Of a DNA stretch of 32,000 nucleotides, positions 1 through 32,000 are shown one piece after another. A model generated the notes under the pieces. The model worked only from the letters and a program-made list of their open reading frames with translations, ran no database searches and was not told where the DNA came from. The position numbers were made by a program, and so were the translations under genes. How positions within the stretch are numbered: the stretch's first letter is position 1; each line of letters starts with the position of its first letter. Origin of the DNA: Candidatus Methylomirabilis oxygeniifera (GTDB taxonomy: Bacteria > Methylomirabilota > Methylomirabilia > Methylomirabilales > Methylomirabilaceae); assembly GCA_000091165.1 (NCBI GenBank), contig FP565575.1, positions 240,001-272,000 of the forward strand, in the 5' to 3' direction.

Positions 1-1
1 G

Positions 2-1177
2 CGCGGAGGAGAGCGATGCCTGGAAGCGCTCTGCGAGCTCCTTCCGACAGCGGATATCTTTACCCTGCTGCACGTACAGGGAAGCGTATCGAAGACCATC
101 GAACAGCGGCGGATCCGGACGTCGGTCATTCAGACGTTGCCGTTTGCCGCGACCCACTATCGCTACTATCTGCCCCTCTTTCCGTGGGCCATCGAGCAAT
201 TCAAGCTCGATGGATACGATCTGATCCTCTCCAGCAGCCACTGTGTGGCGAAAGGGATCAAGCCTCCGCCACAAGCGCTGCACATCGCGTATCTGTACAC
301 CCCGATGCGATACATCTGGGATATGCAGGATGCCTACGTCGCCTCCGGTCGGATGGGTCCGGTGTCCAGACTGATGCTGCCCGCCATCGCCGGACGGTTA
401 CGGCGGTGGGATATCGCGGTCAACACCAGGGTTGATCACTTTATTGCTATCTCATATTATGTAGCGGATCGGGTCCGCCGCCATTACGGTCGGGAGGCTA
501 TCGTCATCTATCCTCCGGTCGAGACCGCCCGGTTTCATATCGCCGAGCGGACGGATGACTACTACCTGGCGGTCGGCGCCTTCGCCCCCTATAAGCGGAT
601 CGACCTGGCGATCGAGGCCTTTAACCGCTTGCGGCGACGCCTGGTGATCGTGGGTGAGGGACAGGAGGGGAGTCGCCTGCGGCACATGGCAGGTCCTACT
701 ATCGAGTTTCTCGGGTGGCGATCCGATCGCGAGGTCGCCGACCTTCTCAGCCGCTGCCGTGCGCTGGTCTTTCCGGGTGAAGAAGACTTCGGCATTCTCC
801 CTGTAGAAGCGATGGCCTGTGGACGGCCGGTCATTGCGTATGGGAGGGGCGGCGTGACGGAAACCGTGATTCCGCTGGAGCGTTCAGCGTTCAGCGTTCA
901 ACGTTCTGGGTTGCAGAACGCCTTCAGCCTTCAGCCTTCAGCCTTCAGCCTCGGACCTCAACCTCCCACCGGCGTGTTCTTCTATGAACAGACCGTCGAG
1001 GCGCTGGTTGATGCGATTGATCTTTTTGAGCGCTCATCCGATCGTTTCGATCCGGAGGCGCTTCGCGCGCACGCCCTCACGTTCGACCGTTCGATCTTCG
1101 AGAAGCGGATCGCAAGCTATATCGATGAACGTCTTGAGGAATGGACACGTGGGGGGCGCCGTCGTCGGCCATGCTGA
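2..1177 (+). CDS. Glycosyltransferase family 4 (GT-B, group 1), 5'-truncated by the window edge
   Basis: Frame 2 is open from nt 2 (RGGERCLEALCELLPTADIFTLLHVQGSVSKTIEQRRIRTSVIQTLPFAATHYRYYLPLFP...), so the track ORF 137..1177 is only the part after an internal TTG. The C-terminal half carries the GT4 block EDFGILPVEAMACGRPVIAYGRGGVTETV. Stop TGA 1175-1177. Confidence 0.85.
   Translation, partial: RGGERCLEALCELLPTADIFTLLHVQGSVSKTIEQRRIRTSVIQTLPFAATHYRYYLPLFPWAIEQFKLDGYDLILSSSHCVAKGIKPPPQALHIAYLYTPMRYIWDMQDAYVASGRMGPVSRLMLPAIAGRLRRWDIAVNTRVDHFIAISYYVADRVRRHYGREAIVIYPPVETARFHIAERTDDYYLAVGAFAPYKRIDLAIEAFNRLRRRLVIVGEGQEGSRLRHMAGPTIEFLGWRSDREVADLLSRCRALVFPGEEDFGILPVEAMACGRPVIAYGRGGVTETVIPLERSAFSVQRSGLQNAFSLQPSAFSLGPQPPTGVFFYEQTVEALVDAIDLFERSSDRFDPEALRAHALTFDRSIFEKRIASYIDERLEEWTRGGRRRRPC
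881..952 (+). repeat. Two heptamer tandem arrays inside the GT4 coding sequence
   Basis: CGTTCAG CGTTCAG CGTTCAA CGTTC (881-906) and CCTTCAG x4 + CCTC (921-952), with a 6-bp hairpin CGTTCT/AGAACG at 902-920. Translated in frame as SAFSVQRSGLQNAFSLQPSAFSL. Confidence 0.9.
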
Positions 1178-2574
1178 AACGCCATAGCCAGTTTATCGAA
1201 AGTCTCATGCTGATTGCCGATCTGCTGGTGATCAGCGCCAGTTGGCTCGGGTCGTACTATTTCCGCTTCTATTGGGGGCCGGTTCAAGTCTATCGCGACA
1301 TTCCTGACGTCCGTCCGTACCTCCTCCTGCTCGGTCTCATCATCATCGTTTGGGGGATCGCGTTTAAAGCCTTCGGGTTGTATCGTCCCAAGCGCATCTC
1401 CTCACGGCTTGCTGAGGTGAGGGATATCGCGAAGGCCTGTACGCTCGCGGTGTTGATCCTGATTGCGGCCACCTTCTTTCTGAAGCAGTTCGAGTTCTCG
1501 CGGGTTGTGATTCTCTATTTTTGGATCTTCAGTATCGTGTCGGCCAGCCTTGTCAGGAGCAGCTTCCGCGAGGTGCTCCGCATGACGAGACGTAAAGGAT
1601 ACAATCTCCGGCATGTTCTGATTGTCGGCGACGGGGTGTTGGCGCGACAGGTCGTAGAAAGGATCCGCGTACGCCCGGAATTGGGGTTACGTATCAGGGG
1701 ACTCCTGGTTGGAGATCCGGGGATGGTCGGACGACAGGTTGACGAGCTGAGCGCGCTCGGCACCTATGAGCAGGCGGGAGAGCTGGCGGAAGAGCTGTCG
1801 ATCGATAGGGTCTTTATCGCCATTCCACTGGAGGCCTACGGACGAATGGAGGGGATCCTCCGAGGTCTGGAGAATGGGACTGCCGCCGTCCACGCCGTGC
1901 CGGATCTTCATCAGTTCATGACCTTGCGTGGCGGGGTGGAGGAGTTTGACGGCCTGCCCCTTATCAGCCTGCAGGACTCGCCCCATTACGGGTGGAGCCT
2001 GGTCGGCAAACGGGCGATAGATCTGGTGTTGTCGAGCGTCACTCTCCTGGTCATCGGACCGCTGTTGCTCCTCGTTGCGGCCATCATCAAGTTCACATCG
2101 CCGGGCCCGGTCCTGTACCGTCAGGAGCGCATGGGTCTCGACGGCAGAACCTTCCATATGTTGAAGTTCCGGTCGATGCGGGACGAGGCTGAAGAGGAGA
2201 CCGGCCCGGTGTGGGCCGCGCGCGACGACGAGCGTCGAACGGGGGTCGGCGCCTTACTTCGTCGAACCTCGCTGGATGAACTGCCGCAACTGGTCAATGT
2301 GTTGAAGGGGGAGATGAGTCTGGTTGGTCCCCGGCCGGAGCGGCCGGTCTTTATAGAGGAGTTTCGAAAGCGGATCCCCCGGTATATGCTTCGACATAAG
2401 GTGAAGGCGGGCATCACCGGGTGGGCTCAGATCAACGGGTGGAGGGGCGATACCTCAATCGAGAAACGGATCGAGTGTGACCTGTTCTATATTGAGAACT
2501 GGTCAATATTTTTCGATCTAAGGATTCTCTGGCTGAGTTTCTGGAAAGGGTTCATTCATAAGAATGCGATCTGA
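1171..2574 (+). CDS. Polyprenyl-phosphate sugar-1-phosphate transferase (bacterial sugar transferase, WbaP/WcaJ/EpsB-like initiating enzyme)
   Basis: N-terminal TM helices and a central Rossmann-like region. The C-terminal sugar-transferase domain reads KRAIDLVLSSVTLLVIGPLLLLVAAIIKFTSPGPVLYRQERMGLDGRTFHMLKFRSM...DELPQLVNVLKGEMSLVGPRPERP. ATG 1171 overlaps the upstream stop (ATGCTGA). The track start 1141 has GAGGA abutting the ATG with no spacer, so 1171 is preferred but 1141 is not excluded. Confidence 0.85.
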   Translation: MLKRHSQFIESLMLIADLLVISASWLGSYYFRFYWGPVQVYRDIPDVRPYLLLLGLIIIVWGIAFKAFGLYRPKRISSRLAEVRDIAKACTLAVLILIAATFFLKQFEFSRVVILYFWIFSIVSASLVRSSFREVLRMTRRKGYNLRHVLIVGDGVLARQVVERIRVRPELGLRIRGLLVGDPGMVGRQVDELSALGTYEQAGELAEELSIDRVFIAIPLEAYGRMEGILRGLENGTAAVHAVPDLHQFMTLRGGVEEFDGLPLISLQDSPHYGWSLVGKRAIDLVLSSVTLLVIGPLLLLVAAIIKFTSPGPVLYRQERMGLDGRTFHMLKFRSMRDEAEEETGPVWAARDDERRTGVGALLRRTSLDELPQLVNVLKGEMSLVGPRPERPVFIEEFRKRIPRYMLRHKVKAGITGWAQINGWRGDTSIEKRIECDLFYIENWSIFFDLRILWLSFWKGFIHKNAI

Positions 2575-2647
2575 TAGTGTCTAGTGTCAAGTGTTGAGTT
2601 GAATACCCGCACCTCAAGACTCTGCACTCAACACTCAACACTGCAAA
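2575..2647. repeat. Opposed heptamer arrays forming a potential long hairpin (spacer element)
   Basis: TAGTGTC TAGTGTC AAGTGTT GAGTTGA (2575-2602) and CTCAAGA CTCTGCA CTCAACA CTCAACA CTGCAAA (2613-2647). TGTTGAG is the reverse complement of CTCAACA. Confidence 0.85.
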
Positions 2648-2669
2648 CCGTGTTTGCTCGGGAGGTCTC

Positions 2670-3590
2670 ATGAAAGTACTGGTGACGGGTGGCGCGGGAT
2701 TCATCGGGTCTCATGTTGTAGATGCCCTGGCGAAAGAGGGCCATGACGTTGCTGTGGTCGATGACCTCTCGAAGGGGAAGCGAGAACAGGTACATCCTTC
2801 GGCACGCTTTTACCAGGTAGATATTCGTAATCGTCAGGTCCTCGAGGAGGTCTTTCGTGCCGAGCGTCCAGAGGTCGTCAATCATCATGCGGCCCAGGGT
2901 AACCTGCGCCGGTCGATGACTGAACCGTCGTTTGACGCCTCCGTCAATATCGTCGGCTCGCTGAATCTGTTCGAGCTGGCCCTCGCCTGCACGGTGAGGA
3001 AGTTCGTGTTCATCTCGTCGGGGGGGGCGGTCTATGGCGAACCCCAGCGGCTGCCTGTCGATGAACGTCATCCGACCTGTCCGATGTCCGCGTACGGGCT
3101 CAGTAAATACACTGTAGAGCAGTACCTGCGTCTCTTCGATGGGTCCGGGTTGGATTATACGATCCTGCGGTACGCGAATGTGTACGGTCCGCGGCAGGAT
3201 CCCACCGGCGAGGCCGGTGTCGTAGCGATCTTCAGTCGGCAGATGCTCGCCGGCGAGCGTCCGACGATTTTCGGCGACGGTACCAAGACCAGGGACTACG
3301 TTTACGTTGGTGATGTTGTTGCGGCGAACCTCTTAGCCATGACGGGGAAGGGGGCCTCAGGTCGAAGCTATAATATAGGTCTGGGGCGCGAGGTCAGCGA
3401 TTGGCAGATCTTCGAGTTGGTACGGAGCGCGGTTGGCGCCACGCTGGAGCCGATTCTGGCAACCAAACGACCCGGAGAGATCGATAGAATCTGCCTGGAC
3501 GCCTCCTTAGCCAAGACAGAGCTGGGCTGGGAGCCGGCCATGTCCCTTGAGGAGGGAATGGCCAGAACCGTTGCGTTTTATCGTGGGTAA
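2670..3590 (+). CDS. NAD-dependent epimerase/dehydratase (SDR; UDP-hexose 4-epimerase-like)
   Basis: N-terminal Rossmann motif MKVLVTGGAGFIGSHVVDAL and catalytic YxxxK (SAYGLSKYTVEQY). 306 aa. GGGAGG SD 5 nt upstream of the ATG. Confidence 0.85.
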   Translation: MKVLVTGGAGFIGSHVVDALAKEGHDVAVVDDLSKGKREQVHPSARFYQVDIRNRQVLEEVFRAERPEVVNHHAAQGNLRRSMTEPSFDASVNIVGSLNLFELALACTVRKFVFISSGGAVYGEPQRLPVDERHPTCPMSAYGLSKYTVEQYLRLFDGSGLDYTILRYANVYGPRQDPTGEAGVVAIFSRQMLAGERPTIFGDGTKTRDYVYVGDVVAANLLAMTGKGASGRSYNIGLGREVSDWQIFELVRSAVGATLEPILATKRPGEIDRICLDASLAKTELGWEPAMSLEEGMARTVAFYRG

Positions 3591-3713
3591 GTGCACTCCG
3601 TGGCAGGGGAGAAAGACGTTGAATTTTCTCACGATTTCAGCTACCCTGACCCATAATCGGCATTAGTCAAAAAGGCTTCGACAGGGAGTATCACTATTCG
3701 ATATCCACAGATT

Positions 3714-4673
3714 GTGACCCGTTTTCCCCGGAAGCAGCTTCTCGTCCTGGGTGATATCATGGTGGACGAGTATATCTGGGGGAGCGTGTCGCGGCTATCT
3801 CCGGAGGCCCCGGTTCCGGTCGTGGAGGTAAAGGCCGAGAGTTTTCGTCTGGGGGGCGCGGGCAATGTAGCGGCCAACATTCAATCCTTAGGCGGACGAG
3901 CGATCCTGGCAGGGGTCGTCGGCAATGATCTGCCTGGGGAGCGACTGATTCAGGAGATTGAGGCTGCCGGGATCAAAAGCGATGGGGTGGTGGTAGACCG
4001 CGCGCGCCCGACCACCATCAAAACCCGAGTGGTTGCGGGGAGCCAACAGATCGTTCGGTTCGATCGGGAGAGTATGTCGGATCTCTCGAAAGAGGCGGCG
4101 GATCGGCTGCTTGAGGTGGTGACGAGCCGGCTTGCTGAGGCGGATGCCGTGCTTATCTCGGATTACGCGAAGGGAGTGATCAGTAAGCGGGTTGCCAGAC
4201 AGATCCTCTCTCTGGCGCGGCGTCATCGGAAAATCGTCATCGTCGATCCGAAAGTCCACCACTTTCCCCTCTACAAGGGGGCGACCGTCATTACCCCCAA
4301 TCATCACGAGGCCTTAGCCTTCGCCCATCTTCCCGCATGGGGACAAGAAGATCTCCTGGCTGTTGCGGGAAGGGAGTTACTTCGAAAACTCGAAGTCAAG
4401 GCCATATTGATCACGCGGGGAGAGGCCGGGATGTCGCTCTTCGAGGATGGACGGGTGACGCATATTCCGGCAGTGGCGAAGGAGGTCTATGATGTCACAG
4501 GGGCGGGAGACACTGTTCTGGCAGCCTTTGCCCTGGCTATGGCATCGGGTGCCTTCCTGCGAGAGGCGGCCGTCATTGCCAATCATGCCGCCGGTGTCGT
4601 CGTGGGGAGAGCCGGAACGGCAACGATCAGTCGTGAAGAGCTGCTGGACGCATTAAAATACGGGTCTGGATAA
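3714..4673 (+). CDS. hldA: D-glycero-beta-D-manno-heptose-7-phosphate kinase (RfaE domain I type, PfkB family)
   Basis: LVLGDIMVDEYIWGSVSRLSPEAPVPVV is the RfaE domain-I N-terminal signature. PfkB C-terminal motif DVTGAGDTVLAAF. GTG start. No adenylyltransferase domain II is attached. Confidence 0.8.
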   Translation: MTRFPRKQLLVLGDIMVDEYIWGSVSRLSPEAPVPVVEVKAESFRLGGAGNVAANIQSLGGRAILAGVVGNDLPGERLIQEIEAAGIKSDGVVVDRARPTTIKTRVVAGSQQIVRFDRESMSDLSKEAADRLLEVVTSRLAEADAVLISDYAKGVISKRVARQILSLARRHRKIVIVDPKVHHFPLYKGATVITPNHHEALAFAHLPAWGQEDLLAVAGRELLRKLEVKAILITRGEAGMSLFEDGRVTHIPAVAKEVYDVTGAGDTVLAAFALAMASGAFLREAAVIANHAAGVVVGRAGTATISREELLDALKYGSG

Positions 4674-6437
<1,764 letters not shown>

Positions 6438-6445
6438 TTCGCCCA

Positions 6446-7285
6446 ATGGCACTCACAAGACAGGTTCAGATCGGTAAACTCACGCTGGGCGGTGGAGCGC
6501 CGCTTCTCCTGGTGGCCGGCCCATGTGTCATTGAGAGCGAGGATCACCTGCTCAGGGTCGGTGAGGCGATCAGGACGGTCTGTGAGACATGCCGAGTTCC
6601 CTTCATCCTGAAGGCCTCTTATGATAAGGCGAATCGGTCGTCAGGCCGTTCGTTCCGCGGTCCGGGTCTAGAGGAGGGGCTTCGCATCCTGGAGCGGGTC
6701 AAGGCGAAGCTGGATGTGCCCGTGATCTCCGACGTCCACGACATACAGCAGATATCGGCCGCGGCTCAGGTGCTGGATATTCTTCAGATCCCGGCGTTCT
6801 TGTGTCGGCAGACCGACCTGCTTGTCGCCGCCGCAAGGTCAGGTAAACCGGTCAATGTGAAGAAGGGACAGTTTCTATCGCCATGGGATGCCGGCAATAT
6901 TGTGGAGAAGCTCCGATCCGCCGGTTCTGAGGCGATCATTCTGACGGAGCGGGGAAGCAGTTTCGGCTACAACAACCTGGTGGTGGACATCCGTTCGCTC
7001 CCGATCATGCGCAGTTTCGGCTATCCGGTCCTGTTCGATGTCACCCACAGCGTACAACTGCCTGGCGGGGCGGGCGATGCCTCGGGAGGACAGCCGGAAT
7101 TTGTCCCCTATGTTGCGCGCGCCGCTGTGGCGGCAGGGGTCGATGGGCTCTTTATGGAGGTCCATCCCGATCCCGCCAATGCGCCGAGCGACGGCCCTAC
7201 CATGCTCCGGCTCGATGCGCTTCCGGGACTGCTGAATCAGTTGACCGCAATTGAGCGTGTGGTCACACCATACGTCAACGGATGA
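6446..7285 (+). CDS. kdsA: 3-deoxy-8-phosphooctulonate (KDO-8-P) synthase
   Basis: Full-length KdsA pattern: [52 protein letters not shown]. 279 aa. Confidence 0.93.
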
Positions 7286-7387
7286 CAGGGTATAGGGTAC
7301 AGGGGGTAGGGTGTAGGGTGTAGGGTGGAAGAGAAACGAAGTTCTCCAACGATCTATGCGTGTTGCTACCCGACACCCCGCACCCGG
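7286..7387. repeat. Six TAGGGTG-type heptamers with an opposing C-rich array (kdsA-msbA spacer)
   Basis: CAGGGTA TAGGGTA CAGGGGG TAGGGTG TAGGGTG TAGGGTG (7286-7327), then CTACCCG ACACCCCG CACCCGG (7366-7387). Confidence 0.85.
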
Positions 7388-7396
7388 CACTGAAAG

Positions 7397-9223
7397 ATGC
7401 AAACTCCCCTGCAACAATTCCTTCGCGTGCTTCGCTGCGCCGCTCCCTACCGGGCGCGGGTCATTCTTGCCGTCGTTTCCCTGATCCTCATCGCCGTCCT
7501 CAATGCGGTGTCTATCGGTTCGCTCCAGCCGATCTTTGACGGTCTCTTCGCCGCGGAGGGCATCGGATCAGGGATCAGTCTGCCTGATCCGATCATGACC
7601 CTGCTCGGACATCGGCTGGTCCGGTTTCAGGCGTTCCTCCAGGCTCATCGGATCAGCACCCTCACCTTTATCGGCGGGGCCCTCTTCTTCGTCTTTGTGG
7701 CGAAAGGCGCGCTTATTTACATCCAACAACTGCAACTACGGTATGTGGCGGAGGGGATTCAGCGGGATATCCGAAACGATCTGTACACGCATCTGCACGC
7801 GCTGTCCCTCGGCTTTTTTACGCGACGCTCGACAGGCGAGATCATGTCCCGCCTCAGCTCTGACGTCGAAAGCCTTGGCGACGCTTCGACCGAACTCTTC
7901 CGTAACGCCCTGAGGGAGCCGTTCAATATTGTCGGGCTCATCGTATTGCTCTTTCTGATCAAGTGGCAGCTCGCGATCCTGTCGTTGCTCGTCCTGCCGG
8001 TGGCGCTCCTGCCGATTGTGAAGTTCGGTTCCAAGATCCGTCGCAGGGGAACCCTGGTCCAAGAGGGGCGCGCCGAATTGAATACGATCCTGCAGGAAAC
8101 GATTTCCGGCGTCAGGATCGTCAAGGCCTTCGGCATGGAAGAGTATGAGCGGAGACGGTACCGCCATGCCAGTGAGCAGCTTTTCAAAGCCGTGATGCGG
8201 ATCGCCAAGGTTGATGCGCTGACCTCGCCGGTCCTTGAGGTTCTCGGGTCCGTAGGTATTGTTGTCGCGATCTGGGTCGGCGGCTATCTGGTATTTTCAA
8301 AAAGTTTGACCCCTGGAGCGTTCATGGCGTTCCTCGGAGCGCTCGCGTCCCTCTATCAACCGGTCAAGCGGATCAGCCAGATCAATAACAATATTCAGCG
8401 CGGAATGGCCGGCGCCGCGCGGGTATTTGAGATCATGGACCTCCGTCCCGATCTGGTGGAGCAGCCTGGTGCCGCGACGCTCGGGCGGATGCAGGAAGGG
8501 ATACGGTTCCACAACGTGTCCTTCGCCTATGGATCGGAACGGACCGTGCTGCGCGGCATCAGTTTCGGAGCCAAGCTGGGTGAGATCGTTGCGGTCGTCG
8601 GCAGCAGCGGGGCCGGGAAGAGCACCATGGTCAACCTCATCCCGCGCTTCTACGATCCGACGGAGGGCGTCATTACAATCGATGGGGTCGATATCGCGCG
8701 GGCAACCCTGTCGTCGTTGCGCGCACAGATGGGGATCGTGACCCAGGACACGATCTTATTCGACGACACCATCCTGAACAATATCGCCTACGGGCAGCGT
8801 GACGTCGCGTCGGATCTCGTCGTAGAGGCCGCCAGGATTGCCAACGCCGACGAGTTCATCGAGGCCCTCCCGGAGCGGTACGAGACCAGGATCGGCGAGC
8901 GGGGTGTCCGGCTGTCCGGCGGAGAGAAGCAGCGGATCGCCATCGCGAGGGCGATCCTGAAGAACCCGCCTATCCTGATCCTGGATGAAGCGACATCGGC
9001 CCTCGACGCAGAGTCGGAGCGGCTGGTGCAGGAGGCGCTGGATCGGCTGATGCAGAATCGGACCACCTTTGTGATCGCGCACCGGCTGTCCACCGTGATT
9101 CGGGCCGACAAGATTCTGGTGCTGGACGCCGGAAGCTGCGTCGAGCAAGGGACGCACCCGGAGCTGATGGCGCTAGGCGGGGTCTATTGCCGACTGTACA
9201 ATACACAGCGTGCTCACGCCTGA
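7397..9223 (+). CDS. msbA: Lipid A/LPS-core flippase, ABC exporter (MsbA-type)
   Basis: Six-TM exporter domain plus an NBD with Walker A GSSGAGKST, signature LSGGEKQR and Walker B ILILDEATSALD. 608 aa in an LPS gene context. Confidence 0.88.
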   Translation: MQTPLQQFLRVLRCAAPYRARVILAVVSLILIAVLNAVSIGSLQPIFDGLFAAEGIGSGISLPDPIMTLLGHRLVRFQAFLQAHRISTLTFIGGALFFVFVAKGALIYIQQLQLRYVAEGIQRDIRNDLYTHLHALSLGFFTRRSTGEIMSRLSSDVESLGDASTELFRNALREPFNIVGLIVLLFLIKWQLAILSLLVLPVALLPIVKFGSKIRRRGTLVQEGRAELNTILQETISGVRIVKAFGMEEYERRRYRHASEQLFKAVMRIAKVDALTSPVLEVLGSVGIVVAIWVGGYLVFSKSLTPGAFMAFLGALASLYQPVKRISQINNNIQRGMAGAARVFEIMDLRPDLVEQPGAATLGRMQEGIRFHNVSFAYGSERTVLRGISFGAKLGEIVAVVGSSGAGKSTMVNLIPRFYDPTEGVITIDGVDIARATLSSLRAQMGIVTQDTILFDDTILNNIAYGQRDVASDLVVEAARIANADEFIEALPERYETRIGERGVRLSGGEKQRIAIARAILKNPPILILDEATSALDAESERLVQEALDRLMQNRTTFVIAHRLSTVIRADKILVLDAGSCVEQGTHPELMALGGVYCRLYNTQRAHA

Positions 9224-9230
9224 GGCAACG

Positions 9231-10289
9231 ATGGCCGATCTGACTGCGACGATCATCACCCATAACGAGGAAAAGACTATCCAGGCGTGCCTGGAGAGCG
9301 TGACGTGGGCGAAGGAGATCGTGATAGTGGACTCCGGCAGTTCGGACCGCACCCTGGAGATCTGCCGGGGCTACACCGATAAGATTGTGCATCATCCATG
9401 GGCCGGATTCATCGAGCAGAAGAATTTTGCCGTCTCCCTTGCCACGTATGATTGGATTCTGAACCTTGACGCCGACGAACGAGTGCCCGAAGAGCTTCGT
9501 CTGGCCATTGAGCGGGAGCTGTCGGCGCCCCGCCACGACGGGTATCGGATTGCGCGCAGGAACTACTTCCTGGGACGGTGGATACGACATGGGGGGTGGT
9601 ATCCCGATCGAGTGCTTCGCCTGTTTGATCGACGCACAGGGCGGTTCGGGGGCGTGAATCCCCACGCCTACTTCGTCATTCCTGAAGGCTCCGTAGGCTT
9701 CATTGACAGCGATCTGATCCATTACACCTATCAAGACCTCTCGCAATATCTCCAAAAGCAGGACTGGTACTCAGGGATCTCGGCATCGGAACGGGTCAAG
9801 TGGGGGCGGCGGTCCGATTCGATCACACAGATAGAACTGCTGCTGCGGGCGATGCTGAAGTTTGTACAGGTGTATCTACTCAAGCGGGGATTTCTGGATG
9901 GGATGCATGGGTGGATTGTCGCAGCGGGTGCGTCCTACTTCAATATTTTTAAGTATGCCAAGGTATGGGAGGCGGGGTGTACCCGCGATCGAATCGTGAA
10001 AGAGGCTCCGACCGACGGCCTCGCCGGGTCGAGCATCCATGGGCAGCTCTGGCGGCTTGACGCCGAGACCCAGGCCGGCGCCGAGGCGGTGGAACACCTC
10101 GGCGATGTCGGCTGGATCGATGTCGCCGTTCAACCCTTCTTGACCTTTGCGAAGGTGTATCTGTATCGGCAGGCCTGTCGCAATGGGTTGCGCGGGCTGG
10201 TTGACGCAACATTGATGAGTTTCCATATCTTTGTTCGGCATGTGAAGGCATGGGAACTGCTGTTGCGCCGTGAAAGGCTGCGTGAGTGA
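9231..10289 (+). CDS. Glycosyltransferase family 2 (LPS-core KdtX/WaaE-like) with an extended C-terminus
   Basis: LTATIITHNEEKTIQACLESV...IVIVDSGSSDRT...LNLDADERV (DxD). ATG 9231 lies 7 nt after the msbA stop. The C-terminal helical module appears twice (see findings). Confidence 0.8.
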   Translation: MADLTATIITHNEEKTIQACLESVTWAKEIVIVDSGSSDRTLEICRGYTDKIVHHPWAGFIEQKNFAVSLATYDWILNLDADERVPEELRLAIERELSAPRHDGYRIARRNYFLGRWIRHGGWYPDRVLRLFDRRTGRFGGVNPHAYFVIPEGSVGFIDSDLIHYTYQDLSQYLQKQDWYSGISASERVKWGRRSDSITQIELLLRAMLKFVQVYLLKRGFLDGMHGWIVAAGASYFNIFKYAKVWEAGCTRDRIVKEAPTDGLAGSSIHGQLWRLDAETQAGAEAVEHLGDVGWIDVAVQPFLTFAKVYLYRQACRNGLRGLVDATLMSFHIFVRHVKAWELLLRRERLRE

Positions 10290-10300
10290 GCAAGGAAGAG

Positions 10301-12610
10301 ATGGCGGACGCACGGGGCGGACAGCGTGCGGTGTGGAAGGATCGGTACGTGGCGTATTCGGAGACAGCGCTTCAATACGGCCTCGTTGCGCTGATCGTCC
10401 TGCTGCCGTCGGCCTCACTGCGATCCGTGAAGGGCGTTCTCCTGATCGGCCTGATCGTCATCTGGATTGTACGCATGCTGGTTGTACGGGATGTTGCTCT
10501 GCGGAGGACGCCGTTGGATGCGCCGCTCATGGCGTACATCGGCTGGATTGCCGTCACTCTCATCACGGCCACTCATGTAGTGTACAGCCTGGGAGAGTTG
10601 CTGAAGCTCATGGTGAGTGTGCTTGTATTCTACCTCGTCGTCAATCAGGTGCGAGACAGGCACGCGGCGCGAAGGCTCCTTTCCGCCGTCGCACTGACCA
10701 CGTTCGCGGTCAGCAGCTACGGCATCTTCAAGTTCTTCCTGATTCAGCAAGGGAGCCTTACCGACAGGGCCGTCAGGGCCAATTCGTTGACTCCTGATTA
10801 CCACTGGCTGAGCACCTATCTGATTTTGACCATCCCGGTCGTGCTGTGCCTTGCGATGATACAGGACGATCGGCGATCCAGACTGTTTCTCTGGATCACG
10901 TGCGCGCTTTCGTGCGGCGCGCTTTTTCTCACGTACACCAGGGGGGCGTGGGTGGCCCTTCTGGTCGAACTGGCCGTGTATGGGTGGGCCAGGCGAAAGC
11001 GGTCATACGTCATCCTGGCCGGGGGGACCATCCTCGCGGTGTTGGTCGGTCTGCTGTTGCTCGTATCAAAAAACGGCACCATGGCTTTCGGCCCGAGCGC
11101 CGACACGTTGAATCCTTACACGTTGATGACGCGGATAAAGACTGCCGGCCTGGCTGTCCAGGAGGTCTCGAAACATCCGCTGATGGGGATCGGTTATGGC
11201 GGGAAGACCATGGCCAAGGTCTATGCGGATGCCCCGGAAGTGAAAGAAGCCAACCACCCTCACAATCTGTACGTTGAAGTTGCGCTTGGGACCGGGATTC
11301 CGGGCCTGATTCTGCTGCTGTGGGTGTTGTTTGCCGCACTCAGGGCGATGTGGAGGGGGATGGCCGCGGCTGCCGATCCGTTCGGACGCGCGGTTCTACT
11401 CGGCGTGGGAACGGCAGTTGTGGGGGTCATTGTCAGCAACCTGTTCGATCACATCTTTGCGGGAGGCATGGCCCACCTCTTCTGGGCGCTGATGGCCTTA
11501 GCGGTCGGTGTCGATGCGGGTCAAGCAAGGCAGAAGGCAGGGATCGGGGAACCGGGGAGGATCCTTGTGATCAAGCTCCGGTATCTGGGCGATGTATTGC
11601 TGAGCACGCCCGTCCTGGCCGCTCTTCGGACGACATTTCCGAAGGCCGGCCTCTCAATGCTCGTCAATCCCGGCACCGAGGCGATGATCGCCACTAATCC
11701 TCATCTGGACGAGGTGCTGATCGCGGAGCGGGCAGGGTCGCCGCTGCGTCAATTGGAATTCGTCGCCGCGCTCCGTCGGCGCCGCTTTGATCTCGTGGTT
11801 GATCTGACCGATGGAGATCGAGCGGCGATCCTGAGTCGACTGACCGGGGCTGCCATCAGGGTCGGGTTCAGTCGAGAAGGTCGCTGGCGTGGGCGACTGT
11901 ACACGCATCTGGTTCCGGTGCAGGAGCAGCCGATGCCGATGGTCCGTCAGCACCTGATGGCCCTGGAGATACTGGGGATTCCGCCTATTGACTCATTGCC
12001 TGCGCTCAGGATTCGAGCGACCGATGAGGCGGCGGCCTGCGCTGCCCTCGGCGCTATCGAGATCTCGCCCGGTGAGCGCTTCGTGGCTGTGCATCCCGGC
12101 GCCCGATGGTGGTTCAAGAGCTGGCCTGCTGCGCGATTTGCGAGTCTTATCGACTATATCCAGGGGAAGCTCGGGATCAAGGTGGTGCTGCTCGGTTCAG
12201 TTGCAGATCAACAGACCGCAGAGGCGATCCTGGACGAGGTAGAAACCGGCTGCCGTTCGCTGGTGGGGCGACTGACGCTCCTTGAGCTGGCCGGGCTGCT
12301 TCGACAGGCGACCCTCCTTGTCGGCAACGATAACGGACCGATGCATATCGCGGCTGCGATGGGGACGCCCGTGGTCGGTCTGTTTGGTCCTGCCGATCCA
12401 AGGGTCTGGGGACCGGCCGGTGAGGGGCATGCCGTACTCTACAAAGGGGTGGATTGCCGGCCCTGCTTCCCAGGTGGGTGCCGGCGTGGAGAGCAGAACT
12501 GTATGCGATTGATCGCGCTTGACGAGGTGATTTCTGTTGTGGAGCGGATGCTCAGACAGCCCTGCCTGTGCGACAGCAGACAGGCGCCGGCGCGGACGGA
12601 GGTTCTATGA
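10301..12610 (+). CDS. Fusion protein: O-antigen ligase/polymerase-like (Wzy_C) membrane domain + GT9 ADP-heptose:LPS heptosyltransferase domain
   Basis: N-terminal about 420 aa is polytopic with YTRGAWVALLVELAVYG and NHPHNLYVEVALGTGIPGL (WaaL/Wzy_C-type). The C-terminal about 340 aa has ILVIKLRYLGDVLLSTPVLAAL and LVGNDNGPMHIAAAMGTPVVGLFGP (GT9). ATG 10301 follows AAGGAAG. GTG 10286 is also possible. Confidence 0.8.
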   Translation: MADARGGQRAVWKDRYVAYSETALQYGLVALIVLLPSASLRSVKGVLLIGLIVIWIVRMLVVRDVALRRTPLDAPLMAYIGWIAVTLITATHVVYSLGELLKLMVSVLVFYLVVNQVRDRHAARRLLSAVALTTFAVSSYGIFKFFLIQQGSLTDRAVRANSLTPDYHWLSTYLILTIPVVLCLAMIQDDRRSRLFLWITCALSCGALFLTYTRGAWVALLVELAVYGWARRKRSYVILAGGTILAVLVGLLLLVSKNGTMAFGPSADTLNPYTLMTRIKTAGLAVQEVSKHPLMGIGYGGKTMAKVYADAPEVKEANHPHNLYVEVALGTGIPGLILLLWVLFAALRAMWRGMAAAADPFGRAVLLGVGTAVVGVIVSNLFDHIFAGGMAHLFWALMALAVGVDAGQARQKAGIGEPGRILVIKLRYLGDVLLSTPVLAALRTTFPKAGLSMLVNPGTEAMIATNPHLDEVLIAERAGSPLRQLEFVAALRRRRFDLVVDLTDGDRAAILSRLTGAAIRVGFSREGRWRGRLYTHLVPVQEQPMPMVRQHLMALEILGIPPIDSLPALRIRATDEAAACAALGAIEISPGERFVAVHPGARWWFKSWPAARFASLIDYIQGKLGIKVVLLGSVADQQTAEAILDEVETGCRSLVGRLTLLELAGLLRQATLLVGNDNGPMHIAAAMGTPVVGLFGPADPRVWGPAGEGHAVLYKGVDCRPCFPGGCRRGEQNCMRLIALDEVISVVERMLRQPCLCDSRQAPARTEVL

Positions 12611-13566
12611 TTGCCGATCGAGGGCGACAAGTGCTCCAGATCGAGGCTGAGGCGATTCTGGCCTTGATTCCGAAACTCGACGAGCGGTTCGATCGGGTCG
12701 TCGAGATCCTCCGGGATTGCCGGGGCCGGGTCGTGCTGACCGGTATGGGCAAATCCGGATCGGTGGCTCAGAAGATCGCCTCTACCATGGCCAGCACCGG
12801 AACCCCTGCGTTCTTTCTCCATCCCGCCGAGGGGGGGCATGGCGACCTGGGGATGCTGGTCCGTGGCGATGTGGTGATTGCGGTGTCGAACAGTGGTGAG
12901 ACGGATGAACTCGTCGGCCTGCTTCCCGCGATCAAACGGCTTGGCCTCATGCTGATCGCGCTGGTCGGTGATCCCGCTTCCACCCTGGCCAGACAGAGTG
13001 ACGTCGCCATCGATGTCGGCGTCGCGAAAGAGGCCTGTCCGCTGGCGTTGGCGCCTACCGCCAGCACCACCGCCGCCCTGGCTATGGGCGATGCCCTTGC
13101 GGTGGCCCTGCTCGAGCAACGCGGTTTCACCGAGGCCGACTTCGCCCTCCTGCATCCGGCCGGCAGCCTGGGGCGGCGATTGTTGTGGCGGGTGCAAGAC
13201 CTCATGCGTGTCGGCGAGCAACTTCCCATCATCAGACAGGATGCGCTCATGAGTGAGGCGCTTGCTGAGATTTCGCGAAAGCGGCTTGGGATGACCGCTG
13301 TGGTGGACGAGACCGGGATCGTTATCGGGATCATTACCGATGGCGACCTGCGTCGGGCGCTCTCACAAGGGGTCGATCTGTTGCAGCGGCAGGCCAGGGA
13401 CTGTATGACGCCACACCCCAAGACCATCGACAGGGATGCCCTTGCTGCCAAAGCGCTGGAGGTCATGGAGCGGCACGCGATTACCTCGCTGCTGATCGTG
13501 GATCCCAAGGGGAACCCGGAGGGGGTTATCCATCTGCACGACCTGCTGCGAGCTGGGGTGGTATGA
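12607..13566 (+). CDS. kdsD: Arabinose-5-phosphate isomerase (KpsF/GutQ/KdsD family; SIS + 2 CBS domains)
   Basis: SIS motif LTGMGKSGSVAQKIASTMASTGTPAFFLHPAEGGHGDLG and a C-terminal CBS pair. ATG 12607 overlaps the upstream stop (ATGA). Confidence 0.9.
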   Translation: MIADRGRQVLQIEAEAILALIPKLDERFDRVVEILRDCRGRVVLTGMGKSGSVAQKIASTMASTGTPAFFLHPAEGGHGDLGMLVRGDVVIAVSNSGETDELVGLLPAIKRLGLMLIALVGDPASTLARQSDVAIDVGVAKEACPLALAPTASTTAALAMGDALAVALLEQRGFTEADFALLHPAGSLGRRLLWRVQDLMRVGEQLPIIRQDALMSEALAEISRKRLGMTAVVDETGIVIGIITDGDLRRALSQGVDLLQRQARDCMTPHPKTIDRDALAAKALEVMERHAITSLLIVDPKGNPEGVIHLHDLLRAGVV

Positions 13567-13573
13567 AAAAAGG

Positions 13574-13601
13574 GTGCGACGTGAGACGTGCGACGTGCGA
13601 A
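13574..13601. repeat. GTGCGAC heptamer array (4 units)
   Basis: GTGCGAC GTGAGAC GTGCGAC GTGCGAA, immediately after the kdsD stop. Confidence 0.85.
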
Positions 13602-13627
13602 GGATATTCTCCTTCAGCCCCTGACAT

Positions 13628-13658
13628 CCCCCCTTTTGCAAAGGGGGGTGCGGGGGGA
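13628..13658. repeat. C6-TTTTGCAAA-G6 palindrome followed by a second G run
   Basis: CCCCCCTTTTGCAAAGGGGGG (13628-13648), then TGCGGGGGG. Same architecture as the elements at 15334-15406. Confidence 0.85.
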
Positions 13659-13664
13659 TTTGGG

Positions 13665-15275
13665 ATGGGGGGATTACTTGAAAAAGAGTGGTTGGTTTTG
13701 TGCGTTCTACTCATCTGGACACTTTTTGTCTACTACTCGCATCTGGGCATACCCCTCAGAGGTGACGAGGGGATGTATGCGGCCATTGCGCGAAGAATGG
13801 TTCGGACCGGGGACTGGTTGCACCTTGTGTACGAGGGGCGGCCTTACATGAATAAACCCCCCCTGCATTTCTGGCTTATGGCGCTGTCCCTTGTATTGTG
13901 GGGGCCGAGTGAGTTTGCCGTTCGATTTCCGTCGGCGACCTTTGGGATCGGTATGGTCTGTCTTGCGTACGTCAGCGGCCGGATGCTGTTCGATCGACGG
14001 CTTGGCGTGATCGCAGCGATCATCACGACCTCCACGCTTACCGCTGTCTGGCACGCCCATCAAGCGAGATTCGATGTGGAGCTTGCCTTTTGGATGAATC
14101 TTGGGTTCTTCTTCTTTTATCTGGCGTACCGCGGAGGTGAGCGACGTGTCGGCTATCTCTGTTGTGCCTTTCTGTCGATCGCCGTGGGAGTGATGCTGAA
14201 GGGTCCTGTAGGCGCCATCCTGCCGGGCGTGACGGCCCTTGCCTTTGTGGTAATGACGCGGCGATCCAAGGTATGTATCGAAATCCCGTACCTGCTGGGC
14301 GGTCTGGTCATATTTCTCCTCGTCACCGTACCCTACTATGTAAGCTTGGGTGAAACGTTCAACCGACACTTTTTTATCGAGGAGAATCTGACCCGCGTCT
14401 TCCATGCGCCCAACTCACCGTTTCTCTATCTCGTCATGATCTTTGCAGGGTTTCTCCCCTGGAGCCTCTTTCTCCCGTGTGTCGGTCTGTACCTCTGGAG
14501 GTCGCGTTCTCGTGCTCTTGGCGAAGCGGATCTGCTGCTCCGCATCTGGTGCACCGGCTTTTTTGTGCTCTTAAGTCTACCGGCGGGGAAGGCTGAGCGA
14601 TTTCTTGTCTATCTCATCCCGCCCTTGGCTCTCTTGATGGCCCGATACTGGGATTATCTGTTTCAGCATACCGATACCGTGACGTCAGCGGAACGTCGCG
14701 TGCTCAAGTTCGCGACCTTCTTTCTGGGTCTCGTCGGCGTGCTGGGCGTGTTTATTGGACCATGGATTCTGCGTCAGCGATTCCTTATGGCCGGCGATGT
14801 CTGGCCGGTACCCCTGGCGTTGCTTATGGGCATCGGGTGTATCGCTGTGCTGTACGCCGCCTACAGGTGCCGCCCGCCTGCTATCTTTTCGAGTGTGACG
14901 GCGGTCGCCGTCGTCATGACCGTCGGTCTTGTTCAGTACTTTTATCCCGCGCTTGCCAGATACGAATCTGCCAAGGCGATTGCCCAGCAGGTCCGCGCGG
15001 TTGTGGGCGACTCCCCTCTGGTGATTTATCATCCGGGCCGGTCGTTAGGTGAGGATATCCTGTATTATCTGGATCGACCGTCGCCGGTGCCGGAACTCCA
15101 GACCCCTGACGAGATCTACGCGGCCTTTGAGACCCGCCAGCAGGTCTTCGGTCTTCTGAGCAAGAGCAGCTTTGAGGAGCTTGAGCGCCAGGGTAAACTG
15201 CCGATTATGCGTCTCGCGGATCATTCATATCGCCAGCGGGACTTTGTCCTGGTGAAGAATCGGGCGCGGTTATAA
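13665..15275 (+). CDS. Polytopic glycosyltransferase of the ArnT/PMT family (GT39/GT83-like lipid- or glycan-modifying enzyme)
   Basis: About 12 predicted TM helices. First-loop motif RGDEGMYAAIARRMVRTGDWLHLVYEGRPYMNKPPLHFWLMA. Start set at ATG 13665 because 13563-13664 is occupied by repeat elements. ATG 13563 (ATGA overlap with kdsD) cannot be excluded. Confidence 0.75.
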   Translation: MGGLLEKEWLVLCVLLIWTLFVYYSHLGIPLRGDEGMYAAIARRMVRTGDWLHLVYEGRPYMNKPPLHFWLMALSLVLWGPSEFAVRFPSATFGIGMVCLAYVSGRMLFDRRLGVIAAIITTSTLTAVWHAHQARFDVELAFWMNLGFFFFYLAYRGGERRVGYLCCAFLSIAVGVMLKGPVGAILPGVTALAFVVMTRRSKVCIEIPYLLGGLVIFLLVTVPYYVSLGETFNRHFFIEENLTRVFHAPNSPFLYLVMIFAGFLPWSLFLPCVGLYLWRSRSRALGEADLLLRIWCTGFFVLLSLPAGKAERFLVYLIPPLALLMARYWDYLFQHTDTVTSAERRVLKFATFFLGLVGVLGVFIGPWILRQRFLMAGDVWPVPLALLMGIGCIAVLYAAYRCRPPAIFSSVTAVAVVMTVGLVQYFYPALARYESAKAIAQQVRAVVGDSPLVIYHPGRSLGEDILYYLDRPSPVPELQTPDEIYAAFETRQQVFGLLSKSSFEELERQGKLPIMRLADHSYRQRDFVLVKNRARL

Positions 15276-15333
15276 AGGGAAGAGCAGCCCATGCGGCGCC
15301 GGCCGCACCACGGCGCACGAAAACCCCCTCGAT

Positions 15334-15406
15334 CCCCCTTTATGAAAGGGGGAGGCAAGGAAGCGTATCAGTAGTCCCCCCCTTTATGAAAGGGGGGTCA
15401 GGGGGG
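15334..15406. repeat. Two C5-7-TTTATGAAA-G5-6 palindromes
   Basis: CCCCCTTTATGAAAGGGGG (15334-15352) and CCCCCCCTTTATGAAAGGGGGG (15376-15397) followed by TCAGGGGGG (to 15406). Confidence 0.85.
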
Positions 15407-15408
15407 TT

Positions 15409-15451
15409 TGTCCGAAGCTGACGGCTGACCGCTATTTTGTGAGGAATTCCC
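15409..15451 (+). repeat. Heptamer-bearing leader shared with pyrG (TGACGGC units + TATTTT-GAGGAAT SD module)
   Basis: GTCCGAAGC TGACGGC TGACCGC TATTTTGTGAGGAATTCCC-ATG here, versus GTCTGAAGC TGACGGC TGAGTGC TGACGGC TGACAGC TATTTTCCGAGGAATACT-ATG at 4727-4785. Confidence 0.85.
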
Positions 15452-16048
15452 ATGTCCATCGACTCCAGACTACAGGAAATAGCGAAGGTGATACGTCTGC
15501 TCATAATGGACGTAGACGGCGTCCTGACTGATGGACGTATCTTCTACAATGCTGAAGGCGTGCAGAGCCAGGCCTTCTTTGTGAGAGACGGCTATGGTCT
15601 TCGCATGGCCCGGCAGGCGGGATTGCTGACGGCGATCGTGACGGGGCGTATATCGGCGGCGGTGACCCACCGCGCGAATGAATTGGGCATTACTGAAATC
15701 CACCAGGGGGCGACGAATAAGATCGAGGTGTATGAGATGCTCCTTCAGCGGTATGGCCTGACCGATGAGGCGGTGGCGTATGTCGGCGACGACCTGAACG
15801 ACCTGTCGGTGCTCGGTCGGGTCGGGCTTTCCGTGGCGCCGGCTGATGCCGATCCGGAGGTGACAACGCGGGTTGCGTATGTGACGACGCAGCTCGGAGG
15901 CCGCGGCGCGGTCCGGGAGGTGATCGATCTGATCCTGAAGGCCCAGGGCCGATGGGAGGAGTTCCTCGAAGAGCGAGGATCGGCGTCGGAGGAGGGCCGG
16001 CCGGCCGGCGGCTTTTTCTTGACAAGCGGACGAGGTATGTTACAGTGA
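15452..16048 (+). CDS. kdsC: KDO-8-phosphate phosphatase (HAD superfamily, YrbI family)
   Basis: [19 protein letters not shown], and [11 protein letters not shown] motifs. About 25 extra C-terminal residues relative to the usual length. Confidence 0.88.
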
Positions 16049-16057
16049 CCCGTCTGA

Positions 16058-16086
16058 GGCGGGGCGGCATCGTATGCCGGCTCGCC
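16058..16086. other. GC-rich hairpin between kdsC and metK
   Basis: GGCGGGGCGGCAT cgt ATGCCGGCTCGCC, with 11 of 13 positions paired. No U tract follows, so it is not a canonical terminator. Confidence 0.5.
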
Positions 16087-16133
16087 GTCGAAGTAACGGA
16101 GCGGATTGTATAGAAGGGGAGGAGGACCGATTC

Positions 16134-17291
<1,158 letters not shown>

Positions 17292-17298
17292 TTCCCCC

Positions 17299-17970
17299 AT
17301 GCATCGAATCGTTGCGTGCATCGTCGCACTCCTGACCATCGGCGCGGCAGGGGTCGTCAGGGGCCAGGAGCTGAAGACTGAGGAGCAGAAGACGTTTTAC
17401 GCCCTAGGGCTCGCGCTCAGCCAGAGTCTCGGCTTGTTCAATCTTAGCGAGGCCGAGCTGGAGTTGGTGAAGTCAGGTCTCGCCGACGGGGTCCTGAATC
17501 GGACGCGGAAGGTCGAGCTGCCCGCGTACATGAGCAAGGTCCAGGAGTTGCAGACGTCGCGTCAGGCCGCCGCCGCTGCCGTCGAGAAGAAGCAGGGCCA
17601 GTCGTTCCTCGACAAGGCCGCCGCCGAGAAGGGGGTAACCAAGACGGCCTCTGGCGTGATCGTCACCACGCTCAAGTCCGGCACCGGACCCTCCCCCGCG
17701 GCCGGCGACACGGTGAAGGTGCACTACACGGGCACCCTGATCGACGGCACCGTCTTCGACAGCTCCGTGCAGCGTGGACAACCGGCCACCTTCCCCCTCA
17801 ACGGCGTGATCAAATGCTGGACCGAAGGCGTCGTCACCATGAAGGTCGGCGGTAAGGCGAAGCTGGTCTGCCCTGCCGACGCGGCCTACGGCGTCCGGGG
17901 GGCGCCCCCGAAAATTAAGCCGGGCGCCACGCTGGTCTTCGACGTGGAACTGCTGGAGATCGTGAAGTAA
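17299..17970 (+). CDS. Secreted FKBP-type peptidyl-prolyl cis-trans isomerase (FkpA/Mip-like)
   Basis: Signal peptide MHRIVACIVALLTIGAAGVVRGQ, a helical N-domain, and the FKBP domain VKVHYTGTLIDGTVFDSS...GATLVFDVELLEIV. Confidence 0.88.
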   Translation: MHRIVACIVALLTIGAAGVVRGQELKTEEQKTFYALGLALSQSLGLFNLSEAELELVKSGLADGVLNRTRKVELPAYMSKVQELQTSRQAAAAAVEKKQGQSFLDKAAAEKGVTKTASGVIVTTLKSGTGPSPAAGDTVKVHYTGTLIDGTVFDSSVQRGQPATFPLNGVIKCWTEGVVTMKVGGKAKLVCPADAAYGVRGAPPKIKPGATLVFDVELLEIVK

Positions 17971-18440
17971 CGTACCTGAGAGCTGCGCCGCGTCAATCTA
18001 GTCGCTTCACCCCGCCTTCCGAGCCAGACATCCGCGCCCGCATGCGCCACCATACGTGCAAGCATCTCCTGTTCTGGCCATGTAGTTCGTACGGCTCGTC
18101 AACCTCTGTCTCGACAAGACGCGTACGCCCACTGCGCCACCCATTCCGGTCGGAAACCGCCCACCTCTTCCGATTAATCTCGGCCAGGCGTTCCGATGCT
18201 GGTGCAGGTTAGTAGTTGTAATCTGTACCGTGATGTCAAGAGGGCGTCGAACTGCCCGGTCGCCGGATTCCAGAGCATCGGGAGACCAGAAAACAGATCG
18301 TAGCAACCGAGGCAGCAGGGGAGTCCAAAGCACAGTTGATTGACTCGGATTTGGTTCGGGCGGCTCGCTGTCGGAGACCGGATAGGCTGACATAGGTGCA
18401 GCGTTTGCCGTCGCCTGCCTTCATACAAATGTCTTGTTAA

Positions 18441-18663
18441 GTGCCAGAAAAGATTATAGAGTTTTGGCCAGCTCCAAGAACGGCTGGTCGAGATAGACCG
18501 ATCAGCATACGCAATGGTTCGACTTGAAAAGTAGACCGATCGAGATCGATGCGGGACAGAGCAATGATGGCGAACGCGTGAGATCGACGAGAGACGGTGC
18601 CGAGCGCGGATCATCATGTGTCGGAAAGCCACCAGGCGCGAGAGGGGGCAGTATGGCAAGTGA
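18441..18663 (+). pseudogene. Degraded BrnT-like (DUF497) toxin gene
   Basis: The family-typical C-terminus ARIIMCRKATRRERGQYGK-stop is in frame 1 (18598-18663). Upstream pieces are scattered over the other frames (KIIEFW..., WFDLKSRPIEIDAGQSNDGERV...) and interrupted by stops at 18496, 18529 and 18565. Confidence 0.5.
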
Positions 18664-18867
18664 GGAGATGAGAAAAGATACGACTTTTCGAAGGGTGTTC
18701 GGGGCAAGTTTTACAGGCCGGGCCTAAAGATCAGCCTTCCCGTGTACCTTGATCAAGAAGCGATGGCCTTTGTACAGCGCATTGCCCGGAAGAAGAAGAC
18801 CGATATCTCGACGGTGGTCAACAAACTGATTCTCACGGACAAGTACCTTGCAGAGGTTATCGACTAA
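18653..18867 (+). pseudogene. BrnA-like (RHH/CopG-type) antitoxin gene with a 1-nt frameshift
   Basis: ATG 18653 (MASEEMRK) is in frame 2. The family-typical YDFSKGVRGKF...ISLPVYLDQEAMAFVQRIARKKKTDISTVVNKLIL body is in frame 1. One extra A in the A4 run 18673-18676 would join them (MRKRYDFSKG). Confidence 0.6.
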
Positions 18868-19267
18868 GGGTACATCTTGACGAACGACCTGCTCCACCAG
18901 ACGCCGGCTAGGTACCTCTGAGCGTGGCTCGCGATGGTCTGCGGTGCCGCCGGTGAGCAGTACGTTGAGCCCACCAGAGACGAAGGAGGCCAGCGCTCGA
19001 AGCCCACTGAGACCCTGGCGCGAGGCGCCGGAGTGTCGGTTAGTGGTACCCAAGAGAACCGCGTTCGCCGTCGAGTGAGTATAGATTATACTCCCGTAAC
19101 CTGCACCCGCTCGAAACCATTTCCGGTTTCGACTCCATGGAGGTACGTAATCTCGAATTACAGGTTGGGCCGGGATCTCATGGGTGGGCTACTTGTAAGA
19201 ACCGAGGAGATTAGAGCGGACAGTTCAACAGTTCAATCCGGATAGTCGAAACAAATAAGCGAGGGTA

Positions 19268-19495
19268 TCAAGGTGTGCAGGATCGCGGGCGCTCCGTCCG
19301 GGCGATATGGCAGCTCAGGGTTTTCAGAAGAGCTGACAGGTCAACGTTTTGGACCTTGACCGAATCTGGGGCTGTCAGTTGGGCGGGGGCGAAATTGAAG
19401 ACCGCGATTACTCCGCCCTCAACCAGTGCGTCGAGGACGGCCTGGGCGTAGTCGCAGGTCACCTTCAAATTGTAGATGCTAGGAGTTAATCCGAC
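19268..19495 (-). pseudogene. rex: C-terminal fragment of a Rex-type redox-sensing repressor
   Basis: VGLTPSIYNLK..VTCDYAQAVLDALVEGGVIAVFNFAPAQLTAPDSVKVQNVDLSALLKTLSCHI aligns by eye with the last roughly 65 aa of Rex (B. subtilis ...[49 protein letters not shown]). The N-terminal winged-helix and most of the Rossmann domain are absent. Confidence 0.6.
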
Positions 19496-19548
19496 AGCCA
19501 GGCAGAATCCTCGCGAAACCCTACAGGATCTCCATCTAACGGCGCACT

Positions 19549-19818
19549 TTAAGCCGCCACCTCTACCCTTGGTTTTACCAGTCGTGATCGGGGTGGGGCG
19601 ACCTTCTCGATCCTGACATGCACCACTGCCTGCCCAGACTCCCGGCGAGCTCTTGCCAACGCAAGGTTTCTCTCGCATAGTTCTTGGTCATCCTCTGGTA
19701 GGAGGACGACTAGGGCGTTTTCCGGGATCTGTCCGGCAACCTCGGGATGCTCAAGGAGGTAGAGATCGAACTCCGTTGACAGTTTCAGATTTTTTGTGAA
19801 CAGCTCTTGGTCTGTCAT
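19549..19818 (-). CDS. Small uncharacterised protein (89 aa), second gene of an ATGA-coupled pair; resembles the DUF5647 family from memory
   Basis: Clean ORF MTDQELFTKNLKLSTEFDLYLLEHPEVAGQIPENALVVLLPEDDQELCERNL... Its ATG (19818-19816) overlaps the stop of the upstream gene (ATGA). Confidence 0.6.
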   Translation of the reverse strand: MTDQELFTKNLKLSTEFDLYLLEHPEVAGQIPENALVVLLPEDDQELCERNLALARARRESGQAVVHVRIEKVAPPRSRLVKPRVEVAA

Positions 19819-20129
19819 GCTCTCTTCCTTTTCAGGTACGCCTCTTTGTACCGTGCCCAGTTCTCGTCGATGTCCTGATCAGCAAACGTCAACGCCTCTC
19901 CCAGGTCTTTGGTGAGCAGGGGGATTTTCTCCACGGTATCATCGGGGCGGATCCTGTCCATATGCGGAAAGCCATGGGCTGTATCGTAGCGAATAACCGG
20001 GCACCAGTTCCCCTCAATGAAGGTCTCATACTGCACCGTAAATTGCTTCACGGCCCCCTGCTCAGTAACGTGCTCATGCCGCTTTCTATCATTCAAAGTC
20101 AGGAGGTAGGTGTGGCGGGTGAGCTTCAT
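19815..20129 (-). CDS. Small uncharacterised protein (104 aa) with a His-rich motif RYDTAHGFPHMD, first gene of the pair
   Basis: ORF from ATG 20129 (MKLTRHTYLL...). The longer track ORF (to 20255) would run through the predicted promoter and repeat copy A. A strong SD, GAGGAGGG (20160-20153), serves a 6-codon uORF whose TGA overlaps this ATG. Confidence 0.55.
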   Translation of the reverse strand: MKLTRHTYLLTLNDRKRHEHVTEQGAVKQFTVQYETFIEGNWCPVIRYDTAHGFPHMDRIRPDDTVEKIPLLTKDLGEALTFADQDIDENWARYKEAYLKRKRA

Positions 20130-20175
20130 CGGGCAGCATCTTTCACAGCGTTCCCTCCTCTCGGAAGTTACTCTA

Positions 20176-20203
20176 ACCTTATTCGATTCAGTGCAAAAGT
20201 CAA
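20176..20203 (-). promoter_or_regulatory. Candidate sigma-70 promoter for the minus-strand gene pair
   Basis: On the minus strand: TTGACT (20203-20198), 16 nt, TAAGGT (20181-20176). Confidence 0.3.
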
Positions 20204-20222
20204 AGAACTTCGTCGTTATGCA

Positions 20223-20376
20223 GATCACACCCCCGTAATCTTGAGTCTGCTGCATTGGTCACAGTGCCCTGTCTCCCCCCCACGCTTGGTTCGCTACCCT
20301 CAATCGCAGCGTTTTGGACCGGCATCCTGCTTACGAGGCAACCGGCGATCATCGACCGGAGTTTGTAGTACATTTG
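20223..20376 (+). repeat. Direct repeat copy A (about 150 bp, non-coding)
   Basis: Hand-aligns with 21605-21756: about 23 mismatches plus one 2-nt gap over the first 137 positions, mostly transitions. Mismatches show no 3-nt periodicity. Confidence 0.85.
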
Positions 20377-20537
20377 GCCCGAAATAGCCACTGAGGCGCA
20401 TCTGCTGGTGGAATAGGTGCCAAAGTTCCATGTTGGGCTAGGATAGATGCGCCTTGAGAGGGCACGCGCCTGGTCCATCACAGCCCATGCTAGTCATGCC
20501 CCGGGGCCAGCCAAATGTGTCCGATGACTATATGTGG

Positions 20538-20566
20538 TTGACATCATATGACTGTAAGTACATAAT
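20538..20566 (+). promoter_or_regulatory. Near-consensus sigma-70 promoter directly abutting the higB-like ATG (leaderless-type layout)
   Basis: TTGACA (20538-20543), 17 nt, CATAAT (20561-20566), with ATG at 20573 only 6 nt after the -10. The palindrome TCATATGA (20544-20551) lies in the spacer. Confidence 0.5.
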
Positions 20567-20572
20567 ATCTGA

Positions 20573-20935
20573 ATGAAGTGGGACATTGAGTTCCATCAGG
20601 ACTTCGATCCCGAGTTTGACGCGCTGCCCGAAGACGTGCAGGACGAAATCCGTGCCCTTGCCGGTGCACTCGAAGCAATAGGTCCCCTGCTCGGTAGGCC
20701 CCGCGTCGATACGCTCAACGGTTCTCGTTACGCGAATATGAAGGAACTGAGGGTCGATGCGTCTGACGGTGTCTGGCGCGTCGCCTTCGCCTTCGATCCC
20801 AGACGCAAGGCCGTTCTTCTGGCTGCTGGGGACAAATCAGGTGTCAGCGAAAAACGATTTTACCGGCAGCTTTTAGAGAAGGCCGACCGGAGATTTGATC
20901 ATCATCTCTCACGCATCAGGAAGGGAAGGGCTTAG
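20573..20935 (+). CDS. RelE/ParE-superfamily toxin (HigB/Gp49-like)
   Basis: 120 aa. GRPRVDTLNGSRYANMKELRV...GVWRVAFAFDPRRKAVLLAAGDKSGVSEKRFYRQLLEKADRRFDHHL, followed 3 nt later by an XRE-type partner. Confidence 0.75.
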   Translation: MKWDIEFHQDFDPEFDALPEDVQDEIRALAGALEAIGPLLGRPRVDTLNGSRYANMKELRVDASDGVWRVAFAFDPRRKAVLLAAGDKSGVSEKRFYRQLLEKADRRFDHHLSRIRKGRA

Positions 20936-20937
20936 CC

Positions 20938-21299
20938 ATGGCGATCACACTGAAAGACAAAATGAAGGACCTCAGCCCCGCTCGGGGAAAGGCATCGAAG
21001 CGCGTACAGCAGAGCTGGTGAAGGAGCACATGACCTTACAGGAACTGCGGCGCGCCCGTAAGCTGACGCAGGTCAGAGTGGCTAAAGAACTCGGTATTAC
21101 CCAGGACAGCGTGTCGCGCCTTGAAAAGCGCAGCGACCTCCTGCTGTCCACGCTACGGAAGACTGTCCAGGCGATGGGCGGGACGCTGTCTCTTGTCGCG
21201 GAATTCCCTGACCGCCCGCCGGTCGCCCTGTCCGGCATCGCCGAAGACGATCCGACGCCCAAACCGGCAGGCCGGAAAGACGCGCACATCCATGCTTAG
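20938..21299 (+). CDS. HigA-like XRE-family HTH antitoxin, apparently frameshifted near its 5' end
   Basis: ATG 20938 (MAITLKDKMKDLSPAR, frame 1) stops at 21019. The body KGIEARTAELVKEHMTLQELRRARKLTQVRVAKELGITQDSVSRLEKRSDLLLSTLRKTVQAMGGTLSLVAEFPDRPPVAL is in frame 3. One extra G in GGGG 20984-20987 joins them. Internal starts GTG 21018 or ATG 21030 (after AAGGAG) could still give an HTH-only product. Confidence 0.65.
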
Positions 21300-21486
21300 A
21301 GGCCGGCAGACGAGGCGAAACGAAGGACAATAGGGACAGCGACTATTAAAATGAGAAACGATAAGAACGCCGACCGTCAAAATCAGCTGCCGCGCTTTTC
21401 ACGATGGGCCAATTTTGCGGTTGGCGGTAGTAGGCCGCTTTGTACGTGATTCGGACCCTCGCCCACGTCGGGGGTGAAGGCTAGGA

Positions 21487-21525
21487 CCCGTTGATCTCGG
21501 TGGGATTATCAAAGAGATCAACGGG
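21487..21525. other. Perfect 12-bp inverted repeat with a 15-nt loop
   Basis: CCCGTTGATCTC (21487-21498) ggtgggattatcaaa GAGATCAACGGG (21514-21525). No flanking T tract on either strand. Confidence 0.7.
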
Positions 21526-21604
21526 AGGCCTCTTGGGAGCCGCACGTGAGGCGCCAGAGTGGAAAATTGGTGATACTCACGCGCCCGCCACCGAGTGAGG
21601 TGTG

Positions 21605-21756
21605 GATTACACCCCCGTAATCTTGAGCCTCTCGCCTTGGTCGCAGTGCCCTATTTCCCCTACGCTCGGTTTACTACCCTTCATCGAGGTGTCTTGGACC
21701 GGTATCCTGCTTGCGAGGCAACCGGCGATCATCGATTGGAATGGGTGGTGGATTTG
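21605..21756 (+). repeat. Direct repeat copy B (about 150 bp)
   Basis: See copy A. The 5' 23 nt (GATYACACCCCCGTAATCTTGAG) and the 3' roughly 42 nt (TTGGACCGGYATCCTGCTTRCGAGGCAACCGGCGATCATCGA) are the best conserved parts. Confidence 0.85.
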
Positions 21757-21871
21757 ATCGGGATACGCATCCTCAAAAGAAGCACTGCTGAATCATGTAT
21801 GGACCGAGCATGGACAGAGTGTGGACGCAGGCGACGGGTCGAGGGGAGCCGGACGGCTCACTGGCACCAAC

Positions 21872-21903
21872 AAAAAATCCTATCCCCGAAAAGAGATAGG
21901 ATT
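21872..21903 (-). terminator. Rho-independent terminator of ahcY
   Basis: Minus strand: AATCCTATC (21903-21895), 10-nt loop, GATAGGATT (21884-21876) running into TTTTTTGTT. Additional palindromes ATAGGATCCTAT (21911-21922) and GGCAAT-cta-ATTGCC (21924-21938) lie between the stop codon and the terminator. Confidence 0.7.
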
Positions 21904-21940
21904 CAAAGGGATAGGATCCTATAGGCAATCTAATTGCCGA

Positions 21941-23389
21941 TTAATAACGATAATGATCCGGCTTATAGGGACCATCCGGAGAGATTCCGATATATTGAGC
22001 CTGCTTGGGACTCAACCGGGTCAGCTTGATTCCCAGTTTTTCCAAATGCAGTCGAGCGACTTCCTCATCCAGCTTTTTCGGTAAGGTATACACACCTATG
22101 GGTCGCGGATTGTTCCACAGATCGATCTGGGCCAAGGTCTGGTTGGTAAATGAATTCGACATGACGAAACTGGGATGACCTGTGGCACAACCCAGATTGA
22201 CAAGACGTCCTTGAGCCAGAAGATAGAGGGTCTTCCCATTGGGGAGTACATATTTATCAACCTGGGGCTTGATGTTGACGTGTTGCACACCCGGAAGGGA
22301 TTTCAATCCGGCCACATCGATTTCGCTGTCGAAATGCCCGATATTGCAAATGATACTTTCATCTTTCATCATCATCATGTGATCGACGGTAATGACATCC
22401 ACGTTACCGGTGGCGGTGACAAAAATATTTCCCACCCTGGCGGCATCTTCCATTACGGTGACTTCAAAGCCTTCCATCGCCGCTTGTAAAGCGTTGATGG
22501 GATCAATCTCCGTCACGATCACGCGCGCCCCGTAACTGCGCATGCTATGCGCGCACCCCTTCCCGACGTCTCCGTAGCCGGCTACGACCACCACTTTACC
22601 TGCGATCATCACATCGGTGGCGCGTTTGATACCGTCGGCCAATGATTCACGGCATCCGTACAGATTATCGAACTTGCTCTTGGTGACACTGTCGTTCACA
22701 TTAATGGCCGGCACCAACAGCTCCCCTTTGTCCATCATCTGATATAAACGATGGACGCCGGTGGTGGTTTCCTCCGACACGCCTTTCCACTCTTTGCTTA
22801 TACGGGTCCAAAGACCAGGATGGGACTTCAGGGTTTTTCTCAACAAGTTGAGAATACAGCCTTCCTCTTCGCTTTCCGGCGTTCGATCCAGGAAAGACGC
22901 GTCTTTTTCGGCTTTGACTCCCCAATGAATGAGCAGAGTAGCATCGCCACCATCATCCACAATAAGCTGGGGTCCCAGGACCTCACCGTGTTTGCCGGGG
23001 TGAACCAGCGCTCTAAAAGTACAGTCCCAATATTCTTCCAGGGTTTCACCTTTCCAGGCGAATACGGGAACTCCAGCCACAGCAATGGCTGCCGCCGCAT
23101 GGTCTTGGGTTGAAAAGATATTGCAAGAGGCCCAGCGAACATCCGCACCCAGGTCGACCAGGGTTTCGATCAATACGGCTGTTTGAATGGTCATATGCAG
23201 CGAACCGGTGATCCGGACGCCTTTGAGGGATTTCAATTTCCCGTACTTTTCACGCACCGCCATCAGGCCGGGCATTTCTTTTTCGGCGATTTCAATCTCT
23301 TTGCGACCAAAATCGGCCAAGGACAAATCCGCCACTTTGAAATCAGGCAAAGAGGATACGTTTTTTTCTGTTAACGTCTGCATGTTCAT
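21941..23389 (-). CDS. ahcY: Adenosylhomocysteinase (long form with insertion segment)
   Basis: [44 protein letters not shown]..., NAD motif [14 protein letters not shown] and C-terminal KPDHYRY. Start taken at ATG 23389 (or 23383). The track ORF extends in frame to 23527 through the leader. Hand GC counts of three 60-nt lines gave 52%, 37% and 53%, versus 58% for a line of the neighbouring GT gene. Confidence 0.93.
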
Positions 23390-23498
23390 GTCCTTTTTAT
23401 AAAGAGTGCGAGGCGCCCCTATTTTAGTCCTCACCGGTCGCGCGGAACGCGGCGAGGGGAATTTCATTTTTTGATAAGGTATTGCTTCTGACGGGGGA

Positions 23499-23527
23499 AG
23501 TATAAGCAGCAACGGACTTGCGGTCAA
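23499..23527 (-). promoter_or_regulatory. Near-consensus sigma-70 promoter for ahcY
   Basis: Minus strand: TTGACC (23527-23522), 17 nt, TATACT (23504-23499). Leaves a leader of about 100 nt before the ATG. Confidence 0.5.
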
Positions 23528-23548
23528 GGCAATATTGGCCCCAAAATG

Positions 23549-23608
23549 TGGGGTGTAGCCATGCGAGCCCGCGGGATGGGCGCGAACGTCATCGTGACCG
23601 AGATCGAT
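23549..23608 (+). pseudogene. ahcY: About 20-codon relic of a second, high-GC adenosylhomocysteinase gene
   Basis: [20 protein letters not shown] matches the SAHH NAD-domain block. The intact gene in this window reads [21 protein letters not shown], 12 of 19 identical. Similarity stops abruptly on both sides. Confidence 0.6.
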
Positions 23609-23680
23609 CTTCAGAGGAAGATGGCGATCCGTTCAGGCGCTACGATTTCGCGCCTCTCATCTCTAATGAATGTGCTATTC

Positions 23681-23695
23681 TGGGACATCTATTGC
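23681..23695 (+). promoter_or_regulatory. Candidate sigma-54 (-24/-12) promoter upstream of the GT operon
   Basis: TGGGACatctaTTGC versus consensus TGGCACG-N4-TTGC, with correct GG-N10-GC spacing. 56 nt upstream of ATG 23751. Confidence 0.4.
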
Positions 23696-23750
23696 GGCCG
23701 TATGCTCTCTCCTCGCGAGAGGGCGAGTAGGTACCATTGGTAGGCTCAAC

Positions 23751-25598
23751 ATGCGGATTCTACAAGTCGTCCACCTGTTTCCTCCTGAACAGTCTGCGGG
23801 GACAGAGCGCTATACGCAGGCCCTGGCGCGAGGGCTTGTAGCGAGGGGCCACGAGTGTCTCGTGCTTGCCGGATCGACCGAGAGCGCCTCAGAGCCTGGG
23901 GTACTGGTCAGAGGTCAAGATAGCCTCACTGTAGCTCGGCTCGTTGGGGTTCGGCAGGGATCCGGATTCCGGGTTGATAGCTACAATGCCGCGGCTGACG
24001 GCCTGATCAGGACCGTTCTTGACCTCTGGCGACCGGATCTGGTCCATCTCCAGCATTGGTACCGGCTGACGGGGAATCTGGTGGCGATATGCGCGCAGGC
24101 CGGGATCCCGGCCGTCGTCACCCTGCATGACCAGTGGCTTGCCTGCCCGAGGTTTCACCGGGTCCGGCCGGATGGCACATTCTGCGCGGAGCAGGTTGTT
24201 CCCTGTATTGCCTGCATCGATCGCGACCCGTGGCAGACCGATCAGGAGATCGACCGGGAACAGGACGTGCGTGCGCGCCTCCTTGCAGAGGAACTCAGAC
24301 TGGCCGGATGTCTCCTCGTCCCCTCCGAGGCCCAGCGGCGATTCCTGAGCCGGATCGCCGATATCCCGCCGGATCGCCTTCAGGTCGTGCCGTTGGGCTC
24401 ACCCGTCGAGTGGCCTCAAGGGGCTGTAGAGGAGCGGCGGCCGGATGGGGAGGGTCCCCTCAGAATCGGCTACTGGGGATATCTTGCGCCCCTGAAGGGG
24501 GTCCATACGCTCCTGGAAGCTGCTCGCGTGCTGGCTGGGGAATCCGACAGTCGCTTCGAGTGGCATCTCCTCGGGAGTTCCACCGACTCGATGTACGATG
24601 AAAAGCTCCGGACGTTGGCGGAAGGGCTTCCGGTCACCTTTCACGGCCCGTACCTCCACAGCGACGTCGCCGCTCTGGATTTCGATGTTGCCGTGTTTCC
24701 GTCGCTGTGCTATGAAACATACTCGTTTGTCCTCGATGAGGCCTTCCAGCTTGGACTGCCGGTGCTCGTACCGGATCGTGGGGCGCCGGCCGACCGTATC
24801 GGAGGGCGAGGTATGACCTTCCGGGCGGGCGATCCCCACGACCTGGCGCAGCGACTCCGATTCCTTCTTCAGGAGCCGCACCGGCTCGAGGAGATGCGCC
24901 ATAGCCTGCCCAGTGGAGGGGTTGTGACGATGGATGCGCACGCGCGAGACCTGGAGAAGATCTATCGCGAGACCTCAGTGTTGAAGCCTCCATCCTCCGA
25001 TGAGGCGGCCACATACCGGGTGCTGCTTACGCATCGGGAGCAGCAACTGGCCGATCGGGAGCAGCGGCTCTCCGAGCAGCAACGACACATCGAGGAGCTC
25101 ATGGCCGATCGGGAGCAGCGGCTCTCCGAGCAGCAACGACACATCGAGGAGCTCATGGCCGATCGGGAGCAGCGGCTCTCCGAGCAGCAACGACACATCG
25201 AGGAGCTCATGGCCGATCTCGCCGCACGGAATGAGAGTCTCCATGTCCAACATGAGGAGGCGGAGCGATTACAGGTCGGACTGGCCGATCTGGAGCGACT
25301 CCTCGCCGCCGCGCGCACGGATCTTGACGTGAGAGTCGCCGAGACCGAGGCAGCGCGGGCCGCGCTGGAGGCCAGGAACCGGGAGGCGGCCGAACTGCAC
25401 GCGCAGACAGTGGCGCAAGACGGGCTCCTCCTCGAACTGCAGGCGAGCTTGGCAGCCCGAACGCAAGAGGCTGACGGTCTGCGGCGTGAGGCGGAAGAGT
25501 CCGATCGCCTGCTTCTGGAGGCACGGCAGTCGATACTGGGATCGCTGGATGCCAAGCTTAAGGGTGTGGTGAGGCGGATCGGCGGGAAGGACCGGTAA
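23751..25598 (+). CDS. Glycosyltransferase family 4 with a C-terminal coiled-coil tail of about 190 aa
   Basis: MRILQVVHLFPPEQSAGTERY N-terminus typical of GT4. C-domain FPSLCYETYSFVLDEAFQLGLPVLVPDRGA. The tail is rich in E/R/L/A/Q and contains ADREQRLSEQQRHIEELM x3. Confidence 0.85.
   Translation: MRILQVVHLFPPEQSAGTERYTQALARGLVARGHECLVLAGSTESASEPGVLVRGQDSLTVARLVGVRQGSGFRVDSYNAAADGLIRTVLDLWRPDLVHLQHWYRLTGNLVAICAQAGIPAVVTLHDQWLACPRFHRVRPDGTFCAEQVVPCIACIDRDPWQTDQEIDREQDVRARLLAEELRLAGCLLVPSEAQRRFLSRIADIPPDRLQVVPLGSPVEWPQGAVEERRPDGEGPLRIGYWGYLAPLKGVHTLLEAARVLAGESDSRFEWHLLGSSTDSMYDEKLRTLAEGLPVTFHGPYLHSDVAALDFDVAVFPSLCYETYSFVLDEAFQLGLPVLVPDRGAPADRIGGRGMTFRAGDPHDLAQRLRFLLQEPHRLEEMRHSLPSGGVVTMDAHARDLEKIYRETSVLKPPSSDEAATYRVLLTHREQQLADREQRLSEQQRHIEELMADREQRLSEQQRHIEELMADREQRLSEQQRHIEELMADLAARNESLHVQHEEAERLQVGLADLERLLAAARTDLDVRVAETEAARAALEARNREAAELHAQTVAQDGLLLELQASLAARTQEADGLRREAEESDRLLLEARQSILGSLDAKLKGVVRRIGGKDR
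25050..25218 (+). repeat. Three perfect in-frame 54-bp tandem repeats (+7 nt of a fourth)
   Basis: GCCGATCGGGAGCAGCGGCTCTCCGAGCAGCAACGACACATCGAGGAGCTCATG at 25050-25103, 25104-25157 and 25158-25211, then GCCGATC. Confidence 0.95.
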
Positions 25599-25621
25599 AT
25601 GGTAATGGGTGGTGATCGGCG

Positions 25622-27202
25622 ATGAGGATCGGCATTTATAATCACTGGCTGTCCACGCTGGGTGGAGGCGAGAAGGTGACTGCGGCGATGGCTGAAGCGC
25701 TCAGTCATCATTATCAGGTAGACCTTATTGGTCCGGAGCGGGTCCCGAGATCGCAGATCGAAGATCGCATCAACGTGGATCTGGGCAAGGTTGATGTCAA
25801 GGTCATCAACATCATGGAGCGGACGCCGTCCTTCACCAAAGAGTACGATCTGTTCATCAATGCCACACACGGGGCCATTCTGCCGACCATGTGCAAGCGG
25901 AATATCCTCTATGTGTACTTTCCGATCAGACTGGTCGGCGGATCGCTGCTCAAGCGGACACTCAAAGCGTTCCTGTTCCGCCGGTTTCGGTATGGACATC
26001 CTCTCGAAGGGCTCTATCCTGCAGACCGGGCTCAGGGAACGGTCTTATGGTGGACAGGACCGTACGCCAATCTCCGGGTGCCGCTGCCGAAGTCCTCTCA
26101 TCCGCTTGCCCTTGAGCTGACGATTCGCGGCTATCGAACCGCCCACGCCTCACCGGCTCGGATCCGCCTGAGAATCTGCGGTGAGGAGGTCTCAGAGGCG
26201 CTGCCTGCGCTCTCGCCTCACGACTTCAGTCGCATCCGCATCCCGATCCCGAGGCACGGGACGCAGCAGGAGTGCATCGAGGCCGAAATCTTTGCGGATA
26301 CCTTTTGCCCGGCCACCGAGGGATCTTCGACTGATGTGCGGGAGCTTGGTGTCATGCTGGGGTGGGCGCGATCGACAAACGGCTTTGAGCCTCTTCACTG
26401 GCTCCTCTCGAAGCTCATTCCGGACGTTGACATGCGACTTCAGAATCAGGTCGAACTTCTCTCCGGCCAACTGCACCTGGAGCGCTACCAAACCATCTGC
26501 GCCGTCTCACGGTACACTCAGCGCTGGATCGAGCGGTACTGGAGGCGGGAGAGCGACCTGCTCTATCCGCCCGTCGACGGCGCGTCCGGCGAGACGCGCG
26601 CGAAGCGGAACGTCATCTTGAGCGTCGGTCGTTTCTTTGACGGGCATCACAACAAGAAGCACTTTGAGATGGTCAAGGCATTTCAGGAGATGTGCGATGC
26701 CGGGCTCAGGGGATGGGAGCTGATCCTGGTCGGCGGGACCCACGGGGAGGAGATCCACCAGACCTACCTTGAGCGGCTGAAGCAGGCCTGCGTGGGATAT
26801 CCCATCTCGATCCTCACCGATATCCCTTTCGTCACGATCAAGGAGCTGTATGCCACGAGCGCGCTGTACTGGCATGCCACCGGTTATGACGAGGATGAAT
26901 CGAGGGTCCCTGAGCGGCTTGAGCATTTCGGCATGGCCACGGTCGAGGCGATGGCGGCGGGGTGCGTGCCGGTAGTGATCGGAAAGGCCGGGCAGATCGA
27001 GATCATCGAGGACGGCCGAAGCGGTTTTCTCTGGAATACGCTGGATGACCTGAAGCGGCATTCCCTCACACTGATCCGCGATGAACGCCTGAGACGGCGT
27101 CTTGCCGAGGGCGCCGTCACGCGAAGTCGCGACTTCAGTCGGGACGTCTTTGTCGCGAACGTGTTGAAAACGGTTGAGCGAACCCTCTCCAAGCCGGCGT
27201 GA
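25622..27202 (+). CDS. Glycosyltransferase family 4 with a large N-terminal/central extension
   Basis: MRIGIYNHWLSTLGGGEKV N-terminus. C-terminal GT1/GT4 domain SVGRFFDGHHNKKH...EHFGMATVEAMAAGCVPVVIGKAGQIEIIEDGRSGFLW. Confidence 0.85.
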   Translation: MRIGIYNHWLSTLGGGEKVTAAMAEALSHHYQVDLIGPERVPRSQIEDRINVDLGKVDVKVINIMERTPSFTKEYDLFINATHGAILPTMCKRNILYVYFPIRLVGGSLLKRTLKAFLFRRFRYGHPLEGLYPADRAQGTVLWWTGPYANLRVPLPKSSHPLALELTIRGYRTAHASPARIRLRICGEEVSEALPALSPHDFSRIRIPIPRHGTQQECIEAEIFADTFCPATEGSSTDVRELGVMLGWARSTNGFEPLHWLLSKLIPDVDMRLQNQVELLSGQLHLERYQTICAVSRYTQRWIERYWRRESDLLYPPVDGASGETRAKRNVILSVGRFFDGHHNKKHFEMVKAFQEMCDAGLRGWELILVGGTHGEEIHQTYLERLKQACVGYPISILTDIPFVTIKELYATSALYWHATGYDEDESRVPERLEHFGMATVEAMAAGCVPVVIGKAGQIEIIEDGRSGFLWNTLDDLKRHSLTLIRDERLRRRLAEGAVTRSRDFSRDVFVANVLKTVERTLSKPA

Positions 27203-27236
27203 GCCTCCGCCGCGCGGATCTGGGGGGGGCAGTCTG

Positions 27237-29237
27237 ATGATGACCTGGGAGGGTAAGGGGTGGAGGGCGTATGCCAACTTTCTTCTCGTGAGATTTCAGC
27301 GCAGCCGGAAGAGCACACGAGTGTATGGCCGCCCCTATGCATTGACCCTGGATCCCTCGAGCTACTGTAATCTTCGCTGCCCCTTCTGTCCCACCGGCCA
27401 GCGAAATCACCTGCGTTCCTCCGCGCACCTTCCCCTCGATCGCTTCAAGCGCCTGATGGACGAGCTGGGTCCGTACCTGTTCTGGGTGGAACTGTACAAT
27501 TGGGGCGAACCCTTTCTCAACCGCGACCTTATTCCGATGCTCGAGTATATGGCGCGCTACCGGATCGCGTCGGTTATCAGCACCAATCTTGATTTTCCGC
27601 TCTCTGAGGAGTTGATCGAACAGCTTGTGGCGAGCGGTTTATCGACGCTCATCGTCTCGGCGGACGGGGTCTCGCAGGAGGCATACGAACGGTATCGGGT
27701 CGGCGGACACCTCGAGCGGGTCCTGGGCAACATGAAGATGATTGCGGCGGCGAAGCAGCGGGTTGGGTCGGCCGTCCCAAGGATCGTCTGGAGGTTCCTC
27801 GTCTTCCGCCACAACGAGCATGAGATCGAACAGGCCAGAAGCATGGCCGAGGAGATGGGGGTCGAGCTTGAGCTGGGCGCCCCGTACGTGGCGATTGCGC
27901 AGGAGTCGTACCGCGACTGGATCTCAACCATTCCTCAGTTCAACCTCTACCCCTCGGTGACGTCCGGGGTTCAGACGGAGCCTGCTCCCCCCGCTCAGCC
28001 AAACCCGGCCTCCGATGCCTGCGACTGGCTCTGGATGTCGGCGGCGGTCAATGCCAACGAATCGGTGTCCCCCTGTTGCGGCATCTGGGAGGAGCGCCAC
28101 GATTTCGGCCGGATCGGCGCGGGAGGATTTCGGACGCTGTGGAACGGTGAAAGCTACCGTGCCGCCCGTACGTTTATGCGAATCGGCGTCTCAAGCGGAT
28201 TGAATTTGATCTGCGAACAGTGCCCTTTCCCGAATCTCTGGAAACACGCCTCTCATTTCGATCCGTTGATCCTGGAGAGTTTTTCGACGCGCCTCCCGGG
28301 ATTCATGAGGAATACCGTGCTCCGATGGGTGGGGGCGGAGTCATCGTCGTCTACTCAACGGAAGAAGAAGGAAAGAGCGGGGGATCATCGCCTTCAGCGA
28401 TCCCGGATCTACCCGCTGATACCGGCGCCCTCCTCCTGGATGGAGTCGCTCATGGTCAGGTGCCGACGCGGGGGGATCGCTTTCTGCCCTGTATGCGGCA
28501 GGTATGGGACGCTGACCGTCGAACACGACAATCTCCGCGAAACTGTCCGGTGTTCCCGCTGCGGAGCGGTCAACCGGCAACGCCAGCTTGCGCACGTGGC
28601 CTGCGCAAGTCTCTCGACGGTTCTGGGGTATAAGATCACGTCGCTGAGGCAGCTTGCCTCCGATGACGAGATTGTGATCTACAATATGAAGGCCGGCGGT
28701 CCGGTTCATGTCGCCTTATCCGGGGCCAGACGCTACCTGTGCGGCGAGTATATCGGTCCGGAGTATCAAATCGGCGCCATCGTGAATGGGGTGGTGCATC
28801 AGGATCCGGCGCGGCTGCCGTATCCCGACGGCAGCATCGATCTGGTCCTCTCGTCGGACGTGTTCGGACATATCCCGCATCCGTACGCGGCTCATCGCGA
28901 GGTCTACCGGGTGTTGCGAGAGGGCGGACGCCATATATTCACCGTCCCGTTCTACCAGACTGAGTTCTCCGATGAGACCCGGGTGACGGTCGGCGAGGAC
29001 GGGGCCCCTCTCTTCGTCAGAGAGCCGCTCTATCACCATGATCCGATCCGGCCGGGCCGGACAGCCCTGGTCTACACGATCTTCGCGTTGGAGATGCTGC
29101 TGAAGCTGGATCAGATCGGGTTCAGGACGAATCTGTATCGGCTGCGAAAGCCGTTGCGTGGCCTCCCGGGTCAGAACGGGCTCGTATTCGAGGCCGTGAA
29201 GGTCGCCGCCGGAGACGCGGGGTTTCGACTTCCCTGA
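27237..29237 (+). CDS. Fusion: radical SAM domain (with C-terminal Cys-rich SPASM/twitch-like region) + Zn-ribbon + class I SAM-dependent methyltransferase
   Basis: CNLRCPFCPTG (CX3CX2C, 27366-27389). Cys cluster CDWLW...SPCCGIW...CEQCPFPN. CPVCG...CSRCG (28485-28562). Methyltransferase block LPYPDGSIDLVLSSDVFGHIPHPYAAHREVYRVLREGGRHIFTVPF. ATG ATG at 27237. Confidence 0.8.
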   Translation: MMTWEGKGWRAYANFLLVRFQRSRKSTRVYGRPYALTLDPSSYCNLRCPFCPTGQRNHLRSSAHLPLDRFKRLMDELGPYLFWVELYNWGEPFLNRDLIPMLEYMARYRIASVISTNLDFPLSEELIEQLVASGLSTLIVSADGVSQEAYERYRVGGHLERVLGNMKMIAAAKQRVGSAVPRIVWRFLVFRHNEHEIEQARSMAEEMGVELELGAPYVAIAQESYRDWISTIPQFNLYPSVTSGVQTEPAPPAQPNPASDACDWLWMSAAVNANESVSPCCGIWEERHDFGRIGAGGFRTLWNGESYRAARTFMRIGVSSGLNLICEQCPFPNLWKHASHFDPLILESFSTRLPGFMRNTVLRWVGAESSSSTQRKKKERAGDHRLQRSRIYPLIPAPSSWMESLMVRCRRGGIAFCPVCGRYGTLTVEHDNLRETVRCSRCGAVNRQRQLAHVACASLSTVLGYKITSLRQLASDDEIVIYNMKAGGPVHVALSGARRYLCGEYIGPEYQIGAIVNGVVHQDPARLPYPDGSIDLVLSSDVFGHIPHPYAAHREVYRVLREGGRHIFTVPFYQTEFSDETRVTVGEDGAPLFVREPLYHHDPIRPGRTALVYTIFALEMLLKLDQIGFRTNLYRLRKPLRGLPGQNGLVFEAVKVAAGDAGFRLP

Positions 29238-29295
29238 TGCGCCGAGCCGTATCGATCCCCCCGGATCCGTCGGAGGCAGTCAGCGCGGAGACGCG

Positions 29296-30759
29296 ATGAT
29301 GCAGACCCTCAAGCCCCCTCTGGTGTCGGTCGTTATCGTAAACTACAACGGCCTGCATTTTCTCGGCCCGTGCCTGACCTCTCTGGAGCGGCTTCATTAT
29401 CCGCGAGAGCGGTACGAGGTGATCCTGGTCGACAATGCCTCGAGCGACGGATCGATCCCCTATGTGCGAACGCAATTTCCGTGGGTGACGATCGTTCGGA
29501 ACGCAGCGAACCTCGGCTTTGCAGGAGGCAACAATGCGGGCATCCGGGCGGCCAAAGGCGCGTACCTTGCCCTCCTCAACAACGACACGCGGGTCGATCG
29601 GGACTGGCTCGCCGCCCTCGTCGAGGTCTGTGAGGCCGATCCGCTCGTGGGGGCCTGCACATCCAAGATCCTGCTGATGAAGGATCGGCTGCGGCTTCGT
29701 CTCGAGACCGATGCCTTCACACCAAGCGGTCTTGGCGTGTCTGCAGACTCGCGTGAGCTGGGCGTCATCGTAGAGCAGGCCGCAGTGCGCAGCGGCGATG
29801 CGGCAAGGCCGGTGGACTTCGTCGAGGGGTTCTACGGGGAGGAGCTGGTCGGGGAGCGGCGTTACCGGTGGTCGAGCGGTCGAGCGATCCTCGGTCTTCC
29901 CATCTCTCCGGACGACCGGGCGTTGAGCCTCGTACTGTCCGTCTCGAACCCCCGTCCGTCGGGTGCGCCGACCGCCCCGGTGTCCCTGTGGGTCGGTGAG
30001 GAGCGGATCGCGCAGTTCGACGCCGCGTTCGAGCCGCGGACCTATGAGGTTCCGCTTGCAGAGGCGATCCTGCGCCAGGCGCGACAGGTCATCCAGAATG
30101 CCGGTTCTCTCCTGCTCCCGGATGGTTCAGGTCGTGATCGGGGTGCCCTGGTCAGGAACGGACAGCAGAGCTTTGAAGAGAACCACGGCCAGTACGATCG
30201 GACGGAGGAGGTCTTTGCGCTGTGTGGGGCTGCGGTCCTCCTGCGGCGGACGATGCTGGACGACGTCGGGCTGCTTGATGACGAGTTCTTCATGTACTAT
30301 GAGGACACCGATCTGGCATGGCGAGCCCGGCTCAGGGGGTGGAAGATTATGTATGCCCCGGGTGCGGTGGTGCGCCACGTCCATTGTGGGTCCAGCATCG
30401 AATGGTCGCCCCTCTTTACCTTCCACGTGCTCCGCAATCGACTGGCCATGCTGCTGAAAGACGCCCCTGCCGGGATGGCGGCGAGGGAATGGAGACAATT
30501 TCTGCTTTCCCTTCTGATACAGGGAATGAAGCTCTCCGCGCATTGCGCTCGGGGCGGCGGTCGCCGGGTGACCCCCCTGTGGCAGGACGTCGGCGTGAGA
30601 GCCCGGGTCGCGCGATCGCTTATGATGTCCCTGCCAGGCCTCTACCGGAAACGCAGGACGATTCGTGGGGCGGCGCGGGTCGGGGACGAGGCGATCATGC
30701 GATGGATATGCGATCCGGACAGGACCGTATATCCATCGAGAAGTAAAAAAATCACTTGA
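29296..30759 (+). CDS. Glycosyltransferase family 2 with a central insertion of about 150 aa
   Basis: VSVVIVNYNGLHFLGPCLTSL...VILVDNASSDGS...LALLNNDTRV, then FMYYEDTDLAWRARLRGW, separated by a non-canonical segment. Confidence 0.85.
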   Translation: MMQTLKPPLVSVVIVNYNGLHFLGPCLTSLERLHYPRERYEVILVDNASSDGSIPYVRTQFPWVTIVRNAANLGFAGGNNAGIRAAKGAYLALLNNDTRVDRDWLAALVEVCEADPLVGACTSKILLMKDRLRLRLETDAFTPSGLGVSADSRELGVIVEQAAVRSGDAARPVDFVEGFYGEELVGERRYRWSSGRAILGLPISPDDRALSLVLSVSNPRPSGAPTAPVSLWVGEERIAQFDAAFEPRTYEVPLAEAILRQARQVIQNAGSLLLPDGSGRDRGALVRNGQQSFEENHGQYDRTEEVFALCGAAVLLRRTMLDDVGLLDDEFFMYYEDTDLAWRARLRGWKIMYAPGAVVRHVHCGSSIEWSPLFTFHVLRNRLAMLLKDAPAGMAAREWRQFLLSLLIQGMKLSAHCARGGGRRVTPLWQDVGVRARVARSLMMSLPGLYRKRRTIRGAARVGDEAIMRWICDPDRTVYPSRSKKIT

Positions 30760-30800
30760 CAGGTGTGAAATGCCATGATAGGAAAACGCTACTAAGAAAG

Positions 30801-30816
30801 TGGCGTGCAGGCTGCT
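30801..30816 (+). promoter_or_regulatory. Candidate sigma-54 (-24/-12) promoter upstream of the IPTL-CTERM protein gene
   Basis: TGGCGTGcaggcTGCT, with GG-N10-GC spacing matching TGGCACG-N4-TTGCW. 76 nt upstream of ATG 30892. Confidence 0.4.
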
Positions 30817-30891
30817 GTAGGGCACTGAGACGGTATGTGCATTGGCGATGCTGCATGAGAGGCTATGGCTGCCGGGGAGAGGAGGACGAGT

Positions 30892-31791
30892 ATGATCCGT
30901 TATAAGGGCGCGAAACGGTGGTTCCTACAAGGGTGCCTTACAGCGTCTTTGCTCCTCACGGTCATGGTGCGACCGGGTACGGCGGTGATGCAGTCGGATA
31001 TCCACATCTCGGACAATGGAACCGTGTATTGGGCGCAGCGCAACGACGGTTCTTCCGGGAAGGTGCGGGTGACCACCGTCGGTCTTGGGGCCAGCACCGG
31101 CGCGATCAATACGAGCGCAGCGCTGGCGCAGGATGGGACGCTGACCGCCAGCGGAACGGTGAATCCGTTGTTTGCGCTTGGCAATGTGCGGCGGACCGGA
31201 ATCTTTGCGTGCACCATTCCGGGAACGTTCGATCCGTCCGCTAATTCAGGGAATGGATCGTGGAATGTGGGTGGATCTGTGATCAACGGCTTTAGTGATG
31301 TGCCAAACCTGACCGATCTCTCCAACAACTTGGGTGGGGTTCCATCCGCTCAAACCGGAGTGAATCAGTTCGGATTCAACACTGCCACCCCAACGACCTC
31401 TATCGCAAAGGGTGCCCCAACCCCTTCTGACGGGTTTACGCTGAACACCGGTGAATGCGTGATCTACGTCCTCAATAGTGCATCTTTGCTCACCCCGGGG
31501 ACCACGCTGACCGGTGCAGGCGCGTCTGCCGGATTCATGGATAACTTCATTACCGGGACCGTGCAGTTGACGACCGGGAAGACGGATACTGTGGCGAAGT
31601 TCCTTCCCACCACCACCACGACGACGACTACGACGACGACGACTACGACGACGACCACCACGACCACCACGACGACGACAATCCCCCCGCCGACGATTCC
31701 AACGACTGGAGAGTGGGGGATGATGATTTTCGGGGCGGCGCTGCTCGGATTTATGGCCTGGATGACCCAAGCCAGGCGGTCGATTAAGTAG
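30892..31791 (+). CDS. Secreted protein with a 24-Thr linker and an IPTL-CTERM (PEP-CTERM-like) sorting signal
   Basis: N-terminal signal-like MIRYKGAKRWFLQGCLTASLLLTVMVRPGTAVM. T24 at 31609-31680. C-terminus IPTTGEWGMMIFGAALLGFMAWMTQARRSIK (IPTx-EWG motif + TM + basic tail). ATG 30892 follows GAGAGGAGGA. ATG 30865 is an alternative. Confidence 0.8.
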   Translation: MIRYKGAKRWFLQGCLTASLLLTVMVRPGTAVMQSDIHISDNGTVYWAQRNDGSSGKVRVTTVGLGASTGAINTSAALAQDGTLTASGTVNPLFALGNVRRTGIFACTIPGTFDPSANSGNGSWNVGGSVINGFSDVPNLTDLSNNLGGVPSAQTGVNQFGFNTATPTTSIAKGAPTPSDGFTLNTGECVIYVLNSASLLTPGTTLTGAGASAGFMDNFITGTVQLTTGKTDTVAKFLPTTTTTTTTTTTTTTTTTTTTTTTTIPPPTIPTTGEWGMMIFGAALLGFMAWMTQARRSIK

Positions 31792-31820
31792 CCATCGCAA
31801 CGGACTATTCGATCGGTATG

Positions 31821-31853
31821 AAAAAGCGGGGCGATACGCCCCGCTTTTTCTTT
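31821..31853 (+). terminator. Rho-independent terminator (bidirectional shape)
   Basis: AAAAA GCGGGGCG ata CGCCCCGC TTTTTCTTT. Confidence 0.8.
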
Positions 31854-31917
31854 GTCAACCGTTCTTGATCTCCACAGTCCCATTCCGCCTATGGTAGCGT
31901 CAACCGATGAACCGGAG

Positions 31918-32000
31918 ATGGACACACGCCGTGGACGGATCGAGGTTATCAGTACCGCTGTTGTCCTCGCCCTGATCTACGGAGTACTCCTTTGGCAGTT
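31918..32000 (+). CDS. Possible 5' end of a membrane protein gene (runs off the window)
   Basis: ATG 31918 opens MDTRRGRIEVISTAVVLALIYGVLLWQ..., open to the window end. Only 27 codons are visible and the SD spacing is weak. Confidence 0.3.
   Translation, partial: MDTRRGRIEVISTAVVLALIYGVLLWQ

What the first reader, a model, noticed from the sequence alone, without database searches (positions are those of the whole stretch)
881..952. Spacer-type heptamer arrays sitting in frame inside a glycosyltransferase gene
CGTTCAG x3.7 (881-906) and CCTTCAG x4.5 (921-952) flank a small hairpin at 902-920. They are translated as SAFSVQRSGLQNAFSLQPSAFSL, between the conserved GRGGVTETVI and TGVFFYEQT blocks, where GT4 enzymes normally have only a few residues. 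The TCAGC-type unit is the same kind that fills the non-coding spacer at 4674-4708. Gain or loss of one 7-nt unit shifts the frame, and three units add or remove 7 aa. This is either a slipped-strand on/off switch for an envelope GT or a tolerated invasion of a surface loop by a repeat.
Basis: partly seen in the sequence, partly recalled or inferred. Interest (0 to 1): 0.62.

Follow-up and report, generated by a model that had tools for sequence, protein, structure and literature searches.

The report
Translated heptamer-repeat cassette in glycosyltransferase loop
A 72-base stretch built from 7-base repeats is read in frame as a floppy extra loop of an envelope sugar-transferase in Methylomirabilis oxyfera. 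It is one resident copy of a genome-wide repeat family that also sits inside housekeeping genes, and it looks like tolerated, fast-changing repeat DNA, not an on/off switch.

Summary
CGTTCAG x3.7 (881-906), a 7-bp mini-hairpin (902-920) and CCTTCAG x4.5 (921-952) lie in frame in a GT4 gene, between GGVTETV and TGVFF.

- **Size of the insert.** A solved relative has 4 residues at this spot. Distant members of the same GT subfamily have about 9. M. oxyfera has 33.
- **Structure.** AlphaFold models the insert as a low-confidence coil.
- **Genome context.** The genome holds 317 period-7 arrays. Many come as paired, inverted arrays that form hairpins. In-frame copies also sit in carA, hisF, queA, tsaD and holB.
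- **Orthologues.** All 17 readable genome orthologues (15 same-genus, 2 same-order) and about 100 metagenome proteins keep the frame. Segment lengths form a 7-aa (21-nt) ladder.
- **Unit turnover.** The heptamer unit differs between species and does not follow the gene tree. It always belongs to a family that is abundant in that genome.
- **Level of conservation.** Within one type, the array is conserved at DNA level, not codon level. One strain changed all four units alike.

I read it as a tolerated repeat cassette in a permissive loop, evolving in concert with the genome's repeat pool.

This scan has found the same class before, in this genome and in other phyla.

The parts
1..1177 (+). 3' 1177 nt of a 409-aa GT4 (GT-B fold) glycosyltransferase gene. 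The true start lies 52 nt upstream of the window.
   Evidence: ORF. Pfam PF00534 at 4e-23, plus PF13439. AF2 model pTM 0.82, with Foldseek top hits all GT4 enzymes. The EX7E motif EDFGILPVE is present in the sequence.
878..961 (+). Extra loop segment ERSAFSVQRSGLQNAFSLQPSAFSLGPQ (28 aa), measured against the roughly 9-aa loop of distant subfamily members.
   Evidence: AF2 pLDDT below 50 for residues 315-335.
881..906 (+). Left heptamer array, CGTTCAG x3.7.
   Evidence: The unit family (canonical AACGCTG) forms 7 arrays in the genome.
902..920 (+). Mini-hairpin CGTTCTG-GGTTG-CAGAACG. It is probably the last remnant of an inverted-arm core.
   Evidence: Not present in orthologues L003-L007.
921..952 (+). 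Right heptamer array, CCTTCAG x4.5, in the same (direct) orientation as the left array.
   Evidence: The unit family (canonical AAGGCTG) forms 25 arrays in the genome. Its reverse complement contains TGA, so only this orientation can be translated.
953..967 (+). Decayed tail, CGGACCT CAACCTC CC. It is a remnant of the CCTCGAA/CCTTGAA-type right arm seen in orthologues.
   Evidence: Alignment of orthologous inserts.
4674..4765 (.). Intergenic copy of the same class: inverted TCAGC-type heptamer arrays (ATCAGCT.. / ..GCTGACG) around a spacer.
2575..2647 (.). Intergenic heptamer-array hairpin (TAGTGTC-type / CTCAACA-type).
6380..6438 (.). Intergenic heptamer-array hairpin (CTAGGGT / CCCTAAA).

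Best explanation
The 72-nt block is a resident, translated copy of a dispersed heptamer-array repeat class. The typical form is two arrays of about 4 units in inverted orientation around a short spacer.

**Shown**
- The block occupies a permissive, disordered surface loop of the C-terminal Rossmann domain of a GT4 enzyme, in an envelope-polysaccharide gene cluster.
- The enzyme stays under purifying selection and is read straight through the block.
- Only length changes that keep the frame survive. In practice these are steps of three units (21 nt, 7 aa).
- Only heptamers without a stop codon in any phase can sit on the sense strand.

**Inferred**
- The stop rule explains why both arms are TCAGC-type units in direct orientation here, so the long hairpin is lost in M. 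oxyfera.
- The array content is not inherited like the rest of the gene. It is homogenised within the array by slippage or conversion.
- It is repeatedly replaced by heptamer families that are abundant elsewhere in the same genome, through ectopic conversion, re-insertion or template switching.
- The block is DNA-level baggage with no demonstrated benefit to the enzyme, and it is not a programmed on/off switch.
For: **Loop size.** 2f9f has NEKT (4 aa) at this spot. Subfamily members at 50-57% identity mostly have 9-14 aa. M. oxyfera has 33 aa.

**Structure.** The AF2 model has mean pLDDT 80.8, but residues 315-335 fall below 50 and form coil between H302-305 and E341-344.

**Genome-wide class.** There are 317 period-7 TRF arrays, against 69 for period 6 and 96 for period 8. 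27 of the clusters hold two arrays. 31 clusters lie mid-gene in crude ORF models. Pfam confirms carA, hisF, queA, tsaD and holB, with domains on both sides of or spanning the insert.

**Frame kept.** All 17 readable genome orthologues (15 same-genus, 2 same-order) have no stops. Among 101 proteins, the segment is 33 aa in 46, 26 aa in 11 and 25 aa in 8, and 61 of 101 fall in one residue class mod 7.

**Host gene is functional.** Amino-acid divergence outside the insert is 0.05-0.23, against 0.16-0.57 at 4-fold sites.

**Unit turnover does not follow the tree.** L001 (CGTTCAN + CCTTCAG) is sister (100/99 support) to L002 (AGTTTCG + AACCCGA). L002's flanks stay L001-like up to the insert.

**The unit always comes from an abundant family.**
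- AGTTTCG x3 gives 12-81 hits in the five carrier genomes, against a median of 3 in the others.
- CCTTCAG x3 gives 9-20 hits in carriers, against a median of 2.5.
- CCCCTCA x3 gives 15 hits in G009, against 2 or fewer in the other genus genomes.
- GGAGTGC x3 gives 14 and 7 hits in the two carriers, against 5 or fewer elsewhere.

**DNA-level conservation.** The CCTTCAG array has 3 of 28 variable columns, against 8 of 12 in the spacer. Variable columns split 9/9/11 over the three codon positions. L102/L103 carry CGATCAG in all four left units.

**Stop filter.** CCTTCAG, CGTTCAG and CGTTCAA are stop-free only in the sense orientation. 35 of 39 mid-gene arrays are sense stop-free.
Against: - No reads could be examined, so low-frequency +/-7 variants are not excluded.
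- Translation of the insert is inferred from the conserved frame, not from peptides.
- The link between the GT unit and genome-wide abundance rests on related, non-independent genomes. It is necessary but not sufficient, because some non-carriers (G018, G011) also have many copies.
- The strongly preferred length of 33 aa and the low variability of the CCTTCAG array could instead mean selection on the loop or on a nucleic-acid motif.
- The replacement mechanism is unknown.
Confidence: 0.75

Rival explanations
1. Phase-variable contingency locus. Gain or loss of one 7-nt unit by slipped-strand mispairing switches the glycosyltransferase off and on, varying the envelope polysaccharide.
For: Perfect tandem heptamers lie in a coding region of an envelope GT, and a +/-7 change would truncate the last ~70 aa. 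Two draft genomes break their contigs at this repeat (G005, G015), which could reflect heterogeneity. Heptanucleotide switches are known, such as hmw1A (PMC8262952).
Against: All 17 readable genome orthologues (15 same-genus, 2 same-order) and about 100 metagenome proteins are in frame, and no truncated allele sits on a long contig. The arrays have 3.7 and 4.5 units, against 13-24 units in hmw1A. The same class sits in frame in carA, hisF, tsaD and holB, which are unlikely to tolerate switching off. Contig breaks are expected at any dispersed repeat.
Confidence: 0.07
2. The loop is a selected protein feature. It would be a flexible linker or interaction arm of preferred length (~33 aa) whose exact sequence is free, with heptamer DNA merely the raw material.
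For: The loop is present in nearly all genus members, and 33 aa is the mode in 46 of 101 proteins despite complete sequence turnover. Some distant relatives carry a non-repetitive G/A/P-rich segment of 27-28 aa at the same spot.
Against: G009 has only 12 aa, and other proteins range from 12 to 67 aa. Variable columns are spread evenly over codon positions, 9/9/11. Most distant subfamily members manage with 9-14 aa. The constant length equals the standard size of the element (two arrays of ~30 nt plus a spacer) seen in intergenic copies.
Confidence: 0.1
3. A nucleic-acid-level element. The arrays or hairpin would act in DNA or RNA, as a protein-binding site, a pause or processing site, or an antisense structure, and be kept for that reason inside the gene.
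For: The CCTTCAG array is far less variable (3 of 28 columns) than 4-fold sites (0.25-0.41). Orthologues L006, L012, L013, L022 and L023 fold as strong hairpins, with z down to -10 on the antisense strand. Strand preference is non-random: between co-directional genes the sense strand is more stable in 68 clusters against 35, while inside ORFs the antisense strand is more stable in 38 against 16.
Against: M. oxyfera's own copy does not fold better than shuffles. Units differ completely between sister species. The strand bias inside genes is explained by the stop-codon filter, because G/T-rich strands carry TGA/TAG. Low variability can equally come from homogenisation.
Confidence: 0.08

Closest known systems
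Rickettsia palindromic elements (RPE), as summarised in PMC10969869
   Same: A dispersed small repeat with hairpin potential, inserted in frame into unrelated metabolic and housekeeping genes. It is translated and tolerated at positions compatible with the protein fold.
   Different: RPEs are ~150-bp families with a conserved consensus and a conserved encoded peptide. Here the element is ~70 nt, built from tandem heptamers with no fixed consensus. Its unit is replaced between sister species, and the host is a free-living NC10 bacterium.
Cyanobacterial STRR heptanucleotide repeats and G-rich heptamer repeats of Nostoc/Xanthomonas (PMC4692102)
   Same: Tandem 7-nt units dispersed over the genome, mostly intergenic, with a clear preference for about four units. 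Copy numbers here have median 3.7 and 75th percentile 4.4.
   Different: The taxon and the units differ. Many units here (CCTTCAG, CGTTCAG, AGTTTCG) have no G-tracts, so a G-quadruplex cannot explain the four-unit preference. The paired inverted-array architecture and the in-frame copies in housekeeping genes are not part of those descriptions as far as I could read.
Heptanucleotide contingency loci: hmw1A promoter (ATCTTTC)n of Haemophilus influenzae (PMC8262952), and neuO (AAGACTC)n of E. coli K1
   Same: A 7-nt tandem unit. In neuO the repeat is inside the coding region, and only unit numbers divisible by three give full-length protein.
   Different: Those tracts are long (13-24 units in hmw1A) and vary between isolates, including out-of-frame states. 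Here the arrays have ~4 units and no out-of-frame allele was seen.
REPIN/RAYT systems (PMC3116915, listed but not read)
   Same: Two inverted arms plus a spacer forming a ~70-100-nt hairpin, dispersed in many copies.
   Different: REPINs have a fixed REP sequence and a cognate RAYT gene flanked by them. Here none of the three Y1_Tnp genes has heptamer arrays within 1.5 kb.

Membership tests
GT4 glycosyltransferase (host gene) | Pfam Glycos_transf_1 / Glyco_transf_4 match above the gathering score | tested here: met
   PF00534 scores 82.3 bits (cut-off 26.4) and PF13439 scores 30.9 (cut-off 28.5).
GT4 glycosyltransferase (host gene) | GT-B two-Rossmann fold and EX7E motif | tested here: met
   AF2 pTM 0.82. 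Foldseek top hits are GT4 enzymes (5zer, MshA 3c48, BshA, PimA) at E down to 9e-18. EDFGILPVE is present in the sequence.
Phase-variable SSR contingency locus | A repeat tract positioned so that unit changes alter expression | tested here: met
   The arrays lie inside the ORF, and a +/-7 change shifts the frame.
Phase-variable SSR contingency locus | A long, hypermutable tract, typically well above 8 units for 7-nt repeats | tested here: not met
   3.7 and 4.5 units, against 13-24 in hmw1A.
Phase-variable SSR contingency locus | Out-of-frame (OFF) alleles among strains or reads | tested here: not met
   None among 17 genome orthologues (15 same-genus, 2 same-order) or about 100 proteins.
RPE-like in-frame palindromic element | A dispersed multi-copy family in the genome | tested here: met
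   317 period-7 arrays, and 25 arrays of the CCTTCAG family.
RPE-like in-frame palindromic element | In-frame insertion in conserved genes at tolerated positions | tested here: met
   GT4, carA, hisF, queA, tsaD and holB. The hisF site is empty in 7 relatives.
RPE-like in-frame palindromic element | Palindromic (hairpin) structure of the copy | tested here: inconclusive
   Strong in orthologues L006, L012, L013, L022 and L023. Not significant in the M. oxyfera copy.
RPE-like in-frame palindromic element | A conserved element consensus and encoded peptide | tested here: not met
   Units differ between sister species, and no full-length second copy of the insert exists in G000.
Cyanobacterial STRR | Tandem heptanucleotide arrays, dispersed and mainly intergenic | tested here: met
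   Of 217 arrays with 3 or more units, 117 are intergenic, 28 partial and 72 inside crude ORF models, against 84% coding density.
Cyanobacterial STRR | Heterocystous cyanobacterial host and the STRR1-3 unit sequences | tested here: not met
   Source names on homologues say Candidatus Methylomirabilis / NC10, and the units are different.
REPIN/RAYT | A cognate Y1 transposase (RAYT) gene flanked by the repeat | tested here: not met
   Three PF01797 genes were found, and none has heptamer arrays of 3 or more units within 1.5 kb.

The most novel reading that the evidence does not exclude
Heptamer arrays in Methylomirabilis may be products of an active, family-specific copying process. This would be a self-propagating microsatellite or hairpin element with an unidentified enzyme or template-switch mechanism. 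It would repeatedly overwrite fixed 'landing pads', including loops of essential genes, with whichever heptamer family is currently spreading in that genome. That would explain three observations together: sister species carry unrelated units at the same codon positions, the array length stays at about 4 units, and several sites in one genome share a family.
Probability: 0.3. Interest if true: 0.8.

Novelty: new variant of a known kind. Interest (0 to 1): 0.52.

Why it matters
It is a clear natural case of non-coding-type repeat DNA being carried and translated inside conserved enzymes, and it comes with a dense comparative series.
- One site can be followed across a genus.
- The repeat unit turns over while length and frame are held.
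- A simple stop-codon rule decides which repeats, and which orientation, can live in genes.

The series gives a testable handle on how heptamer microsatellites spread and homogenise in bacteria. That question has stayed open since STRR repeats were described. The case also warns annotators and structure modellers that low-complexity loops in NC10 proteins may be repeat cassettes. For the biology of this GT itself, the result is ordinary: there is no evidence of regulation.

Tried and rejected
- **Long hairpin in the M. oxyfera copy.** Not better than shuffles on either strand. Only the 7-bp mini-stem exists.
- **Homologous recombination importing the whole region from a type-A species into L002.** The flanks of L002 stay closest to L001 up to the insert, so any exchange is confined to about 100 nt.
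- **REPIN/RAYT mobilisation.** Three Y1_Tnp genes exist, but none is associated with heptamer arrays.
- **A second full-length copy of the insert in the genome, as a donor.** Only the CCTTCAG arm recurs. The best two-arm hit is 69% identical over 70 nt.
- **Literature on heptamer repeats in Methylomirabilis.** No paper in the held library.
- **G-quadruplex as the reason for about four units** (PMC4692102). Not applicable to CCTTCAG or CGTTCAG, which lack G-tracts.
- **NCBIfam naming of the GT.** Only sub-threshold hits, so the acceptor and donor remain unknown.

Full report
**Observation.** Window 881-906 reads CGTTCAG CGTTCAG CGTTCAA CGTTC. Positions 902-920 are CGTTCTG-GGTTG-CAGAACG, a 7-bp stem with a 5-nt loop. 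Positions 921-952 are CCTTCAG x4.5. TRF finds the right array at 100% identity and can read the whole of 879-949 as a degenerate 9.4-unit period-7 array. A 3-unit CCTTCAG pattern never occurs in 100 shuffles of the window.

The block lies in frame in a 409-aa ORF that starts 52 nt before the window. This ORF is a GT4 glycosyltransferase. PF00534 matches at 4e-23, and the match ends at the insert. AF2 gives pTM 0.82, and Foldseek hits are GT4 enzymes.

Downstream lie a WcaJ-type undecaprenyl-phosphate glucose phosphotransferase and an RfaE-type heptose kinase, both above their NCBIfam cut-offs, with an NAD-dependent sugar epimerase/dehydratase family gene between them (Pfam Epimerase, 217 bits; its best NCBIfam hit, GalE, is below the cut-off). 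Source names on homologues identify the organism as Candidatus Methylomirabilis oxyfera / NC10. The genome is a single 2,752,854-bp contig.

**How large is the insertion?** In the closest solved relative (2f9f, WbaZ-1), GGFKETVI is followed by NEKT and then GYL. In 50-57%-identical members of the same subfamily from metagenomes, the segment between ETV and TG is mostly 9-14 aa, for example VPPGGAEPP. In M. oxyfera it is 33 aa, a net gain of about 24 aa or 72 nt, which is the size of the repeat block. AlphaFold2 with a 13-sequence alignment models the protein well (mean pLDDT 80.8). Residues 315-335 fall below pLDDT 50 and form coil between helix 302-305 and strand 341-344. That the loop points away from the catalytic cleft is inferred from GT-B topology, not measured.

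**The block belongs to a genome-wide class.** TRF on the whole genome gives 317 period-7 arrays, against 69 for period 6 and 96 for period 8. Copy numbers cluster around four, with median 3.7 and 75th percentile 4.4. CCTTCAG is the second most common unit family (25 arrays), and CGTTCAG has 7.

Many arrays come in pairs about 10-25 nt apart, with the right array roughly the reverse complement of the left. The result is a ~70-90-nt hairpin. The window's own spacers at 2575-2647, 4674-4765 and 6380-6438 are examples.

Arrays are depleted in genes but far from absent. Of the 217 arrays with 3 or more units, 72 lie inside crude ORF models that cover 84% of the genome. 31 array clusters lie well inside ORFs. 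Pfam confirms that five of these hosts are carA, hisF, queA, tsaD and holB, with the domain match spanning or flanking the insert. Histidine kinases and chemoreceptor paralogues carry them too.

**Orthologues.** In 17 relatives' genomes (15 same-genus, 2 same-order) the GT is intact, with no stop or frameshift. Two further drafts break contigs at the repeat. Nearly all carry two heptamer arrays at exactly this site, but the units differ:
- AGTTTCG...CGAAACC in L002, L006, L011, L012 and L020.
- CGTTCAN...CCTTCAG in L001, L003, L004, L005 and L007.
- CGTTCAN...CCTCGAA in L010.
- GGAGTGC...GCACCTC in L013, with a close variant in G008.
- A single (CCCCTCA)x4 in G009.
- GTTCCGG...AACCCGA in a different family of the order (L016).

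A distant relative (L029, 54% identity) has its own (CACCAGT)x4 in the same loop. L022 has a perfect 27-nt palindrome nested in the spacer.

Among 101 Methylomirabilis-like proteins, the segment is 33 aa in 46, 26 aa in 11 and 25 aa in 8. 61 of 101 share one residue class mod 7.

**Not tree-like, and tied to the genome's repeat pool.** A maximum-likelihood tree of the GT with the insert removed puts M. oxyfera (CGTTCAN + CCTTCAG) as sister, with 100/99 support, to G010 (AGTTTCG + AACCCGA). It puts L010 as sister to L022, which has different arms. G010's coding flanks remain closest to M. oxyfera right up to the insert. Divergence is 0.155 at 4-fold sites but 0.56 in the insert.

Counts of 3-unit patterns (up to 2 mismatches) in the 19 genus genomes show that the unit in the GT always belongs to a family abundant in that genome:

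| Pattern | Carrier genomes | Other genus genomes |
|---|---|---|
| AGTTTCG x3 | 12-81 hits (five carriers) | median 3 |
| CCTTCAG x3 | 9-20 hits (five carriers) | median 2.5 |
| CCCCTCA x3 | 15 hits (G009) | 2 or fewer |
| GGAGTGC x3 | 14 and 7 hits (G008, G016) | 5 or fewer |

The relation is necessary, not sufficient, because G018 and G011 have many copies of both main families. The genomes are also related, so this is suggestive, not a statistical proof.

A second site behaves the same way. The hisF loop is empty (8-11 aa) in seven relatives and filled with different arrays in the others. G010, G011, G002 and G008 carry the same family at hisF as at the GT, whereas M. oxyfera carries non-type-A units at both.

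**DNA-level, not protein-level, maintenance.** Among the five CGTTCAN/CCTTCAG carriers, the CCTTCAG array has 3 of 28 variable columns. The spacer has 8 of 12 and the left array 9 of 28, while 4-fold sites differ by 0.25-0.41. Variable columns fall 9/9/11 on the three codon positions. In strains L102/L103, all four left units read CGATCAG instead of CGTTCAG. One change has been propagated through the array, which is the signature of concerted evolution. The closest strain (3.4% divergence upstream) differs at 13% in the insert.

**Why direct arms here, and why the antisense strand folds better.** A tandem heptamer is read in all three phases, so it can be translated only if none of its seven cyclic triplets is a stop. 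CCTTCAG, CGTTCAG and CGTTCAA pass on the sense strand, but their complements contain TGA. A true inverted partner arm is therefore impossible inside this gene, which fits the direct orientation and the loss of the long hairpin.

Genome-wide, 92% of intergenic array units carry a stop on at least one strand, against 34% of random heptamers. 35 of 39 mid-gene arrays are sense stop-free. Because the G/T-rich strand carries both the stops and the G.U pairs, this filter also explains the strand bias. Inside ORFs the antisense strand folds better in 38 clusters against 16. Between co-directional genes the sense strand does, in 68 against 35. Orthologues with stop-free units on both strands keep strong hairpins.

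**Verdict on mechanism.** The switch hypothesis lacks support. There are no OFF alleles, the arrays have only about 4 units against 13-24 in hmw1A (PMC8262952), and the same class sits in essential genes.

The best reading is a tolerated repeat cassette in a permissive loop, filtered by frame and stop codons and evolving in concert with the genome's heptamer pool. How arrays are replaced is unknown. Ectopic conversion, re-insertion into existing arrays, and quasipalindrome template switching are the candidates. A RAYT-type transposase link was tested and not found.

**Comparison with known systems.** It works most like Rickettsia palindromic elements, which are in-frame, translated, dispersed hairpin repeats (PMC10969869). 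It lacks their fixed consensus. Its building blocks resemble cyanobacterial STRR and other bacterial heptamer repeats, including the four-unit preference reported for Xanthomonas and Nostoc (PMC4692102). It is not a member of any of these families by their defining features. No paper on such repeats in Methylomirabilis was found in the held library.

Earlier agents of this scan described the same class in this genome (pseudopilin leaders, B12 riboswitches) and in other phyla. This report adds five things:
- the GT site series across the genus;
- the incongruence between unit type and gene tree;
- the link between the unit at the site and its abundance in the genome;
- the codon-position test;
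- the stop-codon rule.

Noticed in passing
window 23670-25598 (+), repeat at 25048-25218: A 642-aa ORF with an N-terminal glycosyltransferase-like part carries three perfect 54-nt (18-aa) tandem repeats, ADREQRLSEQQRHIEELM, in a coiled-coil-like tail. TRF gives 3.2 copies at 100% identity. Such perfect copies suggest very recent duplication or ongoing homogenisation.
   Followed up: partly
window 30865-31791 (+), repeat at 31618-31679: A secreted-looking 308-aa protein has an (ACG)x20.7 tract encoding a run of about 24 threonines. The run sits just before a C-terminal IPTTGEWGMMIFGAALLGF...RR tail that looks like an IPTL/PEP-CTERM-type sorting signal. The family assignment is from memory and was not tested.
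   Followed up: no
genome 1851586-1852797 (carA), 1920510-1921349 (hisF), 2063720-2064859 (queA), 2173899-2174987 (tsaD), 976872-977936 (holB): Housekeeping genes of the same genome carry in-frame paired heptamer arrays (about 20-28 aa). Pfam domains flank or span the insert.
   Followed up: yes
genome 419441, 952434, 2227619, 2613390: Four different histidine kinases carry a heptamer array at the same structural spot, just before the ..E(I/V)AVADTG motif of the ATPase domain. This means either a hot spot or an insertion older than the paralogues.
   Followed up: no
L022 (metagenome Ga0209341_10021332), GT insert: A perfect 27-nt palindrome, TAGGGGCGACCC-GGC-GGGTCGCCCCTA, is nested in the spacer between the two heptamer arms. 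It is translated as SRGDPAGRPY and recurs in proteins P0059 and P0067. This is a second, smaller element class nesting inside the first.
   Followed up: partly
genome-wide: Units of intergenic heptamer arrays are strongly enriched for stop triplets. 108 of 117 have a stop on at least one strand, against 34% of random genomic heptamers.
   Followed up: partly
window 953-1177 vs strain L101: The 210 nt downstream of the insert differ by 13% between M. oxyfera and its closest strain, against 3.4% upstream. This may be a recombination boundary at the repeat.
   Followed up: no

Follow-up and report, generated by a model that had tools for sequence, protein, structure and literature searches.

The 29-bp palindromic sites in the genome of Candidatus Methylomirabilis oxygeniifera are, judging from sequence comparison, probably the joints of swappable gene cassettes stacked head to tail. 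The window analyzed here is a 32,000-nt stretch of this genome (G000; other G numbers denote Methylomirabilis relatives, and C denotes a contig), in which a direct repeat of about 150 bp brackets a HigBA module. The functional element is not the whole 150-bp unit but a 29-bp palindrome that lies at its 5′ edge; within the same overall explanation, the 150-bp repeat is probably the right-hand flank (R1 arm) of the site. The system is integron-like, extends across the genus Methylomirabilis and uses a site of its own, probably together with a small recombinase of its own; no published description of it was found. The chances are about even that it constitutes an undescribed gene-capture system, with a 29-bp ACCCCC-spacer site, a dedicated mobile recombinase recoded at a conserved A7 run, and several hot spots trading toxin–antitoxin, defence, and other accessory genes.

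Copies A (20223–20376) and B (21605–21756) are direct repeats with 79.9% identity over 154 nt (blastn, E = 7e-32), in agreement with the value of about 80% given in the initial annotation. A repeat search of the window reports the pair as two blocks separated by a 2-nt indel, one of 56 nt (84% identity) and one of 100 nt (80%). As noted there, the ends of the copies are conserved, the centre is variable, and the repeat is non-coding; R1 and the left arm were considered as coding sequence and rejected because their copies differ by 1–2-nt indels. The segment 19084–19107, previously described as a possible third, partial copy, does match the 5′ end of the repeat, with three mismatches in the 18-nt core. 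However, it is not a partial 150-bp copy, as it has the palindromic site alone in common with the repeat, and the sequence before it is a different conserved left arm, which copy B also possesses. A longer composite of about 440 nt (21320–21760) includes copy B as its 3′ third, and a second full copy of this composite is located at genome positions 522866–523300 (73% identical). Since the family is genus-wide, the objection that the repeat might be unique to two loci does not hold. The A/B pair was also considered as the TR/VR pair of a diversity-generating retroelement, which was dropped, the differences not being adenine-specific and no reverse transcriptase being encoded nearby. A tRNA or tmRNA target gene was rejected as well, as none is present in the window.

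The features below are on the forward strand unless stated otherwise. The left edge of the variable region is marked by a palindrome of a second type, motif2 (CAGGTTAGTAGTTGTAATCTGTAC, 18205–18228, found by pattern match), which has the same arms as the site core and the spacer GTAGTTG. Synteny with G019 and G011 stops at 18228–18240. The body of a decayed BrnT/BrnA cassette (18441–18867) lies upstream of the left arm D; the 18205–18228 boundary segment also precedes an intact brnTA pair in G007:C20, and in G007:C20 and G001:C39 an intact BrnT/BrnA pair is located between this boundary segment and a junction composed of left arm, core, and R1. Copy D of the conserved non-coding left arm (L) (18997–19078; alignment and nhmmer match at HMM positions 209–322, E = 6e-11) ends at site D (gtata-GATTATACTCCCGTAACC-tgcacc, 19079–19107), the former third partial copy. 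It is followed by a right arm of type R5 (19108–19262), which in relatives natively occupies the intergenic space between rex and a site and stands after cores adjoining complete rex genes in G004:C190 and G001:C76. Inside the cassette, on the reverse strand, there is a rex fragment covering only residues 157–222 (19271–19468; tblastn, 79% identity), which matches the genome's own rex at 2312539–2312748 (blastn). The cargo, also on the reverse strand (19549–20129), consists of DUF5647 (19549–19818; Pfam, E = 7e-28) and DUF7718 (19815–20129; E = 3e-32), two genes that overlap in a toxin–antitoxin-like layout.

Site A (atgca-GATCACACCCCCGTAATC-ttgagt, 20218–20246) and R1 copy A (20247–20376), the remainder of repeat copy A, precede the HigBA module (20573–21299; Pfam and ORF table). 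The latter comprises a HigB-like gene (Gp49, 20573–20935) and an HTH antitoxin, the frame of which is open from 20895 and broken near 20985; the module is 94% identical in G012:C102, where its neighbours are different. Downstream, the so-called 5′ module (21320–21422), a separate repeat family with the REP-like motif AATAGGGACAGCGACTATT (21329–21347) and a terminator-like hairpin, is followed by left arm copy B (21423–21599), site B (gtgtg-GATTACACCCCCGTAATC-ttgagc, 21600–21628) with a perfect 18-nt core, and R1 copy B (21629–21756). R1 copy B is orthologous to the R1 adjoining ahcY in G011:C11 and corresponds in position to the only R1 of G019:C10.

The consensus of the site, GTGyA-GATTAC-ACCCCC-GTAATs-TrCACT, corresponds to the first 18–29 bases of the 150-bp repeat. 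It is a palindrome with two inverted arms of 11–12 bp (GTGyAGATTAC and GTAATsTrCAC) around an asymmetric, almost invariant 6-bp spacer. This anatomy, as read from the sequence, is that of a tyrosine-recombinase core site, in which inverted arms enclose an asymmetric overlap of 6–8 bp; strand exchange at it is putative. Among 1660 pairs with unrelated flanks, identity at positions 6–12 (ACCCCCG) is 0.90–1.00, above that of the arms. The mismatches in the arms are uncompensated (GATTAC...GTAATG is common), and the spacer is the best-conserved part, which points to recognition by a protein and spacer matching rather than to a hairpin. With up to two mismatches, the core is found in 14 of the 20 genus genomes, and the reversed-pattern control gave two matches in the 20. 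Outside the genus, the core with up to one mismatch is absent from about 230 further genomes of the phylum, save for one stray match. The exact 21-mer is present in at least 120 metagenome contigs, and searches of plasmids, phages, and IMG/VR returned no match. A variant-spacer class (ACYATC), sought in the genomes without consensus sites, was discarded, being represented by single decayed copies.

Adjacent sites are co-oriented in all 18 pairs from genus genomes and in all 47 pairs from metagenome loci (65 in total); they are spaced 0.46–9.3 kb apart, and the cargo genes lie on either strand. In 63 distinct junctions, the types of left and right arms are freely combined, and similarity between junctions ends precisely at the two borders of the 29-bp site. 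Thus, in the 1660 unrelated-flank pairs, identity is about 0.25 up to −6 and again from +25, and it amounts to 0.32–1.0 from −5 to +23, reaching at least 0.90 in the spacer and adjoining bases. Junction pairs with the same left and different right flanks, as well as the converse pairs, diverge at these same edges. One cassette of the window is, moreover, circularly permuted relative to the arrangement beside rex in relatives, with the site as the opening point: the order in the window is site–DUF7718–DUF5647–rex fragment–R5–site, and its counterparts are rex–site′–DUF7718–DUF5647 in G009:C4 and rex–R5–site–cassette–site in G004:C190. The DUF5647/DUF7718 pair keeps its site across five genomes, and the orthologous site adjoining ahcY has three different left neighbours (G000, G011, and G019). 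Cassette stacks occur at a few chromosomal hot spots, between the FKBP gene and ahcY (in this window) and on the downstream side of rex and of a CoA-transferase gene; no recurrent neighbour gene was found among the genus loci. The suggestion in the initial annotation that the repeat marks boundaries between successive modules was therefore right, and of the three interpretations offered there, cassette junction, MITE, and structured RNA, the data back the first, without the attC identity attached to it, and neither of the others.

A cassette would leave the array as a circle with one site, and strand exchange within the spacer would insert it at another site. The resulting joints would therefore be hybrids, each with the left flank of the upstream cassette, the site, and the right flank of the downstream cassette. 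HigBA would be bracketed by two joints that happen to have the same R1 flank. The circular intermediates, like any role of the arms, are our deduction from the arrangement of the junctions. The long conserved arms (about 200 nt in L and 130 nt in R1) count against the cassette-joint model.

The single presence/absence polymorphism at the locus, that of HigBA, counts against site-specific exchange too. In comparison with G019, its end points are within R1, not in the site; it was considered as a proof of site-specific excision and rejected, since with such end points it is evidence only for homologous recombination. Ordinary recombination of one 150-bp copy with the other apparently accounts for the difference, the module having been lost, or never doubled, in G019. 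A frozen array would change now only via homologous recombination between repeated arms.

The likely cognate recombinase of the site, as suggested by gene linkage, is a 244-aa tyrosine recombinase that is itself cassette-borne. In all ten loci of this clade, the site lies 35–57 nt past the stop codon in one orientation, and the DNA beyond it differs among the loci. The catalytic motifs R...HxxR...H...Y are present, and the 244-aa ORF becomes about 279 aa long if recoded at the A7 run. Linkage alone does not prove that the enzyme is cognate, since any cassette gene adjoins a site. Three loci of the clade have a divergent spacer (TGGTTG) and encode proteins 70–75% identical to the query (P0010, P0012, and P0013), and two loci with the canonical spacer are about equally divergent in protein (75–76%). 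The candidate is intact in only 1 of the 20 genus genomes and absent from G000, in which the surroundings of all recombinase and Y1-transposase genes are free of sites. G015:C35 encodes the recombinase, which also has metagenome orthologues and is represented in groundwater and sediment samples. Because the recombinase gene is missing from this genome, the array of the window is probably a frozen record. Two other tyrosine recombinases, located 1.2 kb from a site in G015:C47, were set aside, as they show no recurrent link.

The arrays resemble integron cassettes and CALINs in being co-oriented series of small, unrelated, swappable gene units in which the sites separate single cassettes, and as in integrons, toxin–antitoxin cassettes are frequent, a tyrosine recombinase is associated, and many arrays are recombinase-less. 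The joints might accordingly be unusual attC sites used by the integron integrases of the genus, with the arrays CALIN-like, and such integrases do score above the curated cut-off in G010 and G018, with partial copies in G008, G009, and G011 and seven C-terminal IntI relics in G000. Nevertheless, a non-canonical integron of this kind is extremely improbable. The attC is a structure-conserved hairpin of 57–141 nt with R/L boxes, whereas here a double-strand palindrome with a fixed spacer is conserved in sequence over only 29 bp, with background identity outside it, and no pair of R″ (RYYYAAC) and R′ (GTTRRRY) boxes, at least 6/7 complementary and 50–150 nt apart, occurs on either strand of 17900–22000. 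The integron-integrase loci examined, whether intact (G018:C37, G010:C32, and C75) or interrupted or partial (G011:C37 and G008:C27), carry neither site nor arm, and the genomes with intact IntI have no consensus sites, so the attC-like identity proposed earlier was abandoned. Unlike in integrons, there is no fixed platform of intI, attI, and Pc adjoining the array (the IntI relics of G000 are distant), cargo genes are found on either strand under promoters of their own, flanks would remain to the left and right of the site after exchange, and there are several hot spots per genome. The candidate recombinase is small, itself a cassette, and lacks the IntI signature (33 bits against the IntI cut-off of 265). 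It is also improbable that host XerC and XerD act on the palindrome as a dif-like site, even though G000 has no intact tyrosine recombinases other than XerC (346 bits, adjoining hslVU) and XerD, and the two are present in nearly every genus genome (XerD-type matches are missing in G003, G012, and G015, XerC-type ones in G002, G005, G013, and G014). The site does have the 11-6/8-11 layout of Xer sites, and dif modules often carry toxin–antitoxin genes (PMC6449649, PMC13141974). However, the genome's own dif (ACGTCGTATAA-GAGAGA-TTATGTCAACT), located at 1169464, the GC-skew maximum, agrees with the site at 5/11 and 7/11 arm positions and does not share the spacer; once it was located, the dif-mimic reading was rejected, since host dif differs in both arms and spacer. 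Moreover, dif modules alternate in site orientation, whereas all sites here are co-oriented, and the linkage of a dedicated recombinase to the site argues against Xer.

Another possibility is that a REP/BIME-like palindrome spreads alone, for example by a RAYT-type enzyme, and serves as a short homology or fragile point for general recombination, the arms being neighbouring mosaic motifs, as in E. coli BIMEs and pneumococcal BOX elements. Such elements are likewise modular mosaics of short conserved intergenic blocks; the genome also owns a REP–RAYT-like system for another motif, the one that starts the 5′ module at 21329, and the HigBA indel arose via homologous recombination in an arm. This reading is unlikely, as REP/REPIN–RAYT systems have tens to hundreds of copies and a RAYT flanked by the repeat, whereas the site occurs in 5–7 copies in the complete genome G000 and about 21 at most in any genome, and no site lies near the three Y1-transposase genes. 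Strict co-orientation of the 65 pairs, confinement to accessory-gene hot spots, a circular permutation that pivots on the site, and the linked tyrosine recombinase in place of a linked RAYT point the same way. Nor do the copies behave as a MITE: they are left-only, right-only, or both, have no common outer ends, and break at an internal palindrome, and the mosaic flanks include no unit delimited by terminal inverted repeats or target duplications. It is very improbable that the module borders carry copies of a structured non-coding RNA, be it an sRNA, a leader, or a 3′ UTR element. In the RNAalifold model, R1 forms a long imperfect hairpin (94% of cells paired, several G–U-preserving transitions), which includes the helix proposed earlier from 5′/3′ pairing at 10 of 14 positions, and the left arm of copy B folds with z = −3.5. 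This helix has no statistical support, however: R1 shows no compensatory pairs, shuffles equal the observed values, and its z-scores range from −0.3 to +1.2 on both strands without significance. The left-arm alignment yields an alifold energy of −9 kcal/mol, its covariation term is positive, and most z values exceed −2 and do not differ between the strands. Rfam yielded no relevant match at gathering or E ≤ 10, and the orientation of the sites is independent of that of the genes. The Rfam and RNAalifold checks proposed in the initial annotation thus gave no family and no covariation-supported fold.

Integrons are the textbook dedicated gene-capture device; apart from them, small gene modules shuffled by short sites are known mainly from the Acinetobacter dif modules. 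If the cassette-joint reading is true, the sites described here belong to a third, mechanistically distinct system, and cassette-style exchange has evolved repeatedly. It would also account for the assembly of toxin–antitoxin and defence islands in the small genomes of these bacteria, the host being an uncultured methane oxidiser of biogeochemical importance. A defined 29-bp double-strand site and a compact recombinase could then be developed into a tool for recombination. In the annotation of Methylomirabilis genomes and metagenomes, accessory cassettes can be delimited exactly by means of the site.

Two further kinds of arrays can be compared with these. In Acinetobacter dif modules and IMEX, HigBA-type modules are bounded by sites of about 28 bp with the same arm–spacer–arm layout and are shuffled between replicons (PMC6449649, PMC13141974); the pdif sites are like host dif, alternate in orientation, and occur mainly on plasmids, whereas the sites described here are unlike dif, co-oriented, and chromosomal, with a dedicated recombinase linked. 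In the tandem accretion known for integrative elements and for cis-mobilisable elements (CIMEs), and in PAISt, which excises modularly at 8-bp palindromes, att-separated arrays are built and integrase-less elements persist (PMC5704250, PMC4057263). Site-specific integration beside residents builds tandem arrays in these cases as it would here; however, their elements measure from kilobases to hundreds of kilobases and use one attB in a conserved gene, whereas the units in Methylomirabilis are single-operon, 0.5–9 kb long, and bounded by many sites per array.

The wider 279-aa recombinase family, which includes proteins of Syntrophia-like bacteria and Asgard archaea, may serve similar systems with related GATTAC-type sites. 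In two of the three relatives examined at 55% identity, which come from other sources, GATTAnC-N4-6-AAATC is located 3′ of the recombinase gene.

The direct repeats that bracket the HigBA module, copies A (20223–20376) and B (21605–21756), proved to be real. In the BLASTN alignment, they are 79.9% identical over 154 nt (E = 7e-32), and a repeat search of the window indicated that a 2-nt indel divides the alignment into pieces of 84% and 80% identity. The DUF7718/DUF5647 pair (minus strand) and the Gp49/HigB–HTH pair (plus strand) are located between and around the copies, flanked on the left by the gene for an FKBP isomerase and on the right by ahcY. The frame of the HigA-like antitoxin is broken near 20985 (20939–21050): the ATG at 20939 reaches a stop, and the HTH domain sits in the frame opening at 20895. 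A search of the complete 2.75 Mb genome G000, in which the window is G000:C1:240001–272000, with nhmmer and BLASTN revealed that copy B is the final third of a ~440-nt composite (21320–21760), a second full copy of which is found at genome positions 522866–523300. Copy A contains only the right part of the composite; the left part alone is present in region D (18997–19108), which includes the stretch initially regarded as a possible third, partial copy, and at two further places, 1.757 and 1.761 Mb. All partial copies overlap at the palindrome GATTAC-ACCCCC-GTAATC, and the matches in 19 genus relatives end at query positions 301–309 or start at 282–286, that is, on either side of it. Judging by these alignments, the A/B repeat is one part of a modular junction. 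Copies of the left arm (L) and the right arm R1 differ by 1–2-nt indels; thus, both arms are non-coding.

In a set of 63 distinct junctions, left-flank clusters and right-flank clusters occur in free combination. When 1660 junction pairs with unrelated flanks were compared, identity stayed at the background level (~0.25) up to position −6, was 0.32–1.0 over −5 to +23 (0.90–1.0 in ACCCCCG), and was at background again from +25. In pairs with one common flank, left only or right only, similarity ends at these two edges as well. The edges define a conserved unit of 29 bp, GTGyA-GATTAC-ACCCCC-GTAATs-TrCACT. With up to two mismatches, its 18-nt core is present in 14 of the 20 genus genomes, reaching 21 copies, and the reversed-pattern control gives two matches in the 20 genomes. 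With up to one mismatch, ~230 other genomes of the phylum yielded nothing except one stray match. An exact 21-mer of the site occurs on at least 120 metagenome contigs; no match was found among the plasmid, phage, or viral contigs searched. Adjacent sites are co-oriented in all 18 pairs from genus genomes and all 47 pairs from metagenome loci (spacing 0.46–9.3 kb), even though cargo genes occur on both strands. The arms of the site vary without compensation, and the spacer is its best-conserved part, which is what recognition by a protein together with spacer matching would predict and would not be expected of a hairpin under selection. The 29-bp palindrome is, in our view, quite probably a recombination site, and the initial suggestion of cassette junctions is supported. 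Many sites at junctions with R3- or R4-type right arms (e.g., L114:2290–2360 and L052:676–750) are followed 16 nt downstream by a second palindrome, motif2, with the same arms and the spacer GTGGTTG, effectively an inverted variant site; a motif2 palindrome (spacer GTAGTTG) also lies in the window at 18205–18228.

A comparison with the rex locus of genus relatives indicated a permuted gene order. In G009 (C4), the order is nuoN, complete rex, degenerate site, DUF7718, DUF5647; in G004 (C190), rex, R5-type arm, site, cassette, second site; and in G001 (C76), rex, R5, site, DUF pair, rex fragment. The window contains, on the same strand, site A, DUF7718, DUF5647, a rex fragment (residues 157–222), R5, and site D. 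This is the order that would result from circularizing the rex locus and linearizing it again at the site. The cassette has no other homology to its surroundings between the FKBP gene and ahcY. We take this permutation as the best sequence-level sign that a circular cassette integrated at the site. From it we also learn that the R5 arm, at least, is a chromosomal flank carried along.

Beside ahcY, the site with R1 and its flank is orthologous in G000 (site B), G011 (C11), and G019 (C10), and its left neighbor is different in each. The HigBA unit is missing from G019, which has only one R1; this R1 resembles copy A along its whole length and leads into the right flank of B, so that the end points of the HigBA difference fall within the conserved 3′ block of R1. 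The presence or absence is explained by homologous recombination between the two R1 copies, and, with its end points in R1, the absence of HigBA in G019 was rejected as evidence of exchange at the site. HigBA itself (20516–21322) is 94% identical in G012 (C102), where the neighbors are different.

The initial annotation had also proposed an attC-like element, a MITE, or a repeated structured RNA. Integron integrases do occur in the genus, those of G010 and G018 scoring above the curated cut-off; the site and its arms are absent from the fetched integrase loci (G018:C37, G010:C32 and C75, G011:C37, and G008:C27), and no RYYYAAC/GTTRRRY pair was found in 17900–22000 of the window. These two results speak against attC. 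A dif-like site was also rejected: the dif of G000, ACGTCGTATAA-GAGAGA-TTATGTCAACT, located at the GC-skew maximum, bears no resemblance to the 29-bp site. The only intact tyrosine recombinases of G000 are XerC, which adjoins hslVU, and XerD; the genome also has one large serine recombinase, and no site lies near any of these. The 29-bp-site system resembles integrons and dif-module arrays in its presumed mode of working but does not qualify as either. In the literature searched, no description of it was found, only general reviews and papers on dif modules and PAISt. The MITE option found no support.

As for a structured RNA, the 5′/3′ pairing noted earlier is indeed contained in the hairpin that RNAalifold predicts through R1, but this hairpin has no compensatory changes, and shuffled controls gave the same values. 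R1 is no more stably folded than shuffled sequences (z from −0.3 to +1.2, both strands), and Rfam gave no match to the repeat even at E ≤ 10. The consensus fold of the left arm is weak (−9 kcal/mol, with a positive covariation term), and its z-scores, similar for the two strands, mostly exceed −2; the strong fold of copy B is a private perfect hairpin. Rfam, shuffling, and RNAalifold thus all fail to support this option.

Returning to the recombination-site reading, the 748 ORFs of the metagenome loci include only two distinct tyrosine recombinase families. One is a 244-aa protein, 75% identical to that of a gene in G015 (C35), which adjoins a site in both the metagenome locus and G015. A large protein search revealed a tight clade (70–93% identity, all 244 aa) nested in a very large family of 279–293-aa integrases. 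The catalytic R, HxxR, H, and Y motifs are present. In all ten independent loci of this clade that were examined, a site-type palindrome lies 35–57 nt past the stop codon, in one orientation and with unrelated DNA beyond. Its spacer is GGGGGT, the complement of ACCCCC, in seven loci and TGGTTG, the spacer of motif2, in three. The proteins of these three are only 70–75% identical to the query, and those of two canonical-spacer loci are about as divergent. GATTAnC-N4-6-AAATC follows the gene in two of three examined 55%-identity relatives from other sources. Since a bounding site stays with any cassette gene, linkage by itself does not prove a cognate enzyme, and of the 20 genus genomes only one has the gene intact; G011 has fragments of it and G000 lacks it. 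For both reasons, we give this candidate about an even chance of being the enzyme of the 29-bp site and rate the recombination-site reading no higher than probable. In three integrase loci, the integrase gene is flanked by the core site and motif2.

In every locus of the 244-aa clade checked, the first ~35 residues, homologous to the N-terminus of the 279-aa relatives, are in another frame, with the switch at a conserved A7 run, CTAAAAAAATTTG (L260:2524–2660, L269:2904–3030, L270:2651–2780, L272:981–1121, and L058:6270–6386, in relatives and metagenome loci). A protein of the 279-aa type is regained when one A is removed. The frame switch is suggestive of transcriptional slippage or frameshifting, which may act as a throttle on integrase production, and makes the A7 run a candidate programmed slippage or frameshift site.

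Other recombinase loci were noted. In L061 (G015:C47; 3703–7958), a junction of left arm and site is followed within 1.2 kb by an SRAP-like fragment and a pair of neighboring tyrosine recombinase genes (368 and 659 aa); a larger element may have integrated at a site here. L266 (ENA ERZ25039515 contig_8623), from an unrelated organism, encodes a 279-aa integrase relative and has a 281-aa integrase in duplicate, accompanied by repeated neighbor genes of 148 and 158 aa, which hints that the wider integrase family also forms repeated units.

The cargo of the cassettes includes toxin–antitoxin pairs (HigBA, BrnTA, ParE-type, and DUF7718/DUF5647), an SbcCD-like pair, Fic, a UvrD-like helicase, an AMP-binding enzyme, Vgb-lyase-like proteins, and large proteins of unknown function. 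At L014 (genome 1756816–1763082), a 1269-aa ORF without a Pfam match lies between two left-arm-plus-site copies, directly downstream of UvrD-like helicase and ABC/SMC-type ATPase genes; these neighbors make it a possible defense cassette.

The motif AATAGGGACAG(C/A)(G/C)ACTATT (21329–21347) opens the 5′ module of the composite (21320–21422), and the HigBA homology with G012 stops there. It has 13 copies in G000 with several different continuations, and an inverted pair (2396455 and 2397185) flanks a Y1-transposase (RAYT-like) gene (2396545–2396880); it looks like a REP–RAYT system that is distinct from the 29-bp site. Remnants covering the last ~50 codons of an integron integrase occur seven times in G000 (1430515, 541819, 1877066, 1260954, 1889821, 1086811, and 95160), each followed by promoter-like DNA, and similar C-terminal relics occur genus-wide. 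Five of the seven start at the same codon (TTTGCCAC..., FATH...), those at 1889821 and 95160 diverging there; this common break point would fit a site-specific event better than random decay.

Follow-up and report, generated by a model that had tools for sequence, protein, structure and literature searches.

Probable in situ displacement of the native adenosylhomocysteinase gene ahcY by a distant homologue in Methylomirabilis

The ahcY gene of Candidatus Methylomirabilis oxygeniifera is, with high probability, a xenologue that displaced its native counterpart in place. We analyzed this gene in a window of 32,000 nucleotides (contig FP565575.1, positions 240,001 to 272,000; all coordinates given here are those of the window), and its relevant features are compiled in Table 1. 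At this locus, the event was probably a replacement of the native homologue and not an addition to it; it is common to all Methylomirabilis loci that we examined (the window, L002, L003, L085, L086, L087, and L089), and it is neither recent nor specific to M. oxyfera. Horizontal acquisition of this housekeeping gene had already been proposed in a first-pass annotation of the window. This proposal is now supported by the switch of enzyme class in the chromosomal slot, a surviving remnant of the displaced ahcY, the discordant relationships of AhcY and MetK, and the donor-like codon usage, and hence much more strongly than by composition. S-adenosylhomocysteine (SAH) hydrolase converts SAH into adenosine and homocysteine and relieves the product inhibition of SAM-dependent methyltransferases. 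Our literature search found no paper linking Methylomirabilis with adenosylhomocysteinase or S-adenosylhomocysteine.

Table 1. Features of the ahcY locus in window coordinates.
Feature	Coordinates	Strand	Description
metK	16134..17291	+	native functional partner, left edge of the slot; TIGR01034, 576 bits
FKBP gene	17299-17970		within the spacer filling
Filling of the metK/ahcY spacer	17299..21866	.	strain-variable; outside the ahcY acquisition
Predicted intrinsic terminator	21867..21904	-	13-bp stem, 4-nt loop, T-run; hairpin 21904-21875
Cassette	21867..23546	-	high nucleotide identity across the genus, sharp edges; blastn
ahcY CDS (probable xenologue)	21941..23383	-	long-class SAH hydrolase, 480 aa; TIGR00936
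5' leader	23384..23498	-	about 115 nt from -10 hexamer to start codon; conserved
Predicted sigma-70-like promoter	23499..23527	-	TTGACC-17-TATACT; consensus match, conserved hexamers
Relic of native short-class ahcY	23519..23662	+	ancestral orientation; just upstream of the import

The gene product was identified as adenosylhomocysteinase by a TIGR00936 match of 619.3 bits (cut-off 497.6) covering residues 17-473, and its database homologues carry the PF05221 and PF00670 domains. Translation starts with the ATG at position 23383 (MQTL...), in agreement with every homologue from the genus and with the database gene call. The right-hand end of the gene had previously been set at 23527, where the TTG of the maximal open reading frame is also the -35 hexamer, and this coordinate has to be corrected since the coding sequence begins at 23383. 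The earlier description of ahcY as the only long minus-strand gene holds if only genes with family support are counted; the remaining long reading frames on this strand are located opposite verified plus-strand genes, and the DUF7718 gene is short (146 aa).

Compared with solved structures, AhcY matched 6uk3, 5v96, and 4lvc best (646-712 bits) in a single full-length stretch, and it aligned equally in one piece with 3ond and 3d64 (626-712 bits for these five long-class structures). Mammalian enzymes of about 432 aa gave two aligned stretches, the second of which resumed near query residue 199. Judged by its sequence, the window protein is a member of the long, insertion-bearing bacterial/eukaryotic class of about 480 aa with an insert of about 40 residues. 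Within the published two-group phylogeny of SAH hydrolases (Stepkowski, 2005), as far as its summary in PMC6063907 describes it, the window protein with this insertion corresponds to the bacterial/eukaryotic group; the archaeal-type group comprises the relic as well as the enzymes found in the NC10 relatives. The best PDB matches split by class (6uk3/4lvc for the long and 7o5l/7r37/3x2e for the short enzymes), which agrees with the two-group topology. The short AhcY of L091 scored 584 bits with 7o5l, 520 with 7r37, and 416 with 3x2e, vs 336 bits or less with long-class structures; we take these three short-class structures to be enzymes from Synechocystis, archaea, and Thermotoga. Unlike in the general two-group picture summarised in PMC6063907, both groups occur here in one chromosomal slot of a single family-level lineage, so that the switch can be dated and its direction assigned.

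The gene order kdsD-kdsC-metK-[ahcY]-lptG-lptF is conserved across the loci examined from the phylum NC10, to which Methylomirabilis belongs. All seven Methylomirabilis loci carry a long-class ahcY of 480-481 aa on the strand opposite to metK, while the outgroups L090 and L091 carry a 418-aa short-class ahcY in the slot that is read in the same direction as metK. The comparison of synteny with relatives that had been suggested as a check of the transfer thus revealed a conserved slot (between metK and lptG, with the long form in L085, L086, L087, and L089) that is occupied by AhcY of the other class in the nearest outgroups. While MetK from L091 and L090 is 87.5% and 82.3% identical to that of the window, their short AhcY proteins are only 43% identical to the window AhcY, and the GC3 values of the short genes (0.83 and 0.91, respectively) are host-like. 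Database clusters at 90% identity contain further ahcY copies labelled M. oxyfera, M. limnetica, and Methylomirabilis sp. Matches to PyrG and MetK at 90-99% identity are labelled Methylomirabilis or NC10, and MetK has a dense run of NC10-labelled homologues from 99% down to 83% identity. In trees of the flanking proteins, calculated by neighbour-joining with bootstrap rather than by maximum likelihood, the genomes with the long ahcY form one clade with bootstrap values of 86-100 (MetK, LptG, LptF, and both concatenations) or 57 (KdsC alone). Since this clade excludes L091, with L090 as the outgroup, the short form is ancestral.

The ancestral copy is present at this locus only as a decayed relic. 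It was detected by tblastn with the short AhcY proteins of L091 (E = 1.5e-5) and L090 (E = 2.9e-5), and by blastn against nt 659-711 of the L091 ahcY gene (83% identity, E = 3.6e-9). Its core (23552-23602) encodes 17 residues that all (17/17) agree with the short enzyme at positions 221-237, the native NAD-binding site, and differ from the 19-residue segment of the long enzyme. Homologous relics in L087 and L085 retain the C-terminal 35 residues as well, and an internal deletion junction joining TE to I(D/V)LQ is identical in the relics of all three genomes. A tblastn search of the genus loci for the native 5' part (residues 1-189) found no relic.

Phylogenetic analysis of AhcY, again by neighbour-joining, placed the genus clade (bootstrap 100) inside a group formed by L001, L175, L176, P0008-P0014, and L005 (bootstrap 98), in conflict with how the host and its flanking genes are related. 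The proteins nearest to the import, at 80-85% identity, come from this donor-like lineage. AhcY from M. oxyfera is 77-85% identical to the proteins of this donor-like group, whose members are 78-86% identical to each other; for MetK, the corresponding values are 60-62% and 82-88%. The genomes of the donor-like group possess a metK-ahcY tandem. Searches of genome and metagenome contigs with AhcY gave, among the matches listed, sequences of 69-77% identity, mostly from Bacteroidales, and these matches served as labelled tree sequences and to find a Fibrobacteria metK-ahcY tandem. The label Fibrobacteria for the donor-like lineage is that of the submitters of one metagenome-assembled genome (L005) and one protein (P0122). 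The most likely donor would be a mid-GC organism from the lineage that includes these Fibrobacteria-labelled genomes.

The composition of ahcY sets it apart from its surroundings, as the first-pass annotation had noted. Its coding sequence has a GC content of 0.509 and a GC3 of 0.574, vs 0.603 +/- 0.023 and 0.720 +/- 0.048 (minimum 0.650) for the 19 other genes of the window, i.e., deviations of z = -4.05 and -3.06, respectively; the recommended check of GC3 and codon usage, run against the window genes, thus places ahcY outside their range. Windows of 500 nt over the gene have a GC content of 0.49-0.54, compared to 0.59 for the entire window. Against the host pool, the codon usage of ahcY gave a scaled chi-square of 0.387, the highest value in the window (0.046-0.155 for genes of at least 380 codons), and this value dropped to 0.126 when the gene pool of L175 was used instead. 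The proportions of GAA (73%) and AAA (67%) codons in ahcY resemble those in genes of the donor-like lineage (GAA 58-89%; AAA 17-76%, mostly favoured and low only in L176), but not those in native genes of the window (8-44% and 11-40%) or, for GAA, in the native short ahcY genes of the relatives (4-29%). Recoding of the AhcY protein in host codons yielded a GC content of 0.565 and a GC3 of 0.718. Amino-acid composition therefore explains about 40% of the GC deficit, and codon choice about 60%. The protein sequence does not enforce a low GC content since the 85% identical AhcY of L001 is encoded with a GC3 of 0.82. For metK, the host-like composition reported before was confirmed (GC 0.585, GC3 0.715).

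In all seven loci of the genus, ahcY has a GC content of 0.50-0.52, while most neighbouring genes range from 0.56 to 0.65. The polarity of singleton substitutions gave no indication of an upward drift of GC in ahcY (35 W>S vs 41 S>W). In host genes from five to six genomes of the genus, GC-to-AT singletons outnumber AT-to-GC singletons, and because native genes also have this S>W excess, singleton polarity cannot date the transfer. Translational selection may contribute to the preference of ahcY for A-ending codons and to its low synonymous divergence.

The gene is part of a cassette with defined limits. Alignments by blastn between genus loci extend from 21867, 21908, or 21937 to 23546 or 23615 with 89-96% identity, and the spacers on both sides cannot be aligned; in a profile of L087 vs L089, the cassette is 90-97% and the flanking genes are 75-88% identical. 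Both the promoter and the terminator that had been attributed to ahcY were recovered as predicted elements and were each the sole match of our scan of positions 21700-23700, in which the numbers of matches did not exceed those in shuffled sequences; the weight of these predictions comes from conservation, of the promoter and leader in six genus loci and of the terminator in three. The promoter hexamers, 17 or 18 nt apart, are identical in the six aligned loci, and the leader is largely invariant in the alignment of six species. The terminator, which faces metK convergently, is conserved only in the window, L086, and L087. Scans of the leader against Rfam at gathering thresholds, including the SAH riboswitch (RF01057), gave no match, and a scan of positions 23340-23680 at E <= 10 gave only chance-level matches to unrelated families; we therefore do not call an SAH riboswitch upstream of ahcY. 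The leader did not fold better than shuffled sequence (z = -0.14), and inspection by eye showed no likeness to the metK-ahcY spacers of the donor lineage. Neither repeats bracketing positions 21867-23546, nor tRNA genes in the window (and hence no tRNA integration site), nor mobility domains in the open reading frames next to the cassette were found, and no scars of mobile elements were seen.

The position of ahcY at the edge of a "relic island" had been noted before, and while this position is correct, a connection between the two is not: several loci of the genus carry ahcY but no island. Besides the FKBP gene, the spacer filling consists of non-coding stretches, the DUF7718 gene, and a Gp49/HTH toxin-antitoxin pair recognized by Pfam. 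It is absent in L087, L089, and L003, where metK and ahcY are separated by only 84-227 nt, and is replaced by other content in L085 and L086. The acquisition of ahcY is unrelated to the island, and the region from 17.99 to 21.87 kb is strain-variable filling.

A recent acquisition at the strain level, together with the adjacent island, was implied by the first-pass annotation and is invited by the 4-kb pseudogene-like stretch and the toxin-antitoxin pair that ahcY abuts in the window. It is refuted by the loci of L087, L089, and L003 and by the edges of the identity block: the same gene, slot, and promoter recur in other genus loci, several of them devoid of the island, the block ends at the terminator (21867-21937), and the spacer content varies from genome to genome, which leaves this scenario with practically no probability. 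Vertical inheritance would make ahcY a native gene whose low GC content and unusual codons reflect gene-specific selection, e.g., for high expression. In many bacteria, the optimal codons typically include GAA, AAA, GGT, and ACC; the fourfold-site divergence of ahcY is below that of its neighbours, as is often the case for highly expressed genes, and its singletons do not drift toward higher GC. Nevertheless, we regard vertical inheritance as exceedingly improbable, given the 43% identical enzyme of the other class in the slot of the nearest NC10 outgroups (whose MetK is 82-88% identical), the short-class relic adjoining ahcY, the lack of such a codon bias in the relatives' native short ahcY genes, and the GC3 of the 85% identical L001 homologue. 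The reverse polarity, in which NC10 had the long form from the outset and the lineages of L090 and L091 gained the short form, would be compatible with the presence pattern alone if these two were sisters, and only two genomes with the short form were examined. Yet L091 is nearer to Methylomirabilis than to L090 (MetK, LptG, LptF, and KdsC), so that two independent gains in the same slot and on the same strand would be required; this, the relics of the short form inside Methylomirabilis genomes, and the match of the short but not the long genes to host composition make a reversed direction very unlikely.

A variant of the displacement reading concerns its timing: the xenologue might have entered one lineage after diversification of the genus had begun and then, through interspecies recombination, have taken the place of the native gene in the other species instead of becoming fixed a single time on the stem. 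Divergence at fourfold sites between the two subclades of the genus is 0.14-0.27 for ahcY vs 0.39-0.83 for the flanking genes (seven to ten per comparison), a 2-3-fold difference, while within subclades it is close to that of the flanks (0.15 between L086 and L089, against a median of about 0.18); the identity block is also sharp-edged. The nucleotide tree of ahcY groups L087 with L086 and L089 (bootstrap 100), whereas LptG, LptF, and KdsC group it with L085 (87-99) and MetK groups it with M. oxyfera (100). Part of the divergence signal could, however, be mimicked by slower synonymous change in ahcY, the flanks are mosaic as well (on one contig, PyrG is 99% and MetK 93% identical), the deletion junction that the relics of three species have in common is in keeping with one early event, and the comparison comprises only six genomes. 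We consider this late entry a serious contender, somewhat short of an even chance.

Under xenologous displacement in place, the NC10 ancestor would have possessed a short ahcY (418 aa) of the archaeal/cyanobacterial class behind metK and on its strand, with lptG facing them. Along the stem of the Methylomirabilis clade, or shortly after its earliest splits, a cassette of about 1.7 kb with the long-class ahcY would have arrived in reverse orientation within or on top of the native gene's 5' two-thirds; the conserved block also contains the putative promoter, the 115-nt leader, and, in some species, the terminator. The native 5' part would then have been lost, while the 3' part probably decayed in place through an internal deletion (read in three species), followed by frameshifts and stops, or elsewhere disappeared entirely. 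The imported gene would now supply SAH hydrolase and be transcribed alone, convergently to metK and not in tandem with it. Its low GC content and its GAA/AAA-rich dialect would be an inheritance from the donor. The cassette has later been swapped between Methylomirabilis species as a discrete block.

Koonin, Makarova, and Aravind reportedly dealt with xenologous gene displacement in situ in 2001. The ahcY case is a clean new example of this known process (Omelchenko et al., 2003, Genome Biol 4:R55, as cited in PMC2783167): a distant, horizontally acquired homologue replaces a housekeeping gene and occupies its chromosomal position, with the order kdsC-metK-[ ]-lptG-lptF left intact. It differs in the inversion of the import, which possesses a promoter-like site, a leader, and a terminator of its own, so that operon structure and orientation are not preserved. 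In addition, the cassette has subsequently passed from species to species within the genus, and the displaced gene can still be recognised as a relic. To the best of our knowledge, such relics have rarely been documented. The cassette shares atypical GC content and codon usage and sharp borders with classical genomic islands, but lacks a tRNA, an integrase, a transposase, and flanking direct repeats, and it consists of a single 1.7-kb housekeeping gene common to all genus loci examined.

That a distant homologue has replaced a core metabolic gene is, as a rule, deduced only from trees. The ahcY locus preserves side by side a conserved slot, the ancestral state as seen in close outgroups, the relic, and the donor codon dialect, from which the direction, the approximate timing, and the likely donor of the transfer can be read off directly. 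The case also indicates that atypical composition may last while a genus diversifies and need not ameliorate, and warns that GC deviation is a poor tool for dating transfers. We tentatively entertain the idea, with rather more doubt than belief, that the cassette is a discrete, selectively favoured unit that swept through already-diverged Methylomirabilis species by recombination and eliminated the short native enzyme throughout. In that case, the long-class SAH hydrolase, or independent regulation via its 115-nt leader, would confer a fitness advantage on a nitrite-dependent methane oxidiser. Under the displacement reading as such, recycling in the methyl cycle of Methylomirabilis would be in the hands of a foreign enzyme whose gene is transcribed apart from metK.

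The minus-strand open reading frame was identified as an adenosylhomocysteinase gene (ahcY; see table). Since all close AhcY homologues begin with MPTL or MQTL and the database gene call agrees, the extra 5' codons of the maximal frame, which overlap a promoter-like site, are non-coding; the right end of the gene, placed at 23527 by the first-pass annotation, was thus moved to the start codon at 23383. The identical protein, with the same neighbours, was recovered elsewhere (Methylomirabilis_oxyfera_contig_6, GCA_009026205.1, Logan assembly of SRR023516). The window carries an LPS/Kdo cluster (pyrG, kdsA, msbA, glycosyltransferases, kdsD, an ArnT-like gene, kdsC) with metK behind it, and its PyrG and MetK have 90-99% matches labelled Candidatus Methylomirabilis or NC10. 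Together with the records of the identical AhcY, these matches identify the window as Ca. Methylomirabilis oxyfera.

Contigs with close MetK/AhcY homologues share the order kdsD-(ArnT-like)-kdsC-metK-[ahcY]-lptG-lptF-Rce1-like, and comparison of this slot across NC10 loci was decisive. At six further Methylomirabilis loci (L085, L086 on an M. limnetica-like contig, L087, L089, L002, L003; MetK 89.6-97.7% identical to that of the window), the slot is occupied by an ahcY that lies on the other strand from metK and has a 480-481-aa product 92-98% identical to the window AhcY, a GC of 0.50-0.52 and a GC3 of 0.545-0.587, compared to a GC3 of 0.64-0.75 in most neighbours. Since all six carry this same low-GC gene, the acquisition is neither recent nor specific to M. 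oxyfera. In the successive NC10 outgroups L091 (MetK 87.5%) and L090 (MetK 82.3%), the conserved slot is occupied instead by a 418-aa ahcY that is co-directional with metK, shares the GC3 of its neighbours (0.83 and 0.91) and encodes a protein only 43% identical to the window AhcY. The best solved relatives are 6uk3, 5v96, 4lvc, 3ond and 3d64 for the long AhcY, and 7o5l, 7r37-7r3a and 3x2e for the short one; these classes are the two deep SAHase groups of Stepkowski et al. (2005), as summarised in PMC6063907. When neighbour-joining trees were built from the flanking proteins, the long-ahcY genomes all fell into a single clade to the exclusion of L091, with L090 outside (bootstrap 86 for MetK, 99 for LptG, 100 for LptF, 92-100 for concatenations, 57 for KdsC alone). 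The short, co-directional ahcY is therefore the ancestral occupant. The horizontal acquisition suggested by the first-pass annotation is supported as an interpretation, but its timing, its link to a "relic island" and the gene start are corrected.

The low GC content and atypical codons noted from the sequence alone proved to be real. GC is 0.509 in ahcY versus 0.603 +/- 0.023 in the 19 other window genes (z = -4.05), GC3 is 0.574 versus 0.720 +/- 0.048 (minimum 0.650; z = -3.06), and the scaled codon-usage chi-square against the host pool is 0.387 versus 0.046-0.155 for window genes of similar length. Rewriting the protein with host codon frequencies gave a GC of 0.565 and a GC3 of 0.718, so the deficit is mostly a matter of codon choice. 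M. oxyfera ahcY uses GAA at 73% and AAA at 67%; GAG and AAG are preferred by native M. oxyfera genes and by the native short ahcY of both outgroups. Against the gene pool of L175, a donor-like genome (locus GC 0.53), the chi-square was 0.126, a fit as good as that of a native gene, compared to the poor fit to its own host. Singleton synonymous changes (35 W>S, 41 S>W) show no amelioration of ahcY; in native genes, S>W changes are in excess.

As for its source, a neighbour-joining tree of 65 AhcY sequences placed the Methylomirabilis clade (bootstrap 100) within a donor-like group (bootstrap 98) comprising L001 (a 3.75-Mb genome), L175, L176, P0008-P0014 and the MAG L005; AhcY proteins of Bacteroidota, Verrucomicrobiota, Acidobacteriota and Latescibacterota fell outside this group. 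M. oxyfera shares 77-85% AhcY identity with the group and only 60-62% MetK identity, versus 78-86% and 82-88%, respectively, within it. In four of four donor-like genomes ahcY lies directly behind metK; only ahcY, not metK, crossed into NC10. In donor-lineage genes, irrespective of GC3, GAA accounts for 58-89% and AAA is mostly favoured (17-76%, with low values in L176 alone), a codon dialect that agrees with this lineage as the source. From the submitters' labels, Fibrobacteria on L005 and Fibrobacterota on one cluster member, we infer a Fibrobacteria/Fibrobacterota-like donor.

Remnants of the displaced gene were detected by tblastn with the short AhcY proteins of L091 and L090 as queries. 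The matches lie immediately upstream of the long ahcY on the plus strand, the ancestral orientation; the second L087 match stops about 10 nt short of the lptG stop codon. At the DNA level, window positions 23550-23602 match nt 659-711 of L091 ahcY (83% identity, E = 3.6e-9), and the 3' 100 nt of the latter match L085 and L087 at 75-76%. The 17 residues translated from 23552-23602 equal residues 221-237 of the two short enzymes and are unlike the counterpart in the long enzyme, so the relic did not arise by partial duplication of the import. In each of the three relics, TE is followed directly by I(D/V)LQ, joining residue 237 to 384 through the same deletion of about 146 codons, after which frameshifts and stops arose lineage by lineage; the relics descend from one pseudogene. 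The relic is lost in L086, L089 and L002, and tblastn found no trace of native residues 1-189 in the genus loci. In the simplest history, the cassette (the conserved block that carries ahcY) would have inserted in inverted orientation, either within the 5' two-thirds of the native gene or on top of them.

Features of the ahcY region, with coordinates on the window unless another locus is named
Feature	Locus	Position	Strand	Details
FKBP-type peptidyl-prolyl isomerase gene	window	17299-17970	+	8 nt past metK
Direct repeat, ~155 nt, 80-84% identical	window	20223-20376; 21605-21756		brackets toxin-antitoxin pair
Gp49-like toxin/HTH antitoxin	window	20573-21299
Terminator of ahcY	window	21904-21867	-	hairpin and T-run
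ahcY, maximal frame	window	21941-23527	-	TIGR00936, 619 bits (cut-off 498)
ahcY start codon	window	23383	-	ATG, 480-aa product
Leader	window	23384-23498	-
Promoter-like site	window	23527-23499	-	TTGACC-17-TATACT
Relic	window	23519-23662	+	residues 213-258, E = 1.5e-5
Relic	L087	12964-13050		residues 213-238
Relic	L087	13047-13151		residues 384-418, 71% identity, E = 5e-9
Relic	L085			3 pieces, residues 190-237 and 383-418
Glycosyltransferase/radical-SAM-methyltransferase cluster	window	23670-32000
GT4 gene	window	23670-25598
Tandem repeats in GT4 gene	window	~25000-25200		3 copies of 18-residue ADREQRLSEQQRHIEELM
Hypothetical gene, 409 aa	L086	12576-13805		GC 0.43, GC3 0.50

Unexpectedly, the cassette has diverged less than its surroundings. 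At 4-fold sites, ahcY differs by 0.14-0.27 from one genus subclade to the other, compared to 0.39-0.83 for each of the flanking genes; inside subclades, ahcY resembles its flanks. L087 and L089 are 75-88% identical in the flanks and 90-97% in the cassette, on either side of which the spacers cannot be aligned, and the ahcY nucleotide tree groups L087 with L086 and L089 (bootstrap 100), in conflict with LptG, LptF and KdsC (with L085, 87-99) and MetK (with M. oxyfera, 100). Together, this identity jump, the divergence and the conflicting trees demonstrate that the cassette passed between species at least once. It may have swept more widely once the genus had diversified, or a lower synonymous rate of ahcY may account for the low between-subclade values. 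L085 (GCA_040960765.1, 381-kb contig) matches the window at 99% for PyrG, 93% for MetK and 98% for AhcY; the region in its entirety is a mosaic produced by recombination between Methylomirabilis species.

A hot spot lies between metK and the cassette. This spacer measures 84-227 nt in L087, L089 and L003; at L085 and L086 it contains an FKBP gene together with a hypothetical one, and in the window the FKBP gene is accompanied by some 3.9 kb with DUF7718, the Gp49/HTH toxin-antitoxin pair and non-coding stretches. Since its content varies in this way, the "relic island" to which ahcY had been tied is a later, strain-level filling unrelated to the acquisition. The FKBP gene, restricted to L085, L086 and the window (both subclades represented), is an outlier opposite to ahcY (GC3 0.87; other native window genes 0.65-0.77); its 4-fold divergence between subclades is 0.06-0.12, versus 0.39-0.63 for flanking genes in the same comparisons, and it looks like a recent within-genus transfer of a high-GC3 gene. 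L085 and L086 each have one stretch matching both copies of the direct repeat, which suggests that the toxin-antitoxin module was inserted through duplication or recombination at this sequence. The 409-aa gene in the L086 spacer is another foreign insertion. Short REP-like motifs of type GCTGATCGCTAACAGCTGAACGC surround the cassette in L086, L089 and L002, and in some species replace the relic and fill spacers. Directly at the relic end, the window has a glycosyltransferase cluster where L085, L086, L087 and L089 have lptG-lptF-Rce1, a strain-specific rearrangement or insertion in M. oxyfera; the ADREQRLSEQQRHIEELM repeats sit in the C-terminal coiled-coil-like tail of its family-4 glycosyltransferase.

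The promoter-like site and terminator are both present where the first-pass annotation had put them, and matches of either type are not rarer than in shuffled sequence. Promoter and leader (~115 nt, down to the start codon) are kept in six Methylomirabilis loci and the terminator, convergent in some species, in three. Across six species the leader is more conserved than synonymous sites; it matched no Rfam family, SAH riboswitch included, and its predicted folding was neither stable nor unusual. We regard it as a candidate uncharacterised cis-regulatory element. The imported ahcY would be transcribed independently of metK, behind which the ancestral gene stood in tandem.

The ahcY case is an in situ xenologous gene displacement, an established category (Omelchenko et al., 2003, as cited in PMC2783167). 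In contrast to the operon cases, the incoming gene forms a self-contained unit in inverted orientation, and a relic of the displaced gene is still present. Our literature search found no paper linking Methylomirabilis with adenosylhomocysteinase. The long-class gene is intact, is 92-98% conserved across the genus and probably supplies cellular SAH hydrolysis; its displacement of the native enzyme is a new, unusually well-documented instance of an established process.

Follow-up and report, generated by a model that had tools for sequence, protein, structure and literature searches.

Remnants of a native short-form ahcY beside an inverted, probably foreign long-form ahcY cassette in Candidatus Methylomirabilis oxygeniifera

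The window analysed here is a 32,000-nucleotide stretch of Candidatus Methylomirabilis oxygeniifera (contig FP565575.1, positions 240,001 to 272,000; M. oxyfera hereafter), part of which holds the genes of interest (Table 1). From left to right these are metK, a block of variable cargo genes, an intact long-form ahcY for S-adenosylhomocysteine (SAH) hydrolase on the opposite strand, a short relic of a second ahcY of a different class on the plus strand, a spacer, and the first gene of a polysaccharide locus. The relic is the subject of this report. Taken together, the comparisons below suggest that it is very probably the dead remnant of the ancestral short ahcY, which was replaced by an inverted foreign cassette lodged inside the gene and has decayed since.

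Table 1. Features of the metK to glycosyltransferase region of the window, in window coordinates.
Feature	Position	Strand	Basis or remark
metK, left anchor of the native metK-ahcY-lptG slot	16134..17291	+	Pfam; synteny with relatives
Secondary cargo, metK to cassette (4.6 kb)	17299..21866		fkpA, DUF5647/DUF7718 pair, Gp49/HTH toxin-antitoxin pair
Intrinsic-terminator-like hairpin and T-run, 3′ end of xenologue	21875..21904	-	Terminator scan (predicted)
Intact long-form ahcY (bacterial/eukaryotic type), 480 aa, putative incoming xenologue	21941..23383	-	Pfam AdoHcyase, E 5.6e-146, full length
Xenologue 5′ UTR and predicted promoter	23384..23548	-	Promoter scan, alignments; GC 49.7%
Predicted sigma-70-type site, spacer 17	-35 TTGACC 23527-23522; -10 TATACT 23504-23499	-	Promoter scan
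Relic of native short (archaeal-type) ahcY, 70 bases, ~23 codons	23549..23618	+	Probably non-functional and non-coding
Relic, part 1	23549-23608	+	Codons ~219-238, NAD-binding block of short ahcY
Relic, part 2 (CTTCAGA...)	23609-23618	+	First bases past the old internal deletion (TEID site to C-terminal EID(T/L)Q site)
ORF call, 55-65 aa	23546/23577-23743	+	Not conserved in L169; frameshifted in L177
M. oxyfera-unique spacer, relic to first glycosyltransferase gene	23619..23750		Matches the organism's own assemblies only
GT4-family glycosyltransferase, first gene of polysaccharide locus	23751..25598	+	Pfam

A preliminary description of this DNA, made from the letters alone, held that positions 23549 to 23608 encode a block of the NAD-binding domain of a short-class SAH hydrolase, and the translation it gave is exact. 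The similarity search that it proposed was run, and the peptide does match this family. Against the PDB, the 65-residue ORF holding the relic finds nine sequences, all nine of them adenosylhomocysteinases or S-inosylhomocysteine hydrolases, with short-class enzymes at the top (E = 0.005). Pfam gives the relic peptide a single match, AdoHcyase_NAD (PF00670), which at 13.1 bits (E = 0.1) falls below the 27-bit cut-off, no surprise for a stretch of 20 residues. Taken alone, the peptide evidence is suggestive, and scores this weak leave some room for a GC-rich intergenic stretch that happens to translate into a Rossmann-like motif. We regard the comparison of the DNA itself as decisive for an SAH hydrolase origin. 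The relic is 79-87% identical over 53-58 nucleotides to the syntenic native short ahcY of five Methylomirabilota relatives (L003-L006 among them), with blastn E-values of 1e-10 to 3e-12, and in L003-L006 the match, which takes in window positions 23550-23609, falls in the middle of the native gene. Smith-Waterman scores against the native gene are 80-84, about 21 standard deviations above those of shuffled sequences (mean 22, standard deviation 2.8), and none of 300 shuffles reaches them. The corresponding piece in two further relatives, L177 and L182, is moreover contiguous with 100-110 nucleotides of the native 3′ end. An accidental resemblance can therefore be practically dismissed.

The similarity stops abruptly on both sides, as the preliminary description had said. 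Both flanks of the relic score at the level of shuffles against the native gene, and an ungapped comparison in register gives about 80-90% identity within the relic and random levels outside it. The high GC content and the position relative to the promoter of the neighbouring gene were likewise read correctly, with GC at 62.9%, like that of native genes, and the relic beginning 21 nucleotides past the -35 hexamer of the minus-strand promoter-like site. The left flank, up to the start of the long ahcY, has a GC content of 49.7%. Identification as a NAD-binding block also stands; its extent does not, since the homologous stretch runs on to about 23618, where the homology between the window and L177 ends (GAGATCGATCTTCAGA versus GAGATCGTTCTCCAGA). 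The leading tryptophan of the relic peptide corresponds to the arginine codon of the native ‘GRGVA’ motif (AGG to TGG) and not to the tryptophan of ‘GWCG’. The relic lacks a complete ORF, the substrate-binding, cofactor-binding and C-terminal domains being incomplete, and its flanks are devoid of similarity to the native gene; on these sequence comparisons it is a gene fragment that has no standing as a functional member of the family. The exact long AhcY protein is encoded on ‘Methylomirabilis_oxyfera_contig_6’ and in an assembly of run SRR023516. These two independent assemblies of the one organism (L161 and L162) agree with the window at 99.99% over the relic, so its junctions are not an artefact of one assembly.

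Three candidate extensions of the native sequence in the window were considered and set aside. The bases just past 23608 had been read as the native ‘PLKALE’ codons, and this was rejected on the alignments with L177 and L182, which show the C-terminal EID(T/L)Q region at this point instead. A leftward extension, in which a protein alignment places the native ‘CGYGWCG’ in the promoter region as ‘CGQGNIG’, was rejected as its DNA score equals the shuffle score; the stretch is also low in GC and is present in lineages that lack the relic. Finally, a tiny 5′ relic at about 21843-21862 (GAGGGGAGCCGGACGGC, compared with the ribosome-binding site and GTGGAC in L182) is too weak to claim.

SAH hydrolases fall into two deep groups, a bacterial/eukaryotic type and an archaeal type, the latter including the enzyme of Thermotoga maritima (PMC6063907; PMC10978960). 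The native NC10 enzyme and the relic are closest to the archaeal type, although the relic, at 23 codons, is a fragment rather than an enzyme, while the intact gene beside it encodes a protein closest to the bacterial/eukaryotic long forms. The 418-residue short AhcY of L003 shares 75-100% identity with about 120 database proteins, several of which carry NC10 or Methylomirabilis in their names, and its best structure matches are the archaeal-type 7o5l and 7r37; by sequence, the short form is the normal SAH hydrolase of NC10. To most of these 120 or so proteins the relic peptide is identical at 17-18 of 19 residues, as against 10-12 of 19 for long-form enzymes. Within the first 17 codons of the relic and the L003 gene there are seven synonymous and no non-synonymous differences, which indicates that most of this divergence arose while the gene was still under selection.

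These comparisons also bear on where the relic came from. It directly abuts the promoter region of the cassette, and the long form has a related block, both of which would fit a relic that arrived with the foreign DNA or one that arose by duplication of part of the resident long-form gene. Yet, as the preliminary description had recognised, the fragment differs from the long form encoded next to it: identity to M. oxyfera's own long form is 34 of 60 nucleotides and 12 of 19 residues, compared with 46-50 of 60 nucleotides for native short forms. Its GC content is like that of native DNA and unlike that of the cassette, and in L177 and L182 it runs into the native 3′ end and then lptG, in the ancestral order. 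A non-native origin is thus very improbable.

The ancestral arrangement was established from relatives gathered by scanning a genome collection with MetK, which returned Methylomirabilota genomes; all those compared are metagenome assemblies, with the junctions nonetheless seen repeatedly in independent samples. In seven of these relatives (L003-L009), metK is immediately followed by an intact short ahcY on the plus strand, and lptG comes next on the minus strand in L003-L006 and L009, the contigs that reach far enough. Beyond ahcY, the gene order in L003, L005 and L006 is lptG, lptF, comEC, xseA, and only the lpt genes are seen in L004 and L009. An intact ahcY at the syntenic site, as the preliminary description had anticipated, is therefore present in relatives, but the slot is bounded by metK and lptG rather than by fkpA and the glycosyltransferase locus. 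The latter two are secondary, since relatives without them show metK-ahcY-lptG to be ancestral and the cargo varies. The intergenic regions around the native ahcY (1304-1540 and 2797-2890 in L003, with equivalents in L004) are full of repeated hairpins of the GTTCAGAG/GTGAAC type, which resemble REP-like elements or bidirectional terminators.

A second set of contigs, belonging to the M. oxyfera clade (L164, L171-176, L177 and L182), has metK followed by a long ahcY and then lptG, both on the minus strand. Here the long ahcY is convergent with metK and leads into lptG-lptF-...-comEC-xseA, so that the order is the native one with ahcY exchanged and inverted. The long-form gene thus occupies the same slot that the short-form gene has in other Methylomirabilota.

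The long AhcY of the window is only 38-40% identical to the native NC10 short form, and its best PDB matches are long-form bacterial and eukaryotic SAH hydrolases. Close homologues (92-96% amino acid identity) sit in Methylomirabilis contigs. Outside the clade, the closest long form is that of L168 (85%), followed by matches of 75-79% that include Bacteroidales and Fibrobacterota. GC3 of the gene is 57%, compared with 72-87% in neighbouring genes. The codon composition, the low GC of the upstream region and the placement of the nearest outside homologues in unrelated lineages together point to a foreign origin. A scan of metagenomes with the long AhcY returned matches of at most 77% identity, none of them in a Methylomirabilis context. 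In L168, a 3.75-Mb contig, the long ahcY is the next gene after metK and runs in the same direction (8596-11443), and the identity of this metK to the reference metK sequences compared, those of Methylomirabilota included, is only 59-65% throughout. The L168 ahcY is GC-rich, with a GC3 of 82%, so a low-GC gene is not readily traced to that lineage, which may be related to the donor or may itself have received the gene.

The limits of the imported DNA can be read from the alignments. The stretch upstream of the long ahcY is common to all lineages of the M. oxyfera clade up to 23543, and at the other end the homology of the window with L182 begins at 21867, next to the terminator-like hairpin. 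This delimits a cassette of about 1.68 kb (approximately 21867-23548). The shared upstream stretch, the promoter-like site and the terminator-like hairpin suggest that the imported unit is self-contained and consists of a terminator, the long ahcY and a promoter, both signals being predicted. An SAH riboswitch travelling with the cassette was considered and dropped, as an Rfam scan of 17000-25000 returned no SAH riboswitch or other family at E ≤ 1 and the fold of the 5′ UTR (region 23384-23499, minus strand) is no better than that of shuffles (z-score -0.2). The same 5′ UTR contains a GC-rich hairpin (CCCCUCGCCGCG...CGGUGAGG, 23400-23460, minus strand) that is conserved across the clade, has no Rfam match and has a folding energy at the level of shuffles.

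Further pieces of the native gene survive in other members of the clade. After the common left junction, L177 has a 58-nucleotide middle piece (86% identical to L003), then 110 nucleotides from the 3′ end of the native ahcY, stop codon included (79%, E = 6e-20), and after these the terminator region and lptG. Its relic carries one extra G that shifts the frame, and its long ahcY is 96.7% identical in DNA to that of the window. L182 is arranged in the same way, with a middle piece at 88%, about 100-110 nucleotides of the native 3′ end at 73-75%, and lptG adjoining. On the metK side of the cassette, L169 keeps the native intergenic hairpin (a terminator), the ribosome-binding site and codons 1-21 (VDYDVKDLALANKGFLRIEWAR), in which the start codon has changed from GTG to GTA (E = 1.5e-8 to L004); of the middle piece it keeps only the first 27 nucleotides, the 3′ two-thirds being lost and the spacer beyond being unrelated to that of the window. 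L002 keeps the ribosome-binding site and three native codons, and in L171 and L164 only AC(A/G)TAA is left, which is the last native codon and the stop. With a 5′ remnant on the metK side and middle and 3′ remnants on the other, the cassette falls within the limits of the old gene. The right-hand junction, at native codon 219, is common to the window, L169, L177 and L182, and no part of native codons ~22-218 is retained in any lineage sampled. Between the 5′ relic and the cassette, L169 also has about 258 nucleotides of DNA (3222-3480, minus in locus orientation), within which lies a 41-nucleotide inverted match to window positions 21332-21371.

The remnants on the lptG side share an internal deletion. 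In the window, L177 and L182 the same junction joins ‘TEID’ (codon ~238) to ‘EID(T/L)Q’ (codon ~383). The coding sequence at either site is GAGATCGA(T/C), which suggests that the deletion likely arose between direct repeats. The repeats are reconstructed from relatives more distant than the M. oxyfera clade.

Whether the relic has been kept for a present function has to be weighed against this pattern of loss. It could be retained as part of a small protein, that is, the 55-65-residue ORF of Table 1, or as a promoter or leader of the glycosyltransferase operon. A gene caller predicts a 55-residue gene over the relic, which lies 140 nucleotides upstream of the first glycosyltransferase gene, and three of the four differences between the window and L169 in their shared 27 nucleotides are synonymous in the old frame, a sample too small to carry meaning. 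Against this, L169 has the same glycosyltransferase gene (89.5% DNA identity) and has nevertheless lost most of the relic; the relic is frameshifted in L177 and absent in L171 and L164; a promoter scan of 23300-23800 gives no promoter-like site on the plus strand; and the ORF is without a family match beyond the SAH-hydrolase block. Retention for function is accordingly very improbable, and the ORF call is most likely spurious. That the relic is frameshifted in one lineage, cut to 27 nucleotides in another and absent from two more, though the flanking genes are kept, argues instead that it is a dead remnant under no constraint.

The surroundings of the locus have changed since the replacement. 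The cargo between metK and the cassette is absent in L182, L164 and L002, and L171-L174 carry fkpA together with a different 8-kb set (L171 11640-19900) comprising HEPN_AbiV, a transglycosylase, a LysM protein and an N6/N4 DNA methylase; the space that separates metK from the cassette is a hot spot for insertions. In the window, direct repeats of about 154 nucleotides, 80-84% identical (20223-20376 and 21605-21756), bracket the Gp49/HTH toxin-antitoxin pair, and a small mobile unit may have left them behind. To the right of the cassette, the glycosyltransferase locus stands in place of the ancestral right neighbour lptG in the window and L169, whereas other members of the clade have lptG. The spacer that precedes this locus in the window (23619-23750) has no homologue in any relative fetched. 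Within the first glycosyltransferase gene, three tandem 54-nucleotide repeats (25048-25218) encode ADREQRLSEQQRHIEELM and sit within a long, coiled-coil-like C-terminal extension.

DNA identity along 15000-25100 is a mosaic when the window is compared with L169, L171, L177 and L182. Relative to L169, metK is 85% and ahcY 93.6% identical; the corresponding values are 95% and 93.9% for L171, and for L177 metK is 87%, fkpA 95.7% and ahcY 96.7% identical. Presence of the relic does not follow the similarity of metK either, as L171, with metK at 95%, has no relic and L169, with metK at 85%, has one. Recombination between lineages must be invoked to account for this, and the mosaic suggests that Methylomirabilis lineages have exchanged segments by homologous recombination.

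These observations can be assembled into a probable history. The ancestral short ahcY stood between metK and lptG and was read from the plus strand. An ancestor of the M. oxyfera clade would then have acquired, inside this gene and in the opposite orientation, a low-GC foreign cassette some 1.7 kb long that brought its own terminator, long-form ahcY and predicted sigma-70-type promoter. Native codons ~22-218 would have been lost and the function passed to the foreign enzyme, after which the leftover native pieces would have decayed without constraint and differently in each lineage. Recombination across a pair of direct repeats at the ‘EID’ codons (GAGATCGAT) would have removed the DNA between them and fused codon ~238 to codon ~383. 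In the lineage of the window, the rearrangement that brought in the glycosyltransferase locus may then have cut off everything past 23618, while other lineages would have lost more, or different parts, of the native remnants. The replacement is present in at least six lineages, whose ahcY genes are 90-97% identical in DNA, and so the event is old. The preliminary description had proposed a xenologous replacement caught in the act; the occupation of the same slot and the native remnants on both sides of the newcomer bear out the replacement, while its age makes the locus a preserved footprint rather than an event in progress. As a statement about displacement, this holds for the copy at the metK-lptG locus.

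How the codons between the two junctions were lost is a separate matter. The foreign ahcY may have been captured inside the native ahcY frame in one event that replaced codons 22-218, a reading that we offer tentatively. A possible route is that only an ahcY break repaired by the capture of a working ahcY could survive. By a different route, the foreign gene would first have been inserted without loss, splitting the native gene or lying beside it, and codons 22-218 would have been deleted later and separately. Recurrent deletion is common at this locus, as the remnants show, and the extra DNA between the 5′ relic and the cassette in L169 also speaks for separate steps; against them stand the complete lack of codons 22-218 in every lineage sampled and the identical right junction in all four lineages that keep the relic. 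Loss in separate steps is conceivable, though we would hesitate to call it probable. If the capture was instead a single event, integration was coupled to the takeover of a central methyl-cycle function, and this locus, together with its eroded relatives, would provide a natural model for the one-step swap of an essential gene.

The concept of xenologous gene displacement in situ reportedly goes back to Omelchenko, Makarova, Wolf, Rogozin and Koonin, in Genome Biology in 2003. The term is used in the same sense elsewhere (PMC9425974; PMC1274311), and the present locus agrees with it in that a gene of the same function but of a distant type stands in the exact ancestral slot, with the flanking metK and lptG conserved. 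The usual cases are inferred from trees and gene order alone. In the present one, the newcomer is flanked on either side by surviving fragments of the gene it displaced, and these show the cassette to be inside the old reading frame in opposite orientation. The decay of the remnants resembles that of bacterial pseudogenes under deletional bias, with stepwise and lineage-specific loss, a direct-repeat deletion, frameshifts and a mutated start codon. It differs from ordinary pseudogene decay in that the cause, a functional replacement inside the dead gene, is visible, and in that an erosion series extends over at least six lineages. Descriptions of the two SAH hydrolase groups cover both types of enzyme but not the replacement of one by the other in Methylomirabilis (PMC6063907; PMC10978960), and our literature search found no paper naming both Methylomirabilis and adenosylhomocysteinase. 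What the locus adds is a new example, documented unusually well, of xenologous gene displacement in situ, a process already known; it is no new kind of biology.

When a housekeeping gene has given way to a distant functional equivalent, the evidence is usually a conflict between trees, with no trace of the physical event. At this locus, 5′, middle and 3′ pieces of the old gene survive in different Methylomirabilis lineages, and they yield the insertion site in the old frame, the extent of the cassette with its own predicted promoter and terminator, and a deletion series dated by divergence. For the organisms themselves, the comparisons indicate that the M. oxyfera clade has exchanged an archaeal-type SAH hydrolase for a bacterial-type one, which matters for annotation and for biochemical inference about the methyl cycle.
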